NCBI GenBank assembly: GCA_963713975.1
Contig: OY970218.1
Coordinates: 1,728,001 to 1,792,000 of the forward strand
Length of the DNA: 64,000 bases
DNA from: an uncultured Chloroflexia bacterium
Lineage (GTDB): Bacteria > Chloroflexota > Limnocylindria > Limnocylindrales > CSP1-4
Direction: 5' to 3'
In this document: positions 1 through 64,000 of the stretch, in pieces
Numbering within the stretch: the stretch's first letter is position 1
How the letters are laid out: each line of letters begins with the position of its first letter
Program-made: the position numbers and the translations under genes
The notes under the pieces: model-generated
What the model saw: only the letters and a program-made list of their open reading frames with translations
What the model was told of the DNA's origin: nothing
Databases searched by the model: none

Positions 1-1449
1 TGAATCGGTCACCCCGAGCGTGTCACCGATCGCGGTCGCCTCGGAGCGGCCGTACTGCGCGCCGACGACGTTCCCGCCGACCCCGAACCCGGCCCCGGCC
101 ACACGCTCGCGCCGGTGGGTGAGCTCGCCGTCGGTTGTCTCCTCGCCGGTCGTGACCATGCCGAGCTCGCGCTTGCGATCGCGCGTCATCGTCTGGTCGC
201 CCTTCTGGGTCACGGTCGAGGCGTAGCTGCGGCCGGCGGACGACTCGCCGTACCCGGTGCCGGGCAGCCCGACGGCCTTCGCCGGCGAGCCGTCCGCAGC
301 CCCCTGACCGGCTCCCGGCGCGCGGCCCGCGTTGCCATCCGCCGAGTAGTTCGGGAGGTCCGTGGCCGGGCCCGCGTAGTCGGGCGAAACGGCGATCTGG
401 TTGCCGACCCGGAAGGCCTTCGGGTACGTATCGCCCGTGCCCTCGTCGAGGTCGTACATCTCCTCGTGCCATTCGTGGCTCGGGCTCCGGATCACCGAGC
501 CGGGACCGGCACGAAACGCTGCCTCGACCTCGGTGTCGGTGACGGGTGTCGCGGTGTCCCAGCGCTCGGGCCGGCCCACGCGCGGGCCACCTCGTCCGCC
601 GCCACCGCGAGCCGACGGCGCCACGGAGCCGACCGTCACCGAGCCGGGCTGCTGGTCCTTGGGCACGATCTGCGGTGGCGGCACGGTGGCCTGCCCGCCC
701 GTTCCCCCCAGGCCGACGTCGCCATTGGCGGCGTACTGGGGGAGCGTCGTGGCGGCCCCAGGGTAGTCGGGGTGAACGGCGATCTGATCTCCGACGCGGT
801 ACGCCTGCGGGATGCCGCCCGTGCCCTTGTCGAGGACGTAGATCTCGTTGTGCCAGGTCGCGGTCGGGCTGCGGATCACGCTGCCCGGATTGCTCTCGAA
901 CGCTGCCGCCACGTCGGTGTCGGTCACCGGAACGGCCTTGCCCCGTAGGGGGGCGTTCCGGGCGAGCGGTGGAGGCGGGCTCCCCGTTCCCGGGACCGTG
1001 GATGCAAGGGCATCGGGCGTGGCGACGGTGGGCGCGGGACCCGAAGTGGCCGGCGCCTGCCCTGCAAGCGTGTCGCCAAAGGCCGCCGCCGACCGGTCCT
1101 TCGGGCGCTCGTCTGGGGCCCGCTGCACGGCTCCCGAGATCGGCGCGGACGCTCGGGGCCGCGGCGCCATGCCGGGATGACCCGATCCCGGTCGCCGCGT
1201 GCCGTTTCGCGTCAACACTGGCATTGGCCAGTCGATCGAGCGACCCGGCTCATCGCCGGCAGCCAGGATGAGGCTCGCCACCGCCCGATTCCCGGCTGTG
1301 CGCTGGAGATCCAGGGCTGCCTGGAGCTCAGGAGAGCCTGAACTGTCGGCGGCCGCTGCGGTGTGGGTCGCGCGCAACCCGACCCCGCCCTGGGCCGTGT
1401 CCGGTTTCGAGCCCTGCGATCGCGCAGGGGGGGACGCTCGGTCGCGCAC
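1..1449 (-). CDS. Large hypothetical protein (partial, runs off the left edge) with N-terminal LQRTAGNRAV motif and a duplicated ~70-aa domain
   Basis: Not in the ORF track because it has no stop in the window. Manual translation from GTG 1449 is open to base 1: VRDRASPP...ELQAALDLQRTAGNRAVASL...PVTDTDVAAAFESNPGSVIRSP...PVTDTEVEAAFRAGPGSVIRSP...VTDS. Confidence 0.7.
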   Translation of the reverse strand, partial: MRDRASPPARSQGSKPDTAQGGVGLRATHTAAAADSSGSPELQAALDLQRTAGNRAVASLILAAGDEPGRSIDWPMPVLTRNGTRRPGSGHPGMAPRPRASAPISGAVQRAPDERPKDRSAAAFGDTLAGQAPATSGPAPTVATPDALASTVPGTGSPPPPLARNAPLRGKAVPVTDTDVAAAFESNPGSVIRSPTATWHNEIYVLDKGTGGIPQAYRVGDQIAVHPDYPGAATTLPQYAANGDVGLGGTGGQATVPPPQIVPKDQQPGSVTVGSVAPSARGGGGRGGPRVGRPERWDTATPVTDTEVEAAFRAGPGSVIRSPSHEWHEEMYDLDEGTGDTYPKAFRVGNQIAVSPDYAGPATDLPNYSADGNAGRAPGAGQGAADGSPAKAVGLPGTGYGESSAGRSYASTVTQKGDQTMTRDRKRELGMVTTGEETTDGELTHRRERVAGAGFGVGGNVVGAQYGRSEATAIGDTLGVTDS

Positions 1450-1610
1450 GATGGGACCGTCACACGGCGGCCGCCCATCGCGCAGCGCCTATGGGACAGA
1501 CGCAGGTGCAGCAGCGATTGCCCGAACGGGATCACGCGATTGCCCGATCGGGCAGCCGACCGCTGGAGACCGGCGCCGGGCCGCGCTGAGGGCTCCGCAT
1601 GCGCTCGCAT

Positions 1611-1735
1611 GACAAGGGCTACTGGCGCAACACGCGACGAGACCCCGTCCGATGGCCGGGGTCCCAAGCGACCGGCTGATCAGATGTGTCGCCTATGTCG
1701 CGACTCATGTGTCGCCTATGTCGCGACTCAGGACG
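1611..1735 (+). mobile_element. IS481-family remnant: last transposase codons plus right end
   Basis: GACAAGGGCTACTGGCGCAACACGCG... closely matches 28804-28928; two perfect 23-bp repeats ATGTGTCGCCTATGTCGCGACTC at 1684-1729. Confidence 0.85.
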
Positions 1736-1736
1736 A

Positions 1737-1775
1737 TGGCGCGCCCGGAGGGATTCGGACGCGCGAGAACAACAC
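1737..1775. repeat. tRNA-Arg 3'-end copy (att core) plus arm GACGCGCGAGAACAACAC
   Basis: TGGCGCGCCCGGAGGGATTCG (21 bp) identical to 28930-28950. Confidence 0.85.
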
Positions 1776-1815
1776 GGTCCAGGTGCCTGGTAACCAGCAG
1801 TCCCGAGGGTCGAGG

Positions 1816-2691
1816 TCAGGCGTCCGACGGCGCGCAAGCGCGGATGAGACCGGCGGCCGCGTCGGGCTGGTAGTAGACGAGGTGACCGACGCCGTCGACG
1901 GCGATTGCACTGGCGCCTCGAACGGCGGCGAGGTGGCTCGCAATCCGGCGGAACACCGGCATCGATTCGGTGCCATGCAGGAACCGGATGTCGGCCGCCG
2001 CTCGCGCCAGCTGACCCTCATCGACCACCTCGTGCGTGAGGATGAGGAGGTCGTCACGCACGAGCGCCTCGGCGTTCATCTCCTCTCTGGCGGCGTACCA
2101 GTCCTTGCCCGCCGGAGGGACGACGACCTGATCGCCTCCCGGTACCGACGCCACGGCGCGCCTGAAGCCGGCAAGGGCTGCCAGCCAGTCGCCCGGGCGT
2201 AGCGCGAGCTGCTCGTCGATGGCCCGGCGGACCGGCTCCTGGATCGCCGCGCCGTCCGGGACATGTCCGAAGAGCCCGGGCTCGAACACGAGCGCCCTCC
2301 GGACGAGTCCTGGGTGGCGGAGCGCGAACTGCAGCGCGACGATGCCGGCCGAGCTGGCGCCGAAGACGACGACGTCGTTGAGCGCGAGGGCGTAGAGCAG
2401 GGCCGCCGCGTCATCGGCATGCTGTGCCGCGCCGTCGCCCGGCCAGCCGTCGCGGCCGCTCCGCAGGGTTCCGCGCCGATCGTAGGTCACGACCGTGAAG
2501 TCAGGCAGGCGCTCGGCGATCGGCCGCCACACCTCGGCATCCTCGCCGCCACCGTGGATCAGGAGCACTGCGGGCCCGGCCCCGCGGACCTCGACATGCA
2601 GCGTCGTGCCGTGCACGCGGCGCACGCTGATGCGAGGGGGGAGGGCGCCCGACAGGGCATCGGGGTTCCCGTTCAGTCGAGGCTGGGACAT
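1816..2691 (-). CDS. Alpha/beta fold hydrolase
   Basis: LLIHGGG, YDRRG, GASSAG nucleophile elbow, C-terminal GVGH; start trimmed to ATG 2691. Confidence 0.85.
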   Translation of the reverse strand: MSQPRLNGNPDALSGALPPRISVRRVHGTTLHVEVRGAGPAVLLIHGGGEDAEVWRPIAERLPDFTVVTYDRRGTLRSGRDGWPGDGAAQHADDAAALLYALALNDVVVFGASSAGIVALQFALRHPGLVRRALVFEPGLFGHVPDGAAIQEPVRRAIDEQLALRPGDWLAALAGFRRAVASVPGGDQVVVPPAGKDWYAAREEMNAEALVRDDLLILTHEVVDEGQLARAAADIRFLHGTESMPVFRRIASHLAAVRGASAIAVDGVGHLVYYQPDAAAGLIRACAPSDA

Positions 2692-2907
2692 CGTGGCTTG
2701 CACCCCGCAAGGACGCGCGTCCGGATTGGGCCTAGCGCTCGGACTCGATGAGCTCCGTGATTCGGCGGATGCTGTTCTCGAGCGGCATCGGGTCCAGCGG
2801 GCTGGGCGCGCCGGGGATGTCCACGCTGATGGGGAGCCTGCTGCTGCCATCGCCCGCCGGCTCGATCGACTGCCGTCCGCGCATCCATTTCTGCGGTTCG
2901 CTTGACC

Positions 2908-2955
2908 GTGTTGTTGTTCTGGCGCGCCCGGAGGGATTCGGACGCGCGCCAACAG
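2908..2955. repeat. att-like site: arm GTGTTGTTGTTC + tRNA 3'-end core + second arm
   Basis: Core TGGCGCGCCCGGAGGGATTCG at 2920-2940 identical to the tRNA end. Confidence 0.85.
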
Positions 2956-3013
2956 CCTTTCGAGTGCCGATCGAGGGCCGCGATGAGTGGCTGGCCGCGG
3001 CGCGGCGGCTGGC

Positions 3014-3253
3014 GTGAGAGCACGCCGACCCTCGGGACGCGCGACAGACCGTGAGGTCGGCGTGGTCGCCGCGGTCCTGGTGGCCGGGTCGGAGAAGGCC
3101 GCCGCCCATCCCCTCGGCCTGTCGCACTCGACGGTGAAGCACCACCTGGCGAACGCGCGATCGAAGGTCGGCGCGGCGACGACAGCGCAGCTCGTGTGGA
3201 TCTTGGCTCCGCGCCTGTCGGGGCCGGACGGCATACCCCGAACGGACGAATAG
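3014..3253 (+). CDS. Small LuxR-type helix-turn-helix protein
   Basis: TDREVGVV...LGLSHSTVKHHLANARSKVGA resembles the LuxR C-terminal HTH; start GTG 3014 (2987 is an alternative). Confidence 0.7.
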   Translation: MRARRPSGRATDREVGVVAAVLVAGSEKAAAHPLGLSHSTVKHHLANARSKVGAATTAQLVWILAPRLSGPDGIPRTDE

Positions 3254-3298
3254 CGGTCGGCCGTGCGCCTCTCGCCCCGACCATCCGGACGGACAGCC

Positions 3299-3937
3299 TC
3301 ATCTGGACCGCGCCTTGAGCAACCCTCGCTCGTAGGCCACGGCGACCGCTGCGGCGCGGTCGCTGACGTCGAGCTTCGCATAGATGTGGAGCAGATGCGT
3401 CTTGACCGTCGCCTCCGAGATGAAGAGGCGGGCCGCCGCGCCGCGATTGGTTTCGCCCTGTGCGACCTGGGTCAGGACCTCGAGCTCCCGTTCGCTCAAC
3501 GTGTCCTGGGCGGGCGCTCGGAGCTGGGTGACGAGTCGCGTCGCCACCGATGGCGCGAGGACGGCCTCGCCGCGGGCCGCCGCATGGATCGCCCGGACGA
3601 GCTCCTCGCGCGGCGTGTCCTTGAGTAGGTAACCCGTCGCGCCGGCCTCGAGCGCTGGCACCACGTCGATGTCCGTGTCGTAGGTTGTGAGGACGAGCAC
3701 CCTCGCCTGAACGTTCCGCTCCGCCAGTGCCCGGATGGCCGCCGCACCGCCGAGGCCGGGCATGCGGAGGTCCATGAGGATCACATCGGGCTGGTTTGAC
3801 TCCGCCATCGCCAGAGCTTCCACGCCGTCCGACGCCTCACCCACGACCTCGAGATCCGGATCGTTGGCGAGCATCCCACGGAGGCCGTCCCGTACGACCG
3901 GATGGTCATCGACAATGAGCAGCCGGATCGAGCTCAC
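3299..3937 (-). CDS. NarL/LuxR-family response regulator
   Basis: LIVDDHPVVR, DVILMDLRMP, GYLLKD, C-terminal LSERELEVL...TVKTHL. Confidence 0.95.
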   Translation of the reverse strand: MSSIRLLIVDDHPVVRDGLRGMLANDPDLEVVGEASDGVEALAMAESNQPDVILMDLRMPGLGGAAAIRALAERNVQARVLVLTTYDTDIDVVPALEAGATGYLLKDTPREELVRAIHAAARGEAVLAPSVATRLVTQLRAPAQDTLSERELEVLTQVAQGETNRGAAARLFISEATVKTHLLHIYAKLDVSDRAAAVAVAYERGLLKARSR

Positions 3938-5175
3938 GTCGCGCTGGCCGATGAGCCCGCGGCGATCGCGGGGACGCGCGCGGAGACCGCCGTCCCGGCG
4001 CCAGGCTCCGATTCGATGGCTAGCGAGCCGGCGACTCTGGCAGCCCGCTGACGCATCCCGCTGAGGCCGAACCTTGATCCGTCCGCGGCCGCACGTTCGG
4101 GGATGGTGAACCCGACACCGTCGTCGCGGACGTCGAGGGTGACGACATCCCCCATGAACGACACCGTCAGCCAGGCCCGGGTGGCACCAGCGTGCTTCGC
4201 GACGTTGGCCAGGGCCTCCTGGGCGATCCGCAGGAGGGTAACCTCGATGTCCGGATGGAGGGCGATGACCTCGCCGGTCACCGTCACGTCGACCGGGATG
4301 GCGTTGATCTCGGACCACTCGCGCGCGACATTGGTCAGCGCCTCGGGCAATGTCCCGGATTCCAGCGCCTCGGGCACGGATGCCTCGAGCGAGCGGCGGG
4401 CCTCGGTCAGGCTCTCGCGGGCCAGCCGCTGGGCAGTCTCGAGGTGGCGATCCCGATCGGCCAGTCGGTCACGCGACTGATCGGCCGCCTGGAGCTGGGT
4501 GATGATCCCGGTCAGGCCCTGGGCGATGGTGTCGTGGATCTCACGGGCCATCCGCTGCCGCTCGTCGAGCACGCCGGCCTCGCGCGCCTGAGTCAGCAGC
4601 TGGGCATGCAGACCGGCGTTCTCCACCATCGCCGCCTCGAGCCGAGCGAGCGCCTGTCGGCGCTCCTCGGTCTGCTCGGCCACCCTCTCGCTGACGATGA
4701 CGCCGCCACCGAGCACGATCGTCTGGATGACGATGATCGCGAGGTAGAACGTCCACCCCTCGGGCGTGATCGGGAGGCCGAAGATGAGGGTGTTCACGAG
4801 GATCGATGTCGCGCCGACACCGACGACCGCGAGCGGGATCGGCCGCAGGATCGAGGCGTAGAAGAAGCCGCTGATCATGAAGATGAAGAACACCGGCTGC
4901 CGGAGCATCAGGATCGACGCGAAGACGAGCACCCCGACGAAGAACAGGTCGATCCGGAGCCGCGGATCCCGCCGGGGCGGCGGCAGCCGGCTGTACAGGA
5001 CGTAGATCCAGCCGGCAGCCGCGGCCGCGATCGCTAGGGTCGTCACTCTCCAGGCCGGATCCGGGTCGCTGCCGATCAGGGCGAGGACGGTCGCAAGCGC
5101 GAGGAACGCGTAGCCGCATCGGGCCACCAGGGCGTCTTCCAAGCGCTCCCAGGCCGGCTTCGTGGATTTGTTCAT
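3934..5175 (-). CDS. Membrane sensor histidine kinase (HisKA_3 type)
   Basis: ERQRMAREIHDTIAQ, QEALANVAKHA, DDGVGF, FGLSGM; N-terminal TM helices. Confidence 0.95.
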   Translation of the reverse strand: MNKSTKPAWERLEDALVARCGYAFLALATVLALIGSDPDPAWRVTTLAIAAAAAGWIYVLYSRLPPPRRDPRLRIDLFFVGVLVFASILMLRQPVFFIFMISGFFYASILRPIPLAVVGVGATSILVNTLIFGLPITPEGWTFYLAIIVIQTIVLGGGVIVSERVAEQTEERRQALARLEAAMVENAGLHAQLLTQAREAGVLDERQRMAREIHDTIAQGLTGIITQLQAADQSRDRLADRDRHLETAQRLARESLTEARRSLEASVPEALESGTLPEALTNVAREWSEINAIPVDVTVTGEVIALHPDIEVTLLRIAQEALANVAKHAGATRAWLTVSFMGDVVTLDVRDDGVGFTIPERAAADGSRFGLSGMRQRAARVAGSLAIESEPGAGTAVSARVPAIAAGSSASAT

Positions 5176-5224
5176 CCCGGAACGCTACCCCAGACCATCG
5201 GCGGCCGGATCGGCGGCGTGGCCG

Positions 5225-5959
5225 TCACTCCCATCGAAAGACGCGGACGGCGAGCGCGCCGAGCACGACGCTGATGATCGCCATGCCGACGAGCGGCCCC
5301 AGTTGTGGCGCCGTTCCCAGCCATGCGTCCTGGAGACCCTGCACGCCTGGAGGCGTGAACTCGCCGATCCGGACCAGGATGTCGGGCAGGAATACTCGTG
5401 GCAGGTAGACACCACCCAGGAACATCACGACGAAGAACAGCGGGATGGTCAGCGCCGTCGCCGTGCGGTTCGACGGCACGACCGCCGCGATGAGGAGCCC
5501 GATCGCGAACAGCGACGTCGTCCCGAGCAGGAACGCGGCGATGTAGCCGATGGGGTGCCCCGGCAGCGGGACGTCGAAGCCGACGCGGGCGACGACGACG
5601 AGCAGCAGCAGGGAGATGACCGCGGTGACCAGATAGATGACGAGCTGCGCCCCCAGCAGCCGGAGCGGGTGGGCTGGCGTTGTCGAGAGCCTGCGCAGGA
5701 CCCCCTTCTCGCGATACGTTGCCAGGCGGATCGGCAAGGTCTGGATGCCGAGCGTCCCCACGGAGATGACGACCAGCGACGGCACGAACACGTCGATGAA
5801 GCGCAGGCCACCGAGTGCGGGATCGGGCTCGGCCGGCCCGAAGATGGAACCGAAGATCAGCAGGATGACCGTCGGCAGAGCGATCGCCGCGAGCCACGAG
5901 ATGGGATCGCGGAACAGCAGCTTCGCCTCGGTCACGAAGAGCGACCGGAACTCGTTCAT
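5225..5959 (-). CDS. ABC-2 type exporter permease
   Basis: About six TM segments, YREKGVLRRL, C-terminal FRWE. Confidence 0.9.
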   Translation of the reverse strand: MNEFRSLFVTEAKLLFRDPISWLAAIALPTVILLIFGSIFGPAEPDPALGGLRFIDVFVPSLVVISVGTLGIQTLPIRLATYREKGVLRRLSTTPAHPLRLLGAQLVIYLVTAVISLLLLVVVARVGFDVPLPGHPIGYIAAFLLGTTSLFAIGLLIAAVVPSNRTATALTIPLFFVVMFLGGVYLPRVFLPDILVRIGEFTPPGVQGLQDAWLGTAPQLGPLVGMAIISVVLGALAVRVFRWE

Positions 5960-6882
5960 GACACCTCCTTCGCGGTGCGCGCTGACAGGCGGCCCGCGAG
6001 GGCGAGGAACGCGTCGTCGAGATTCGGCTGTTCGATCCTGAGGTCGTTGGCCACGATCCGGTGCCGGGCCAGGACCGATGTGACGGCCCCGATGAGGTTG
6101 CCGGTGCCGGTCACGACGACGACCGGGCCCGTCCGCTCGACGCTCCGAACCTCCGAAAGGTCAGTGAGCAATCGGTCGGCGATCGGCGCCGACGGTCGGA
6201 ACCGCAGCCGCTGCTCCGGGCTGACCATGGAGACGATGCCAGCCGGCGTATTGAGCGCGATCAGCCGGCCATCGCCGAAGACCGCGACGCGATCTGCAAG
6301 GCGCTCCGCTTCTTCCATCAGGTGGGTCACGAGGAGGACGGTGACGCCGCGGTCGCGGATCGACTCGATGAGCTGCCAGGTCTCGCGGCGAGCCTGCGGA
6401 TCCAGCCCGGTCGACAGCTCGTCCAGGATGGCGATCCTCGGCCGGCCGACGAGGGCGAGGGCGATCGACAGGCGCTGCTTCTGGCCGCCGGACAGATCCC
6501 GATAGGCCGAATCGCGCTTGTCGCCGAGACCGAGTCGGTCGATCAGCTCGCGCCGATCGGCCGGCTCCGCGTAGAACGACGCAAAGAGGTCGAGGGCCTC
6601 GCTGACGGTCATGCGATCGGGCAGCTCGCTTTCCTGGAGCTGGACGCCGACGAGGGTCCGGAGCCGCTCGCGATCTCGCCAGGGATCGAGCCCGAGGACC
6701 GTGATCGTGCCGCTATCGGCCGTTCTGAGACCCGCGATCAACTCGATCGTGGTCGTCTTGCCGGCGCCGTTCGGTCCGAGGATGCCGAAGATCTCGCCCT
6801 CCGCGATGGAGAACGACACGTTGTCGACGGCCGCGCGGTCGCCGTAGTGCTTCCGGAGGTTGGAGACCTCGATGACATTCAT
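5956..6882 (-). CDS. ABC exporter ATP-binding protein
   Basis: GPNGAGKTT, LSGGQKQR, ILDELSTGLDP; start ATG 6882. Confidence 0.95.
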   Translation of the reverse strand: MNVIEVSNLRKHYGDRAAVDNVSFSIAEGEIFGILGPNGAGKTTTIELIAGLRTADSGTITVLGLDPWRDRERLRTLVGVQLQESELPDRMTVSEALDLFASFYAEPADRRELIDRLGLGDKRDSAYRDLSGGQKQRLSIALALVGRPRIAILDELSTGLDPQARRETWQLIESIRDRGVTVLLVTHLMEEAERLADRVAVFGDGRLIALNTPAGIVSMVSPEQRLRFRPSAPIADRLLTDLSEVRSVERTGPVVVVTGTGNLIGAVTSVLARHRIVANDLRIEQPNLDDAFLALAGRLSARTAKEVS

Positions 6883-6950
6883 GAGACAAGGCTCGCCGAC
6901 TGGACCCAGCGAGCGCATCGGCCGCTTGGCCACAACCGCGTTGTCGAACC

Positions 6951-6979
6951 GGTGGACGGGGAGTCCACCATTCGGTGGA
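6951..6979. promoter_or_regulatory. Inverted repeats, probable response-regulator operator
   Basis: TCCACC-ATTC-GGTGGA (6964-6979) overlapping GGTGGAC..GTCCACC, upstream of the ABC/TCS operon. Confidence 0.35.
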
Positions 6980-7175
6980 TGCGCGACCTCGAACGCGTTG
7001 CCGACCTCGTACGTCGTTGCGATGCGCTGGACGGCGCATTGCACGGGTCAAGCGCTGCCGCTTCAGCGAGCGGTGGGCAAGGCAGCGCAACCTCGGCCAC
7101 GACGCCCATGGCCGCGACGGGCGTGATCCAGGAGCGGACCGCGGGAGCACGGACGACGGTCTCGGTGGGTGGGGC

Positions 7176-7553
7176 CTACCTTGGCCCGAGGGTCTCTACA
7201 TAGGTCCAGCTCCGTACGAACCAGGGTCGGAACTCGTCCGGACGCTGCAGCAGGCTGACGGGCACGACCACGAACTCCTTCATCTGCCGGCCGTACTGCA
7301 TCGAGAGGCGGGACTCGTATCGCTCGATGAAACGCTCCCGATCGGCGGCATCGAGTCGGATAGCGACGTCGCCTTCCTTGTCGATGAAGCTCGTCATGTG
7401 TCCGTTCCGTGAGGTGTACGGGTTCCCGGCGCCTTTGCGCTCGACGCCGGGCACGGAGGCGACGATTGCCTCGTACAGGACGAGGCGATCGGCGGGTCCC
7501 TGGTACGTGGCTCTGGCCACTGTCCTCTCCCCGTCCTCCTCGATCCCAAGCAT
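7176..7553 (-). CDS. Small conserved-type hypothetical protein (TfoX-like)
   Basis: PYTSRNGHMTSF...YGRQMKEFVVVP...WFVRSWTYV; family is an impression only. Confidence 0.55.
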   Translation of the reverse strand: MLGIEEDGERTVARATYQGPADRLVLYEAIVASVPGVERKGAGNPYTSRNGHMTSFIDKEGDVAIRLDAADRERFIERYESRLSMQYGRQMKEFVVVPVSLLQRPDEFRPWFVRSWTYVETLGPR

Positions 7554-7617
7554 GGCTTGATAATCGTAACGTGACCGTCGGATCGCCAACTACCGACGAC
7601 CGGGGGACCGCGGATGA

Positions 7618-7655
7618 ATGTCGCGACCCTGTCGCCGATGTCGTGACTCAAGACA
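7618..7655 (+). mobile_element. Degenerate IS481 right end
   Basis: ATGTCGCGACCCTGTCGCCGATGTCGTGACTCAAGACA resembles the 28877-28928 end and terminates in ACA. Confidence 0.7.
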
Positions 7656-7656
7656 T

Positions 7657-7673
7657 TGGCGCGCCCGGAGGGA
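7657..7673. repeat. tRNA-Arg 3'-end copy (att core)
   Basis: TGGCGCGCCCGGAGGGA identical to 28930-28946. Confidence 0.85.
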
Positions 7674-7820
7674 AGTGAGCGCGCTTTGCCAACCTTCGTG
7701 GTTGAGGGCGTCGAGCGCCTCGTCTCAGCCTTGCGAGCGGCGTGACTTCAGCAGCTGCTTCGCGATGACAACCCGGAGGTTGACGCACTGCCAGGCCCGC
7801 AGCGGGTCGCAATCGGTCCA

Positions 7821-7848
7821 TTGACAATGCATTGTAAATTGATATAGT
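7821..7848 (+). promoter_or_regulatory. Sigma70-type promoter with palindromic operator
   Basis: TTGACA-16bp-TATAGT; palindrome ACAATGCATTGT at 7824-7835; ATG 7 nt after the -10 element. Confidence 0.65.
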
Positions 7849-7855
7849 GACGCGG

Positions 7856-8209
7856 ATGACGACGACCTCCCAGCCTCCGGCGCTTCCCCCGCTCTCCCGG
7901 GCCGCGATGCACGTCCTGCTCGCCATCGGGCCTGAGGAACGCCACGGCTACGCGATCATGGGGGAGGTCAGCCGAATCACCGGTGGCTCGATCCGCCTCG
8001 GACCCGGCGCGATCTACACGACGATCCGGCGCCTGCTCGATGACGGCCTGATCGAGGAGTCCGACGAGCGGCCCGAACCCGAGATGGATGACCAACGGCG
8101 GCGCTACTACCGGCTGACCGCGGTCGGGCGGTCGGTGGCGACGGCCGAGGTCCGTCGCCTCGACGCCCTCGTGCGGGCGGCCAGCCCGTGGGCCCTCGAG
8201 TCGGGCTGA
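7856..8209 (+). CDS. PadR-family transcriptional regulator
   Basis: HGYAIM, LGPGAIYTTIRRL, RRRYYRLT. Confidence 0.92.
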   Translation: MTTTSQPPALPPLSRAAMHVLLAIGPEERHGYAIMGEVSRITGGSIRLGPGAIYTTIRRLLDDGLIEESDERPEPEMDDQRRRYYRLTAVGRSVATAEVRRLDALVRAASPWALESG

Positions 8210-9033
8210 TGGACCCGCTCGGCGCGTCCCACGAGCGCCTCTACCGCCGGCTCCTCCGCTGCTACCCGGCCACGTTCCGGGCGCGCTTCGGCGAGGAGAT
8301 GGTCCAGCTGTTTGGCGACCAGCTGCGGGATGCGCGAATGGCCCGGCATGGGACGGGCGCGACCGAGGTCTGGCTGCGGGCCATCGGCGACATCGTCGTC
8401 AGCGCAGCGTTCGAGCATGCACGCGGGGATCGGACGATCGGGCACTCGCTCTCGGTCGCGCCGTCCAGGTGGACCCGGCTCCTCGGGTTGGTGGGGATCG
8501 TGGGTGGGGCCTGGATCGTCGCGTGGCTCCTCCCGTTCATCCCGTGGGGTCCCGAGGGCGTGAACCTCAGGCTGATGGCGTTCAATCTCGGTGCGATCGC
8601 GATTGTCATCGCCCTCGCGCGGCGGCTGCCGTCGTCGGCACGTCTCGCCGCGGCGATCGCCTCCCTCGCGGTGCTCGCGAACGCCGCGTACCTGCTCATG
8701 GCCGTCCTGTCGCTCGGCAGACCCGTGCCACCGCAGCCGGATCCCGCCTTCCGGCTCACCTGGTTCTGGGTCGGCGTCGCAATGTGGTGGGCGGACGCGG
8801 CGTTCGGGTTCGTCGCGTTGCGGTTCGGCGGGATCGCCCGGCTGGGTGCCGCCGCGCTCGCCGTTGGGTCTGTCCTCGCATTCCTGGGCATGGACCGACT
8901 GGAGCTCGTCATCGGCCCGTACAAGGACCTCATCGTGCCGCTCGCGCTGCTCGGGATCACGCTCAACGGCGTCGGCTGGATCCTGCTCGGGCTCGACGTG
9001 GCCACCCGTCGGCGCCCGGTCCCGGCTTCGTAG
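8209..9033 (+). CDS. PadR-associated membrane protein
   Basis: LYRRLLRCYPATFRARFGEEM N-terminus typical of PadR partners; several TM helices; TGATG coupling. Confidence 0.8.
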   Translation: MDPLGASHERLYRRLLRCYPATFRARFGEEMVQLFGDQLRDARMARHGTGATEVWLRAIGDIVVSAAFEHARGDRTIGHSLSVAPSRWTRLLGLVGIVGGAWIVAWLLPFIPWGPEGVNLRLMAFNLGAIAIVIALARRLPSSARLAAAIASLAVLANAAYLLMAVLSLGRPVPPQPDPAFRLTWFWVGVAMWWADAAFGFVALRFGGIARLGAAALAVGSVLAFLGMDRLELVIGPYKDLIVPLALLGITLNGVGWILLGLDVATRRRPVPAS

Positions 9034-9053
9034 ATGCCGCCGACGCGCAGTTT

Positions 9054-9507
9054 CGGTTCGAGGCCGCCGTCCCCAACGAGATATGGCAGTCCGACCTCAC
9101 CTACTGGCACCTCGCCGACGGCACCGGGGTTGAGATCATCAGCTGGCTCGACGACCACTCCCGCTACCTGCTCGCGGGCGCCGGGCGCGGCGCACCCGGC
9201 CACTTCCGCCTCCGCTACGACAGCGCTGACAAGAAGGGGGCGATCACCCTGCGCCGCGCCGGTCGCCTGCACCACCTCAAGATCGGGGCAGCCCACGCTC
9301 GCCGGCGCGTCCTCGCCATCGTCGACGAGCAGGAGGTCACGGTCGTCGCGCTCGACACGGGCGAGATCCTCTCGACCCACCGGATCGATCCCGCCAAGGG
9401 CTACTGGCGCAACCTACGACGAGACCCCGGCCGATGGCCGGGGTCTCCAGCGACTGACTGACTCACATGTCCCGACTCATGTGACTCATATGTCGCGACT
9501 CATGACA
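9054..9507 (+). pseudogene. IS481 transposase remnant, 5'-truncated with in-frame internal deletion, intact right end
   Basis: RFEAAVPNEIWQSDLTYW...LDDHSRYLLA joined to GHFRLRYD...KGYWRN..DPGRWPGS; ends ...GACTCATGACA. Confidence 0.9.
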
Positions 9508-9509
9508 AA

Positions 9510-9548
9510 TGGCGCGCCCGGAGGGCGTCGGGCGCGCAGGAACAACAC
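9510..9548. repeat. tRNA-Arg 3'-end copy plus arm CGTCGGGCGCGCAGGAACAACAC
   Basis: TGGCGCGCCCGGAGGG at 9510-9525. Confidence 0.85.
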
Positions 9549-9681
9549 GAGTCAGCGGCTCATCACGCGATCGAGCCCAGCGATCGAGACGCCGCGTCGA
9601 TTCGGTGGAGCGTACGCTGAGGTTGCTGCCGCGGCCGCACAGCGGATGTTCGGCTGCCGGCTGGTGCTGAGGAGGGCCTGG

Positions 9682-10095
9682 ATGGACCGCACACCGATCC
9701 TGTTCGTCCGGCTGGCACCCTGGACGGACGACGAAGACAACGACCTGCCCCGTCGGGGCTACGGGTTCCGCGCAGGCATGACCGAGCAGGCACTGCGGGA
9801 CAGCACCCGGGCGTGGTGGGTCCTGAGCGCGGAGCGCGCGGCGAAGATGCACTACATCGCCGCGGTCGCCGAGGGCTACGTGGTGGGGATCTGGCGGATC
9901 GTGGATGGATCCTGGCGCACGATCGACGGGCGTCGGCTGGGCAAGAGCCCGCGCCGCTGGGCTTGCCAGGTCGCCGACGCCCCGGACGACATGTGGGGCC
10001 GCATTGTCGGCCAGCGCACACCCGATCGCCCAGACGGCGGTCCGCTCTTCGGCTCGGGCTCCGTGGTCGCGTACTGGCCGGAGCCGCCGCAATGA
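9682..10095 (+). CDS. Hypothetical protein resembling the C-terminal domain of LEM-3-like GIY-YIG proteins
   Basis: RBS GAGGAGG; LRDSTRAWWVL...YIAAVAEGYVVGIWRI...RW; family by recall only. Confidence 0.55.
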   Translation: MDRTPILFVRLAPWTDDEDNDLPRRGYGFRAGMTEQALRDSTRAWWVLSAERAAKMHYIAAVAEGYVVGIWRIVDGSWRTIDGRRLGKSPRRWACQVADAPDDMWGRIVGQRTPDRPDGGPLFGSGSVVAYWPEPPQ

Positions 10096-10520
10096 GCGCC
10101 GCATCGCATGGCCCGCTGTGGGACCGGATGGACGCGCAGCCGCGGTTCCGGTCGGCGGACCTCACCCGTGCCGACTTGCCGGCCGATCCCGGCGTGTACG
10201 CCTGGTACCGGCGCGGGCGAGCGGTCTACGTCGGCAAGGCGGACAGCCTGCGCGACCGGGCGTGGAAGAACCACATGGGCCAGAGCGCCACGATGGGCAC
10301 CTCCGCCTTCCGGCGCAACGTCGCCGAGTCCCTCGGGTGTGGCTCGTCCGCCGACATCAAGGCGAAGCGGGTGCTCCTCACGCCTGACGAGCTCGCCGCG
10401 GTCCGGGCCTGGATCATTGGCTGCAGCGTGACCTGGATCGTCTGCCCCTCGACCACGGCAGCGCTGACCCTCGAGAGCCGGATGAAGGGGGAGTGGATGC
10501 CGCCGCTGACCAAGCAGTGA
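10092..10520 (+). CDS. GIY-YIG nuclease-family protein
   Basis: PGVYAWY-RRGRA-VYVGKADSLRDR, C-terminal LE; ATGA overlap with the upstream gene. Confidence 0.8.
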   Translation: MSAASHGPLWDRMDAQPRFRSADLTRADLPADPGVYAWYRRGRAVYVGKADSLRDRAWKNHMGQSATMGTSAFRRNVAESLGCGSSADIKAKRVLLTPDELAAVRAWIIGCSVTWIVCPSTTAALTLESRMKGEWMPPLTKQ

Positions 10521-10996
10521 CCAGCCTCACCGTCTCCTTCAATTGGCAGCCGGCCGGACGCGTGACCGTCGATGTGGCGGGCGGTCTGGTGTTTCCCCTG
10601 CTCCCGGCGGCGCCGGGCCTGTACCGCTTCTGGATCGAGTCGTCCGACCCTAGGCCCGGGGTATACGTGGGCGAGGCCTCCATCCTCCACCGGCGGATGC
10701 AGCACTACCGCACGCCTGGCCCGAGCCAGTCCACGAACATCAGGCTCAACGCCATGCTCAGGGATGCCCTCCGTGGCGGTGCGACAGTGACCGTCTCGAC
10801 TGTCACGGCGGCGTCCCTGCGGCTCGACGATGGCCCTGTCGCCTCGCTCGACCTCGCGCGCCGAACGGGCCGACTCATCGTCGAGCAGGCGGCTATCACG
10901 GCCGCATCGGCCAGCAACCTCGCCGGTCCCGGGCAGCCGCCGCTGTACCCGCGCATCCTCGACAGGCCGGGCGTCGGCGAGACCGAGTACGAGTAA
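10517..10996 (+). CDS. GIY-YIG-like nuclease protein
   Basis: PGLYRF...VYVGEA..LHRRMQHY...RLIVE; GTGA overlap. Confidence 0.7.
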   Translation: MTSLTVSFNWQPAGRVTVDVAGGLVFPLLPAAPGLYRFWIESSDPRPGVYVGEASILHRRMQHYRTPGPSQSTNIRLNAMLRDALRGGATVTVSTVTAASLRLDDGPVASLDLARRTGRLIVEQAAITAASASNLAGPGQPPLYPRILDRPGVGETEYE

Positions 10997-11035
10997 TGTG
11001 GGGTCGCAGCCCCGTGCCTGATGCTGGCCGCGGCA

Positions 11036-11051
11036 TGGCGCGCCCGGACGG
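11036..11051. repeat. Diverged tRNA-Arg 3'-end copy
   Basis: TGGCGCGCCCGGACGG, 15/16 match to TGGCGCGCCCGGAGGG. Confidence 0.65.
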
Positions 11052-11207
11052 TGTCGCCCGGTCGTCTTCGGGCTCGCACGAACAGGGCCACCCGATTTGG
11101 TGCCCGGCTCCCGCACCGTGCGGCATAAGAGCCGCAGCCCGGTGCTCGAGGACGCTGGCAATCGGTTCGCGTACGTCAGTTGCGGCGGGGCCCGGCCGGC
11201 CCTTGCA

Positions 11208-12287
11208 CTAGACGGCGAGGCGCTCGATCGGGTGAAGCAGACCCTCATAGGGTGAGAGCCCGTCATAGCCGAGCGAGAGGTCCGCCGAGAGATCCTCGAG
11301 CGAGAATGCTCGTTTCGACTCGAGAAGGCCCATCGCGCGGCCGAGCAATTCCGGCTGCTCCGGCTCTCCGAGGTTCACTGGCTCCTCGCGTCGCCATCCG
11401 CGGCGGCCCATCTCCATCATCGCCCGCCGATACGCCGTGTCGGACACGACGCCGAGGTCGCGCGCACGGAGGAGCAGCATCGACATCGAGACGCCCCAGC
11501 GGAGTTTGAGGGCCGCGTATGCATGCCAGTCGACGCGTCGGGGGAGCTCGTGCAGGATTGTCGACGCTGGGACGAGCAGCTCCGCTGCGAAACGGTGCGC
11601 CTCTCTCTCGACCGCCCGATCTCCCGGTTTCGCATCAGGATGCAGCAACAGGTGGCCGAGCTCATGGGCCGCGTCAAAGCGTGACCTGTCGGTGGCGCCC
11701 TTGTTGGACACGAGGACCACGTACGGCCGAGCCCCCACCCAGCAGGAGAACGCATCGACCTCGTCGGAGGCCGCGGGTAGGCGTGCGACGATCACGCCCT
11801 TGCGTTCCAAGGCGCCGACCACGTTCGCGATCGGGCCGTCGCCCAGGCCCCAGGCACGGCGGATGATGCCCGCCGCTTCCTCGGGCGCGATCCCGGGAGG
11901 GATGTCCGGCAGGGACACTTCCGGAAAGCGGACGCGCCTCTCGATAGCGGCTACAACCTCCGCGAGCCGCTCTGCCTGCGCAAGCGCCTGGCTGCGGTCG
12001 CGCTTCGAGGCCGATCGCAAGCTGCGGAAATGGGCGTCGCCCTCGCGGACCTCGAAGAGGGGCCGGCCGCGTGTGAAGAACCCTACGGGCACACCCAGCG
12101 CCAGGGCGAGCTTCGACAACGTCGCGCTGCTCGGGCGCGCGACCTCCGACTCGAATTGACCGATAGCTGCCGGTGTCACGCCGATCTCGCTCGCCAGCTC
12201 GCCCTTGAGTGCGCCTCGGAACTGGCGGGCCTGCGTGAGCCGACGACCATCAAAGAGGAGACGTGCCGCCTCCAGGTCCGGGTTCAC
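11208..12287 (-). CDS. XRE HTH + ImmA/IrrE (peptidase M78) protein
   Basis: N-terminal HTH (ELASEIGVTPAAIGQFES), AHELGHLLLH zinc motif, EREAHRFAAELLVP. Confidence 0.92.
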   Translation of the reverse strand: MNPDLEAARLLFDGRRLTQARQFRGALKGELASEIGVTPAAIGQFESEVARPSSATLSKLALALGVPVGFFTRGRPLFEVREGDAHFRSLRSASKRDRSQALAQAERLAEVVAAIERRVRFPEVSLPDIPPGIAPEEAAGIIRRAWGLGDGPIANVVGALERKGVIVARLPAASDEVDAFSCWVGARPYVVLVSNKGATDRSRFDAAHELGHLLLHPDAKPGDRAVEREAHRFAAELLVPASTILHELPRRVDWHAYAALKLRWGVSMSMLLLRARDLGVVSDTAYRRAMMEMGRRGWRREEPVNLGEPEQPELLGRAMGLLESKRAFSLEDLSADLSLGYDGLSPYEGLLHPIERLAV

Positions 12288-12289
12288 CG

Positions 12290-12931
12290 TCAGGCCTCAG
12301 CGGCCGGGGCGCCCTCGTCGCGAAGTGCGATCTCGAAATCGCCCAACTCGATCGGCTCGGGCAGACCCGGGCGCGGCGCCGCCGGGAACTCCACCTCTGG
12401 ATCGGCGACGCTCCAGACGGGGATGATCTCCCGCCAGCCTGTCACGCGGTCGCCGTTGGTTTCGATGGGTGAGGCGAGGTAGACGGCAACGAGGTGATCA
12501 CGAGGGTTGCCCAGGTGGGCAATGATCCAGTTCGTCGCGAAGCCATCGTGCTCGAATTCCGCCTCGTCGAATAGCTGGAGCTGGTTCTCGCGTGCCATGA
12601 ATGCAGCGGCGCGGGAGCTGCGCGGGAACGATCCCCGGATGGACTCCCCGTCGTTGCCCCGGCCAACCTTGTTCCACCGAAGGCGATAAGGGCCGAGCAC
12701 GAGCTCCGGCCCCCTGCCGCGAGACTCGAATCGCGCGCCGGGGAATCCCTCGAACTCGTTTCGCATGTTGAATGACGCGACGTGGTACACCGCGAGGCCA
12801 TGAAGGTGATCACCGCGACCGCGGTCGGGCGCGTAGACCTCCTCGGCCTCGTCGTACGCCGCCCGGATTGCCCGGACGATCCCGGCTCGCACGGGCCCTC
12901 GGAACTCCTCGGGGCAACGGGTGTATTCCAT
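12290..12931 (-). CDS. Hypothetical protein, partner of the XRE/ImmA gene
   Basis: 213-aa ORF ending 2 nt before the next start; promoter immediately upstream. Confidence 0.75.
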   Translation of the reverse strand: MEYTRCPEEFRGPVRAGIVRAIRAAYDEAEEVYAPDRGRGDHLHGLAVYHVASFNMRNEFEGFPGARFESRGRGPELVLGPYRLRWNKVGRGNDGESIRGSFPRSSRAAAFMARENQLQLFDEAEFEHDGFATNWIIAHLGNPRDHLVAVYLASPIETNGDRVTGWREIIPVWSVADPEVEFPAAPRPGLPEPIELGDFEIALRDEGAPAAEA

Positions 12932-12937
12932 GTTCAG

Positions 12938-12967
12938 ACGTTAGCAGAATGGCGCACAAATGGTCAA
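12938..12967 (-). promoter_or_regulatory. Putative promoter for a leaderless transcript
   Basis: Minus strand TTGACC-18bp-TAACGT with extended TG, 6 nt before ATG 12931. Confidence 0.5.
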
Positions 12968-13063
12968 CAGGTAAAGTGAACTCGTCGAATCGGTCTAGCT
13001 GCTGATAGTTGTCCTGCCGGGCGGCGGGGACATTGGGCAGCCGCGTCCGGGGGCACCTCTGTA

Positions 13064-14521
13064 CTACGCCTCGGCGCCGAGGATCCAGCCGGGAGTGAGC
13101 CCGGCGCCGCGGAGGATCTCCTTGGCGCGCTGGGCGTTGTCGTACTTGAGGTCACCGAGCCCGGGATCGGCGTCGACCCAGACCTTGTGGGCCAGGAGCC
13201 GGGAGAACAGATTCTCGATCATCTGCCAGTCCCTGTCGTCGAGCGCCCGGTAGAACACGCGACGGCGCTCTTCATCAGTGTAGAGCCGCAAGGACGGCGC
13301 GATCGCGTCCCGAAGGGTTGGCACCCAACCTCGAAGCGAGCCCGCCGAGAACAACCGGACGGCCTTCTGGTGCTCGCCGTCATTCCGTTCGGGCGCCCAC
13401 TTGTCCGCGAGGACGTGGTCCACGACCAGGTTCAGCAGGCGGACGACGTGCTCGCGCTCCTCGTCCCGATGGTAGGACTCGGACTCGAACTCGTCGTTGA
13501 GGGGTGGAGACGCGATGAACTCCGCGAAGAAGGTCTTCTCGAGGCGCCCGATCGTGATCGGGTTCTTCCGGCCGCGATTCTCCTCTTCAATGAAATCGCG
13601 GAACCGATTGCTCGGGTGCTCGATGATGTCGCGGTAGATCAGAGACCGAACACGACGGCCAGCCTCAGCGCCCGTCAAGTTCGCGCGCGCCCGCATGAAG
13701 TCAATGAACGCTGCCTCCGTCTTCGGGCCGGAGCCGAGCAGGAAGGCCTCCCAGTCCTCGTGCGCCATGTCGGCGTATTTCTCGAGCAGCGTCGACGTGT
13801 AGAAGGGCATCTGGCGCAGTCGGTCGTGCGCGGACAGATTCGTTTCCTTGAGCCGACGGACCTCGGGCGTGATGTAGACCTTGCAGTCGAGCGTGTTGCG
13901 CCCTGCCCAGATCTGCGCCGCCGCCTTGTGCTGACCGTCAAATAGCAGAACGTGACCGTCGACTAGGCGACACACCGCCGGGGCCAGCTGGGTGTGGCTT
14001 CGGAGGTGCTTGTACAGCTCCCATACGCGGTCGGGCTCGAGCGCTCGCGGCTGCAGCTCCACATCGTTGTGCAGGTGCTTGACGGGGAGGGTGGCGAAGA
14101 AGTACCCCTCGCCGGTTGCCGGGCACCGGGCGAGCGGTGCGCGGACCGTGCCGCCGTCGAGGTACAACAGGACCTCGCCGTCAGTAACCTCGGTCTGCAG
14201 CGTCAAGCCGTACGCCTTGGGGCCAAGCCGGGACGCGAGCAGATCGTCAAGCCGTCGCTTCTTCACGCCCTCGAAGAATTGCCGCAGGGCAAGACGATCG
14301 CGGTACTCGCTCAGCGAGAGGGTGCTCTTCTCTCGGTTGTGCTTCCGGCACACGGCGCCGATGTTGGCGATCTCCGAAGAACCGCCCTCGGCAAACGGAT
14401 TGACGTGGTCGAACTCCACATCAGCGTCATCTCCCAGCGGGGCGTTGTCGATGAAGCAGCGGTTCCCCTGTCGCTTGAGGACCTCCTGCTTCTCAGCTTC
14501 ACTGATCTGTCGCTTCGCCAT
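13064..14521 (-). CDS. HNH endonuclease fused to a ParB/DGQHR-like domain
   Basis: CFID...EFDHVNPFAEGGSSEIANIGAVCRKHNREK (HNH); LQPR...VLLFDGQHKAAA. Confidence 0.8.
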   Translation of the reverse strand: MAKRQISEAEKQEVLKRQGNRCFIDNAPLGDDADVEFDHVNPFAEGGSSEIANIGAVCRKHNREKSTLSLSEYRDRLALRQFFEGVKKRRLDDLLASRLGPKAYGLTLQTEVTDGEVLLYLDGGTVRAPLARCPATGEGYFFATLPVKHLHNDVELQPRALEPDRVWELYKHLRSHTQLAPAVCRLVDGHVLLFDGQHKAAAQIWAGRNTLDCKVYITPEVRRLKETNLSAHDRLRQMPFYTSTLLEKYADMAHEDWEAFLLGSGPKTEAAFIDFMRARANLTGAEAGRRVRSLIYRDIIEHPSNRFRDFIEEENRGRKNPITIGRLEKTFFAEFIASPPLNDEFESESYHRDEEREHVVRLLNLVVDHVLADKWAPERNDGEHQKAVRLFSAGSLRGWVPTLRDAIAPSLRLYTDEERRRVFYRALDDRDWQMIENLFSRLLAHKVWVDADPGLGDLKYDNAQRAKEILRGAGLTPGWILGAEA

Positions 14522-14599
14522 CGTGATCCTTCCAGTGGCGGACGAGGACTTGCAGTTGTCTGCGCCTGCTCCGCGATCCCTGCTCGCCGCGGGCCGGGA

Positions 14600-14950
14600 T
14601 CACATCCCGTCGGAGGGCTCGTACCCGTGCTCCCGCAGCCTCTCGCGCGCCCTCGCGAGCTCATTGGAGGCGAACAACGGCCCGAACACAGGCTTCAGGA
14701 TCAGCGCCTCCATCGAGAGGTCGAGCCTGCCCTCTGCCTTCAGACGTTCGAAGCCCGCCGACACGCCGTTCTTCCACAGAAGCTGACGAGCGACGACAAG
14801 GCCGCCGTTCTTGCGGACGCTTCGAAGGAAGTAGCTGGCCCAATACCCCGTCGCCTTCCCGGCGAGCCAGTAGATCTCCTGCATCGCGGCATCGAACTGC
14901 AGCTCGAGCTTCTCGTCTTCGATGGGGGCGTCGGCGCCGGGATCGTTCAT
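14600..14950 (-). CDS. Small conserved-type hypothetical protein
   Basis: GYWASYFL...GG...GFERL..GRLDLSMEALIL...LF...ARERL..GY pattern, which I recall near restriction/HNH genes. Confidence 0.7.
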   Translation of the reverse strand: MNDPGADAPIEDEKLELQFDAAMQEIYWLAGKATGYWASYFLRSVRKNGGLVVARQLLWKNGVSAGFERLKAEGRLDLSMEALILKPVFGPLFASNELARARERLREHGYEPSDGM

Positions 14951-14988
14951 GTGCGCAGGTTAGCGCTTGCCGCGCCCGCGATGCCGGG

Positions 14989-15894
14989 TCACGGGTGTCC
15001 CGTGCGGCGCCGTTCGACGTAGTCCGCCTGCGCTCGCCGATGGGATCGTCCCTGTTGCCGGCACGGGTCGCACCATGGTCGCCGTCCCGTGGACGGCCGA
15101 CGTGACGGCACGAAAGGACGTCCGCAGCCCGTGCACCTCACGAAGCCAGCGCCGGCCACGGCTGCTGCAAGTTCCAGCCCGATCGCACCGAGCAGCCCGT
15201 TCGCGTTGTCCACGAGGCTGGGCTCGCCGAGGTCCCATTGAAGCTGAGGGCTAACGCGTGTGAGCGCGAGCCACGCGCTCACCGCCCCGGCGATCCATTG
15301 CCGACCCTGCAGGACCACACCCTCTGGGCTCAGTCGCCGTCTCCACTCGAGCGCGTCGGTTGCCTGACACTCGCGGCGCGCTCGCCAGGCAGCCCAGGCT
15401 GGGCGCTCGGTCCACGGCTCACTCTCGAGCAGGAGGACCGCCCAGTCATCGTCAGCCCCCGGCAGGTCGAGGCGCAGATCGGCCGCCAGCCGGCCGATCG
15501 CGACCGAGCGCCGAGCCCAGTACCTCCACGTCGCGAACGGTTCGCGCTCCTCGAGGTACCGGCCACACGCGGCTGACGGGAGGTGCTCAGGTATGGCCCG
15601 TGGATCGTGCGTCGCGGGCAAACCGTGGATGCAGAGCCCCAGCCGACCCCAACGCGACGCGTAGTTAAGGATCGCCGGCCCGTCCGCTCCGGCGACCTTG
15701 TAGAAGCCGGTGAGCAGTCCCGGCCCTGGCGCTACCACCGTGGCCGGTGGATCTGGGCGCATGTCATCCAATCGCCACACGAGGGCATCGTCGGCGAGCT
15801 CGGGGTACCCGACGACGATCCAGGCGGCGGGTCCGACTGGTTGTTCGTGTCGGCCTTCTGCGTCGGTGAGGAGGTCGGCGGGTTCGCGTGACAT
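14989..15894 (-). CDS. Hypothetical protein with C-terminal zinc finger (CGNR-like)
   Basis: RCTGCGRPF...WCDPC; start ATG 15894. Confidence 0.6.
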   Translation of the reverse strand: MSREPADLLTDAEGRHEQPVGPAAWIVVGYPELADDALVWRLDDMRPDPPATVVAPGPGLLTGFYKVAGADGPAILNYASRWGRLGLCIHGLPATHDPRAIPEHLPSAACGRYLEEREPFATWRYWARRSVAIGRLAADLRLDLPGADDDWAVLLLESEPWTERPAWAAWRARRECQATDALEWRRRLSPEGVVLQGRQWIAGAVSAWLALTRVSPQLQWDLGEPSLVDNANGLLGAIGLELAAAVAGAGFVRCTGCGRPFVPSRRPSTGRRPWCDPCRQQGRSHRRAQADYVERRRTGHP

Positions 15895-16090
15895 TGAAAT
15901 GATTTTAGAGCGCAAGACGTGGCTCCACACGCTGACGTCATGTCCGACCTCGAGGTTCTCCTCCGCCGCCTGAGCGCGTGGCTTGTCGACGTCGCGCTCT
16001 CGGGCCCCGAGGACCACACGCCGGACTCGTCGGTGCCGCCGCCGCAGAGCGCCCCCGACGCGAACGCCTGCGGGACCGAGGAGGCCAAAG

Positions 16091-18253
16091 ATGGCGACCC
16101 CGATTGCTTCCGTGCTCTCGAAGCTGGAGGCCGTCCGCCGCGAGGGCCACGGCTGGAGCGCGCGCTGCCCGGCGCACGAGGACGACGACCCCAGCCTGTC
16201 CGTGTCGGAGGGCGAGGAGGGGCGCGTCCTGATGTACTGCCACGCCGGCTGCCGGACCGACGACGTCGTGGCGGAGCTCGGCCTTGAGCTCCGCGACCTG
16301 TTCCCGGAGGGAGGGGAGGGAGGACAGGCCCCGAGCTCCGGCGCCACTGCACCACTGGGTGGCTGCTCGCTCGCCGACTACGCGGACGCCAAGGGGCTGC
16401 CGATCGAGTTCCTCCGTGAGCTCGGGCTGACAGACCTGTTCATCAGCAGCGCTCCGGCCGTGAACATCCCGTACCGCGACGAGTCCGGCCAGGAGATCGC
16501 GGTGCGGTTCCGCACAAGCCTCGATGGCGGCGACCGCTTCCGGTGGCGCAAGGGCTCCAAGGCGCTGCCCTACGGCCTCTGGCGGCTCGACGAGGCGCGG
16601 TCGGCCGGCGCGATCACGATCGTTGAGGGCGAATCCGACGCGCAGACCCTGTGGCTGCACGACATCCCTGCGCTCGGCGTCCCGGGAGCGTCGACCTGGC
16701 GGTCTGAGTGGGCAGCCTGCCTCGACGGGATCCAGCGGATCGACGTCGTGATCGAGCCCGATGCCGGCGGCGCAGCGGTGCTCGACTGGCTCGGGCGGAG
16801 CTCGTTCCGCGACCGGGTGCGGCTCATTCGGCTCGAGGGCGTCAAGGACCCGAGCGAGCTGTACCTGGGGGCGGTGTCCGACTTCACGGAGCGCTGGGCG
16901 AGGGCCGTGGCAGCCGCACAGCCCTGGACCGACGAGGCTGCCGCCGCGGCGGCGCGGACTGGCGCCGAGGCGCTCGTCCAGGCGGCTGGCCTCGAGGTGA
17001 CGAGCGACATCCTCTCAGCGTTCGCCGCCGACATCCGGGCATCGCGCCTGGTTGCGGGCGAGGAGCGGGCGCTCAAGCTCGTCTACCTGGCCGTCACGAG
17101 CCGCCTGCTCGATCACCCGGTTTCGCTTGCGCTCAAGGGCCCGTCAGCGGGCGGCAAGTCGTACATCGTCGAGCGGGTGCTCGACTACTTCCCGGATCGG
17201 GCCTACTACGCCATGACCGGCATGTCCGAGCGCGCGCTCGCATACGACGACGAGCCGCTGGAGCATCGGGTGCTCGTGATCTACGAGGCCGCCGGGTTGT
17301 CGGGCGAGATGGCCTCGTACCTCGTCCGCTCGCTGCTGTCCGAGGGTCACCTCCGGTACGTGACCGTCGAGAAGACCGCCGACGGGCTCCGCCCGCGGAC
17401 GATCGACCGCCCAGGCCCGACGGGCCTGATCGTCACGACCACCGCGATCGCGCTCCACCCCGAGAACGAGACGCGGCTCCTCTCGCTCCCGGTCACGGAC
17501 ACCCCGGCCCAGACCAAGTCGGTCATGCTGTCGCTCGCCGAAGGCGCCCAGGAGGGCCGCGACCTCACTCGCTGGCAGGCCCTCCAGACGTGGCTCAGCA
17601 CCGCGGAACCGCGCGTCGTGCTCCCGTTCGCCACCGCGCTCGCCCACCTCGTGCCGCCGGTCAGCGTTCGGATGCGCCGGGACTTCCGTGCGGTGCTCGA
17701 GCTGGTCCGCGCCCACACGCTGCTTCACCAGGCAACGCGGACGCGGAACGAGGCCGGTGCGGTGATCGGAACGATCGAGGACTACGGCGCGGTCCGGGAG
17801 CTCGTCGTCGACCTCATCGCGGAGGCGGCCGACGCCGCGGTCCCCGAGGCCGTCCGCGAAGCCGTGGCTGCCGTCGAGCGCCTCGGCGGGCACCGGCCGG
17901 CGGGCGACCGGGCCGACGACGCCGGGGTGACGGCCGTCGCGCTCGGCCGCGAGCTGGGCCTCGACAAGTCGGCCGCGCGGCGCCGGGCACTGGGCGCCAT
18001 CGAGCGCGGGTTCCTCACCAACCTCGAGGCGCGCCGCGGCCGGCCGATGCGGCTCGTCGTCGGCGAGCCGCTCCCCGACGAGGTCGAGATCCTCCCCGCG
18101 GCGGCCGAGCTCACGGCAGCCGTCGGTGGCACGGTGGCAGGGGAGCAGCCGGAGCCTGACCTCTCCCTCCCCCCGGACACTGGGTCTGACGACATCGTTG
18201 CGATCGCCCGCGAGATCTTCGGCGACGACCTCGTCGAGCCGGATCTGGCGTGA
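16091..18253 (+). CDS. Mobile-element DNA primase/helicase (Zn-binding + Toprim + P-loop)
   Basis: CPAHEDDDPSL..CHAGC; IVEGESDA and EPDAGG..KDPSE Toprim motifs; GPSAGGKS Walker A. Confidence 0.85.
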   Translation: MATPIASVLSKLEAVRREGHGWSARCPAHEDDDPSLSVSEGEEGRVLMYCHAGCRTDDVVAELGLELRDLFPEGGEGGQAPSSGATAPLGGCSLADYADAKGLPIEFLRELGLTDLFISSAPAVNIPYRDESGQEIAVRFRTSLDGGDRFRWRKGSKALPYGLWRLDEARSAGAITIVEGESDAQTLWLHDIPALGVPGASTWRSEWAACLDGIQRIDVVIEPDAGGAAVLDWLGRSSFRDRVRLIRLEGVKDPSELYLGAVSDFTERWARAVAAAQPWTDEAAAAAARTGAEALVQAAGLEVTSDILSAFAADIRASRLVAGEERALKLVYLAVTSRLLDHPVSLALKGPSAGGKSYIVERVLDYFPDRAYYAMTGMSERALAYDDEPLEHRVLVIYEAAGLSGEMASYLVRSLLSEGHLRYVTVEKTADGLRPRTIDRPGPTGLIVTTTAIALHPENETRLLSLPVTDTPAQTKSVMLSLAEGAQEGRDLTRWQALQTWLSTAEPRVVLPFATALAHLVPPVSVRMRRDFRAVLELVRAHTLLHQATRTRNEAGAVIGTIEDYGAVRELVVDLIAEAADAAVPEAVREAVAAVERLGGHRPAGDRADDAGVTAVALGRELGLDKSAARRRALGAIERGFLTNLEARRGRPMRLVVGEPLPDEVEILPAAAELTAAVGGTVAGEQPEPDLSLPPDTGSDDIVAIAREIFGDDLVEPDLA

Positions 18254-18408
18254 CGCGACCCGATTTCGCCGGACATATCACGCGCGAGTTGATGAGAGCC
18301 ATGACGCGCTCGGCGCGCGCGTCCCTCGTTGTTGTTTCGTGCGTGCCGCGCGCCCGAAGCACCTCAGACCCCCGATGGGATTGCCGTGAGGGAATTCCCA
18401 GAGGGGTA

Positions 18409-18436
18409 TTGACAGTGTTTTCCTTCTCTTGATGAT
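18409..18436 (+). promoter_or_regulatory. Possible promoter of the recombinase
   Basis: TTGACA at 18409 followed by a weak -10 (GATGAT) in an AT-richer patch. Confidence 0.3.
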
Positions 18437-18622
18437 CGCGCCGCGGTGCTCCTTCTCGCGCACCGGCCCGACCCCAGGGCCGAGCCACGCCGCTGTTCCC
18501 GTCGCCCTCCGGTGCCCCTTCCTTAACCGCGAGGCTGCGGATCGGCCGGCGTGCCCGCCGGAGCCAAGAACGGCCGTCCTCGTGGCTCCGTTGAGCTCCC
18601 GGAGCCACACGGGCTCGTGTCC

Positions 18623-20146
18623 ATGACCTCCAGGCTGCACGTCGTCTACATCCGCCGCTCGATGAAGCGCGAAGGCGACGCCGACGTGTCCGACGAGACG
18701 CAGGAGGCCGTGGCCCGGTCCCGGCTGCCCGCCGATGCCATGGCCGAGGTCATCCGCGATTCGGGTGGCCACTGCTCCGGGTACACCGACCAGCGGCCCG
18801 GGTACCAGCGCCTGCTGGAGCTGGTGCGGTCGGGGGCTGTCGCCGGGATAGCCGCTTACGACGACAGCCGGCTCAACCGCAACGCCGAGAACGCCCTCGG
18901 CCTCCACCGCGAGTGCCTGCTCCGCGGCGTGAGCCTGTACACCAGCTCCACCCCTGCCGGAGCGCTCTTCGAGTCGGGCGGCAAGCTCAACTACAGCATC
19001 CAAGCGGTGGTCGCCGAGTTCTACCGCAACCAGCAGAGCGAGCGGATGAAGGCGATGTTCGCCCAGACGTTCGCCGTCGGCGGGCATCGCGGTCAGGATC
19101 CCTTCGGGTACGCGACGGCCCGTGACCACCTCCGTCGCGTGGTCCACCCGCGCCGCCTCGAGATCGTGCCCGAGGAGGCTGACGTCGTCCGCCAGGTCTT
19201 CGCGGAGCTCGCCGAGATGCCGTTCTCGGAGATCAGCGATCGTTTCAACGCCGGGGGCGTCCTCCGGCCAAGGAGCGGCCCGTGGACCGCGGACGCGGTC
19301 AAGGCGATCTGGGACCGACGATGGGTGTACCTCGGCTTCGTTGTTCGTGGCCGTGGTCACGACGATCGTCACGCCGGGCAGCACGAGCCGATCATCACTG
19401 AAGAGGAGTTCCGGGCCGCACTCGCGGCCGTCGAGGCGCGCAAGCGTGGTCGAGGCAAGGCGCCGCGCTCGAGCCGGCGGGTCTACCTGCTTCGTGGTCT
19501 CGCGTTCTGTTCCTGCGGCAGCCGGATGCGCGGCGACGCCCGTGTCCGGAACGGACGGGAGTACCGCTACTACGCCTGCCCGGTCTCCGACGGCCGCGGT
19601 AGATGGCTCGGGCCGACCGGGGAGGAGCTCAGCTGCCAGGAGCGCCGCATCCGAGCTGAGGTCGCAGAGGCCGACGTCCTGTACGCAGTGCGCGCGCTGG
19701 TCCTTCCGGCGGCCGTCATCGACCTCGCCCGCGAGGAGCTGGCCAGGCGCCTCGCTCTCGCGCCGCCGGATCTCACCGAAAGCCAGCGCCGCACGCTCAA
19801 GGTCCGGCTCGAGAACCTGCGAAAGCAGCACGAGTGGGGCGACATCGACGACCCCGAGTACCGGGCGGCCCGCGAAGCGCTCGAACGACAGCTGATGCTC
19901 CTGCCCGACCCCGACAAGGTCGTCGGCCTCGATCAGCGCCGCAAGGTCCTGGTTTCGATGGCCGAGAACCTCGAGCGCGCGACCCCGTTGCAGCGGCGTG
20001 CGATCGTCGAGCTGCTGGTCGAGCGGGTCACGATCGCCGACCGCTCGGTCCGCGCCACCCTTTGGGCTGAGGCGGCGCGCGCGTTCCTCCCGGGTGCGCC
20101 AGCGCACCAGGAGTCGCCGGCGGATCACCGGCCGAGCGCGGGATAG
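18623..20146 (+). CDS. Large serine recombinase (integrase)
   Basis: VYIRRS catalytic Ser, SG..QRPGYQRL, SRLNR, PFGY, zinc ribbon CSCGSRM...YYAC...C, coiled coil. Confidence 0.93.
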   Translation: MTSRLHVVYIRRSMKREGDADVSDETQEAVARSRLPADAMAEVIRDSGGHCSGYTDQRPGYQRLLELVRSGAVAGIAAYDDSRLNRNAENALGLHRECLLRGVSLYTSSTPAGALFESGGKLNYSIQAVVAEFYRNQQSERMKAMFAQTFAVGGHRGQDPFGYATARDHLRRVVHPRRLEIVPEEADVVRQVFAELAEMPFSEISDRFNAGGVLRPRSGPWTADAVKAIWDRRWVYLGFVVRGRGHDDRHAGQHEPIITEEEFRAALAAVEARKRGRGKAPRSSRRVYLLRGLAFCSCGSRMRGDARVRNGREYRYYACPVSDGRGRWLGPTGEELSCQERRIRAEVAEADVLYAVRALVLPAAVIDLAREELARRLALAPPDLTESQRRTLKVRLENLRKQHEWGDIDDPEYRAAREALERQLMLLPDPDKVVGLDQRRKVLVSMAENLERATPLQRRAIVELLVERVTIADRSVRATLWAEAARAFLPGAPAHQESPADHRPSAG

Positions 20147-20235
20147 CCCATCGAGACCTCCGGGGTGCCTGGGCGCGTCGTCCGGCGCGGCCCCGCGCCG
20201 CGCCGGCGGTCGCGGACGCGCCTCGCGCCATGGGG

Positions 20236-23200
20236 TCAGGCGGCGACAGCCGTCGCGCGGACTCTCTTGAGCGTCGCGATGAGCTGGTCGACATCCGCCC
20301 CGGCGAAGAGCCCGTCCGGCCCGAACGGGGCGATGTCCGTGAAGGGCGACTCGTAGAGCAGCTCGGCCCTCATGAAGCCGTGCTCGGTCAGGTGGTCGAC
20401 GATCAGGTTGACGAACTCGATCTGGTTCGCGGTCAGGGTCCGCCCGGCCAGGAAGTCGCCGAACGCCTCCTTCGCCGCGGCTCGGTCGAGCCCGACGAGG
20501 GTCCTGACGAACAGCCCGAGCCCCTCGGACTCCGCCTTGGCGCGCTCGAGCGCGCCCTTGTCGCCGACGCCGCTCTCGAGGAGCATCCGTTCGAGCTCGG
20601 CCAGATCGGTCGGCGTCAGTGGTCGGTTCATGCGCAGCTTGCGTATGGCCGCGTGGTCCTGGTGCTCTCGCAGGAACGCTTGGGCCTTGGCGCGGAACTT
20701 CTCGAAGTCGATCCCGGCCACAAGGCCCGGCAGGCCGATCTCGACCTCGGCGCCCATCAGGTCCTCGAAGTCGACGTAAAGGACACGACGCCGCGCCTTC
20801 TCGATGAACGGGACTAGGTCGCGCAGGTGCCGCCGCGCGCGCTCCAACATCGGGAGCGTGACGTGGATCCACCAGTCGTCGGTCTGGACCTCCTCGATGA
20901 GCGCAAGCTGGGCTCTGACCATCGGGATGGCGGCCTTCTCCTCGAGGATCGACGCGATCGCCTTCACCTGGTCGCGCAGCCCCTCGAACGCGGGAAGCGA
21001 CCGGAGGAAGGCGAGCTCGAGGTTGAGCACGAGCAGGTCGAACCGCCTGGTCTCCTCGGCCTCGGCGTCGAGTCTCGGCCGGCAGCCCGGCGACGTGGGT
21101 CGCCAACTCCGCCCGGTCCTCGGCCGACAGCGGCCCCCACGCCTCCGGCTGCCGGAACCGCTCGACGAGGCGCCGCTGCGGGCGGACCAGGAAGTTGTCC
21201 AGGTTCATCGCCGCGACCTCGCCGTGCAGCGACGCCGCAAAGGCTCGCCGGACCTCCTCGTCGGTGCTCGGGTCGCCGTAGACGGGGGCCGCCGGCGCCG
21301 CTGCCCTCGTCGCATCGCCGCCTGGGCGTTGGTCAAGCGCCGCGACGAGCTCCATGCGCCGGATGAAGAGCTTCTTGCTGAGCGGCTCGGCGACCGAGCC
21401 CTCGGTCATCGGCGCGTCCTGGCTGAAGTACTCGAGGTTCCCGCAGTAGTCGAAGAGCCGGAACTTGCTCTTGTCGTCCCCGGGACCGAAGAGGTCGGGG
21501 CACAAGCGCGTCCCCCGGCCCAGCATCTGCCAGAACTTGGTCTTCGAGCGGACGAGCTTGAAGAGGACGAGGTTCACGACCTCGGGGATATCGATCCCGG
21601 TGTCGAGCATGTCGACCGAGATCGCGATGTGCGGGGCCTTGTCCTTGGCGGAGAACCAGTCGATGAGGCTTTGCGCGTACTCGGTCTTGAAGGTGATGGT
21701 GCGCGCGAATTCGCCGCGGTAGTGCGGGTAGTTGGCGTTGAACCGCTCGGCGATAAAGTCCGCGTGCGCCTGGTTCTTGGCGAAGACGATCGTCTTGCCA
21801 AGCCGGTCGCCGCCCGCGACCTTAATGCCGCGCTCCATAAGGTGCGCGAGCACCTTGTCGACTGTGTCGACGTTGAACAGCCAGCGGTTGACAGCCTCGG
21901 CAGTGACGGTGTCCGGCGGGTCGTCTCTCCCACTCGAGCGCGTCGTACGCGTCCTTCTCGTCCTCGGAAAGCTCGTCGTACTTGATGCCCTCACGCTGGA
22001 ACTTCAGCGGGACCGACACCGCCTCGGGCGGGACCAGGAAGCCGTCACGGACGGCCTCCTCGAGCGAGTAGGCGTCCGTCGGGACGCCGGTCTCGAGGTC
22101 GAACAGGCCGTAGGTGTTGCGGTCGACCTCGTCCTTAGGTGTCGCCGTCAGCCCGACCAGGAGAGAATCGAAGTAGTCGAAGATCGCACGATACTTTGCG
22201 AAGACCGAGCGATGGGCTTCGTCGATAACCACGAGGTCGAAGTGTCCGGCTCCGAACCGGCGCTGCCCGTCGGTCGCCTCATCGATCAGGCCCATCATGG
22301 TCGGGTAGGTCGAGACGAAGACGCGGCCCTCACCCGCCGGGTCGTCGAGGAGGTTCACGGGCGATGCCTCGGGGAGGAACGCCTTGAAGGCGTTCGTCGC
22401 CTGCCGAACGAGCGCGACCCGGTCCGCCAGGAAGAGGATGCGCTTGGCCCAGTTGGCGCGCATCAGCAGGTCGGCGAGCGCGATGATGGTGCGGGTCTTG
22501 CCCGCACCAGTTGCCATGACCAGGAGCGCCTTGCGCTGGCGGTCGCTCTCGAAAGACTCGGCTATCCGGCGGATGGCGCGGGTCTGGTAGTAGCGCTCGA
22601 CGATCGTCGGACTGATCGACGCTGTCGCCAAGGGCCTTGCGGCTCGTGCGGCGCTGGACCAGCAGCTCAAGCTCAGCCCTCTTGTAGAAGCCCGATACCC
22701 GGCGCGGCGGGTAATGCGCGTCGTCCCAGAGCCAGTGCTCGTAGCCGTTCGAGTAGAAGATGACCGGGCGTCGGCCGAACCGCGCCTCCAGGCAGTCGGC
22801 GTACAGGCTCGCCTGCTGCTGGCCGGCCCGCGGGTCGCGGCGGGTCCGCTTGGCCTCGACCAGGCCGAGCGGGAGTCCGTCGTCTCCCCAGAGGACGTAG
22901 TCGACGAAGCCGCGGCCGTCGCCGTTCGGCATGCCGGCGACCTCGAACTCGCGGTCGCGAACCTCGGCGAGTGGCCAGCCGGCCTCCTTGAGCAGGAGGT
23001 CGATGAAGTAGTCGCGTGTATCGGCCTCGGAGTAGTCGTGGAGGTCAGGCTGCGTCGCGGCGGCCTTCCTGGCGGCCGCGACCTCGGCACGCAGCCGCCT
23101 CAGTTCCTCGTCGAGCACGCCTTTGTCCGAGAGTAGTGCCGCGAGCTTCTCGTCCCGTTCGCGCAGACTCGCCTCCAGACGCCGCAACTGATCCGCAGTC

Positions 23201-23646
23201 TGCGGCTCGGCCGTCCCTGACTTGGGAAGCGCCCCGGCATCGAACGTTAAGCCGGGCGCCGGTCTTCCCATGCGCCCGTAAGTGCGGGCGAACCAGTAGG
23301 TGACGTGGAAGAGCTCGCGCACAGCGGCCAGGGCATCGACGGCCGGCACGGCGCCGTGGCTGTGCACCGCCCGGTTCCCGAGAGTGTTGATCACGCGGGC
23401 CTTGCTGAACACGGCTTCGCCGGCAGACTGCTTGAAGCTCGGCTCATGGATCAGCGCAGATAGGTTGTCCTGATACGGCAGCCTGAGCCCGACATCGTGT
23501 TTGTAGGCCCAGCTCACCGCCAGCTCCAGCGCGCGACGAGCATAGAAGCATGCCGCGCGCGGGTCGCTGTGCACGGCGGCTTCCGCCTTCGAGGCAGCCT
23601 CGAAGACCGACGCCCATTCAGGCTGGAGGAAAGCGAACTGGCTCAC
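20236..23646 (-). pseudogene. hsdR: Type I restriction enzyme R subunit (EcoEI/EcoAI-like) broken by three +1 frameshifts
   Basis: DUF4145-like N-terminus, VDYVLW..LVEAK, MATGAGKT, DEAH, LTATP, QMLGRGTR, LYESPFTD C-terminus spread over four ORFs; extra bases near 22635, 21926 and 21073. Confidence 0.85.
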
Positions 23647-24602
23647 CTCGTGCGCCTCCAGAATGCGAGGCGGCCCAGCAGGCTCCCTGACTTGTTCTCC
23701 TCGGCGGGCGATGCGACGAGGGCTGCCAGGGCCGCGGCAGCGGGAATCGCCTGACGGCCGCTGGCCCCGAAGATCGCATCGGCGCTGAGGCGATCCTCAA
23801 GGTATGGGGTGAATCCGGTGAGAAGGATGGACATTGCCACCATGTCTCGCATGTCCATCGGGCGCAGCGCGTTAGCGGGAGTACCGCCATGACGAATGCC
23901 CGGGTAGTCGGAAGCGAACCCATAGAGGTCCTTCATCGCCGCCTTGAGCTTCTCGTGCGGCCAGGTGCCGACCTGATCGCATATCGCCCCCAAGGTCTTG
24001 CCCGTGACGCCCGGATACCCGCGCCCGATCGCCTCCACCAGGTTCACCTGCTTCTGGATGCAGGTCTTGATGCGCCCGTCGGAGCTGTCGTGCCCGAGAT
24101 CCCGCACTGCGTTCTCGAATTCCTTTGTCAGGGCGTCGAGATGGGGGTCCTGACTCGTCAATGCCCGCAGGTCGCGCACGAGGCTCGCGAACAGGCCAGG
24201 AAGCGTCGGACAGAAGATGCACGGTCGTCGTAGGTCGTAGCGGAGGTTGAACTTGTCGATGAAGGCCGCAAGCACGTTGAAATAGCGGTTGGACAGCTCG
24301 TCGCCGCCCAGGTCATCGAGCGCCGGGTGCGCGGCCTCCAAGAAGGTGAGCACTGCTCGCTCGCCTGCGAGGTCTGTCGCCCTCGTCCCCTCGAAGGCAG
24401 CCCGGCTCTGAACCGGGTTGTCGATTATGTCGGCGAGGGCTTCGATCGAGGGCTGTTCCTTGAGCGCCTTGGCAAGCTCTCGATATAGCTCACAGAAGAT
24501 GTCCTCCGGAACGTCCTCGTTCTCACCTAGCGGTTCGTCAATCAGTCGGAGCCAGATCTCCTGCCACGTCTCCGCCCAGACACTGATGAACTCGCCATGC
24601 AT
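23643..24602 (-). CDS. Accessory gene inside the hsd operon, AbiJ/HEPN-like C-terminus
   Basis: Between hsdS and hsdR with tight coupling; LYGFASDYPGIRHG motif. Confidence 0.65.
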   Translation of the reverse strand: MHGEFISVWAETWQEIWLRLIDEPLGENEDVPEDIFCELYRELAKALKEQPSIEALADIIDNPVQSRAAFEGTRATDLAGERAVLTFLEAAHPALDDLGGDELSNRYFNVLAAFIDKFNLRYDLRRPCIFCPTLPGLFASLVRDLRALTSQDPHLDALTKEFENAVRDLGHDSSDGRIKTCIQKQVNLVEAIGRGYPGVTGKTLGAICDQVGTWPHEKLKAAMKDLYGFASDYPGIRHGGTPANALRPMDMRDMVAMSILLTGFTPYLEDRLSADAIFGASGRQAIPAAAALAALVASPAEENKSGSLLGRLAFWRRTR

Positions 24603-24604
24603 TG

Positions 24605-25798
24605 CTACAGCCCTGCGCTGAAGGCGTGCTGCTGAAGTGAGGCGAAGAGGGATTCCAGCTCTGCCAGACCCGCGAGCTGCTGGTTCCTAATCGCGTCGCT
24701 GACCGACAACCGCCTGGCAAATTCGAGCTGAAGAGCGAGCGGCGGGCTCAGGAGGGGGAATGCTCGAAGCTGCGTCATGTTGATCGACGCAATGCCAGTC
24801 GTCTGTTTCGCCGATCGGAGGAAATATCTCTTTCCGCGCTGGCTCCCCACTAGCCAGTTCAAGAACAAGGGCGTCACCTCCTCGGATCGGAGGCGTACAC
24901 GAAACACGTGATTCTGGTGAATGCACTCAGGCAGCTCCTTGCTCCACAGGGTGCCGCGACCCAGCTTGTCCGGATCACCTCCCTCTGTCAGCAGCAAGTC
25001 ATTCTGCTCCAGGCGGTAGCGCTGAATCTCCTGCTCTGTCGCCTCGGTGGTCTTCGTCAGCGTGAGATCGAGGCGCCGGTCTTGTACGTTCACGACTGCC
25101 AGATAGGGAACCGTTCGCGTAGCCTTACCAGCGAGATTCCGCCCGATCGTTACCCCGGAGACAATTTCGGCCACGTCGCAGAGCTGAGTGGAGTCCGGCC
25201 ATCCCTTCGGGTTCGTGGCGGGGTCGCCGAACATATCGAGGAAGATGGCTAGGTTGAGAGCATCGAGCTGCATAAGGGACGAGCGGCGCTTGGCGCGCAG
25301 CGTGTCTGCCTTCTCCAGGACAGCCGCAATCCGTTCTCGATCGGCTGGCGATCTGGGCGCTCGGATTCTCATGCTCTCGATATCGCCAAGCCTTATCGAA
25401 GGATACGCAGCATCTTTGATTAGGACGGTCGGCGAGAATCGCCGAAGAGCCTGGGCAAGAAAGGCACTGTCGCTCGTCTCGTGTGGCACCAAAGCCGCTA
25501 GGTGATTCACAACGTATGCCGGTTTCCTGAGGCGATAGACAAGCCCTTTGGTCGCCGACATTCCACTCTTGGCAAACAACACGGTGCCCGCCGGGTAGAG
25601 CCTGAGGCCGTACTGCTTCGCGACTGCTGGCTCGATCCGCTCAAGGCTGTCTTCCCCTGCGCCGTCCAGGAGCTTGGACAGACTGCCAGCGCGGATGAAC
25701 GGGGAGCCGGCCCTCGAGAAGGCCGCCGAGTCCTGAGGTGCACCCCCTCCCGCGTGGACTGTCGCCAGCTCGGATAGCGGCATGGACGCGAGGGTCAT
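24605..25798 (-). CDS. hsdS: Type I R-M specificity subunit
   Basis: Two TRDs with conserved helices (ERIAAVLEKAD, FLDMFGDP, PPLALQLEF, SLQQHAFSAGL). Confidence 0.92.
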   Translation of the reverse strand: MTLASMPLSELATVHAGGGAPQDSAAFSRAGSPFIRAGSLSKLLDGAGEDSLERIEPAVAKQYGLRLYPAGTVLFAKSGMSATKGLVYRLRKPAYVVNHLAALVPHETSDSAFLAQALRRFSPTVLIKDAAYPSIRLGDIESMRIRAPRSPADRERIAAVLEKADTLRAKRRSSLMQLDALNLAIFLDMFGDPATNPKGWPDSTQLCDVAEIVSGVTIGRNLAGKATRTVPYLAVVNVQDRRLDLTLTKTTEATEQEIQRYRLEQNDLLLTEGGDPDKLGRGTLWSKELPECIHQNHVFRVRLRSEEVTPLFLNWLVGSQRGKRYFLRSAKQTTGIASINMTQLRAFPLLSPPLALQLEFARRLSVSDAIRNQQLAGLAELESLFASLQQHAFSAGL

Positions 25799-27333
25799 CC
25801 CAACATCCCCTCCAGCTGTGTCATCTCCCGCTGGATCTCCTCCTCTAGCGTCGCCAGGTCCGCGAGGATTTCCTTCGGCGGTCGGTGCTCCATCTCCTCG
25901 TGCACGATTTCCTGGTAGCGGTTGAGAGAGAGGTCGTAGCCATGCGCGGCGATGTCGGCCTTCGGTACGCAGAAGCTTTGCGCGGTGCGAGGTTGCTGGC
26001 GCTCGGCACCATTCCGCTCCGTCCAGCGCGCGAGCACATCGGGTAGGTTGTTCCTCTGGTGCTCGCCAGCAGCCAGCGCTGTCCGCGGTACGGCGCCAAG
26101 CTTGTCCTCGCTCAGCAGGGGCGTCCGCCTGTCGTCGAGGCTCCGGCCATCGGCCGCGACATCGTAGAACCAGACCTGGTCTGTGCCCCCTGAGTTGGTC
26201 TTCGTGAAGAACAGGATGGCCGTCGAGACGCCCGCATACGGCCGAAAGGCGCCGCTCGGGAGCGACACGACGGCATCCAACTTCTGCTCTTCAACCAGCA
26301 TCTGCCGGAGGGCCTTGTGTGCCTTGCTCGAGCCGAAGAGGACACCGTCGGGGACGATGACGGCGGCCCGGCCGCCCGGCTTGAGGAGTCGCAGGAAGAG
26401 CGCGAGGAAGAGCAGCTCGGTCTTCCTGGTCTTGACAATCGCGAGCAGGTCCTTCGCCGTGCCCTCGTCGTCGAGGCTGCCGGCGAACGGAGGATTGGCG
26501 AGAACGAGCGTGTAAGCCTCCGCATCCGCTGCATGGTCCTGGGCGAGCGAGTCGCGATACCGGATGTCCGGGTTTTCGATGCCGTGGAGCAACATGTTCA
26601 TGCTTCCGATCCGGAGCATGGTGTTGTCGAAGTCAAAGCCGTGGAACATCCCCTCATGGAAGTGCTTCCGCAACTTCGCGTCGTGCAGTAGGTTCGGATA
26701 CTGGCGCCGGAGGTACTCGCCCGCGGCGACCAGGAAGCCGGCGGTGCCGCAGGCCGGGTCGCAAATCGTGTCCGTCGGCTGCGGGGCCGTCATCTCGACC
26801 ATGAGGGCGATGATGTCCCGTGGCGTTCGGAACTGTCCGTTCTGGCCCGCGGTGGCGATCTTGCCGAGCATGTACTCGTAGAGGTCGCCCTTGGTATCGC
26901 GGTCCGCCATCGGCACTTCGTCGATTAGGTCGACGACCTTCGCTAGCAGTGCCGGTGTCGGGATCGTGAACCGAGCGTCCTTCATGTGGTGCGCATACGT
27001 GGAGTCGTCCGCGCCCAGCGTCCGCAGGAAGGGAAAGACGCTGTCGCGGACTATCGCGAACATCTCGGCCGGGGCTTCGTTCTTGAAGCGAGACCACCGG
27101 AGCTGCTCGTACCGGCGCCCGAGCGCATCCTGCCCGTCGGGGTAGAACCGCCGCGTCATCGGTTCGCCGAGACGAGCGGCCTTGTTCTCCTCAAGCGTCT
27201 CGAGGTCATCGAGCCGGCGGAGGAAGAGCAGGTAGGTGATCTGCTCGATTACCTCGAGGGGGTTGGAAATGCCGCCGGACCAGAAGGCGTCCCAGATCCG
27301 GTCGATTTGGGACCGCAGTTGGCCGGTCAGCAT
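25795..27333 (-). CDS. hsdM: Type I R-M N6-adenine methyltransferase
   Basis: GQFRTPR, DPACGTAGFL, NPPF, VPDGVLFG; start ATG 27333. Confidence 0.95.
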   Translation of the reverse strand: MLTGQLRSQIDRIWDAFWSGGISNPLEVIEQITYLLFLRRLDDLETLEENKAARLGEPMTRRFYPDGQDALGRRYEQLRWSRFKNEAPAEMFAIVRDSVFPFLRTLGADDSTYAHHMKDARFTIPTPALLAKVVDLIDEVPMADRDTKGDLYEYMLGKIATAGQNGQFRTPRDIIALMVEMTAPQPTDTICDPACGTAGFLVAAGEYLRRQYPNLLHDAKLRKHFHEGMFHGFDFDNTMLRIGSMNMLLHGIENPDIRYRDSLAQDHAADAEAYTLVLANPPFAGSLDDEGTAKDLLAIVKTRKTELLFLALFLRLLKPGGRAAVIVPDGVLFGSSKAHKALRQMLVEEQKLDAVVSLPSGAFRPYAGVSTAILFFTKTNSGGTDQVWFYDVAADGRSLDDRRTPLLSEDKLGAVPRTALAAGEHQRNNLPDVLARWTERNGAERQQPRTAQSFCVPKADIAAHGYDLSLNRYQEIVHEEMEHRPPKEILADLATLEEEIQREMTQLEGMLG

Positions 27334-27586
27334 GAGGAGACCCCCGATATGCGATGGCGCATGATGGCTGCGCTCTACTGTAGCGATCGACTCACTGGAT
27401 CGGTGCTCGCTGAGCTCAGCAACGGTGGAAGTGGCATCCAGGACTGACGCGTCCGATGGCCGCGCGCTCGCCGCCCGAGGGAATGCCGCGACAACAGTCT
27501 GGACGGGAACGCGAAGGGGATTGCCTTCACACACACCCGCAGTTGCACGTCGGCCGCGTGGCGCCGGGGGGCGGCGGGTCATCGAC

Positions 27587-27612
27587 GTGTGTTGTTCTGG
27601 CGCGCCCGGAGG
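27587..27612. repeat. att arm GTGTGTTGTT + 16-bp direct repeat CTGGCGCGCCCGGAGG
   Basis: 27597-27612 is identical to 28929-28944. Confidence 0.9.
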
Positions 27613-27684
27613 TGTCTGAGTTCACGACATAGGTGACACCTGATAGGGCACACATGAGTCGGGACATGCGTGACAGTCCGCCGC

Positions 27685-28872
27685 ATGTCGAAGCACCGCG
27701 TGTCCGTCCTCAAGGTCGTCTCTGGGCAGCTGTCCGTCACCGCCGCCGCAGCGGAGTGCCACCTCTCCCGGGGCCATCTACAGCGGCTCCTCGCCAGGTA
27801 CCGGGAGGCCGGCCTCGACGGCCTGGAGCCCCGGTCCCGTCGGCCGCGGACGAGCCCCCATGCGGTGCCCGACGGCGTCCGTGCCCGGATCACCGCGCTG
27901 CGGACGGAGCTTGCCGGGCGGGGTCTCGACGCCGGTCCTGCCACCATCGCCTGGCACCTGGAGCGCGAGGGCCTGACGGTGCCCTCGACCTCCACGATCC
28001 GCCGGGTCCTCCACGCCGCGGGCCTCGTCGTGCCCGAGCCGCACAAGCGGCCCCGGAGCTCCTGGATCCGCTTCGAGGCGGCCGCGCCCAACGGGGTCTG
28101 GCAGGCGGACTTCACCCACTGGCGGCTCGCCGACGGGAGCGGGGTCGAGATCGCGAGCTGGCTCGACGACCACTCCCGCTTCCTGCTCGGGTGCACGGTG
28201 TTCCGCCGGGTCAGCGGCGACGACGTGGTCGCGACCTTCACCGCCGCCGGCGACGAGCACGGCTGGCCCGCCGCCACGCTCACCGACAACGGGACCGTGT
28301 ACACCGCCCGGCTGGTCGGAGGTCGCAACGGCCTCGAGCACCTGCTCGCGTACCTCGGCATCCGCCAGAAGAACGGGGCTCCTGGCCACCCCCAGACCCA
28401 GGGGAAGGTCGAGCGCTTCCACCAGACCCTCAAGCGCTGGCTGGCACGGCAGCCACGCGCGCGGACCCTCGCGGCGCTCCAGGCCCAGCTCGACGCCTTC
28501 CGCGACGTCTACAACGAGCAGCGGCCCCACCGGGCGATCGGCCGGCGGACACCCGGCGAGGCGTACCGGGCGATCCCGAAGGACCGGCCATCGGCCCCCG
28601 CCGGCCGCGGCCACTTCCGCCTGCGCTACGACACCACCGATGCCAAGGGTGCCATGACCCTGCGCCGGGCAGGGCGCCTTCACCACCTCAAGGTCGGCCA
28701 GGCCCACGCCCGCACCAAGGTGCTCGCGATCGTGGACGAGCAGGCGGTCACGGTCGTCGCCCTCCACACGGGCGAGATCCTGTCGGCCCATCGCATCGAG
28801 CCCGACAAGGGCTACTGGCGCAACACGCGGAGAGACCCCGGCCGATGGCCGGGGTCTCAGGCGACCGGGTGA
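27685..28872 (+). CDS. IS481-family DDE transposase
   Basis: N-terminal HTH, SRRPRTSP, WQADF, TDNG, GKVERFH, YNEQRPH. Confidence 0.95.
   Translation: MSKHRVSVLKVVSGQLSVTAAAAECHLSRGHLQRLLARYREAGLDGLEPRSRRPRTSPHAVPDGVRARITALRTELAGRGLDAGPATIAWHLEREGLTVPSTSTIRRVLHAAGLVVPEPHKRPRSSWIRFEAAAPNGVWQADFTHWRLADGSGVEIASWLDDHSRFLLGCTVFRRVSGDDVVATFTAAGDEHGWPAATLTDNGTVYTARLVGGRNGLEHLLAYLGIRQKNGAPGHPQTQGKVERFHQTLKRWLARQPRARTLAALQAQLDAFRDVYNEQRPHRAIGRRTPGEAYRAIPKDRPSAPAGRGHFRLRYDTTDAKGAMTLRRAGRLHHLKVGQAHARTKVLAIVDEQAVTVVALHTGEILSAHRIEPDKGYWRNTRRDPGRWPGSQATG
28832..28858. terminator. Perfect GC hairpin inside the transposase 3' end (possible terminator or processing signal)
   Basis: GAGACCCCGGCC-GAT-GGCCGGGGTCTC; also at 9421-9447 and, imperfect, near 1639-1664; no U-tract. 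Confidence 0.35.
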
Positions 28873-28929
28873 CTCCATGTGTCGCATATGTCGCGACTCA
28901 TGTGTCGCACATGTCGCGACTCATGACAC

Positions 28930-29006
<77 letters not shown>

Positions 29007-29085
29007 GCGGCTGCCGAATGATACCGCCGGAGGTCCATCGCACCAACGGGCCCCCGGATGCCCCGGCCTGAGGCACAATCCGCCG

Positions 29086-30081
29086 GTGGCCAGCAACCAG
29101 CGTTTCCCCCATGCGCGTCGGCGCCGGCGCCCGACCCTCCGCCTGGCCCTGGTCGGCGCGGCTGCGGCCCTGGCCGCGCTGGTGATCGTCCCCGCGGTGA
29201 TCTCGGGCAGCGGCGCGGCGGTCCCCGACTCTGGTGCGACGAACGCGGACCAGGCGCCCACACCGACTGGCCAGGCGGTTGCAGGCGTCACGGCGACCCC
29301 CGCCCCCGCGACCGCACCGCCCCCCGCCCAGGTCGCCCAGTCGCCGTCGCCGGCCGCCGGGGCCGCCATCGCGCTGCGTCCCCAGGCGCTGGGTGCCGGC
29401 ATCCCGCCGACTCGGCTCGCACCCGAGATCACCGGGACCACCGCCCCGGCGCTGGGCCTGTTGACCGGCTACCGGTGGCCGCTGGCCCACCCCCGGCTCA
29501 CGTTGCCGTTCGGTCCCACGGTCTGGGGCTCGCGCCTGGTCGACGGTGAGCGGTTTCACGACGGGGTGGATCTCGCGACGTTCTGTGGCGACCGCGTGAT
29601 GGCCACTCACGCCGGAACGGTCCTCGCGGCGGGCCGCAGGTACGACGCGGTGATGGGTTGGGTCGGGGACCTGGCCCCCTACCTCCGGCGGCTCGAGAAG
29701 AAGAACCTCTGGACGACTCTGCCGATCGTGGTCGTGGTCGATGACGGCAACGGGTACCGGAGCATGTACGCCCACTTCGGCAGGATCGTGGTGAAGAAGG
29801 GACAGCAGGTACGTGCCGGGCAGCTCCTGGGCTACGAGGGCATGACCGGCCGAGCGTCGGGCTGTCACCTGCACTACGGGCTGTTCTCGCCGTGGGAGAC
29901 GTCGACCTTCCGTATCCGCCCGGACGTGGTGGCCCGCATGAAGCTTCCCAAGGCCGAGATCGCGCGCGTGGATCCGCTGCAGGTGCTGCCGCCCAAGCCC
30001 GGCATCAATGCGCCGGCCAAGCCGGATGCGTCGCCCGGGTCGCCGGACGCGTCGCCCGGGTCGCCGGACGCGAGCCCCTGA
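29086..30081 (+). CDS. M23-family metallopeptidase
   Basis: FHDGVDL, YAHF, TGRASGCHLHY; N-terminal TM; PDASPGS repeats at the C-terminus. Confidence 0.9.
   Translation: MASNQRFPHARRRRRPTLRLALVGAAAALAALVIVPAVISGSGAAVPDSGATNADQAPTPTGQAVAGVTATPAPATAPPPAQVAQSPSPAAGAAIALRPQALGAGIPPTRLAPEITGTTAPALGLLTGYRWPLAHPRLTLPFGPTVWGSRLVDGERFHDGVDLATFCGDRVMATHAGTVLAAGRRYDAVMGWVGDLAPYLRRLEKKNLWTTLPIVVVVDDGNGYRSMYAHFGRIVVKKGQQVRAGQLLGYEGMTGRASGCHLHYGLFSPWETSTFRIRPDVVARMKLPKAEIARVDPLQVLPPKPGINAPAKPDASPGSPDASPGSPDASP
30022..30078 (+). repeat. 21-bp coding tandem repeat (PDASPGS, ~2.7 copies)
   Basis: CCGGA(T/C)GCGTCGCCCGGGTCG units. Confidence 0.8.
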
Positions 30082-30100
30082 CCCGCGTCCCGATTCCGGC

Positions 30101-31537
30101 TCAGCCTGCCCGCCGGTAGCGACGGCCCACCAGCGACCACGCCGGCAGGCGCGCCAGTGCCGTGTCCAGGTCTGGTCCGGGCCCGCCGTCGCGACGCTCG
30201 ATCGCCAGCGATGGAGCCCGGCCCGCACCGGGTCGCGCGTCCACGCCCACCAGGTCCACCACGACGCGTCCCGGCTCCGGCTCGCCCAGCTCCGCGAGCA
30301 GCGCGGCCGGCCAGTCGGGCGTGTCCGACTCGGTGCCGACTTCGCGCTCCGTCCGCCAGCGCGGACGGCGCAGGAGGATCGCCCGCCAGCCATCGGCCAC
30401 TTCGGGGGTCACCGTCCCGTCGCCGGGGACCGGAGCGGTGGAGATGTGCTCGCCGCGGGCCCACAGGGCGGCCTGGTGGAGGAGCGCGTACTCGTCCAGG
30501 TCGGCGAAGGCGCCAAGGCGCTCGGCCGGTGACCCAGCGCCGAACACGGCCCGGATGGCCGGGGCGAAGACCTCTGCGAGATCGAGGTCGATGGCCCGCA
30601 CGGTCCGGTGCAGGTAGACGTGCCGGTACATGAACAGCCGGGCGGTGAGGAACATCTCCAGGGCGCCAAGACCGGACTCGTAGAGGGTGAGACCACGCTC
30701 GGAGATGAAGCAGTAGCGGCGCAGGCGCTCGGCGTCCACGGGGCCCATCGAGACCCCGGTGAGGTAGGCGTCCCGCCGGACGTAATCCAGGTTGTCGACG
30801 GTGAACACGCCGGACAGCAGCGGCTGGAGAACCCGGACCCAGGCCGGCATCGACGGGTCCGCGATTGGTGGCTTGGAGATCAGGAGCGATACCCAGCGGG
30901 GGTCGATGGCCTCGCCGTCGGCGAAGCGGTCCCGCTCCGCCACGGAACCGGGGGCGCGCCGCAGGCCGGCGATGAGCGGCCCCAGCTCGCGCTCGATGAT
31001 GAGCTGGGAGAGGTCCTCGTGGCTCAGGGTCTTCGCACCCGGCCGGCGGGGGTCCGGAGGTGCCGGGAACGAGGCCAGGAACCGCTCGTCGAAGAAGTGC
31101 GCGAAGGGCCCGTGTCCCACGTCGTGGAGCAGGCCGGCAATCCGCAGCGTCTCGACGACGAGACCCTCGGAGGGGATGGGCTGGCCCGGCGCGATGGCGG
31201 GGAGCGCGGCGCGCAGCGACGGATACAGGGATCGCGCCCACAGCCCGGCTTCGTGCATGACGCCAAGGCCGTGGGTGAAGCGGGAGTGCTCGGCCGTGGG
31301 GAAGACCCAGCGGGCGCTCTGGAGCTGGCTGATCCGGCGGAGGCGCTGGACCCAGGCGGTGTCCAGCAGGTCGTCCTCGGCGACATCCTCGCGGGGGAGA
31401 CCGGCATCGCGGGCCTGGTCGGGCGCGAGCCGCTTGGTGAGCTCCACGTAGCCGTGGATCGGGTCGCTGATCAGGTTGACTGCCGCGAACAGGAGTCGCC
31501 GTCCGCCACGCCCGCCCGGCCCGTCCTCGAGCGTCAT
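30101..31537 (-). CDS. HD-domain phosphohydrolase (SAMHD1/COG1078-like)
   Basis: DPIHG, QRLRRISQL, HSRFTHGLG, LLHDVGHGPFAH, DNLDYVRRD, VYLH. Confidence 0.9.
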   Translation of the reverse strand: MTLEDGPGGRGGRRLLFAAVNLISDPIHGYVELTKRLAPDQARDAGLPREDVAEDDLLDTAWVQRLRRISQLQSARWVFPTAEHSRFTHGLGVMHEAGLWARSLYPSLRAALPAIAPGQPIPSEGLVVETLRIAGLLHDVGHGPFAHFFDERFLASFPAPPDPRRPGAKTLSHEDLSQLIIERELGPLIAGLRRAPGSVAERDRFADGEAIDPRWVSLLISKPPIADPSMPAWVRVLQPLLSGVFTVDNLDYVRRDAYLTGVSMGPVDAERLRRYCFISERGLTLYESGLGALEMFLTARLFMYRHVYLHRTVRAIDLDLAEVFAPAIRAVFGAGSPAERLGAFADLDEYALLHQAALWARGEHISTAPVPGDGTVTPEVADGWRAILLRRPRWRTEREVGTESDTPDWPAALLAELGEPEPGRVVVDLVGVDARPGAGRAPSLAIERRDGGPGPDLDTALARLPAWSLVGRRYRRAG

Positions 31538-32538
31538 GCGCCTTCCCCGTAGCGGGCGGCGGCCTGGCGCAGCGTGGCGGCCACATCATCACGCAGGGCG
31601 GGGGGCGCCACGACCTCCACGTCGCTGCCCCACGAGAGGATCCACAGGCGGATCTCGATGGTCCCGGACACGGTCCCGCGCCATTCGAGCGACCCGTCGG
31701 CAAGCTCGGTGACCCGCTGGCTGGGGTGCCACGACGCCTCCATGACCCGCCCGGCCACCTCGGGTTGGAACCGCAGGACCACGTCGACGGCCGGCTGGTC
31801 AGCGATGATGTCCCACGCCAGCCGGAGTTGGGCGACGACGTCGGCTTCCGGAGCCTCGAAGGTCCGGGGCAGCACGGCAAGCTCCCGGATCCGCTCCACC
31901 TTGAAGGTGCGCATGGCTCCCCGGTCCTCGTCCCAGCCGATCAGGTACAGGGCGTGGGTCTGGAGCGACGGTTCCAGCAGGTAGGGGCGGACGGTGGCCT
32001 GGCGCGGGCCACGGGCCGCGCCGTACGGGGCGGGCAGGTACACGAACTGGACGACCCGCCGGTCCGCCCAGGCCGTCGTCAGGTCCCCGACCCGGCGGTT
32101 GAACGCCGGATCCACGTCCCGCCGGGCGAGGTCCTGCACCGTGCGCTCCACGTGATCGCGGAGCGTGGGGGGCAGGCCCTCCTCCAGCTTGGTGAACGCG
32201 GACGCCAGCGCGGGATCGTGCTTGTCCGTGTAGCGGGCGAGCAGGCGCGCCGAGAGGAAGATCGCCATCGCCTCCTGCAGCGTGAGGCGCAGCGGCGGGA
32301 GGAATGCGTCCCCCTCCACGCCCCACCTGCCGCCCTCGCTCCAGACCGGCATGCCCAGCTCCGTCTGGATGGCCTCGAGGTCCCGGTACACGGTGCGCTT
32401 GGCCATGCCGGTGCGCCTGGCGATCTCCGCCGGCGTGACGCCCCGCGTGCCGTTGGCCCGCAGGATCTGGACCACCATCAGCAGGCGCGCGGTCCGGTCG
32501 CGCTTCGCGCGATCGTCGCCCGGAAGGTCATCGATCAT
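31534..32538 (-). CDS. HTH-WYL-WCX transcriptional regulator
   Basis: KRTVYRDL, VRPYLL, LYLIG, RTFKVERI, WILSWGSDVEVVAP; start ATG 32538. Confidence 0.92.
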   Translation of the reverse strand: MIDDLPGDDRAKRDRTARLLMVVQILRANGTRGVTPAEIARRTGMAKRTVYRDLEAIQTELGMPVWSEGGRWGVEGDAFLPPLRLTLQEAMAIFLSARLLARYTDKHDPALASAFTKLEEGLPPTLRDHVERTVQDLARRDVDPAFNRRVGDLTTAWADRRVVQFVYLPAPYGAARGPRQATVRPYLLEPSLQTHALYLIGWDEDRGAMRTFKVERIRELAVLPRTFEAPEADVVAQLRLAWDIIADQPAVDVVLRFQPEVAGRVMEASWHPSQRVTELADGSLEWRGTVSGTIEIRLWILSWGSDVEVVAPPALRDDVAATLRQAAARYGEGA

Positions 32539-32554
32539 GGAGCACTCCTCGGAG

Positions 32555-33739
32555 TCATTGGCGTGGCGGCAGGACCGTGATCGGGAGGCCGCGATCAAAG
32601 GCAAGCATGCGGAACCGTACCTCCGCCCGGAGGGCGTCGTCGTCGATTCCCAGCGCCGTGCCGGTGATCCGGCCGTCGGCCTGGCCGAGCTGGCCGTCGG
32701 TGAACACCCAGAAGTCCAGGTCGCCACGCCAGCGATCGATGTCCGTCTGCCCCACGATCATCCCGATCTGCGGCAGCGCCCCACGGAGCGTGGTTCCGTC
32801 CAGGGTGATCCGGCAGTGACGGGCGCGGGCGCCCTCGATGAAGTCCAGCCCGTGGTCCTCGGCGACGCTCCGGATCTCCGGCGTGAGGGCCACGGCCACC
32901 AGCTGGCGATCCAGGTCCTGGCCGTCCCCGCTGGACGCGGCCGCATCCGTCCATGGGCGTCCCGGCAGAAGCTCCCAGACCCGTCCTCCTATTCGCGTGA
33001 GGCCACGCTGACCCAGCATCAGCCGCGTGGCCGCGAAGCCGGTCCAGCTGACGTCAGTGCCATCGCGGATCCCCTCGATGGTCACCTGGCCGGCGTATCG
33101 GTCGTCGAAGGAGGCGTCCATGTGCAGCTCGAGCCGGGCGGTGGTGCCCGCCGCGAGCGGTTGGCTGCAGGCCGGCGGCTCAACATCCGGGTCTGTCGGC
33201 CCGAACCGGGAACCGAGGGACGGCCGGTCACCGAGGGCAAGCTCATTGACCACTGCGGCACTCGCGAATGCGGTCCCGGTGACAAGGACGACGGCCAGCC
33301 CGACCAGGGAGCCCGACACGAGGCGCCGGCGACGCAGGGCCGTCTCGCCGAGGCGCCGCCGCGAGACCCCCAGGCCGGCATAGAGGCTGGTGGCGACGAG
33401 CGCCAGGAGCCACGGGTAGACGGCCTCGAAGGAGGGCAGCAGCGTCTGGGGACCCTGCCCGGTCAGCTGGGTCACGAGGCCGCGGATCGATGGGACCAGC
33501 AGGAGGATGGCGCCCAGACCGAGCCAGGCGATCCCCACGAACGCCCGGCCCGAGCGGGCGACCGGCGGCCAGGCGACGGCCAGGGCGGCGACGATCACGG
33601 GGCCGATCGCCGCGATCCCCACGAGGAAGTCGATTGGTCCCCCGGGACGGTAGCCGGCCGCGACCAGCCCGAAGGCCACGAACCACAGGCCCGTCAGGAT
33701 CATCCCCAGGATCCGAAGCTCGATCGTCCGTACCCGCAC
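32555..33739 (-). CDS. Hypothetical membrane protein
   Basis: About five N-terminal TM helices plus a soluble C-terminal domain. Confidence 0.7.
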   Translation of the reverse strand: MRVRTIELRILGMILTGLWFVAFGLVAAGYRPGGPIDFLVGIAAIGPVIVAALAVAWPPVARSGRAFVGIAWLGLGAILLLVPSIRGLVTQLTGQGPQTLLPSFEAVYPWLLALVATSLYAGLGVSRRRLGETALRRRRLVSGSLVGLAVVLVTGTAFASAAVVNELALGDRPSLGSRFGPTDPDVEPPACSQPLAAGTTARLELHMDASFDDRYAGQVTIEGIRDGTDVSWTGFAATRLMLGQRGLTRIGGRVWELLPGRPWTDAAASSGDGQDLDRQLVAVALTPEIRSVAEDHGLDFIEGARARHCRITLDGTTLRGALPQIGMIVGQTDIDRWRGDLDFWVFTDGQLGQADGRITGTALGIDDDALRAEVRFRMLAFDRGLPITVLPPRQ

Positions 33740-34093
33740 GCTCGGAGTCTACCCACCCGGCCGGAGACGACCGCAAGTACCCCGGGCCACCCGGACCTGT
33801 GGGTGGTCGCCGTTCCGGGCCGCGCCCTCGACCATGACCTCACCGCACCACGGTGCAGTGCCCACAACCGAACACCTCGCCGGCACGGGGCCTCCTTCCT
33901 CCGGAGCCGGTCAACCCTCCGAAGCGACGCCGACCCTCCTCCCGGCGTCGCTTCGGTGTTTCAGGGTTCCACGAGCGACCTTCCGGCCTCACGTCGGCCG
34001 GTCGCCGAGGCCGCTCTGGTAGATTCGCGAGCGTCACGGTCCTGGGCAGGCACGCACGCGACCACCCCCGTGCCGATGAGTGAGGAGCCCCAA

Positions 34094-35284
34094 ATGAGCG
34101 AGCAGACGCCCGGAATCCCGGGCGAGCAGGGTTCGACACCCCCCACCCCGCCCCCGGTGCCCGACGAGGCTCCGACCGAGGCAATGCCAACCCCGGAGCC
34201 GGCCCCCGCGGCATCGGCACCCACCCCGCCATCCACGCCTCCCCCGACCTCTCCCCCGGCCAAGGACGGCGGCGGAAGCCGTACACCCGTGATCGTCGGG
34301 GCGGTGGTCCTGGTGCTGGTGATCATCGTCGCCGCGTTCCTGCTGAGCCAGGGCAACGCCGCGTCACCGGGTGCAACGGCAAGTGCCGGCGCCGCATCCA
34401 CCGAGCCCGCGACCGAGGCACCGAGCCAGGAGCCTGCGACCGAGGCCCCGACCGAGGCCCCGACCGAGGCCCCGACGCCGACGCCCGATGCATGCGCCCC
34501 CGAGAACCTGGCCCTGCTGACCCCCGGCGCCATCGTCATCGGCGCCGACAACCCGGCCTACCCGCCGTACTTCGCGCGTCGTGAGGGCGGCAACACCCCG
34601 CCCTGGGAGGACTCGGACTTCACGGGCGACCCGACCACCGGCGAGGGATTCGAGAGTGCCGTCGCCTACGCGATCGCGGACAAGCTCGGCATCGCCAAGG
34701 ACGGCGTGAGCTGGATCGTCGTTCCGTTCACGAACTCGTTCGCCCCGGGCGCCAAGGACTTCGACTTCTACATCACGCAGGTCTCGTACAAGCCCGAGCG
34801 CGCCGAGGCGGCCGACCTGTCCGACGGCTACTACACGGTGCTCCAGTCCGTCGTGGCACTCAAGGACAGCCCGATCGCGGGCGCCACGACCGTCGCCGAG
34901 CTCGCGGGCTACAAGTTCGGTGCCCAGGTGGGCACGACCAGCTACGACACGATCGTCAACACGATCAAGCCGACGGAGGAGCCGCAGGTCTTCGACACCA
35001 ACGACCTTGCGATCGAGGCGCTCAAGTCGGGCCAGATCGACGGGATCGTCGTCGACCTGCCGACGGCGGACTTCATCACCAACGTGCAGGTGGAGAACGC
35101 GGTCGCGGTCGGCAAGTTCGATACCGGCACGGACGAGTACTTCTCCCTGGTCCTCGCGAAGGACAACGCGCTGACGCCGTGCGTCAATGCCGCGATCGGC
35201 GCCCTCAACGAGGACGGCACGTTCGCTGGGCTCGTCACCGAGTGGCTCCCGTTCCAGGACGGGGTCCCGGCGTTCCAGCCCTAG
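34094..35284 (+). CDS. Amino-acid ABC transporter substrate-binding protein
   Basis: RBS GAGGAG; Pro-rich N-terminus + TM; PAYPPYF, GFES, GAQVGTT, LKSGQIDGIVVD. Confidence 0.88.
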   Translation: MSEQTPGIPGEQGSTPPTPPPVPDEAPTEAMPTPEPAPAASAPTPPSTPPPTSPPAKDGGGSRTPVIVGAVVLVLVIIVAAFLLSQGNAASPGATASAGAASTEPATEAPSQEPATEAPTEAPTEAPTPTPDACAPENLALLTPGAIVIGADNPAYPPYFARREGGNTPPWEDSDFTGDPTTGEGFESAVAYAIADKLGIAKDGVSWIVVPFTNSFAPGAKDFDFYITQVSYKPERAEAADLSDGYYTVLQSVVALKDSPIAGATTVAELAGYKFGAQVGTTSYDTIVNTIKPTEEPQVFDTNDLAIEALKSGQIDGIVVDLPTADFITNVQVENAVAVGKFDTGTDEYFSLVLAKDNALTPCVNAAIGALNEDGTFAGLVTEWLPFQDGVPAFQP

Positions 35285-35312
35285 CCGCCTTCCTGGGCCC
35301 GGCCCTGTGGCC

Positions 35313-36209
35313 GTGAGCGGCGGCCCGCCCGATCGAGGCACCCGCACCCGGGTGCCTCGGAGGGCCGGGCTCGCACGTGCCCGTGACGACGGGGCGCTCC
35401 GGTCGCTGACGATCACGATCGTCAGCACGGTCGTCTTCTTCGGCGTCCTCGGCTGGGTCATCGTCAACGCCCCCGGCTGGGAGCAGGTGCGCGAGAAGTT
35501 CTTCTCGCCCCGCTACTTCGCGGAGGCGTTCGGCTTCTACAACGGCCAGTTCGAGTGGGACCGCTCGATCCTCAAGTACTTCGTCGTCAACATCCAGCTG
35601 TTCCTCATCGCCGAGGGCCTGATCCTCGTCTTCGGCCTGATGCTGGCCGTGCTGCGCAGCCTGAACGGCCCGGTCTTCGCCCCGATCAGGTTCCTGTCAA
35701 CCGCCTATGTCGACGTGTTCAGGGCCGTCCCGGGGATCCTCGTCATCTACATCCTGGGGTTCGGTATCCCCGGTCTCGGGATCAAGGGCATGCCGACGGG
35801 GTTCCCGTGGGCGGTCGTGGCGCTGACGCTGATCTACTCCGCCTACGTGTCCGAGGTCTATCGCGCCGGCATCGACTCCATCCACCCCAGCCAGGAGGCG
35901 GCGGCCCGGTCCCTGGGCCTGTCGCGCTACCGGACGATGCGGCACGTGATCATCCCGCAGGCCGTGCGGCGCGTGGTCCCGCCGCTGCTCAACGACTTCA
36001 TCGGGCTCCAGAAGGACACGGTCCTCGTGTCCTACATCGGCGTGGTCGAGATCTTCCGCGCCTCGCAGATCAAGGCGGCCGCGACGTTCAACTTCACGCC
36101 GTACGTTGCGACCGCGCTCGTGTTCATCGTGGTGACCATCCCGCTGGCGCGTCTCACGGACCGGCTGGTCCAGCGTGACCGCCAACGTGGCGCGGCGAGC
36201 GCCCGGTGA
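35313..36209 (+). CDS. Amino-acid ABC transporter permease
   Basis: YVDVFRAVP, SAYVSEVYRAGI, EAAARSLG, LQKDT; start approximate. Confidence 0.92.
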   Translation: MSGGPPDRGTRTRVPRRAGLARARDDGALRSLTITIVSTVVFFGVLGWVIVNAPGWEQVREKFFSPRYFAEAFGFYNGQFEWDRSILKYFVVNIQLFLIAEGLILVFGLMLAVLRSLNGPVFAPIRFLSTAYVDVFRAVPGILVIYILGFGIPGLGIKGMPTGFPWAVVALTLIYSAYVSEVYRAGIDSIHPSQEAAARSLGLSRYRTMRHVIIPQAVRRVVPPLLNDFIGLQKDTVLVSYIGVVEIFRASQIKAAATFNFTPYVATALVFIVVTIPLARLTDRLVQRDRQRGAASAR

Positions 36210-36967
36210 CCGCCCTGCCCGCGCGGCCCGCGCTCTCGATCCAGGGGCTGCACAAGTCGTTCGGCGAGCTGGAGGTGCTCCGGGGCATCGACCTCGATGT
36301 CGCCGAGCACGAGGTCATCGCGCTGATCGGGGCGTCGGGAAGCGGGAAGTCCACGCTCCTGCGCTGCATCAACCTGATCGAGCCGATCGACGAGGGCCGG
36401 ATCCTGATCGAGGGCGACGAGATCACGGCCCGGGGCGTCAAGGTGGACCAGATCCGCCGGCGGATAGGGATCGTGTTCCAGGCGTTCAACCTCTTCCCGC
36501 ACATGACGGTCCTGGACAACGTGACCCTCGCGCCGCGCAGGGTGCTCAGGCGGGGGACCGCCGACGCGGACCGGGACGCGCTGGCGCTGCTCGAGCGCTT
36601 CGGGCTGGCCGACAAGGCGCGGGACTTCCCGGACCGGCTCTCGGGCGGCCAGCAGCAGCGGGTGGCGATCGTGCGGGCGCTGGCGATGGAACCAGACATC
36701 CTGCTGCTCGACGAGGTCACATCCGCCCTGGACCCGGAGCTCGTGGCAGAGGTGCTCAACGTCGTGCGCGAACTGGCCGCCGGCGGCATGACGATGCTGA
36801 TCGCCACCCACGAGATGGGATTCGCTCGGGACATCGCGAGCCGCGTCTGCTTCCTGGACGCCGGCCAGATCCTGGAGCAGGGACCGCCGCAGCAGATCTT
36901 CTCGGAGCCACGGGAGGCGCGGACCCGCCAGTTCCTCAACCGGATCATCGAGGCGGGGCGGCTCTAG
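36206..36967 (+). CDS. Amino-acid ABC transporter ATP-binding protein
   Basis: GASGSGKS, LSGGQQQR, DEVTSALDPEL, THEMGFA. Confidence 0.95.
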   Translation: MTALPARPALSIQGLHKSFGELEVLRGIDLDVAEHEVIALIGASGSGKSTLLRCINLIEPIDEGRILIEGDEITARGVKVDQIRRRIGIVFQAFNLFPHMTVLDNVTLAPRRVLRRGTADADRDALALLERFGLADKARDFPDRLSGGQQQRVAIVRALAMEPDILLLDEVTSALDPELVAEVLNVVRELAAGGMTMLIATHEMGFARDIASRVCFLDAGQILEQGPPQQIFSEPREARTRQFLNRIIEAGRL

Positions 36968-37001
36968 CGGGCAGCGTCCCCTGCCGGGGCGCCCCTGGCC
37001 G

Positions 37002-37763
37002 TCAGCGTCCCGCCAGGGGCCCTCGGCAGGCATCCACGAAGAACGCGAACAGCCGCTCGAAGGCCCGCGGCGTGGACTCCGTGCGTTCCGGATGGCACTG
37101 GACGGCGATCCTGAACGGACCGTCGGGGGCCTCGAACGCCTCGACCAGGTCGCCGGCCGGGCTGGGCGACCACGCGGCCGGCACGTACGCCGCGGCGAGG
37201 TTCTGCTTCCGAACCGCCTGGTGGTGGTAGCTGTTGACCGTGAGGACCGCGCCGCCGGGGTTGACGGGGCCCAGGATCCGGGCGAGTCGCGATCCGGGCA
37301 CCAGCCGCAGCGGGTGGGTCAGGGCGGGCCCGTGCCCCCAGCTTGCTCCGGCGTGGCCGTCCACGTGCTGGAGCAGCGTCCCGCCGCTGAACACGTTCAT
37401 CGCCTGGAGCCCGCGGCAGATGCCCAGGACGGGCACGCCGCGCGACGTCGCCACGGCGAATGCCGCCGCCTCGAGGGCATCGCGGTCCGTCTCCACGTCC
37501 TCGGATCCCGCATCGGGCGACCCGTAGCGCGCCGGGTCGATGTCCGCTCCGCCGGTCAGCAGCAGGCCGTCCATGGACGCGAAGGCCGCGGCTCGCTCCG
37601 ACGGCGACGACGTGGCGTCCAGCGGCAGCGCGGTCGCGCCGTGGCGCAGGACGGAGTCCACGTACAGGGCGTTCTTGCGGGCCGCCGTCGCGGGCTCCGA
37701 CTGGCGGGCCGCGACCGCGAGGGTGACGAGGATCCGCGGCGAGCGTCCGGTGCTGGATGGCAT
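37002..37763 (-). CDS. Glutamine amidotransferase, peptidase C26 (PuuD-like)
   Basis: GLLLTGGADIDP, LGICRGLQ, NSYHHQA, VQCHPE. Confidence 0.9.
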   Translation of the reverse strand: MPSSTGRSPRILVTLAVAARQSEPATAARKNALYVDSVLRHGATALPLDATSSPSERAAAFASMDGLLLTGGADIDPARYGSPDAGSEDVETDRDALEAAAFAVATSRGVPVLGICRGLQAMNVFSGGTLLQHVDGHAGASWGHGPALTHPLRLVPGSRLARILGPVNPGGAVLTVNSYHHQAVRKQNLAAAYVPAAWSPSPAGDLVEAFEAPDGPFRIAVQCHPERTESTPRAFERLFAFFVDACRGPLAGR

Positions 37764-37836
37764 GGTGCCAAAGCATACCCGCAGGTTCCGGCGGGTCCAC
37801 CACCAGAGCCTGCGCCCGCGGCTACCCGTCCCGCGG

Positions 37837-38319
37837 CTACCCGCCGGGGGACGCGGACTCGTCCGGGGGCAGCGTCTCGTAGTCCTCGGAGTCGTCCGGG
37901 GTGGGGGTGGACCGCTCGCCGGTCTCGCCGTCGTCCGGCGGTGGCACGTACTCCTGGCCGGGCAGGACCTGGAGCACCCAGCCCCGCATCAGGTTGTCGG
38001 GCCGGTAGTCGGCCGACTCGGGGTCCAGGGTCGGGTACTGCTCACGGTTCCAGTACGCGATGCTGCGCCCGCTGGTGCGGTACTTGCGCGCGAGCGACGT
38101 GAGGGTGTCCCCGCGGACGACGGTGTGGAGCAGGAAGGTCGGGGCCGGGGTCGGTGTCGGCGGGCCCGGCGTGGGCGTTGGCGTGGGCGAGGCCGAAGGC
38201 GTCGGTATCGCCGTTGGCGCCGGCGGTGGCGTTGGTCGAACCGACGACGGCAGGCACGCCCCCAGGGCGAGCACGATCCCTATCAGGGCGAGCAGGCCGC
38301 GGACCCGGGGATCGGCCAT
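37837..38319 (-). CDS. LysM-domain lipoprotein
   Basis: LGAC lipobox, PT linker, HTVVRGDTLTSLARKY. Confidence 0.8.
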   Translation of the reverse strand: MADPRVRGLLALIGIVLALGACLPSSVRPTPPPAPTAIPTPSASPTPTPTPGPPTPTPAPTFLLHTVVRGDTLTSLARKYRTSGRSIAYWNREQYPTLDPESADYRPDNLMRGWVLQVLPGQEYVPPPDDGETGERSTPTPDDSEDYETLPPDESASPGG

Positions 38320-38332
38320 CACGCGCCGGCCA

Positions 38333-41176
38333 TCATCCGCGCACCGTCGGTGGGTCGACCGGCGTGGGCTCGGACAGCGCGAGCTCCGAGGCGAGCTCCA
38401 GCCCCTCGACGGCCGTGGCGATCCGACCCGGGCCGGACCGCTTGGCAACGAGGCAGGCACGGTCCGCGGCCAGGAGGACCTCCTCGTCGCTGCTCCCGTC
38501 GGCCGGGAAGGACGCGGTCCCGATGGACGCCGACACCCGGACCTGCTCGGCGGCCCACACCGAGCCGTCCCTGCCCACGTTTGCGATCGAGCCCTGGATG
38601 CGCGCGGCGACCGCCTCGACGCCGACCGCGGTGCTCCTGGGCAGGAGCACTGTGAACTCGTCGCCGCCGTACCTGAACACCTCGTCGGTGTCACGGGCGG
38701 CCCCCCGGATCGCGGACGCGATCTCGCGCAGCATGCGGTCCCCCGCCTGGTGGCCCAGTCGGTCGTTGATCGCCTTGAAGCCGTCGAGATCGATCATCAC
38801 CACGCCGCATGGCTCCCCGGCCGTCACGGCCTGCGCCAGCCGGTCCTTGAACGTGCCGTGGTTGAGGAGGCCGGTGAGGTCGTCCGTGCGGGCTCGCCGC
38901 TCTGCGGCCTGGAAGGTGTCGGCATTGCGCAGCGCGATCGAGACCTGTGCCGCGAACAGCTGCACGAGCTCGAAGTCCTGCTCGTCGAACGGTGACGTCT
39001 CGCCCAGCCGCTCGAGGGTGAGCACGCCCACGGCGCCCACGGGTCCGAGCAGGGGCACGACGATCAGGCTGCCCTCGATGGCACCCGTCGACCGGAAGTG
39101 GTTGACGCGAGGGTCGCTCCGCTCGTCCGTCACGAGCACCGGCTCATTGTGCTCGACGACCCAGGTGGCGACGCCGGTCTCGCCAGGCTCCCACGGTGCG
39201 AGGAAGTACTCGGCGTGGACGCCGCGGGCCGTGAGCGGGCGAAGCAGGCCCGTCGGGCGCTCCACCACCTCGATGGCGATGTTGTCGCACCTGACGAGCG
39301 AGCCCAGCCGCTCGGTGATCTGCTCCAGCACCAACCCCTGGTCCAGGGTCGTGAGGATCGACTCAGTGATCCGGAGCAGCTCCCGCTGGGCCCGGATCTG
39401 GCGTTCGAGGGCGCCGGACTGATCGCGCAGGCGCGCCGTGGCGTCGGCGTTGGCCATCGCCTGCGCGGCGAACGAGGCGTAGATGACGAGCAGCCGCAGA
39501 TCGTCCTCGGTGAACTGGCGGAGGCCGTGCTTGACCAGGACGACCACCCCCAGGCAGGCCCCTTCGTGCACCATCGGTGCCAGGAGCATGGACTCATCCT
39601 GGTCTGGGTCCGAACCGGGGATCGTGACCCCGCGGCGGTCTCGGGCGGTGTCGTCCACCAGCTGGGCGACGCGGAACCGGGCAACCCAACCGGTGATCCC
39701 CTCGCCGACCGCCACGGTGAGGGACTCCGGGCTCTCAGCGCCATAGGTGCTGCCGTGGCCCTCGAACGCCACGGGCACGAGCCCGGTGTCGACCACGCGG
39801 TAGACGCGGGCGTTGTCGTAGGTGATCAGCTGGCGCAGCTCGGTGGCGATGGTGTTGCCGATCTCGTGCACGCTGGACATGCCGGACAGGCGTGAACCGA
39901 GATGCTGGATCGACTGGAGCTGCGTCGCCCATGCGGCCATCCGTCCGAAGGTCCGCGCCGACCGGATCGCGATCGCGGCGTCGCCGGCCAGGGCCTCCGC
40001 GGCGTCGAGGTCGGCGTCGCGCCAGCGTCGCGGCCCGTCATGGGCGAGGTAGAGCACGCCGTGCAGCTCGTGGCCGTCGACCAGGGGCACCACAAGGAGG
40101 CTGACCACGCCCTCCTGGACGGCCGCCGCCCGGACCGGGTTGGATGCGCGCCTCGCATCGGTCCCCAGGAGGGTGACCGGGCGACGCGCGGGAATCTCCT
40201 GCGGGTTCGGCCTCGCCCCCTCCAGGTCGCGCGCCATCTCGAGGAACGTCTCGGAGAAGCCGGACCCGCCCGGCGACGAGATCCGGCCATCCGCATCGCG
40301 CAGGATGACGGCGACGCGGTCCGCCCCGAACAGGACGCGGGCATGGTCGCTCAGGTCGCGCACCACGTCGGCAAGGTCCAGCCTGGACGTGAGGTCCGTG
40401 GCCACGCGCCGCAGAGCCTCCGACAGCCTCAGTCGTCCCACCGCCTGCTCGGCTGCGCCGGCTCCACGGACCAGCACGCTCAGGGTTCGGGCAATCGCCC
40501 GGGCGAGCCGACGGCCATCGTCAGGGCCCAGCTCCACCGCCCCAGCCAGGACCAGCACCCCCCACGGCACCTCGCCACCCGGGATCTGCACCACCAGCTC
40601 GTCCGTGCCCATGCCCAGCATCGGGGCGGCGGACGGGTCGCCCGGTCGGGCATGGACCGGCTCCTCGGTCTCGAGGGCCCTGGCGAACACCCCGCGACCC
40701 GGAGGGATGTTGCGGGTGGAGGTGATGCCCGCGCCCTCCACGTCTGCAGCCCTGGACACGAGACCGGCCGGCCGGCGTTCCCAGATCCCCACCAGCGCCG
40801 CTCCCGTGGCCAGCCGGATCCTCCGACACGCCTCGTCGAGGGCTGGATCGAGCCCGCTCGGGAAGGAGGCCAGCTCGGCGAGGTCCGCGAGGAGGTCGAA
40901 GCCGGCCGGTGTCTCGGTCAGGGTCGGCGGGTCGGCATCCCGCCTGCTCGCCCGGGGGCCGGCAGGCTCGGTCTGCGTGCCACGGCTTGGTGCCTCCGCC
41001 GCCGCCAGGAAGCGCTCGAGGTCGCCCAGGCGGTAGCGTCGGTCGCCCCGGTCGTTGATGCGGTAGAAGCGGAGCCGGCCCGCCTCGCTCCACGCGCGCA
41101 CGGTGTTCGGGTGGACGCCGAGCACCCTCGCCGCCCTGGTGACGGTGAGGGTGGCATCCCCGGGTCGGGGCGCCAT
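38333..41176 (-). CDS. Diguanylate cyclase: MerR/excisionase-type HTH + about four GAF domains + GGDEF
   Basis: TVTRAARVLGVHPNTVRAW..GRL...GDRRY; TDDLTGLLN, DLDGFKAIND, RDTD-EVFRY-GGDEF. Confidence 0.9.
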   Translation of the reverse strand: MAPRPGDATLTVTRAARVLGVHPNTVRAWSEAGRLRFYRINDRGDRRYRLGDLERFLAAAEAPSRGTQTEPAGPRASRRDADPPTLTETPAGFDLLADLAELASFPSGLDPALDEACRRIRLATGAALVGIWERRPAGLVSRAADVEGAGITSTRNIPPGRGVFARALETEEPVHARPGDPSAAPMLGMGTDELVVQIPGGEVPWGVLVLAGAVELGPDDGRRLARAIARTLSVLVRGAGAAEQAVGRLRLSEALRRVATDLTSRLDLADVVRDLSDHARVLFGADRVAVILRDADGRISSPGGSGFSETFLEMARDLEGARPNPQEIPARRPVTLLGTDARRASNPVRAAAVQEGVVSLLVVPLVDGHELHGVLYLAHDGPRRWRDADLDAAEALAGDAAIAIRSARTFGRMAAWATQLQSIQHLGSRLSGMSSVHEIGNTIATELRQLITYDNARVYRVVDTGLVPVAFEGHGSTYGAESPESLTVAVGEGITGWVARFRVAQLVDDTARDRRGVTIPGSDPDQDESMLLAPMVHEGACLGVVVLVKHGLRQFTEDDLRLLVIYASFAAQAMANADATARLRDQSGALERQIRAQRELLRITESILTTLDQGLVLEQITERLGSLVRCDNIAIEVVERPTGLLRPLTARGVHAEYFLAPWEPGETGVATWVVEHNEPVLVTDERSDPRVNHFRSTGAIEGSLIVVPLLGPVGAVGVLTLERLGETSPFDEQDFELVQLFAAQVSIALRNADTFQAAERRARTDDLTGLLNHGTFKDRLAQAVTAGEPCGVVMIDLDGFKAINDRLGHQAGDRMLREIASAIRGAARDTDEVFRYGGDEFTVLLPRSTAVGVEAVAARIQGSIANVGRDGSVWAAEQVRVSASIGTASFPADGSSDEEVLLAADRACLVAKRSGPGRIATAVEGLELASELALSEPTPVDPPTVRG

Positions 41177-41323
41177 GGCGCTGGTCGACGGACTGTGGGA
41201 TTTGGTAGGCATCGGCGTTGGCCGGAACTGTCCCAGAGTTCACAGTTGTTGCCAATAGGACCAACGGCCCATCCGACCGGACTGGGTTGGTGCGCACACG
41301 CTCCGGCCGGAGGTCCGAGTGCC

Positions 41324-41584
41324 TCAGGTCTCGCGCGATCCGCCCGTTGCCCGCACGTACAGCAGCGCGGCACCCAGCGCGACGACCCCGATCAGGACGA
41401 CCACGCCGATCGCGAACAGGGGATCGCCCACGAGCCCGGGACCCTGCCCGGAGCTGCGCGGGTCGCCGCCGGGCGCAGCGGACGGGGTTGGGGACGCCGC
41501 AAGCACCGTGGCCGTTGTCGCGAGCCAGGCGACGACGAGCCCGAGGGTGGTCGCCACGATCCTGGTACGCCTAGACCAGGGCAT
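41324..41584 (-). CDS. Small exported/membrane-anchored protein
   Basis: Signal-like N-terminus, GDPRSSGQGPG, C-terminal TM. Confidence 0.55.
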   Translation of the reverse strand: MPWSRRTRIVATTLGLVVAWLATTATVLAASPTPSAAPGGDPRSSGQGPGLVGDPLFAIGVVVLIGVVALGAALLYVRATGGSRET

Positions 41585-42314
41585 CGACCACCGCCCATGC
41601 GACGCCCGCCATGATGGCGGCGGTGCCGCCGCCGAGCAGCACCGAGATCGCACGCGTCGTGCCCCTGCGGCCGGCACCGAGCAGGCGCATCGCCTCCGCC
41701 GGCTCCAGGTTGGTGACCACCAGCGGCCGCCCCATGCCCGGCCGCATGATGGTGCCGCGCTCGGGGTCGACGGTCGGGACGCCGAGCACGCGCGCATGAT
41801 CGACGCTGGTCAGCAGCTCGATGCGCACTCGGGCTGGTGTTTCCGGCCGCGTGCCGGGAGGCACCCGGTCTGCGATCCCCTCGAGATCGGCCGCTGTCCC
41901 CACGGACTCCCGGCTGACCACGACCAGGCCATCGGCCAGGGCGTCCCCGTCCACGGCGATCCGGTCCAGTCCCTCGCTGATCCCGAACGGCGCGACCTTC
42001 CGCACGTCCTCGAACGACGTCCAGCGTCGGCCCGCGCGCAGCTCCAGGCGCGTGCGCCGGTAGACCAGTGGGCGCTGGTTCTCGTCCTCGAACTCCTCGG
42101 CGGAGTCCACGCGACCGGCGACCGCGACATATCGGATGTCACCCCGATCCGCGAGCTCCTTGGCACGGGAGACCGGGACCAGTGGCGTTGCGGCCAGGAT
42201 CTGCCCGATGCGCGCACCCGGGCCCATCCGCCGCAGGAGGACCCAGCCCGCCGCGAGCGCAACGAACCCGGCGACGACGAGGGCGAGGGGGATCACGGGG
42301 CGATGATCGCACAC
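41571..42314 (-). CDS. Hypothetical membrane protein
   Basis: N- and C-terminal TM helices; true start may be GTG near 42296. Confidence 0.65.
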   Translation of the reverse strand: MCDHRPVIPLALVVAGFVALAAGWVLLRRMGPGARIGQILAATPLVPVSRAKELADRGDIRYVAVAGRVDSAEEFEDENQRPLVYRRTRLELRAGRRWTSFEDVRKVAPFGISEGLDRIAVDGDALADGLVVVSRESVGTAADLEGIADRVPPGTRPETPARVRIELLTSVDHARVLGVPTVDPERGTIMRPGMGRPLVVTNLEPAEAMRLLGAGRRGTTRAISVLLGGGTAAIMAGVAWAVVDALV

Positions 42315-42572
42315 ACGGGCGACCCGCCCGCTCGTCGGCCAGGCCGGGAATCAACGGCGCCGGCCGGGAATCAATTGCCCGAAGGAACCTACTCGACGCA
42401 TGGACCTTGATGTCATCGCGGCCGTTAGCATCGCTCAGCCCCTTCGGGCTCGATCAACGCTACGGGGTCGACGGGACGAGGTCAACGCACTTATCCACCC
42501 CGCACCGGGCAATCGGTCGCGAGTTGTGCACCATCCGTCCACGGGCGCCGTGCGCGACGTCTCCGGACCCGG

Positions 42573-43145
42573 TCAGCCCACCCCGCGACCGGTCGCCGGA
42601 TCCAGGGCCCTGACCTCGCCCGAGAAGCTCGTCAGCACCAGGCTGCCGCCCACCAGCTCAGCGTCGGTGACGACATCGGACTGGGCGACCCGCCAGGCGA
42701 CCTCGCCGTCGGGCCGCACGGCGAAGGTCTCGATCTCGGCCTGGACGAGCACGTGGGGCAGGCGAGAGGAGCCCAGGATCACCGCGATGGGGGAAGCCGA
42801 CCGATGGGTCCAGCGGAGCTCGCCCGAGCGGGCCTCGAAGGCGTAGGCGTGGAAGCCGTACTTGAGGACCAGGAGCCCCTCCGTGTCCCACAGGAGGCCC
42901 GCCGGCGCATCGTGGATGAGCGACGCCAGCCGCACCGTCCACGGTCCCGACGGGGTTTCCACCCGGACCTCAGCGCGACAGCGGCGGTCCGGCTCGGAGC
43001 CGGTCAGCTCGCCCAGGTCCACGAGCGGGCCGCCGGCCTCGGTCAGCGCGAACACGGCATCGGCCTCACCACTGCCCGCCCAGCGGATGGCAGCGCGGAT
43101 GCCGCCGGGGAACGCGATGACGGCGTGGCGAGGCTCTGCCGGCAC
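42573..43145 (-). CDS. Hypothetical protein with PQQ-like beta repeats
   Basis: AFEARSGELRW, ALDPATG. Confidence 0.6.
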   Translation of the reverse strand: MPAEPRHAVIAFPGGIRAAIRWAGSGEADAVFALTEAGGPLVDLGELTGSEPDRRCRAEVRVETPSGPWTVRLASLIHDAPAGLLWDTEGLLVLKYGFHAYAFEARSGELRWTHRSASPIAVILGSSRLPHVLVQAEIETFAVRPDGEVAWRVAQSDVVTDAELVGGSLVLTSFSGEVRALDPATGRGVG

Positions 43146-43155
43146 GTCGCGGGCC

Positions 43156-43731
43156 CTAGGAGGCGGGGTCGGACGGCGGGACCGGCGATGCGCTGAGGCC
43201 AGCGTCCTCCGCCAGCACGTCGGCCTGGCGGCGCTCCTCGCAGATCGGCGCGACATGTGCGTTGGACAGCATCCGCAGGGTCGCCGGCGGTACCGGGAAC
43301 ACCGCCGTCGGGGTTCCGGCGGCGGCCCAGACCACCTGGAACCGGCCGAGGTCGGGGTCCATGACCACGCGGACCGGACGCCCGTGGCCGATGGGCGGGA
43401 TCCCGCCGATGGTGAACCCCGTGAGCTCGCGGGCCTCGGTCGCCGTGGCTCTCCGCACGTCAGGCTCGCCGGTCACGGCGGCAAGCCGGGCGAGATCCAC
43501 CCGATTGGGACCGGACACCAGGCACAGGACCGGCTCGAGGGCGCCTTCGCCCGCCGGCGCCACGAAGACCAGCGACTTCACGATCTGGCCCAGCTCCGCA
43601 CCGACGGCCGCCGCGGCCTCCTCGGCGGTGTGCGTGGACTCGGAGAAGACGTGGACATCGAGCTCGACGCCCTTGCGCGCCGCCGCGTCGATGACCCGCT
43701 GGGTCGGGGAGGGGGAGAGCGTCTCGGACAC
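43156..43731 (-). CDS. YbaK/EbsC-family aminoacyl-tRNA deacylase
   Basis: THTAEEAA, QIVKSLVF, TGFTIGGIPP, WAAAGTP. Confidence 0.9.
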   Translation of the reverse strand: MSETLSPSPTQRVIDAAARKGVELDVHVFSESTHTAEEAAAAVGAELGQIVKSLVFVAPAGEGALEPVLCLVSGPNRVDLARLAAVTGEPDVRRATATEARELTGFTIGGIPPIGHGRPVRVVMDPDLGRFQVVWAAAGTPTAVFPVPPATLRMLSNAHVAPICEERRQADVLAEDAGLSASPVPPSDPAS

Positions 43732-43793
43732 GGCGAAGAGGATACCTTGCGGGCGCCGCCCGCCGGACCGTGGAGGCGGGTACGATCGCGGCG

Positions 43794-44540
43794 ATGCCAG
43801 ATCCCCGCGACCACCACTCGGAGCCTCCCGCGGCATCCCGGCACATCGTCGTCGTGGCCGACGGCGACGTGCCTTCGCGCGTGGCGCTCGATGCGGCGTG
43901 GCCGGGCTGGGCGGACGGCATCGCGCTCGTCATCGCCGCCGACGGCGGGCTCCCACGGGCCCGGCGCCTGGGCCTTGTCCCCGAGGTCTTGGTGGGCGAC
44001 CTGGACTCGCTCGACCCCGTCCTTGCCGCCGAGGCGGCCGCCGCCGGGATCGCCGTGGTCCGGGCACCCGCGGACAAGGACGAGTCGGACACAGAGCTCG
44101 CGCTGCTGGAGGCGGTCCGCCGAGGGGCGACCCGGGTCACGCTGCTGGGCGCCTTCGGGGGGTCGCGCGTGGATCACGCGCTGGCGAACCTCTGGCTCCT
44201 GGCGCACCCGGGCCTCGTGGGGGTGGACCTTGTCCTGCTCGACGATCGGACGCGGGCGTGGCTGATCACGGCCCCCGCGCCGGGCGGTGGGCCTGCCGTC
44301 CATCCGCTGCCCGGACCCATCGGGGCCACGGTCTCCCTGCTGCCCCATGGCGGCGACGTGAGCGGGATCACGACCACTGGCCTGCGCTACCCGCTGCGTG
44401 ACGAGCCCCTTGTCGTGGGGCCCGCTCGAGGGTTGTCCAACGTGCGCATCGCGCCGGACGCGGGCATCACCGTGCGGGCCGGGCGCCTCCTGGTCGTCGA
44501 GACGGCCTTCGCCCCGGCGGGGCTATCCTCCGGGGCATGA
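43794..44540 (+). CDS. thiN: Thiamine diphosphokinase
   Basis: IAADGG, VGDLDS, DKDESDTELA, GSRVDHALAN, GLRYPL, GLSN. Confidence 0.92.
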   Translation: MPDPRDHHSEPPAASRHIVVVADGDVPSRVALDAAWPGWADGIALVIAADGGLPRARRLGLVPEVLVGDLDSLDPVLAAEAAAAGIAVVRAPADKDESDTELALLEAVRRGATRVTLLGAFGGSRVDHALANLWLLAHPGLVGVDLVLLDDRTRAWLITAPAPGGGPAVHPLPGPIGATVSLLPHGGDVSGITTTGLRYPLRDEPLVVGPARGLSNVRIAPDAGITVRAGRLLVVETAFAPAGLSSGA

Positions 44541-45022
44541 GCATGCCGCAGGCCGGCGACCAGGCCCCCGAGGTCGCGCTACCCGACGAGCAGGGCCGAA
44601 CCCACACGCTCTCGGACCGCCGGGGCTCGTGGACGGTCGTCTACTTCTATCCCAAGGACGACACGCCGGGCTGCACCACCGAGGCCTGCGGGTTCCGGGA
44701 CGTGGATGCCGAGATCGCCGGCCTCGACGCGGAGGTCTGGGGCATCAGCCCGGACGGTGCCGGCAGCCACGCCGCGTTCCGGGCCCGGTACGGCCTCCCG
44801 TTCACGCTGCTGTCCGACGAGGACCACGCGGTCGCCGAGGCGTTCGGGGCCTGGGGCGAGAAGGTGAACTACGGCAGGACCTACATGGGGATCATCCGGT
44901 CGAGCTTCCTGATCGACCCGGAGGGACGTATCGTGCGAGCCTGGCCGCGAGTCCAGGCAGACGGCCACGCGGGTCAGGTCCTCGACGCGCTGCGTGCTGC
45001 CCGGGAGGCCGGCGGCGCCTGA
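44537..45022 (+). CDS. bcp: Thioredoxin-dependent peroxiredoxin BCP
   Basis: YFYPKDDTPGCTTEAC. Confidence 0.95.
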   Translation: MSMPQAGDQAPEVALPDEQGRTHTLSDRRGSWTVVYFYPKDDTPGCTTEACGFRDVDAEIAGLDAEVWGISPDGAGSHAAFRARYGLPFTLLSDEDHAVAEAFGAWGEKVNYGRTYMGIIRSSFLIDPEGRIVRAWPRVQADGHAGQVLDALRAAREAGGA

Positions 45023-45168
45023 TCGCGGGCACGAAAAGACCTCGCCCGTGGGGGGAGACGAGCGAGGTCTCGACGGGCAATCTAGCACAACGCATCGACC
45101 GGCAGCGTGCGACGCGGGCCCCCGTGGGAGCGCGACACGACACCAGTCCAGCGCAGAGGTAGCAGAGC

Positions 45169-45933
45169 ATGGCGGACACGGCGCCCAGGACGGCAGACTC
45201 ATGGCGGCCGCAGCGGTTCATGGTCATCGTCGCGCACCCGGACGACGCCGACTTCGGACCCGCGGCGACGGCGGCGCGCTGGATCGACCAGGGCTCCGAG
45301 GGGTGGCTGGTGTGCTGCACCAGCGGCGATGCGGGCGCCGACGACTGGCAGACCGACCCGATCGAGCTGGCCACCGTCCGTGAGGCCGAGCAGCGGGTCG
45401 CCGCGGCGGTCGTCGGCTACGCAGGCATCTCGTTCCTGCACCAGCCGGATGGGGCCCTGGCCAATGACCTGGCGCTCCGGGAGCACCTCGTACGCGAGAT
45501 CCGGACCTTCCGCCCGGACGCGGTGCTTGCCGTGGATCCGGAGACCCTGTTCTACTCGGACGGCGGGGTGAACCATGCGGACCACCGCGAGGCAGGCATG
45601 GCGGCCGTGGACGCCGTCTACCCCGCCGCACGCAACGCGATGGCCTTCCCGTGGCTGGCCCGCGACGGACTGGCACCCCACATCGTGCGGCGGTTGTACC
45701 TGTTCTGGTCGAACCATCCGTCGGCATGGATCGACGTCACGGCCACCATCGGGCGCAAACTCGACGCCCTGCGTGCCCATCCAAGCCAGATCCGTGAGCC
45801 CGAGGCGCTGGAGCCACGCATCCGGGAGTGGGCCCGGGACGAGGGCGCGTCGATCGGCACGGAGGCCGCCGAGGCGTTCCGCGTGATCGTGATCGAGGAG
45901 GACGCCGAGGAGGAGGAGGCCCGACCGGCGTGA
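45169..45933 (+). CDS. PIG-L/LmbE-family deacetylase
   Basis: AHPDDAD, TSGDAG, REAEQ, NHADH, HPSQ. Confidence 0.92.
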   Translation: MADTAPRTADSWRPQRFMVIVAHPDDADFGPAATAARWIDQGSEGWLVCCTSGDAGADDWQTDPIELATVREAEQRVAAAVVGYAGISFLHQPDGALANDLALREHLVREIRTFRPDAVLAVDPETLFYSDGGVNHADHREAGMAAVDAVYPAARNAMAFPWLARDGLAPHIVRRLYLFWSNHPSAWIDVTATIGRKLDALRAHPSQIREPEALEPRIREWARDEGASIGTEAAEAFRVIVIEEDAEEEEARPA

Positions 45934-45960
45934 GGCCGCCCGGCGGTGGCCGGGGGTTGG

Positions 45961-47688
45961 TCAGGGTGCCAGCAGCGCCGGTCGCATCCGGCCCCAGGCG
46001 TTCCAGACGTCCGCGAGGTCCGTCGCCCGTCCGCCGAGCGCGTCCACCATCCGCCCGAGCGACAGGTCGCCCGCCTGGTCGGCGAGCCACTCGTCGGCGG
46101 CCACGACGGCTCCCGCATAGAGGGCGGCGATATCCGAGTCCCGCGGCCAGGTCCGGATGCGCATCCGGTCCAGGCCCGCGTAGCCCACGGCGAGCGACAG
46201 ATCGCGAGGTGCGGGCACCCTCTCGTCCGCGAATCCGCCCAGGCCGTCGAAGCGGAACCCGAGCGCGGACAGGGCCTTCACGATGTCGCGGCTCTCGGTG
46301 TGGCCGAACAGGTGCCAGAAGGGGTCGTCATCCGGGAGGTCCAGGTAGCCGTCCTCGATGGCCCGGGCGACGATGGCGTCCACGAGACGTGCAAGGTGCA
46401 TCTGCCACTCGTGCTCGGCCCCTGGGTCGCCGGCGGCAAGGACCGCGACCACCTGGTCACGCGCAGCGCGGTCACCGCCAAGGATGCGCACGATGACCGG
46501 CAGCCCGGTGAGGCGGTCCCAGGGCGATCCCTCGTCGGCAGGTCCAGGCATCTCGGGCTGCTCGAGTGGCCAGGCCTTCTCGAACGGGTGGGGGTCCTCG
46601 GGCGGCGGGGGGATCGGCATCCGTGCGCGAGCCTGCTCCTCATCGCAGCCCGCCAGCCCTTCACGCGCCGCGTGGCATCGCTCCTCGGAGTTCTCGGCCG
46701 AGATCCGGGCCGCATTCGCCTCCGCTTCGAGACGGTCAAGGGCAGGGAGCTGGGACCGCATCTCGGCGTTGCCCGCATCAAGGATCCGGAGCGCCTCGCG
46801 GACCGCCGCGTTGAGCTTGTTGATCTCCGCCAGCCAGGCGCGCGCCGCGGCCTCGGTCTCCTCCGAGGTTCCGGCATGGTCGCTCGCGGCCCGGAACTCC
46901 GCGTGGAGTCGCTCCTTGGCTGTCGCGACCTGGCGGGGATCGGCCTGGGCACCGGCCCGTTCCACCTTCTCCCGCAGGACGTCGTAGGCGCGCTGCGCAT
47001 CGCGCAGGGTGTCGGCAGCGCGCCGTGCCTGCTCGCGGGCCAGCTGTGCGAGCGCACAGCGCTCATCGACGATCCGTCGGGCGCCGGCGCAGGGATCGGT
47101 CTGGCCCTCCGCCACGGGCTGGGTGGCGGACGGTTCAGGGATCACCGCCGCAGGTTGCGGGTCGCCCGCCGGATCGGACGCCGCACGGGGCTCGACCCCA
47201 CGTGGAGCCCCTGGCCCGACCGCGACCACCTCGGCAGCGAGCACCGTACGGGCCATGGCCACCGGCGGACGGGGGCGTGCGAGGGTCGTGAAGCCGTCGT
47301 CACACCCGGGTGGCGGAAGCCCGACCAGTACAGCCGGCCGTGGGGCCACGATCGTTGCGGCTAGAACGCGCGTTCCAGCCAGGTGGACCGTGGACAGTTC
47401 TCCGGCGGGGGGCATGGGGGCGTTCGGCGCCGCTGTTGGTCGCATCCCTTGGGGGGCTTCGTCGAGGCCTACCGCGACCGGGGAACCCGGGATCGGTCCC
47501 GGATACGCGGCCCCGACGGGAACGGCGAGCGTGTGGGCGCGCCGGGGAGGTATCGCGTTCGGGGTGATCGTGACGCGGACCTCACTGCGCTGGGGTGACC
47601 GGTGACGCGCGAACAGCGCGAGCGCGGCACCTACCGCCGTGCCCAGCACGATGCCCAGGGCCAGTAGCGGGATCTCGGAGGGGCTCAC
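45961..47688 (-). CDS. Hypothetical membrane-anchored coiled-coil protein
   Basis: N-terminal TM, Pro-rich linker, helical region; start approximate. Confidence 0.65.
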   Translation of the reverse strand: MSPSEIPLLALGIVLGTAVGAALALFARHRSPQRSEVRVTITPNAIPPRRAHTLAVPVGAAYPGPIPGSPVAVGLDEAPQGMRPTAAPNAPMPPAGELSTVHLAGTRVLAATIVAPRPAVLVGLPPPGCDDGFTTLARPRPPVAMARTVLAAEVVAVGPGAPRGVEPRAASDPAGDPQPAAVIPEPSATQPVAEGQTDPCAGARRIVDERCALAQLAREQARRAADTLRDAQRAYDVLREKVERAGAQADPRQVATAKERLHAEFRAASDHAGTSEETEAAARAWLAEINKLNAAVREALRILDAGNAEMRSQLPALDRLEAEANAARISAENSEERCHAAREGLAGCDEEQARARMPIPPPPEDPHPFEKAWPLEQPEMPGPADEGSPWDRLTGLPVIVRILGGDRAARDQVVAVLAAGDPGAEHEWQMHLARLVDAIVARAIEDGYLDLPDDDPFWHLFGHTESRDIVKALSALGFRFDGLGGFADERVPAPRDLSLAVGYAGLDRMRIRTWPRDSDIAALYAGAVVAADEWLADQAGDLSLGRMVDALGGRATDLADVWNAWGRMRPALLAP

Positions 47689-47969
47689 GACTCTCCTGTG
47701 CCTGGCCCGCGCTCGGTTCGTCGGGCCGACGCCAGCGTCAGCTGCGCCCCCCGGCGACGTCAACCTCGCGCGCGCACGTTGGCGCGCGCTTCGTTCGTAC
47801 CCGCCTGATGGGCCTGGCCTGGCCCACTGGACGGTCCGAAACGTGCCCAATGGCCCCCCACGCTATGCACGGCTCCTCCCGGCTTGGTAATCTCCCCCGG
47901 ACCGGCGGCGTTCCCGCCGTGGTTTCCGTCGCCCTGCCTCGCTCACCGCAGGAAAGGCACGACTGCTTC

Positions 47970-49805
47970 GTGACCCTCGATCAGTCCCAGGAGTTCCTCG
48001 TCCAGCCCGTGGACGCGTCCTGGCTCCAGTGCAACATCGAGTGCCAGGAGGCCTGTCCCGTCGGCACCAACTGCCGGGGCTACCTCAACCTCGCCGCCGA
48101 AGGGCGGTTCGAGGAGGGCTATCTGCTCGCGCGCGAACCCAACCCGGTCGCGGCGATGTGCTCCTATGTCTGCTCGGCCCCCTGCGAGCGGGCGTGCCGT
48201 CGTGGCGACATCGATCGCCCGCTGGCCATCCGTGCGATGAAGCGCTTCCTGGTCGAGTGGCATGAGGCCTCCGGGATCCCCGACGTGATGCCGCAGATCA
48301 CGCCGCGCGAGGAGCGCGTGGCCGTCATCGGCGCGGGACCCGCGGGCCTCGCGGTGTCGCGTGAGCTCGCCACCCGCGGCTACCAGGTGACCGTCTACGA
48401 CAGCCTGCCGTTCGGCGGGGGGACGATGCTCATCGGCGTCCCCGCCTTCCGCCTGCCGCGGGAAGCCATCGAGATGGACGTCCGGCTCGTCGAGCGGCTC
48501 GGCGTCCGCTTCGTCTTCGACACGACGATCGGGATCGACATCCCGTTCGAGGACCTGCAGCGGGACTACGACGCGATCGCGATCACGGCGGGTGCCATGA
48601 ACCCGGTCTACCTGGACGTGCCCGGGGCCGACCTCGATGGCGTGAAGTACGGCATCGACTTCATGAAGCTCGCCAACCTCGGCCAGGAGCTGACGGTCGG
48701 CCGCAGCGTGGTCGTCATCGGCGGCGGCTACACGGCCATGGACTGCTCGCGCACGAGCCTGCGCTACGGGGCCGAGAACGTCACGATCGCCTATCGCCGG
48801 ACCCGCTCGGAGCTCGTCGTGGACGAGGAGGAGCTGGGCGAGACGGAGCGGGAGGGCGTCAACCTCGAGTTCCTGGTGAGCCCCATGGAGCTGGTGGGCG
48901 AGGACGGCAGGCTGACCGGCGTGCGGTTCATCCGCAACAAGCTGGGCGAGCCGGACGCATCGGGGCGCCGCTCCCCGATCCCGATCCAGGGATCGGAGTT
49001 CATCGTCCCCGCCGACACCGTCATCCCCGCGGTCTCCCAGGCCGCCGACCTCTCGTTCCTGCCCGTGGACGGCAGCTTCGAGGTCAACCGCGGACGCCTC
49101 AAGGTGGACCCGGCGACGTACGCGACCAACGTCCGCGGCGTCTTTGCCTGTGGTGACTTCGTGACCGGCCCGACCACCCTGATCGAGTCCGCCGGCCACG
49201 GCAAGAAGGCCGCCTACGCGATCGACCGCTACCTCGCGGGCCGGACCGATGTCACCGTCACACCCAACGTCCGGATCACGAGCTCCTGGCGCCACGACAT
49301 GCCGGAGTTCTACGACGTGCTCCCGCGCCAGCACATCCCGATGGTGGACCTGCCGGCCCGGATGCCGTCCGTGGAGCCGTCGGTCAACTTCTCCACCCCG
49401 GTGGAGCTCGGCTACGACACGACGGCGGCGGTGGCCGAGTCCACGCGCTGTCTCATGTGCAACTACAACATCTGGTTCGACCCGTTCCGGTGCGTGCTGT
49501 GCGGCGCCTGTGCCGACGTGTGCCCGGAGGGGGTCATCCACATGGTGGACGTGAACCAGCTCAAGACGGAGGGTCTCCTGCCCGAGGTCGAGGAGGCCTA
49601 CGGCTGGTCGCAGGGGGCGGCCATGATCCTCGACGAGGAGCGGTGCATCCGCTGCGCCCTGTGCGTCAAGCGGTGTCCCTTCGATGCCATCACCATGGAG
49701 CGGTTCGAGCTCCAGGAGATCTCGAGCGACGGCCGGCTCTACAAGGAGTCGTACCGTGATGCCCAACTCGCCGGAACCGCCGGCGTGGCAGGAGGAGCCA
49801 GGTGA
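47970..49805 (+). CDS. GltD/NfnB-like FAD/NAD(P) oxidoreductase with C-terminal 2x[4Fe-4S]
   Basis: CQEACP, CSYVCSAPCERACRR, IGAGPAG, IGGGYTA..YRRT, CVLCGACADVCP, CIRCALCVKRCP. Confidence 0.92.
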   Translation: MTLDQSQEFLVQPVDASWLQCNIECQEACPVGTNCRGYLNLAAEGRFEEGYLLAREPNPVAAMCSYVCSAPCERACRRGDIDRPLAIRAMKRFLVEWHEASGIPDVMPQITPREERVAVIGAGPAGLAVSRELATRGYQVTVYDSLPFGGGTMLIGVPAFRLPREAIEMDVRLVERLGVRFVFDTTIGIDIPFEDLQRDYDAIAITAGAMNPVYLDVPGADLDGVKYGIDFMKLANLGQELTVGRSVVVIGGGYTAMDCSRTSLRYGAENVTIAYRRTRSELVVDEEELGETEREGVNLEFLVSPMELVGEDGRLTGVRFIRNKLGEPDASGRRSPIPIQGSEFIVPADTVIPAVSQAADLSFLPVDGSFEVNRGRLKVDPATYATNVRGVFACGDFVTGPTTLIESAGHGKKAAYAIDRYLAGRTDVTVTPNVRITSSWRHDMPEFYDVLPRQHIPMVDLPARMPSVEPSVNFSTPVELGYDTTAAVAESTRCLMCNYNIWFDPFRCVLCGACADVCPEGVIHMVDVNQLKTEGLLPEVEEAYGWSQGAAMILDEERCIRCALCVKRCPFDAITMERFELQEISSDGRLYKESYRDAQLAGTAGVAGGAR

Positions 49806-50530
49806 GCTTCCTAGAGCGGGTCGACCAGAGCATCCGGCGGAGCCCGGTGTGGCGGTCGATCTTCCGCAACCCGTACCCGGACGACGAGCGGTCGCGCGCG
49901 TACGCGGTGATGAACAACGTGTTCCTGCACCTGCACCCGGTGCGGGTGCGGCAGCACGCGGTCAAGTTCGCCTACACGTTCTGCCTGGGCGGACTGTCCT
50001 TCTTCCTGTTCCTCGTGCTCACGGTCACCGGCGTGTACCTGATGTTCTTCTACATCCCGTCGGAGACCCAGGCCTACTCGAACATCCTGGAGATCCAGTC
50101 ACGGGTGGTGTTCGGCCTGCTCACGCGGAACGTCCACCGGTGGGCGGCCCACCTGATGGTGTTCTTCGTGTTCCTGCACATGATGCGGGTCTTCTACCAC
50201 GGCGCCTACAAGCCGCCGCGCGAGTTCAACTGGGTCGTCGGGGTCGTGCTCCTGTTCCTGACGATCATGCTCAGCTTCACCGGCTACTTGCTGCCCTGGG
50301 ACCAGATCGCCTACTGGGCCATCACCATCGGCACCAACATGGCCGGCTACGCGCCGCTGTTCAACACCCCGTCCAAGCTGCTGCTCCTGGGCGGCATCGA
50401 GGTGGGCCAGAACACGCTGTTGCGCTTCTATGTGCTCCACATCATGGTCTTCCCGCTTGTTGCGGCCATCTTCCTCGCGGTCCACTTCTGGCGGATCCGC
50501 AAGGACGGTGGCATCAGCGGCCCGCTCTGA
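49802..50530 (+). CDS. Cytochrome b (b6-like N-terminal subunit) of a Rieske/cytb complex
   Basis: FCLGG, RNVHRWAAH, FLHMMRVF, TGYLLPWDQ, RFYVLH...HFWRIRK. Confidence 0.95.
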   Translation: MSFLERVDQSIRRSPVWRSIFRNPYPDDERSRAYAVMNNVFLHLHPVRVRQHAVKFAYTFCLGGLSFFLFLVLTVTGVYLMFFYIPSETQAYSNILEIQSRVVFGLLTRNVHRWAAHLMVFFVFLHMMRVFYHGAYKPPREFNWVVGVVLLFLTIMLSFTGYLLPWDQIAYWAITIGTNMAGYAPLFNTPSKLLLLGGIEVGQNTLLRFYVLHIMVFPLVAAIFLAVHFWRIRKDGGISGPL

Positions 50531-50545
50531 GCCGAGGCTGACGAG

Positions 50546-51163
50546 ATGACCGACACCAAGTCGCCGAACGAGACGCGGGTGGTCCTGCCCGTCGACCCGG
50601 CGCGGCGGACGGAGATCGACAAGCAGCGCGTGCCCATGTCGGCGCGCCCCTACCGCCTGCTGGCCCTGGTCAAGCAGGACGCGGTCGTCCGGGTCCAGAA
50701 GGAGCCCGACGACACGGTCATGACCTGGCCGCACCTGCTCACCATCGAGTTCATGGCGGCCGCGGTCATGAGCGTGTTCCTGCTGCTCATGGGCCTGTTC
50801 GTCAACGCCCCCCTCGAGGACCTGGCCAACGGCAACGTCACGCCGGCCGTGGCCAAGGCCCCGTGGTACTTCCTGGGCCTCCAGGAGCTGCTCGCCTACT
50901 TCCACCCGACCGTCGCGGGCGTCCTCGTCCCGACCTTCGTCCTGGTGGGCGCCGCCCTCATCCCGTTCATCGACCGTGGCAACATCCACGCCCACCGGCC
51001 GTCGGACCGCAAGACCGCCGTCGTGCTGTTCTCGCTGTTCTGCGTGCTCGGCCTGTTCGTCACCTTCGTCGCGATCTTCTTCCGGGGTCCCGGCTACTCG
51101 TTCGTCATCCCGTACCTCGAGTTCTTCTCGATCGGGACGCCGGGCCTCCACTTCGCCCTCTGA
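50546..51163 (+). CDS. Cytochrome b C-terminal subunit (subunit IV-like)
   Basis: TWPHLL, TP..AKAPWYFLGLQELL, PFIDR. Confidence 0.9.
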   Translation: MTDTKSPNETRVVLPVDPARRTEIDKQRVPMSARPYRLLALVKQDAVVRVQKEPDDTVMTWPHLLTIEFMAAAVMSVFLLLMGLFVNAPLEDLANGNVTPAVAKAPWYFLGLQELLAYFHPTVAGVLVPTFVLVGAALIPFIDRGNIHAHRPSDRKTAVVLFSLFCVLGLFVTFVAIFFRGPGYSFVIPYLEFFSIGTPGLHFAL

Positions 51164-51179
51164 TCCGAAGGAACGAGGC

Positions 51180-51854
51180 ATGAGCAACTACCAGGTCGAG
51201 CCCGTCGACAAGTCCCAGGCCCTCACCACGGAGGCCATGAAGGCGCTCCGTCACGAGCAGGTCCAGGGCATCTCGCGCCGCGAGCTCCTGCGCGGCTCCC
51301 TGGCCGCCGGCCTCGGGCTTTGGCTGCTGGAGCTGACGGCGGGCACCATCGGCTTCCTGTGGCCCAACCTCGAGGGCAAGTTCGGCGGAGAGGTCGTCGT
51401 CGGGACGCTCGATGATGTCCTGGCCGCCAACTCCGCACTTCCGATCGACGAGGGCTTCCCCGCCTACTACTCGTCCGCCAAGGCATTCGTGATGCTCGTG
51501 GATCCGTCACAGCAGCAGTTCATCCCGGGCACCGATCCCACGGGCGACGGCAGCAGCGTCAATGTCCGGGCCCTGTACCAGCGCTGCCCGCACCTCGGGT
51601 GCAAGCCCAACCCGTGCGAGAAGAACTTCTGGCTGGAATGCCCCTGCCACGGCTCCCGCTACGACCGTCTTGGCGTCAAGGCCGCCGGTGCGCAGTACGG
51701 ACCGGCACCGCGCGGCATGGACCGCTTCGGCGTCCGCGTGGAACCAGACGGAACGCTCGTCGTCGACACCGGCAAGATCACCCTTGGCCCGCTGCCCGTA
51801 GCGGTCGGCCAGCCGGGGATCATCCCGCCGCGCACCCCCACCGGTTGCATCTGA
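51180..51854 (+). CDS. Rieske 2Fe-2S protein
   Basis: SRRELL Tat motif, CPHLGC, CPCHGSRY, GPAPR. Confidence 0.95.
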   Translation: MSNYQVEPVDKSQALTTEAMKALRHEQVQGISRRELLRGSLAAGLGLWLLELTAGTIGFLWPNLEGKFGGEVVVGTLDDVLAANSALPIDEGFPAYYSSAKAFVMLVDPSQQQFIPGTDPTGDGSSVNVRALYQRCPHLGCKPNPCEKNFWLECPCHGSRYDRLGVKAAGAQYGPAPRGMDRFGVRVEPDGTLVVDTGKITLGPLPVAVGQPGIIPPRTPTGCI

Positions 51855-51894
51855 TTCTGCCCGTCGCCCGCCCGACCGCCCACCGAGGAGACCG

Positions 51895-52977
51895 ATGACC
51901 GACCAGCCCGGCCGCCCGCCCGAGGACCGTCTGCCCGCCCCGCGGCCGTCGTCGCCCTCTCCCGTGCCGGCCGACCGCTTCTCGGCGCCGGCGTCGGCCC
52001 ACCGCAGCGACCTGACACCGGAGCGGGCGGGCAAGATCGTCCGCCAGTCCGCGAGCGCGCGCTGGGTGGGCTTCCTGGCCGTGACGATTGTCGCCCTGTT
52101 CGTGATGGGCTACTACTTCTACGAGCTGGGCCTGCCCGGCGGGCTGACCGAGGCGCGGCTGGAGGCCGCGTCCGCGGAGCTCCAGGTGGTCGCCGTGGAG
52201 CGTGGCTACAACCTCTACCAGGCCAACTGCGCCCAATGCCACGGCGTGGACGGCGAGGGCGGCAAGGGCCCGGCGCTCCATCGCCAGGACAAGCTGTACG
52301 CGCACCTGAACCCGGAGTACCTGCGCAACATCCTCAACTCGGGCGGGCGCTACGCCTGCGGGGATCCGCAGACCATCATGCCCGTGTGGTCGAACACCGG
52401 GTCCCCTCCCGGGCCGCTCAACTACAAGGAGATCGACAACCTGATCGCCTTCATCCGGGCCGAGAAGGGGACGCCGTACCGCATTCTCGACCCGAGCCAC
52501 TTCGAGCCGGTCATTGACCCCGTGACCGGGGAGGAGATGACGTTCGAGGGCTGGGTGGATCCCGCGTACGAGCCCGCCCCGGGCGCCACGCCGTTCCCTG
52601 CCTGCTGGAAGGACGAGTTCTCCACGCCGGCATCGTCGGCTGCGCCCACCCCGCCGGCCGCGTCGGGCGAGCCCGGCGCATCGCAGGCGCCTGCGGGTAC
52701 CGTGGTCAAGGAGGCAGCGCTCAACATCGCCTTCGTCAACGGTGAGCTGCAAGCGCCTGCGGATGTCCCGTTCCAGATCGAGTTCGACAACCAGGACGCC
52801 GGCATCCCGCACAACATCGAGATCAAGGACGCCAGCGGCGGAGTCGTGTACATGGGCGACATCATCTCGGGACCGGCCAAGATCACCTACGACATCCCCG
52901 CCCTGCCGGCGGGCACGTATCCGTTCATCTGCACGGTGCATCCGAACATGACCGGCACCCTGAAGGTCGGGGGCTGA
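51895..52977 (+). CDS. Membrane-anchored cytochrome c fused to a cupredoxin
   Basis: TM helix, CAQCH, GIPHN...CTVHPNM type-1 Cu ligands. Confidence 0.9.
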   Translation: MTDQPGRPPEDRLPAPRPSSPSPVPADRFSAPASAHRSDLTPERAGKIVRQSASARWVGFLAVTIVALFVMGYYFYELGLPGGLTEARLEAASAELQVVAVERGYNLYQANCAQCHGVDGEGGKGPALHRQDKLYAHLNPEYLRNILNSGGRYACGDPQTIMPVWSNTGSPPGPLNYKEIDNLIAFIRAEKGTPYRILDPSHFEPVIDPVTGEEMTFEGWVDPAYEPAPGATPFPACWKDEFSTPASSAAPTPPAASGEPGASQAPAGTVVKEAALNIAFVNGELQAPADVPFQIEFDNQDAGIPHNIEIKDASGGVVYMGDIISGPAKITYDIPALPAGTYPFICTVHPNMTGTLKVGG

Positions 52978-52981
52978 CGCG

Positions 52982-54430
52982 ATGGCCACCCCCGCCCTGC
53001 CCGCCCCGCAGCCCGTCACGGCCCGCCGCCGCGTCGTCTTCGGCCTGTTCAACGCCGACGGCTGGATCTGGGCGACCGTCAAGGCGCTGTTCTGGTTCGT
53101 CGTGATCATCGTCATGCTGGGCTACATCCCGGACCGCGCGTACTACTTCACCGTCCAGCGGACCGTCGACATCGGCCTCCTTGCCTGGTCCCCGGTCAAC
53201 CTCTGCCCGCCGGAGAACGAGACGCTGCCGTGCCCCGTCCCGGCCGGTGCGACGCTGCCCTGGCACCCTGCCCCGGGCGAGGTTGCCCTGCCCGCGCCGA
53301 GGACCGACGGCGCCGCCGCGGTGATCGGTCAGACCTACCTCTTCGTCGGTGGCTCGGACGGGTCCGTGGCCAAGGCCGACACGTACGTGTCGCATCCGGT
53401 GGGCATCGGCAACCTTGACAAGTGGACGGCGGGGCCCGCGTTGCCCGAGGCTCGCTCCGACGCCGCGTCCGTGGTCGTCGGCAACACGCTGTACATCATG
53501 GGTGGCTACGGCATCGATGGCTCGCCCACCACCACCGTCTTCAGCCTGACCCTGGCGAACGACGGCACGATCGGCGAGTGGAAGGTCGAGGACGTGCTGG
53601 CGCTGCCGTCACCGCGGGCCGGCGCGACGGCGGTTTCCGTGTCGGACGGCATCGTCCTCATGGGTGGCAGGGACCGCACGGCCCCGACGAGGACCGTGTG
53701 GAAGAGCCAGCAGGCACTGACCACGGGCAACCCCCTTCAGGCGTGGACGGACCAGCAGCCCCTGGTCGAGGAGAACATGGACGGGTTCGCCGCCCATGTG
53801 GGCGACATCATCTTCCTGGTCGGCGGGACCAACGCCCAGGGTGACGCGGTGGCGAGCGTCCAGCAGGGCCTCGTCGGCGGACCCAGGGCCACGACCGAGG
53901 ACCCCAATGCGATCGTGGAGCCGTGGGCGGTGAGCGCGCAGACGAACCTGCCGAGCCCGCGGACCAACGAATCCGGCTTCACCGCCAACGGCGTGATCTA
54001 CGTTCAGGGCGGCTCGGACGGCACCAGCCTGCTCACCGAGACGCTATGGACGACGCCGGACGCGAACGGGATCATCCCCGAGTGGCACCACCTCGCCCAG
54101 CAGGACCTCGGCGAGGGCATCGAGGGGGCGGCTGCGGTCATCTCCGGCGCACACGCGTTCATGTTCGGAGGCACCACGGCGTCAGGGCCGACGAGCGGTG
54201 TCGCCCGCACCAACCTTGCCCCGCAGGAGCCATTCTTCCAGCTGGGTCTCGCTGGTGTGACGGTCCCGGCCCTCAAGCTGGATGGCGAGATCGGGCAGCA
54301 GATCGGCTACCTCAACGCCGCCACCGTGGGCGCGGTCAACTTCATCATCCTGATCCTGATCGGCTACCTGTACGCGCACCCGGACAAGGTCCGCGCCTTC
54401 ATCGCCAAGCGGAGGCGGAAGAAGGGCTGA
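52982..54430 (+). CDS. Membrane-anchored Kelch-repeat protein
   Basis: Repeated LP.PR....A......Y..GG units; TM helix at both ends. Confidence 0.8.
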   Translation: MATPALPAPQPVTARRRVVFGLFNADGWIWATVKALFWFVVIIVMLGYIPDRAYYFTVQRTVDIGLLAWSPVNLCPPENETLPCPVPAGATLPWHPAPGEVALPAPRTDGAAAVIGQTYLFVGGSDGSVAKADTYVSHPVGIGNLDKWTAGPALPEARSDAASVVVGNTLYIMGGYGIDGSPTTTVFSLTLANDGTIGEWKVEDVLALPSPRAGATAVSVSDGIVLMGGRDRTAPTRTVWKSQQALTTGNPLQAWTDQQPLVEENMDGFAAHVGDIIFLVGGTNAQGDAVASVQQGLVGGPRATTEDPNAIVEPWAVSAQTNLPSPRTNESGFTANGVIYVQGGSDGTSLLTETLWTTPDANGIIPEWHHLAQQDLGEGIEGAAAVISGAHAFMFGGTTASGPTSGVARTNLAPQEPFFQLGLAGVTVPALKLDGEIGQQIGYLNAATVGAVNFIILILIGYLYAHPDKVRAFIAKRRRKKG

Positions 54431-54459
54431 TCGCCCGGGCGCATCGTCGCGCTCCCGGG

Positions 54460-54828
54460 TCAGGCGGGGAGCTGGCCCTCACCGGGCTCCACTGGCCCGC
54501 GCCTGACCGGCAGGCCCAGCCGCTGCCAGCCGTCGATGCCGCCGGCCACGTTGCCCACGTCCTCCCAGCCCTGCTGCAGCAGGTAGGAGGTGACACTCGT
54601 CGAGCGGCTGCCCGACTGGCACATCACCAGGACCGGCCGGTCCTTCGGCACGTCCTGGAGGCGCACGCCGAGCTGGGACATCGGGACGAAGAGGCTGCCC
54701 TCGACCCGGACCTGCCGGAACTCGTCCAGCTCGCGGATGTCGAGCAGCACGGCCGGCCGCAGGGGATCGCGGCGCCGGATGTCGGCATACAGAGGATCGA
54801 GGGCAGGGATGGCCTGGGGTCGGTTCAT
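54460..54828 (-). CDS. Rhodanese-like domain protein
   Basis: LLDIRELDEF, CQSGSRS, GGIDGW. Confidence 0.9.
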   Translation of the reverse strand: MNRPQAIPALDPLYADIRRRDPLRPAVLLDIRELDEFRQVRVEGSLFVPMSQLGVRLQDVPKDRPVLVMCQSGSRSTSVTSYLLQQGWEDVGNVAGGIDGWQRLGLPVRRGPVEPGEGQLPA

Positions 54829-55274
54829 GCGCGCGGGATCCTCCGGATGACGGGTGCAGGTGCGGTCGCGGCGATGGCGGGGTCGCCCAGCCGGGCGTCG
54901 ATCTCGGCCAGGAGCGCGGGGACATCCACGCCCCACGAAGGGCCGATCCCGGCTCCGGCAGCGGTGGCCAGATGGGTGCGGGCGCCGGTGAGGTTCTTCG
55001 TGATCCCGGTTGGATTCCCGCGGACCGCGTGCACGTAGGCGGCCGCCACCTTGATCAGCCCCTGGTGCAGGCCGCGCTCGGCCAGGTCGTCGGTGCCCAT
55101 CCAGGCAGGCTCCAGGGCCTCGTGGGCCGCGAAGAAGTCGCCCTGCCCATAGGCGGAGAGGCCGGCCTCGAAGGCATCTCGGCGGGCCGGCTCCGGGAGC
55201 GGGCGGTAGGCCTTGTTGCGATCACCCTGGCGGACGAGGCCGGGAGTCGGGTCTGGCTGGGGGACGGGCATCAA
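54825..55274 (-). CDS. DUF309-family protein
   Basis: FFAAHEALEPAW, QGLIKVAAAYVH. Confidence 0.85.
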   Translation of the reverse strand: MMPVPQPDPTPGLVRQGDRNKAYRPLPEPARRDAFEAGLSAYGQGDFFAAHEALEPAWMGTDDLAERGLHQGLIKVAAAYVHAVRGNPTGITKNLTGARTHLATAAGAGIGPSWGVDVPALLAEIDARLGDPAIAATAPAPVIRRIPRA

Positions 55275-55628
55275 TCGAGTGTACCGGCGAGGGCCGGCGC
55301 GCCCGCGGTTCGCGGCCGAGCCGGGCGTCCCACCGGCTGGAAGCTCTGCCGACCCGCTCGCCGGGTGGCCCCGCCGACAACCGCGATCCCTGATTCGCCC
55401 GCTGATGGCGAGCAGCAGGGTGACGGAAGCCGCGTATCGCCCTCGACTGCTCGCTTACGTGAGCAGGACGTCGTCCACCAGCGCCGGTTGGGCCTCCTGG
55501 CGGCCGGCGGAGAAACCAGCCACCGCGCACCCGCTGGTTGCGCCATCTGGGCGGCATAGATGCGGCGGCTCGAACCAGACCGCCTGACGGGGACGACGCG
55601 AGGAACCACGAGCCATGGCGATCTGCGG

Positions 55629-56105
55629 TCAGGCCCGCGCCACGCCGTCCGGCAGGGCGGAGAGCGGCTTGCGCCTCGAGAAACCCTCCGTAGTGTCGTG
55701 CCAGAAGGCGACCCGGTCCTCGCCCAGGCGCCAGCAGAGCCACACGGGCCGGCCGGCCACGAGCGCCGGGAGGTCGAGCAGCCCGGTCGCGATGTCGCGC
55801 AGCACGATGTCCCGCTCGTCCAGCCAGGCGACATCCGCCTGCATCTGGTCCACGATCCCGCGCATCCGGAGGTGGATCCGTCGAAGCTCCGGGTCGGCAT
55901 CCGGGTCGGCACCCGGGTCGGCATCCGGGCCGCGATCCGGCCCGCGGTCATCGGCATCTGGCCCGCTTGGCGGCGAGCTCTCGAGCGCCCGGGCCGCATC
56001 TCGGAGGACGAGCAGGTCCTTCCGCTGGCTGCGCAGGCGGCCGATCATGATGGCGAGCTCCGGGACCAGCTCGTCGGCGTCGTTGGGGCCGTAGTAACGG
56101 GACAC
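55629..56105 (-). CDS. DUF2203-family protein
   Basis: LRDIATGLLDLPA..LCWRLGEDRVAFWH..EGFSRRKPL. Confidence 0.85.
   Translation of the reverse strand: MSRYYGPNDADELVPELAIMIGRLRSQRKDLLVLRDAARALESSPPSGPDADDRGPDRGPDADPGADPDADPELRRIHLRMRGIVDQMQADVAWLDERDIVLRDIATGLLDLPALVAGRPVWLCWRLGEDRVAFWHDTTEGFSRRKPLSALPDGVARA
55889..55948. repeat. 12-bp coding tandem repeat (about five units, degenerating)
   Basis: CCGGGTCGGCA(T/C) x3 then two diverged units. Confidence 0.75.
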
Positions 56106-56277
56106 ACACGGATTGTAGCGACGTGCGGCGCAGGGTAGGCTGGGGCGAGCCGGACTGGGGCACCTCGCCCATCCGGTGGGCGGCACTGGTCCCATGGGGC
56201 CCGTCCCGCTGGCCCCAAGGAACCATAGATCGCCGGCGGCAGGGCGGCGACGCTTGGGGCACCGCAAGGGAGGTCAC

Positions 56278-57687
56278 GTGTCAGCCATCGCCCAGCCCTC
56301 GAAGCCCCGGCCCGTGGTCGCCGGACGACGGCGCCACCTGCTGCCGCTCATCGCCGCCGGCCTGGCGCTGCTGATGGTGCTCACGGCGATGACCGCAGCC
56401 ATGCCCCGCAGCGCCCTCGCGGCCACGACGCTTGCGGCCCGCTGCGACGGTGTCCGGCTGCGGACGCAGCCCAAGCTGTCGGCTCGCGCGTTGCGAACGT
56501 TGTCGGCCGGCGCGAAGGTGGTTGCGGTGGCGAAGGTGTCCGGCACGCGCTGGAGCGTCAAGTGCGGCGGAAGCACGACGTCAGGGTCCACCTGGTGGCG
56601 GATCACGTCGATCAACGGCAAGAGCGTGAGCAAGCTCTACGGTGTGAAGTACGTGTACGGGGCGACCGCCTTGTTCAAGACGACCACCAAGTCCGTGACC
56701 CTTGCAACCGCGTGCGGCGGCGTGGTCCTGCGAAGCGGTCCCCGGATCACCGCAACCCGCAAGGCAAAGCTGGCGTCCGGGGCGAAGGTGACGACATACG
56801 GTTCCGTCGCCGGTGGCTCCTGGAGCACGACCTGCACCGGTCCGCGGATCGGGGGTGCCTCGTGGTACCGGATCACGGCGGTGAACGGCAAGTCGGTCAA
56901 GGCGCTCTACGGCGTGACCTACCTGTACGCCGCCAAGGCCCTGTTCAAGCCGGCTGCCGCCGGATCGGCGACGCCCGCCCCGACGCCCAAACCAACGCCA
57001 ACCCCGACGCCAACCCCCACCCCGGCGCCGACGCCGTCGCCCAGCCCGCAGACGTCCTACATCGAAGGCATCGACATCAGCCACTGGCAGGGAACCATCA
57101 ATTGGTCCAAGGTCGCGGCGGCCGGCAAGCGCTTCGCGTTCATGAAGGCGTCGCAGAACACGGACTACGTGGATCCCACGTACGCCACGAACCGAGCCCA
57201 GGCCAAGGCCAACGGCCTCTACGTCGGTGCCTATCACTTCGCCGGCCCCGAGCTGACCCTCGGCGACGCCGAGGCCGAGGCAGACCATTTCGTGGACACC
57301 GCGGCCCCCAAGTCGGGCGAGCTCCTCCCGGTCCTCGATCTCGAGGTCACGGGCGGACTGGGCGTCGAGGAGCTCCAGGCATGGACCCGCGCGTTCCTGG
57401 AGCGGGTCTACGATCGGCTCGGGGTTCGGGCGGCGATCTACGTCTCGCCCAGCTTCTGGTCGAGCAAGATGGGCAACACGACCTGGTTCGCGACCAACGG
57501 CTACACGACGCTCTGGGTGGCGCACTGGACCACAGCCTCTGCGCCGACGCTTCCTGCCGGCAACTGGGGCGGCCGAGGCTGGACGTTCTGGCAGTACACG
57601 TCGAGCGGCACGGTGCCCGGGATCAGCGGTCGCGTTGACCTGGACCGCTATCGCAGCGGGAACTTCACCCCCGTCCTGATCCCGTAG
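56278..57687 (+). CDS. Secreted GH25 lysozyme with two SH3b-like repeats
   Basis: GIDISHWQG, KASQ, GAYHF, DLE, WQYTSSG..G.VDLD; duplicated ~83-aa domain. Confidence 0.9.
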   Translation: MSAIAQPSKPRPVVAGRRRHLLPLIAAGLALLMVLTAMTAAMPRSALAATTLAARCDGVRLRTQPKLSARALRTLSAGAKVVAVAKVSGTRWSVKCGGSTTSGSTWWRITSINGKSVSKLYGVKYVYGATALFKTTTKSVTLATACGGVVLRSGPRITATRKAKLASGAKVTTYGSVAGGSWSTTCTGPRIGGASWYRITAVNGKSVKALYGVTYLYAAKALFKPAAAGSATPAPTPKPTPTPTPTPTPAPTPSPSPQTSYIEGIDISHWQGTINWSKVAAAGKRFAFMKASQNTDYVDPTYATNRAQAKANGLYVGAYHFAGPELTLGDAEAEADHFVDTAAPKSGELLPVLDLEVTGGLGVEELQAWTRAFLERVYDRLGVRAAIYVSPSFWSSKMGNTTWFATNGYTTLWVAHWTTASAPTLPAGNWGGRGWTFWQYTSSGTVPGISGRVDLDRYRSGNFTPVLIP

Positions 57688-57785
57688 CCGACCACGGGGC
57701 CCGCGAGCCACGGGGCCCGTGAGCCGCGCGGCCACGACCCGCGACCAGCCGCTACCCGCGATCCACCCCGTAGACTGCTCGCCAC

Positions 57786-59540
57786 ATGGTTACGCGCGCC
57801 CCCAACCCCGGCCCGGCCCACGACGTGGACGCTGCCCGCCACCCGGCCCCGACCGCGAACGCGCTGGTCGACCTCGTCCGTGCCTCGGTCATCGGCGACG
57901 ACGAGGCGGTTGCCGGTCCCTACGGCGTCCGGCGCGTCACGTACGCCGACTACACGGCGTCGGGCCGAAGCCTCTCGTTCGTCGAGGACTACATCCGCGA
58001 CGCCGTCCTGCCGCTGTACGCCAACACGCACACCGAGAGCTCGGGCACGGGGCTCCAGACGACGCGCTTCCGCGAGGAGGCCCGGCGCCTGGTCCTCGAG
58101 GGCGTGGGCGGGGATCCCGAACGCCATGCCGTGATCTTCACGGGCTCGGGCTCCACGGCGGCGATCAACCGCATGGTCGATGTCCTCCAGCTGCGCATCC
58201 CCGCCGACCTCGACGATGCGTGGGATCTTCGCTCCCGGATCCCGGCCGACCAGCGGCCGGTCGTGTTCATCGGGCCCTTCGAGCACCACAGCAACGAGCT
58301 GCCGTGGCGAGAGTCGATTGCGGACGTGGTGATGATCCGCGAGGACCGCGAGGGCCACATCGACCTGGTCCAGCTGGGCCAGGAGCTGGAGCGGTACGCG
58401 GGACGGCCGCTCAAGATCGGGTCGTTCTCCGCGGCGTCCAACGTGACCGGGATCGTGTCCGACACCGCGGCCATCTCCCGCCTGCTCCACGCCCACGGCG
58501 CCCTGTCGTTCTTCGACTTCGCGGCGGCCGCACCCTACGTCTCGATCGAGATGGACCCACCGGGCGACGCCTTGGCCGCCAAGGACGCCGTGTTCATCAG
58601 CCCCCACAAGTTCATCGGGGGCCCGGGGACGCCGGGCGTGCTCGTCGCGCGCCGGGACCTCTTCCGCAACCGCGTCCCGTCGATGCCCGGCGGCGGCACC
58701 GTGGCCTACGTCAACCCGGTCGAGCACCGGTACCTGGCCAACGTCGAGCACCGCGAGGAGGGGGGTACGCCCGCCATCGTGGAGTCGATCCGCGCCGGCC
58801 TGGTGTTCGGGCTCAAGGCCGCGGTGGGGACCGAGGCCATCCGCGAACGGGAGGAGGCCTTCATCGGTCGTGCCCTGCACCGCTGGGGGGCCAACCCGTC
58901 GATCGAGATCCTGGGCAGCCGCGAGGCGGAGCGTCTCTCGATCGTGTCCTTCGTCGTCCGCCACAAGGGCCGCTACCTGCACCACAACTTCGTGGTCGCC
59001 GTGCTCAACGACCTGTTCGGGATCCAGTCCCGGGGCGGCTGCTCCTGCGCCGGGCCCTACGGCCACCGGCTGCTGGGCATCGACATCGAGACCAGTCACG
59101 GGTTCGAGCGCGAGATCGCCCTCGGCTGCGAGGGGATCAAGCCCGGCTGGGTGCGGGTCAACTTCAACTACTTCATCAGCGAGGCCGTGTTCGAGTTCAT
59201 CCTCGACGCCGTGGACCTGGTGGCAACCGACGGCTGGCGCCTGCTCGCCGACTACGCGTTCGAGCCCGCCAGTGGACTCTGGCGCCACCGGGCCGGCCGC
59301 CCGGAGCCGCCGCTCTCGCTGCGCGACATCGCCTACGAGCAGGGGGTCGTGACCTGGCCGTCGCACCGGCACCGCGAGCCGGAGACACGGCTGGCCGCCT
59401 ACCTCGCCGAGGCGCGCGAGCTCCTCGCCCGGCCGCCCCGCGCGTTGACGGGCCCGACGATCCCGTCCGGTACCGTTGGGCCGGACTTCGAGGACCTGCG
59501 CTGGTTCCTGCTGCCCGAGGACGTCGCGGCCGATGCCTGA
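57786..59540 (+). CDS. PLP-dependent aminotransferase class V (cysteine desulfurase-like)
   Basis: YADYTASGR, EHHSN, ASNVTG, SPHKF, RGGCSCAG. Confidence 0.92.
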   Translation: MVTRAPNPGPAHDVDAARHPAPTANALVDLVRASVIGDDEAVAGPYGVRRVTYADYTASGRSLSFVEDYIRDAVLPLYANTHTESSGTGLQTTRFREEARRLVLEGVGGDPERHAVIFTGSGSTAAINRMVDVLQLRIPADLDDAWDLRSRIPADQRPVVFIGPFEHHSNELPWRESIADVVMIREDREGHIDLVQLGQELERYAGRPLKIGSFSAASNVTGIVSDTAAISRLLHAHGALSFFDFAAAAPYVSIEMDPPGDALAAKDAVFISPHKFIGGPGTPGVLVARRDLFRNRVPSMPGGGTVAYVNPVEHRYLANVEHREEGGTPAIVESIRAGLVFGLKAAVGTEAIREREEAFIGRALHRWGANPSIEILGSREAERLSIVSFVVRHKGRYLHHNFVVAVLNDLFGIQSRGGCSCAGPYGHRLLGIDIETSHGFEREIALGCEGIKPGWVRVNFNYFISEAVFEFILDAVDLVATDGWRLLADYAFEPASGLWRHRAGRPEPPLSLRDIAYEQGVVTWPSHRHREPETRLAAYLAEARELLARPPRALTGPTIPSGTVGPDFEDLRWFLLPEDVAADA

Positions 59541-60972
59541 GGGGCGCGGGGACGGCGTCAGCCCGGCGGTCCTTGGCCTGGATCTCGGGACCAGCGAGGC
59601 GAAGGCGGCCCTGGTGGGCCTGGACGGACGGCTGTTGGGTCTTGGGCGGGGGTCATATCCCACTGACACGGGCGCCGACGGGCGGGCCGAGCAGGATCCG
59701 CGCGACTGGTGGGTGGCGATCACGACGGCCGTGCGGGCGATCGGTCCGGCGCTGGCGGGTGTCGACCTCCTCGCGATCTGCGCCGTCGGCCAGGGCCCAA
59801 CGCTCGTGGCCGTGACCGAGGACGCGGACCCGGTCCGCCCGGCGGTGACCTGGCAGGACCGGAGGGCGGGGAGCGGGGGCTACGGGCTGCTCCCCCGGAT
59901 GGCCTGGCTTGCCCGGGAGGATCCCGAGGGGGCCGCTCGAGCACGATGGCTGATGGCATCGTGGGATGCCGCGGGCCTGTGGCTGACCGGCGAGGCGGCC
60001 ACGTCCGTCCAGGCACACGAGTCGCCGCTACCCGTCCAGGCGCTGGACGGAGCCGGGGTCCGGCCGGACGCCATCCCTCCGCCGCTGGCGTATGGCGCCA
60101 GGCTCGGTGGGTTGCGCGCGGATGTTGCGGCGGCGCTCGGGCTGGCGGCAGGCACGCCGGTGATCGCGGGCGTAAACGACGGCACGGCGTCGATGCTCGG
60201 CGCCGGGCTCCGGGCCCCGGGCGATGCGGTGGACACCGGCGGCACCTCCGGTGGGATCGGCGTCTACGCCGACCGGCCGGTGGACCTGCCCGGCGTCTTC
60301 GTCGCACCGGCTCCGCTCCCGGGCCGCTGGGTGGTGGGCGGGGCGATGGCTGCGCTGGGCGCGTCCGTGGACTGGATGCGCAGCGTGGTGCTGGGCGACC
60401 GCTGGACACAGGATGGCCTGTTCGAGGCGGCCTCGCGAGTGGCGCCGGGCGCCGATGGGCTGGTCTTCCTGCCCTATCTCGCCGGGGAACGGGCGCCGGT
60501 GTTCGACGAGCGGGCGCGCGGCGCTCTCATCGGGCTGGCGCTGGCGCATGGACCTGAGCATCTGGCTCGGGCGACCCTGGAGGGCGCCGCGTTCGCCCTG
60601 CGGCACGTGGTGGAGCCGCTGGCGGCCGCCGGGGCACCGGTACGGGAGCTCCACCTGGCGGGCCGGCCGTCGTGGGGCGACACGTGGGCCAGGGTCAAGG
60701 CCGACGTGCTGGGCGTGCCGGTTGCGATCCCGGCGATCGGGGAGGCGGCCGTGCTGGGGGCGGCGATCCTGGCCGCGGTCGGGGTCGGTGCATTCGGGTC
60801 CGTCGGGTCGCGCAGGTCCCTCGAGGACGGCGTGGCCGCGATGACGTCCGTGGCACGCCGCCTGGAGCCCGATCCTGCCTCGCATGACCGCTACGACGCG
60901 GCATTCGCCGTGTACCGGGACCTGTATCCCGCCCTGCGGCCCCTGTTCCACGGCTCCGTGTCCGCCACGTAG
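59533..60972 (+). CDS. FGGY-family carbohydrate kinase
   Basis: GLDLGTSEAKA, EQDP, WQDRR, FLPYLAGERAP, LEG. Confidence 0.9.
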   Translation: MPEGRGDGVSPAVLGLDLGTSEAKAALVGLDGRLLGLGRGSYPTDTGADGRAEQDPRDWWVAITTAVRAIGPALAGVDLLAICAVGQGPTLVAVTEDADPVRPAVTWQDRRAGSGGYGLLPRMAWLAREDPEGAARARWLMASWDAAGLWLTGEAATSVQAHESPLPVQALDGAGVRPDAIPPPLAYGARLGGLRADVAAALGLAAGTPVIAGVNDGTASMLGAGLRAPGDAVDTGGTSGGIGVYADRPVDLPGVFVAPAPLPGRWVVGGAMAALGASVDWMRSVVLGDRWTQDGLFEAASRVAPGADGLVFLPYLAGERAPVFDERARGALIGLALAHGPEHLARATLEGAAFALRHVVEPLAAAGAPVRELHLAGRPSWGDTWARVKADVLGVPVAIPAIGEAAVLGAAILAAVGVGAFGSVGSRRSLEDGVAAMTSVARRLEPDPASHDRYDAAFAVYRDLYPALRPLFHGSVSAT

Positions 60973-61195
60973 TCGAAGGACGAGTACTCGTCACCTCGTC
61001 GGGCGCCCTGAGCGGGATTCGCGTGACAGGTCGTCACGAGCCCGATGTTCTGTCACGCCGATGTCCCGCTGTGGCCGTCCAGCCCTGGCGAGCACTCGAG
61101 TGGTGACTATCCGACCAGGACCGGCCTCGGCCTGGCTGCCGGAACACGGCCGCCCATCACCGGATCACGCGCGGGGAGTGATAGAGTCCCGCTAG

Positions 61196-61362
61196 AGCCT
61201 TCGGGGCAGGGTGTGATTCCCGACCGGTGGTAGGGTCCCGCGACGCGGGACGAGCCCACGAGCGGCACGGCGGCGGCGGAGCCCGCGGCCAGGCTGCAGA
61301 TCCGAGGTCCGGTGCAAGCCGGGCCGACCGGAGCCGACGGTACAGTCCGGATGAGAGAAGGC
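61196..61362 (+). ncRNA. FMN riboswitch (RFN element)
   Basis: CTTCGGGGCAGGGTGTGATTCCCGACCGGTGGTA...AGCCCACGAGC...CAGATCC...CCGGAGCCGACGGTACAGTCCGGATGAGAGAAG. Confidence 0.92.
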
Positions 61363-61444
61363 CGGGCCCAGGCACGGGCCGATGACGTCCGTGCTCGCGC
61401 GCCGTCCGCCCCGTTGTGCCAGGCATGGACGACGGAGGTGTGCG

Positions 61445-62416
61445 ATGACGATGGCGAGGCAGCCCGTGACGGCCGCCCCGTCCTCCGCCGCGCCTGCCAC
61501 CGGCCACGTCGCCCCATCACGACCGGGCGCCGGTGTCCGCATCGATGATGTGTCGCTCACGTTCCGCGGGGCCCGCACGGTCCACGTCCTCGACGGCATC
61601 AGCCTGGACATCCGGCCGGGCGAGGTCGTTGCGCTGATCGGGCCCAACGGCTGTGGCAAGAGCACGTTGCTGCGCGTCGTCGCCGGCCTGATCCCGCCGG
61701 GTGCCGGTGGCGTGGCCATCGACGGTGACCCGGTGACCGGGCCGGATGAGCGCGTCGGCCTCGTGTTCCAGGAGTCGCGGCTGCTGGCGTGGCGGGACGC
61801 GGACGCCAACGTGCGCTTCCCGATGGAGCTGGCGGGGTGGTCCAAGGAACGCCAGCGGGCCAGGACCGACGATCTCCTCGGTCTCGTCGGGTTGCGCGAG
61901 TTTGCCGCCGCCAAGCCCTCGACGCTGTCCGGCGGCACCCGCCAGCGGGTGTCGATCGCCCGGGCGCTGGCGCTCGAGCCGCGCGTCCTCCTGCTCGACG
62001 AGCCGTTCAGCGCCCTCGACGCCCTTACCCGCGAGCGGTTCAACGGGGAGCTGCTGCGCCTATGGGAGCGCACGGGGACGACGATCATCGTGGTCACGCA
62101 TTCGATCCCGGAGGCCGTCTTCCTGGCCGACCGGGTGGTGGTGATGTCGCCCAGGCCCGGTCGTGTGGCGGCCGAGATCCCCGTCGACCTGCCCCGCCCG
62201 CGTCGCGTCGCGGACCTCGACTCCGCCTTCGTGTCGTCGATCGCGGCCGAGATCCGCGCCAAGCTCGTGGACACCACCGACGACAGCATCGCGATGGAGG
62301 AGGCGAGAACGGCCGTGACCGCCGGCACCCAACCCGGTGACCGGCCACGCCACGCCGAGACCGAGCCCGGAACGCCCGCCTGGTTCGATCCGTTCCGGCC
62401 GGAGGACGAGGCGTGA
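61445..62416 (+). CDS. NitT/TauT-type ABC ATP-binding protein, probably riboflavin uptake
   Basis: GPNGCGKS, LSGGTRQR, DEPFSALDALTR; RBS GGAGGTG; downstream of the FMN riboswitch. Confidence 0.9.
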   Translation: MTMARQPVTAAPSSAAPATGHVAPSRPGAGVRIDDVSLTFRGARTVHVLDGISLDIRPGEVVALIGPNGCGKSTLLRVVAGLIPPGAGGVAIDGDPVTGPDERVGLVFQESRLLAWRDADANVRFPMELAGWSKERQRARTDDLLGLVGLREFAAAKPSTLSGGTRQRVSIARALALEPRVLLLDEPFSALDALTRERFNGELLRLWERTGTTIIVVTHSIPEAVFLADRVVVMSPRPGRVAAEIPVDLPRPRRVADLDSAFVSSIAAEIRAKLVDTTDDSIAMEEARTAVTAGTQPGDRPRHAETEPGTPAWFDPFRPEDEA

Positions 62417-63291
62417 GCGAGGTCCGGCCCGTCGCCGTGCCGGCCACGCCAGCTTCCGGCGCGTCGGTCCCGACCCCGACCGCCGTCCCCGTTGCCGAGC
62501 ACGAAGGGGCGCTCTCGCCCGTGGCAGCTTCGCACCGACGCCGAGCCCTCGGACTCGTCTGGCCGGTCGCGGTCAGCCTGGCGGTGTTCGTCCTTGCCTG
62601 GCAGGCCGTGGTCTACGTGTCGGGCTTCCAGTCCTTCGTCCTGCCCGGTCCGTGGACCGTGGCCGAGCGATTCGCACGGGCATGGATGGACGGCACCATG
62701 TGGCCGCACGTCGAGGCGACCCTCGTCGAGGTGCTGCTGGGCTTCGCGCTGGGCGCCTCGATCGCCCTCGTCGTCGGGGTCCTGCTCGCCCGCTCGCGCC
62801 TGGCCGAACGACTGCTCAGTCCCTACCTCGTGGCCGCCCAGGCAACGCCCGTTCTCGCACTGGCCCCGTTGATCGTCCTTTGGTTCGGCAATGGGCTGTC
62901 GTCCAAGCTGGTCATCACGACGCTGATCGTCTTCTTCCCGGTGGCGGTCGCCACGATGGTGGGCATCCGGTCCGTGGACCCGCGCCTGCTCGAGATGGCC
63001 CGCAGCTTCCGTGCCACCAGCTGGCAGACGATCTCCGGCGTCGAGATCCCCGCCGCGCTGCCGGCCATCCTCGGCGGCATGCGCGTCGGGGTGACGCTCG
63101 CGGTCATCGGCGCGATCGTCGGCGAGTGGGCGGGTGCGGACAAGGGCCTGGGCGTGCTGATCAACGTGGCGCGCGGCTCGCTGTTCGACACGCCGCTCAT
63201 GTTCGCCGCCCTGACCATGCTCGCGATCCTGGGCGTGACCCTCTACCTCGTGATGATCCTCATCGAGCGCCGCCTGGTTGGCGACCGGTGA
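62413..63291 (+). CDS. ribX: ABC permease, RibX-like
   Basis: NitT/TauT permease motifs (LPGP, QATPVLALAP, GAIVGEW) under the FMN riboswitch. Confidence 0.75.
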   Translation: MSEVRPVAVPATPASGASVPTPTAVPVAEHEGALSPVAASHRRRALGLVWPVAVSLAVFVLAWQAVVYVSGFQSFVLPGPWTVAERFARAWMDGTMWPHVEATLVEVLLGFALGASIALVVGVLLARSRLAERLLSPYLVAAQATPVLALAPLIVLWFGNGLSSKLVITTLIVFFPVAVATMVGIRSVDPRLLEMARSFRATSWQTISGVEIPAALPAILGGMRVGVTLAVIGAIVGEWAGADKGLGVLINVARGSLFDTPLMFAALTMLAILGVTLYLVMILIERRLVGDR

Positions 63292-63326
63292 TCCCCGCCC
63301 CTGAGCTCCCGGAGGTCCATCAGCCC

Positions 63327-64000
63327 GTGCTCCCTCGCCGTCTCCGTCTCGCCACCGCCATCGCTGCCATCGCCCTCCTTGCGGTTGCGTGCGGCGGCTC
63401 GTCCGCGACCACCCCACCAGCATCGGAGGCCGCGACCGCCACGCCGGCCGTCGAGCCCGTGCCCCTCACGGTCGGCCTGGGCTACATCCCCAGCGTCCAG
63501 TTTGCGCAGTTCTACCTCGCCGACCAGGCCGGCTACTACGCCGACGCCGGTCTCGAGGTCACGCTCCAGAACAAGATCGATCCCGACCTGATCACGCTCC
63601 TCGGGCAGGGCGCCGTGGACATCGGGTCCGGCGACGGCACCTCGGTGATCCCCGCGGTGAGCCAGGGGATCCCGGTCGTGTACACGTCCACCATCTACGG
63701 CCGTTTCCCGGCGGTGGTGATCGCGAAGGCCGGATCCGGCATCGCGACCGCGTCGGACCTCAAGGGCAAGCGGATCGGGACGCCTGGCAAGTACGGGACC
63801 AACTGGCTGATGCTCAAGGCGCTGCTGGGATCCGCGGGCTTGACGACCGAGGACGTGACGATCGTGGAGTACCCGACGTTTGGCCAGGCAGCAGCGCTCC
63901 AGCAAGGACAGGTGGACGCGATCACGGGCTTCGCCAACAACGAGCCGATCCAGCTCGCCAATGCCGGGATCGATCCGGTCGTGCTCACGATCGATGAGGT
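63327..64000 (+). CDS. ribY: NMT1/THI5-like substrate-binding lipoprotein, RibY-like (partial)
   Basis: VLPRRLRLATAIAAIALLAVAC lipobox; GLGYIPSVQFAQFY, DLKGKRIG; open to the window edge. Confidence 0.75.
   Translation, partial: MLPRRLRLATAIAAIALLAVACGGSSATTPPASEAATATPAVEPVPLTVGLGYIPSVQFAQFYLADQAGYYADAGLEVTLQNKIDPDLITLLGQGAVDIGSGDGTSVIPAVSQGIPVVYTSTIYGRFPAVVIAKAGSGIATASDLKGKRIGTPGKYGTNWLMLKALLGSAGLTTEDVTIVEYPTFGQAAALQQGQVDAITGFANNEPIQLANAGIDPVVLTIDE

Follow-up and report, generated by a model that had tools for sequence, protein, structure and literature searches.

The locus raises the question of why right ends of IS481-type insertion sequences (IS) lie repeatedly, and in one orientation, beside the end of a tRNA gene, and how such a site may be chosen. 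In the window, by which the whole stretch of 64,000 nt that was analysed is meant, four such right ends, all of them on the + strand, are found at a distance of 1-2 nt from TGGCGCGCCCGGAGG, which is the tRNA-Arg(TCG) 3′ end in reverse complement. The junctions are GACTCAGGACG-A-TGGCGC (junction 1, right end to 1736 and tRNA-end copy from 1737), GACTCAAGACA-T-TGGCGC (junction 2, right end to 7655 and tRNA-end copy from 7657), GACTCATGACA-AA-TGGCGC (junction 3, right end to 9507-9508 and tRNA-end copy from 9510) and GACTCATGACA-C-TGGCGC (junction 4, right end to 28928 and tRNA end from 28930). These junctions had been listed in an earlier note on this DNA and are present exactly as written there, on the same strand; the four observed compare with 0.00 expected in 100 dinucleotide-preserving shuffles. 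Beyond the earlier note, we found a 16-nt direct repeat, an IS-free tRNA-end copy at 2920 and two further right ends outside the window, one being 1 nt from tRNA-Val(TAC) and the other adjoining a degenerate copy of the tRNA-Arg(CCG) end. All six right ends of the genome have TGG and tRNA-end sequence within 0-2 nt.

A real gene adjoins junction 4 only, where the 3′ end of tRNA-Arg(TCG) is 1 nt from the right end of an intact IS and the tRNA and transposase genes are convergent. The features of this site are given below.

27597..27612, + strand: left direct repeat, C+TGGCGCGCCCGGAGG, copied from the final 15 nt of tRNA-Arg and 1 flanking nt (perfect 16-nt repeat)
27613..28928, + strand: intact IS481-family element of 1316 bp (sequence); its terminal inverted repeats, TGTCTGAGTTCACGACAT... 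/ ...ATGTCGCGACTCATGACA, are imperfect
27670..28872, + strand: transposase gene, 400 aa (Pfam, NCBIfam)
28929..28944, + strand: right direct repeat, which is the true tRNA gene 3′ end (perfect 16-nt repeat)
28930..29006, minus strand: tRNA-Arg(TCG), the target gene (ARAGORN; Rfam RF00005, 68.1 bits)

The termini of the intact IS, TGTCTGAG... at 27613 and ...CATGACA at 28928, are of the TGT...ACA type of the IS481 family, and ends of this type were also found across the collected loci of the clade. A second genomic copy, 100% identical over 1316 bp, is located at G000 3178511-3179826. The transposase has N-terminal HTH domains, an rve/rve_3 DDE core and a clade-specific C-terminal extension of ~100 residues; its Pfam matches are rve_3, rve, HTH_32, HTH_28 and LZ_Tnp_IS481 (23.2 bits against a cut-off of 22.2), and its profile matches the catalytic cores of retroviral integrases in PDB. 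The NCBIfam model for IS481, NF033577, gives 248.3 bits against a cut-off of 224, which places the element in the IS481 family, and covers residues 12-299 only, with the C-terminal ~100 residues outside its span. In the alignment of 26 transposases the DDE triad D147, D206 and E248 is invariant and residues 315-394 are strongly conserved. The transposase is the sole gene between the 16-nt repeats, no tyrosine or serine recombinase being found there, and the non-coding ends have 57 + 56 nt. The suggestion of a lone DDE transposase without a helper or guide gene agrees with the single credible ORF in the 1316-bp IS and with the Rfam scan, by which no RNA was found inside it.

Junctions 1-3 adjoin copies of the last 21, 17 and 16 nt of tRNA-Arg(TCG), respectively, and the features of this part of the window are as follows.

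1611..1736, + strand: IS right-end relic of 126 nt, 89% identity to IS positions 1192-1315
1737..1778, + strand: 21-nt tRNA-Arg(TCG) 3′-end copy, hairpin partner, inverted flank GAACAACACGGTC (fold z = -2.90)
2906..2953, + strand: IS-free palindromic tRNA-end site with native-type flank GTGTTGTTGTTC, 21-nt tRNA end and GACGCGCGCCA (z = -2.57)
7616..7655, + strand: IS right-end relic, the most decayed, ~40 nt (alignment)
7657..7702, + strand: 17-nt tRNA-Arg(TCG) 3′-end copy, hairpin partner (z = -0.93, a weak fold)
9034..9508, + strand: truncated IS of another subtype with an internal deletion, matching IS 457-577 (83%) and 996-1316 (80%)
9510..9552, + strand: copy of the tRNA-Arg(TCG) 3′ end (16 nt), then hairpin partner, then GAACAACAC (9-bp stem, 8-nt loop, z = -4.35)

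The four window right ends, when aligned (A1), have a mean column identity of 76%, and the relic ending at 9508 shows a 10-nt deletion and belongs to a separate subtype, its last ~118 nt being identical to a relic at G000 1206221-1206338. The junction spacers are also unlike (A, T, AA, C), and so are the lengths of the tRNA-end copies; the window copies are not duplicates of one insertion, in agreement with the independent insertions that the earlier note had proposed.

For the wider survey, 92 distinct right ends of the clade were gathered from the host genome, its genus, other Chloroflexota and Actinomycetota, and 87 of them were assessable. The IS ends were found by regular expression, and some loci (e.g. 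L044, L083, L115) were assessed solely by an ARAGORN-based script. All 87 adjoin tRNA 3′-end sequence, 86 of them in the common orientation, and they are classified as real tRNA gene (63), tandem-IS junction of the form IRR-15/16-mer-IRL (10), partial, chimeric or hairpin copy of a tRNA end (13) and opposite orientation (1); the sampled genomes are related and partly redundant, and these counts are not independent events because duplicates were removed by identical flanks alone. The fixed-position, fixed-orientation targeting of tRNA ends that had been suggested is borne out by this tabulation of homologous elements, which did not turn up mostly non-tRNA sites. The 63 real-gene cases lie 0-4 nt from an opposite-strand ARAGORN tRNA, with an offset of 1 nt in 37 and 0 nt in 12, and span 22 anticodon types in two phyla; a separate ARAGORN-based count put the tRNA start 48-103 nt past the transposase match in 54 of 80 public-collection loci.

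IRR and T[CT]GAA are separated by 19 nt (n=46), 18 nt (n=16) or 20 nt (n=1), also where the CCA is not encoded. For the inner end of the repeat, the spacing to T[CT]GAA is 3 nt in 30 of the 33 cases. Perfect repeats are present in 38 of the 64 elements with both flanks (15 nt, n=10; 16 nt, n=26; 17 nt, n=2). Unrelated tRNAs are hit within single genomes (e.g. Gly/Arg, Asn/Arg, His/Asp, Ser/Ala), and two 100% identical ISs of one genome, L049 and L051, lie at tRNA-Arg(CCG) and tRNA-Arg(TCT), each with a perfect 16-nt repeat of its own tRNA. Elements with 45-47% identity including the C-terminal part (L117, L118) still adjoin tRNA ends. The relatives at 33-38% identity align only to about residue 305-347 and not to the extra C-terminal ~100 residues, and a tRNA was found within 1.5 kb in none of their 18 loci. 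In distant relatives of the clade, the insertion sites are palindromic repeats.

We consider it highly probable that the element represents a clade of IS481-family ISs which insert site-specifically at the 3′ ends of tRNA genes, and this judgement covers the whole explanation including the carry-over, the reading of the T-arm and the displacement described below. In the mechanism, a single DDE transposase attaches IRL, the left end, between tRNA positions 61 and 62, 3 nt from the T-loop TCGAA on the antisense strand of the gene, and IRR, the right end, at a distance of 15-17 nt, 0-2 nt past the CCA; both positions are shown by the junctions. The last 15 nt of the tRNA are copied by gap repair, as is shown by the repeats, so that the tRNA gene is kept whole, and the transposase gene is left convergent with it. 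Between IRR and IRL the transposing form would carry a single donor-site copy of 15-16 nt, either at a circle junction or as the spacer of a tandem dimer, and the donor 15-mer sometimes stays at the new site instead of the new-target copy, an outcome that is itself shown. The simplest account of how the target may be found is that the transposase reads the conserved T-arm box as duplex DNA, probably through its ~100 extra C-terminal residues; no other step of the mechanism is as weak as this one, and the constant distance to TCGAA fits equally well with a ruler set on the acceptor stem.

For the carry-over, the IS copy at tRNA-Val is identical to the copy at tRNA-Arg and has the Arg 15-mer at its left, and its left flank is the native downstream region of tRNA-Val (syntenic in 7/9 loci of relatives, the tRNA-Val site being unoccupied in 7/9). 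A foreign left 15-mer is also present in L012, L013, L064, L070, L071 and L073, and in L045, L048 and L066 a foreign or mosaic 15-mer is on the right, joined to a Gln or Gly tRNA body. In the tandem pair L011 the outer repeat fits the target, but the inner spacer does not. As read from these sequences, the donor-site 15-mer can travel with the element, the outcome being visible in them and the intermediate presumably one of the two forms named above.

The tRNA-end copies are ~48-bp imperfect palindromes bounding cassettes without a recombinase, and such palindromic sites occur also without an IS, at least 10 IS-free hairpin-type copies being present in the genome. One recombinase gene is located inside the 18-kb island between the 9510 copy and the intact IS.

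18527..20146, + strand: large serine recombinase gene (Pfam Resolvase, Recombinase, Zn_ribbon_recom)

This gene is a candidate integrase for islands entering the 3′ ends of Arg tRNAs. It is one of three large serine recombinase genes in the genome; the other two directly adjoin, and read into, Arg tRNA 3′ ends, namely those of tRNA-Arg(CCG) and tRNA-Arg(CCT). The window gene lies ~9 kb from tRNA-Arg and is flanked by no recognisable tRNA-end copy. No recombinase was found near the tRNA-Pro(CGG)-type arrays, and no tyrosine recombinase near the tRNA-end arrays.

At tRNA-Arg(TCG), four elements would have been inserted in turn, and between these insertions islands or cassettes would have integrated into the 3′ part of the tRNA, probably by large serine recombinases. 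With each integration the previous 3′ end, together with its IS, would have been shifted outward, and the older copies may have decayed there. The three truncated copies are probably such older insertions at the same tRNA-Arg, pushed outward by island integration. As a refinement of the earlier note, displacement from the real tRNA-Arg appears likelier for them than the separate targeting of a tRNA-end copy by each.

Direct insertion of the truncated copies into pre-existing tRNA-end hairpin copies, each copy its own target, nevertheless keeps a substantial, if smaller, share of the probability. The case which argues for it is L050, a young, near-identical IS that differs from its sisters by only 2 nt; it has a perfect 15-nt repeat, is located inside a hairpin site and adjoins a hairpin copy that lacks the T-loop box. 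L013, L092 and the three window relics resemble it, and each window relic adjoins a copy with at least 16 nt of identity to the tRNA end. Such cases weigh against a reading of the T-arm box and therefore mean either a very recent integration behind the IS, or that the last 15-16 nt (or the hairpin) suffice for targeting. However, the hairpin-type copies without an IS, at least 10 in the genome, and the real tRNA genes at 63/87 sites argue against direct insertion, and the displacement history predicts the same flanks.

It is also possible, though rather unlikely, that the targeting is the same and proceeds through a tRNA-like structure (an acceptor/T minihelix extruded in the DNA), a host factor bound to the tRNA gene, or a nucleic-acid guide, which might be the 3′ end of a host tRNA or the spacer of 15-16 nt that is carried along. 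Young or intact ISs beside hairpin copies that retain 16-21 nt of the tRNA end alone and lack the T-loop box (L050, L013/L079, L092) would fit this, as would the folding of the hairpin copies into 9-bp stems ending in CA, the extent of the duplicated segment (tRNA positions 62-76, 15-16 nt even without an encoded CCA) and the insertion of distant relatives into palindromic repeats. The hairpin-adjacent copies are, however, also explicable by later integration behind the IS. A guide RNA has no room in the IS, with its 57 + 56 non-coding nt and no Rfam match, and the identical IS with the Arg spacer entered tRNA-Val despite 5 mismatches in 15. The targets within one genome are unrelated tRNAs, and a carried spacer is therefore not a strict guide. 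A more radical form, which we regard as distinctly improbable, is that the transposase might read no DNA sequence at all, the tRNA genes being found by a nucleic-acid match (host tRNA 3′ end or carried spacer pairing with the target) or by tRNA-like structure, with the minihelix hairpins as the true landing pads; if true, it would be a DDE integrase that acts as a single protein, is guided by tRNA in nature and keeps a heritable record of the target last used.

The mobilisation of adjacent cargo by the older copies, which had also been suggested, is unsupported, the cassette bounds being the ~48-bp palindromic tRNA-end sites that are also found without an IS, and we give little credence to the IS itself moving neighbouring cassettes, for instance as large circles with the DNA between two tRNA-end copies, re-inserted as IS-cargo-IS. 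The order IS / tRNA-end copy / cargo / IS / tRNA in L050-cargo-L049 and in the window would agree with such movement, several cassettes have no recombinase, and tandem IS pairs can move as units (L011). Many cassette boundaries, however, have no IS or relic, the boundaries show a dyad symmetry that is usual in recombinase sites but not in IS ends, and serine recombinase genes adjoin two Arg tRNA ends. It is hardly credible that the association is passive, with a transposase lacking target preference and the repeats being att sites of an integrase-borne island or the copies segmental duplications: although integrases classically use tRNA 3′ ends and the genome has arrays of tRNA-end copies, it is contradicted by repeats which bracket exactly the 1316-bp IS with no integrase encoded in it, by identical copies whose repeats fit the different tRNAs at which they lie, by unoccupied sites in relatives, by 22 anticodon types across two phyla and by window copies unlike in sequence and spacer.

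The target of IS481 itself is NCTAGN. The IS481 family (IS481 of Bordetella, IS481EU of eukaryotes) resembles the present elements in its single DDE transposase without frameshift and its TGT...ACA termini, whereas in the present clade the site is strictly a tRNA end, the orientation is strongly biased and the transposase is longer by ~100 C-terminal residues. In the portion of Kojima 2023 (PMC10045372) that was covered, target duplications of the family are given as 2-15 bp, mostly 6 bp, and repeats of ~15-16 bp are recorded for part of it, e.g. 15 bp in the ISfinder members ISMac4 and ISA0963-1; the 15-17-nt repeats of the clade are at or just above that 2-15-bp range, and the same portion makes no mention of a tRNA preference, the word 'tRNA' occurring 0 times in the paper. 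No earlier description of a tRNA-end site preference in the IS481 family turned up in the literature searched.

The ISAba32 subgroup of the IS1202 family, as described in the portion covered of Siguier et al. (bioRxiv 10.1101/2022.12.17.520857), targets XerCD recombination sites and is alike in being a single-transposase IS with a fixed end and distance at a short functional site which also bounds small gene cassettes. According to the same portion, that family includes subgroups with 15-17-bp and 27-28-bp repeats (10.1101/2022.12.17.520857), and it is its 5-bp-repeat subgroup that targets xrs, whereas here a long-repeat element is targeted and the site is a tRNA gene end. Membership in the IS1202 family was rejected, as the score with ISNCY_2, the model used and not one dedicated to IS1202, was 86.5 bits where 250 are required, and the best NCBIfam model is that of IS481, whose cut-off is exceeded.

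Tn7-like elements home to tRNA genes. Together with type V-K/I-B CRISPR-associated transposons they share with the present IS the DDE superfamily, the TGT/ACA ends and the one-orientation insertion downstream of tRNA genes with the gene unharmed, as far as the portion covered of PMC11406308 goes. They need TnsC and TnsD/TniQ or a guide RNA complex, whereas the present IS has a single ORF; an element of this kind was rejected on the one credible ORF in 1316 bp and the lack of an Rfam RNA. The RNA-guided DEDD elements IS110/IS1111 were rejected on the rve DDE transposase and the only 57 + 56 non-coding nt at the ends, and an integrase-borne tRNA island on the transposase standing alone between the 16-nt repeats with no tyrosine or serine recombinase. 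Casposons have a repeat of ~14-15 bp and target tRNA-Pro, and Dada elements are reportedly DDE transposons specific for small-RNA genes. Integrase islands at tRNA 3′ ends, casposons at tRNA-Pro and the eukaryotic elements Ty3, Dictyostelium TRE and Dada are all alike in using tRNA genes as safe, conserved landing sites whose end is regenerated by a repeat; they are unlike the present element in that they use a tyrosine or serine recombinase, Cas1 or an LTR integrase with Pol III factors, or belong to another host domain.

The four junctions claimed in the earlier note, in which the right end of an IS481-type insertion sequence (IS) lies beside a copy of a tRNA end, are present in the sequence as described. 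The pattern of right IS end, 1–3 nt and TGGCGC is matched four times, all on the plus strand, against 0.00 matches expected from 100 shuffles. The note had named duplication of one insertion as a reading that could undo its claim; on checking, the three truncated copies (relics, ending at 1736, 7655 and 9508) were found to differ from the intact IS and from each other. Exact copies of TGGCGCGCCCGGAGG are found at six places in the window (1737, 2920, 7657, 9510, 27598 and 28930), and only the one at 28930 falls within a gene, tRNA-Arg(TCG); TGGCGCGCCCGGAGG is the reverse complement of the last 15 nt of this tRNA, with the encoded CCA included. The features of the intact locus are as follows.

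27613–28928: intact IS, 1316 bp, TGT...ACA inverted ends
27670–28872: transposase ORF, 400 aa, helix-turn-helix domains and rve/rve_3 core; the sole credible ORF of the IS
28930–29006, minus strand: tRNA-Arg(TCG), Rfam 68.1 bits

The transposase scored 248.3 bits against the curated IS481 model (cut-off 224), which spans residues 12–299 only. Residues 300–400 form an extra domain which is highly conserved across the clade, that is, the IS481-family elements resembling the intact IS; the DDE triad and a YWRN...PGRWP motif are invariant in the clade transposases. Among the matches listed by a PDB profile search, the transposase was covered in its catalytic core only (profile positions ~125–295). 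The 3′ end of the transposase gene also contains a perfect palindrome of 12 bp around a 3-nt loop (28832–28858); it encodes the invariant PGRWPG motif, is retained in the relics too, and could serve as a terminator against tRNA read-through or as a protein binding site. The intact IS is flanked on both sides by a perfect 16-nt direct repeat (C followed by TGGCGCGCCCGGAGG), and hence the tRNA-Arg(TCG) gene is intact. The layout of ...ACA, 1–2 nt and TGG plus tRNA complement also prompted a reading as an LTR with a primer-binding site, which was ruled out, as the site holds a real tRNA gene, the enzyme belongs to the IS481 transposases and no reverse transcriptase is encoded in the region.

The host genome (G000) is a single contig of 3.62 Mb and carries, besides partial copies, a second IS copy at 3178511–3179826, which is 100% identical and lies 1 nt from tRNA-Val(TAC). 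The right-end motif search of this genome gave six IS right ends, and all six are followed within 0–2 nt by TGG and tRNA-end sequence; three more motif matches, each with 3 mismatches and all on the opposite strand, show no homology to the IS. One further host locus (L006) was as follows.

G000 1204721–1207838: locus L006, with an IS relic at 1206221–1206338 adjoining a degenerate copy of the tRNA-Arg(CCG) end

This relic is the final ~118 nt of the IS and is identical to window 9391–9508; on its left it is joined to the 5′ portion of a gene for a LuxR/AAA-type regulator, and to its right lies a ~90-nt degenerate tRNA-like sequence which is not called by ARAGORN.

Homologues were collected from three sources. 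The genomes of 60 relatives were searched at E <= 1e-60, and matches were obtained in 9 of 61 genomes (the window's own counted), with 8 of 36 same-genus genomes and none of the 24 of a second family being positive. The public genome collection provided the best 80 of 537 relatives at 60–91% identity, hosted by Limnocylindria-type Chloroflexota and by Actinomycetota including Microbacterium, Solirubrobacterales, Nocardioides and Propionibacteriaceae. The third source was a 250-genome sample of the phylum, whose tallies count in one unpublished genome (G259) that supplied none of the data used. An ARAGORN-based script found an opposite-strand tRNA beginning 48–103 nt past the transposase match in 54 of the 80 loci from the collection; among the remaining 26, nine end at a contig end, two represent the leading member of a tandem pair and the last 15 have tRNA-end-like sequence beyond the right end.

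The IS ends were located by regular expression and records with identical flanks were removed, which left 92 distinct right ends, five of them at contig ends and 87 assessable; as the genomes are related, these 87 are not 87 independent events. A real tRNA adjoins 63 of the 87, at an offset of 0 nt (n=12), 1 nt (n=37), 2 nt (n=3), 3 nt (n=10) or 4 nt (n=1). Junctions of tandem copies (right end IRR, spacer, left end IRL) account for 10, and partial, chimeric or hairpin copies of tRNA ends for 13, while the remaining one (L067) is reversed and has a 16-nt repeat without mismatches. The earlier note had held that right ends sit at a fixed position and in one orientation beside tRNA ends, to be doubted if homologues were mostly at non-tRNA sites; all 87 assessable right ends lie at tRNA-end sequence and L067 is the single reversed case. 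Its main interpretation is thus right. The phenomenon extends far beyond the window, to a clade of elements from two phyla that carry one transposase and share a precise site at tRNA ends. The sites cover 22 anticodon types, and 29 of the 63 are Arg tRNAs, an excess which may come from the shared ancestry of the sampled genomes.

The geometry of insertion was analyzed in the 64 elements having both flanks. Perfect repeats were found in 38 of them (15 nt in 10, 16 nt in 26 and 17 nt in 2); the other 26 comprise 6 with the same 15-mer and a different outer base, 4 with one mismatch and 16 with at least 3 mismatches. In 30 of 33 cases, 3 nt separate the inner end of the repeat from T[CT]GAA, and the distance from the right IS end to T[CT]GAA is 19 nt (n=46), 18 nt (n=16) or 20 nt (n=1). 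These distances place the joining of the left end between tRNA positions 61 and 62 and that of the right end 15–17 nt farther out. Since they are kept also in Actinomycetota whose tRNA genes lack an encoded CCA, the ruler is not the CCA or the transcript end; its reference is the tRNA gene body, either the T arm or the acceptor stem.

Judged from sequence comparison, the repeats arose through genuine duplication of the target, and the elements are mobile. Two 100% identical copies of one genome are located at tRNA-Arg(CCG) and tRNA-Arg(TCT) (L049 and L051), each flanked by perfect 16-nt repeats derived from the tRNA it occupies. The tRNA-Val site occupied in the host is empty in seven of nine loci of relatives, and the upstream gene and the order of tRNA-Val, tRNA-Leu and tRNA-Leu are common to all seven. 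One of the empty sites (L030, in genome G008) has three tandem 15-mers, TGGTGGGCGGTGGAG, right at the tRNA end and no IS, and at least two tandem 15-mers were also observed to the left of the IS in L009 and L010; such tandem 15-mers are likely footprints of repeated insertion and loss.

The flanks are hybrid at some loci. The left side of the IS at the host tRNA-Val is the native downstream region of tRNA-Val, but the 15-mer directly beside the IS is that of Arg(TCG) and not that of Val, and the identical copy at tRNA-Arg(TCG) is the obvious donor. A foreign left 15-mer was found also in L012 (= L068), L013 (= L079), L064, L070, L071 (mosaic) and L073, and in L045, L048 and L066 a foreign or mosaic Arg-type 15-mer is on the right, where it replaces the last 15 nt of tRNA-Gln or tRNA-Gly bodies that are not called by ARAGORN. 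L048 at least is a truncated tRNA copy, and an intact tRNA-Gly lies ~2 kb off. There are ten tandem junctions of the form IRR, 15/16-mer, IRL; in the tandem pair L011 the copies are only 87% identical, and the outer 16-nt repeat agrees with the tRNA-Pro target, unlike the inner spacer. We infer a circular or tandem-dimer intermediate whose IRR–IRL spacer would be one copy of the donor repeat, comparable to the copy-out/paste-in mode of IS3-type elements, and the spacer strands may then be kept at one junction via flap ligation or short-homology resolution. Gene conversion extending just 15 nt past the IS end could in principle also produce the hybrid flanks. Homologous recombination between IS copies was rejected, as the left flank of the Val copy past the 15-mer is the native tRNA-Val downstream region and as in L045, L048 and L066 the 15-mer alone differs from the tRNA body. 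Spacer-guided homing was rejected because the targets within single genomes are unrelated tRNAs.

The three window relics adjoin tRNA-end copies of 21, 17 and 16 nt, each of which runs into a hairpin partner. These sites are imperfect palindromes of ~48 bp, made of outer flank, acceptor-like strand, loop, tRNA end and inverted flank, and they also occur free of IS, both at window 2920 and within arrays close to tRNA-Arg(CCG) and tRNA-Pro(CGG). The array copies are exact over at least 14 nt, within a palindrome resembling a CCA-terminated acceptor stem, and their sites delimit cassettes of one or few genes without a recombinase, for example an adenosine-deaminase-like gene (G000 1197003–1198055) and a 991-aa LuxR-type ATPase (G000 830607–833582). 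This arrangement is reminiscent of a cassette array with tRNA genes as its anchor, and its components, with those of the window, are as follows.

G000 816549, 821221, 830235: array on the side of tRNA-Pro(CGG), which is at 834206–834282
G000 1173586, 1196778, 1198546, 1206339: tRNA-Arg(CCG)-type copies
G000 1668029; window 2920; window 3270–3283: further tRNA-end copies
Window 1819–2692: cassette with hydrolase
Window 3302–7044: cassette with two-component system and ABC transporter
Window 7847–9030: cassette with PadR regulator and membrane protein
Window, 18-kb island: serine recombinase and type I restriction system
Window 18527–20146: large serine recombinase, inside the island
G000 1303291–1304943: large serine recombinase, frame running into the 3′ end of tRNA-Arg(CCG), 1304879–1304954
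G000 2958645–2960246: large serine recombinase, frame running into the 3′ end of tRNA-Arg(CCT), 2958611–2958686

These three large serine recombinase genes are all those of G000, and all lie downstream of Arg tRNA genes; ~70 nt of the 3′ end of the gene at 1303291–1304943 recur beside the tRNA-end copy at 1173586. We infer that islands would integrate into the 3′ part of tRNA genes, each integration shifting the former 3′ end outward along with everything behind it, IS included, and that a new IS would then land on the rebuilt tRNA end; such a history fits all the flanks. It is possible, though somewhat doubtful, that the relics were instead inserted directly into the hairpin copies, for which L050 speaks, where an IS that differs from its sister copies by only 2 nt lies in a hairpin site having no T-loop box. 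Tyrosine-integrase islands were rejected as the source of the tRNA-end copies, as G000 holds only three such genes and none near the arrays.

Two other observations were made in this region. The hsdR gene of the type I system (window 20239–23646) appears split into at least three overlapping frames (EcoEI_R_C; ResIII/helicase; HSDR_N/DUF4145), with hsdS and hsdM next to it apparently intact. A conserved mini-ORF of 17 codons (MPIEGRDEWLAAARRLA), with a small LuxR-type HTH gene after it, is present at window 2960–3253, beside G000 1173586, 1196778 and 1198546, and in L050 and L079; the pair adjoins hairpin tRNA-end copies of two Arg types in different genomes and may be a conserved island-end module.

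The limits of the clade were traced in more distant matches. Those of 45–47% identity, in which the C-terminal part still aligns, lie beside tRNA ends. A T and then the end of tRNA-Ala(GGC) come after the right end of L118, which has a tandem junction on its left, and L117 has a tandem junction and a relic tRNA end. Matches of 33–38% identity align only to about residue 305–347, and a tRNA was found within 1.5 kb of none of 18 such loci; they sit in palindromic repeats of the GGGGAGAGGG/CCCTCTCCCC type instead and may represent a different site preference inside the same family. These elements (L119–L135, from the Chloroflexota genomes G220, G229, G273, G297 and G318) reach 6–7 copies per genome. 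From the contrast of the two groups, the preference for tRNA goes with the extra C-terminal domain, a correlation drawn from sequence.

Known routes to site-specific DNA insertion in bacteria rely on an RNA guide, on a multi-protein machine of the Tn7 type or on a recombinase acting at an attachment site. The 1.3-kb element studied here seems to be directed by its 400-residue DDE transposase to one defined phosphodiester bond in nearly any tRNA gene, with a single orientation and without harm to the tRNA gene, in two phyla. If confirmed, this would give a biological rationale for long-repeat IS481-type elements, because the 15–16-bp stagger rebuilds the tRNA end, and would provide sequence evidence for a donor target-duplication copy travelling with the element. 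Arrays of tRNA-end copies beside tRNA genes would have to be read differently in genome annotation, and a compact protein for inserting at conserved safe sites would be suggested. Cultured hosts carrying copies exist, for example Microbacterium sp. CJ88 with its complete genome (L103, L105 and L107), so the idea is directly testable.

A search of full texts, mostly outside the subscription journals and without ISfinder, turned up no account in which IS481-family elements target tRNA genes. Repeats of ~15–16 bp are recorded for some IS481 members and IS481EU in PMC10045372, and tRNA is mentioned nowhere in that article. The tRNA-end site, if confirmed, would be a bacterial counterpart of the way eukaryotic retrotransposons target tRNA genes. 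In behaviour, the closest parallel is a subgroup of the IS1202 family, which, according to 10.1101/2022.12.17.520857, abuts XerCD sites that bound cassettes. Tn7-type elements, as described in PMC11406308, reach tRNA genes by means of extra proteins or guide RNAs.
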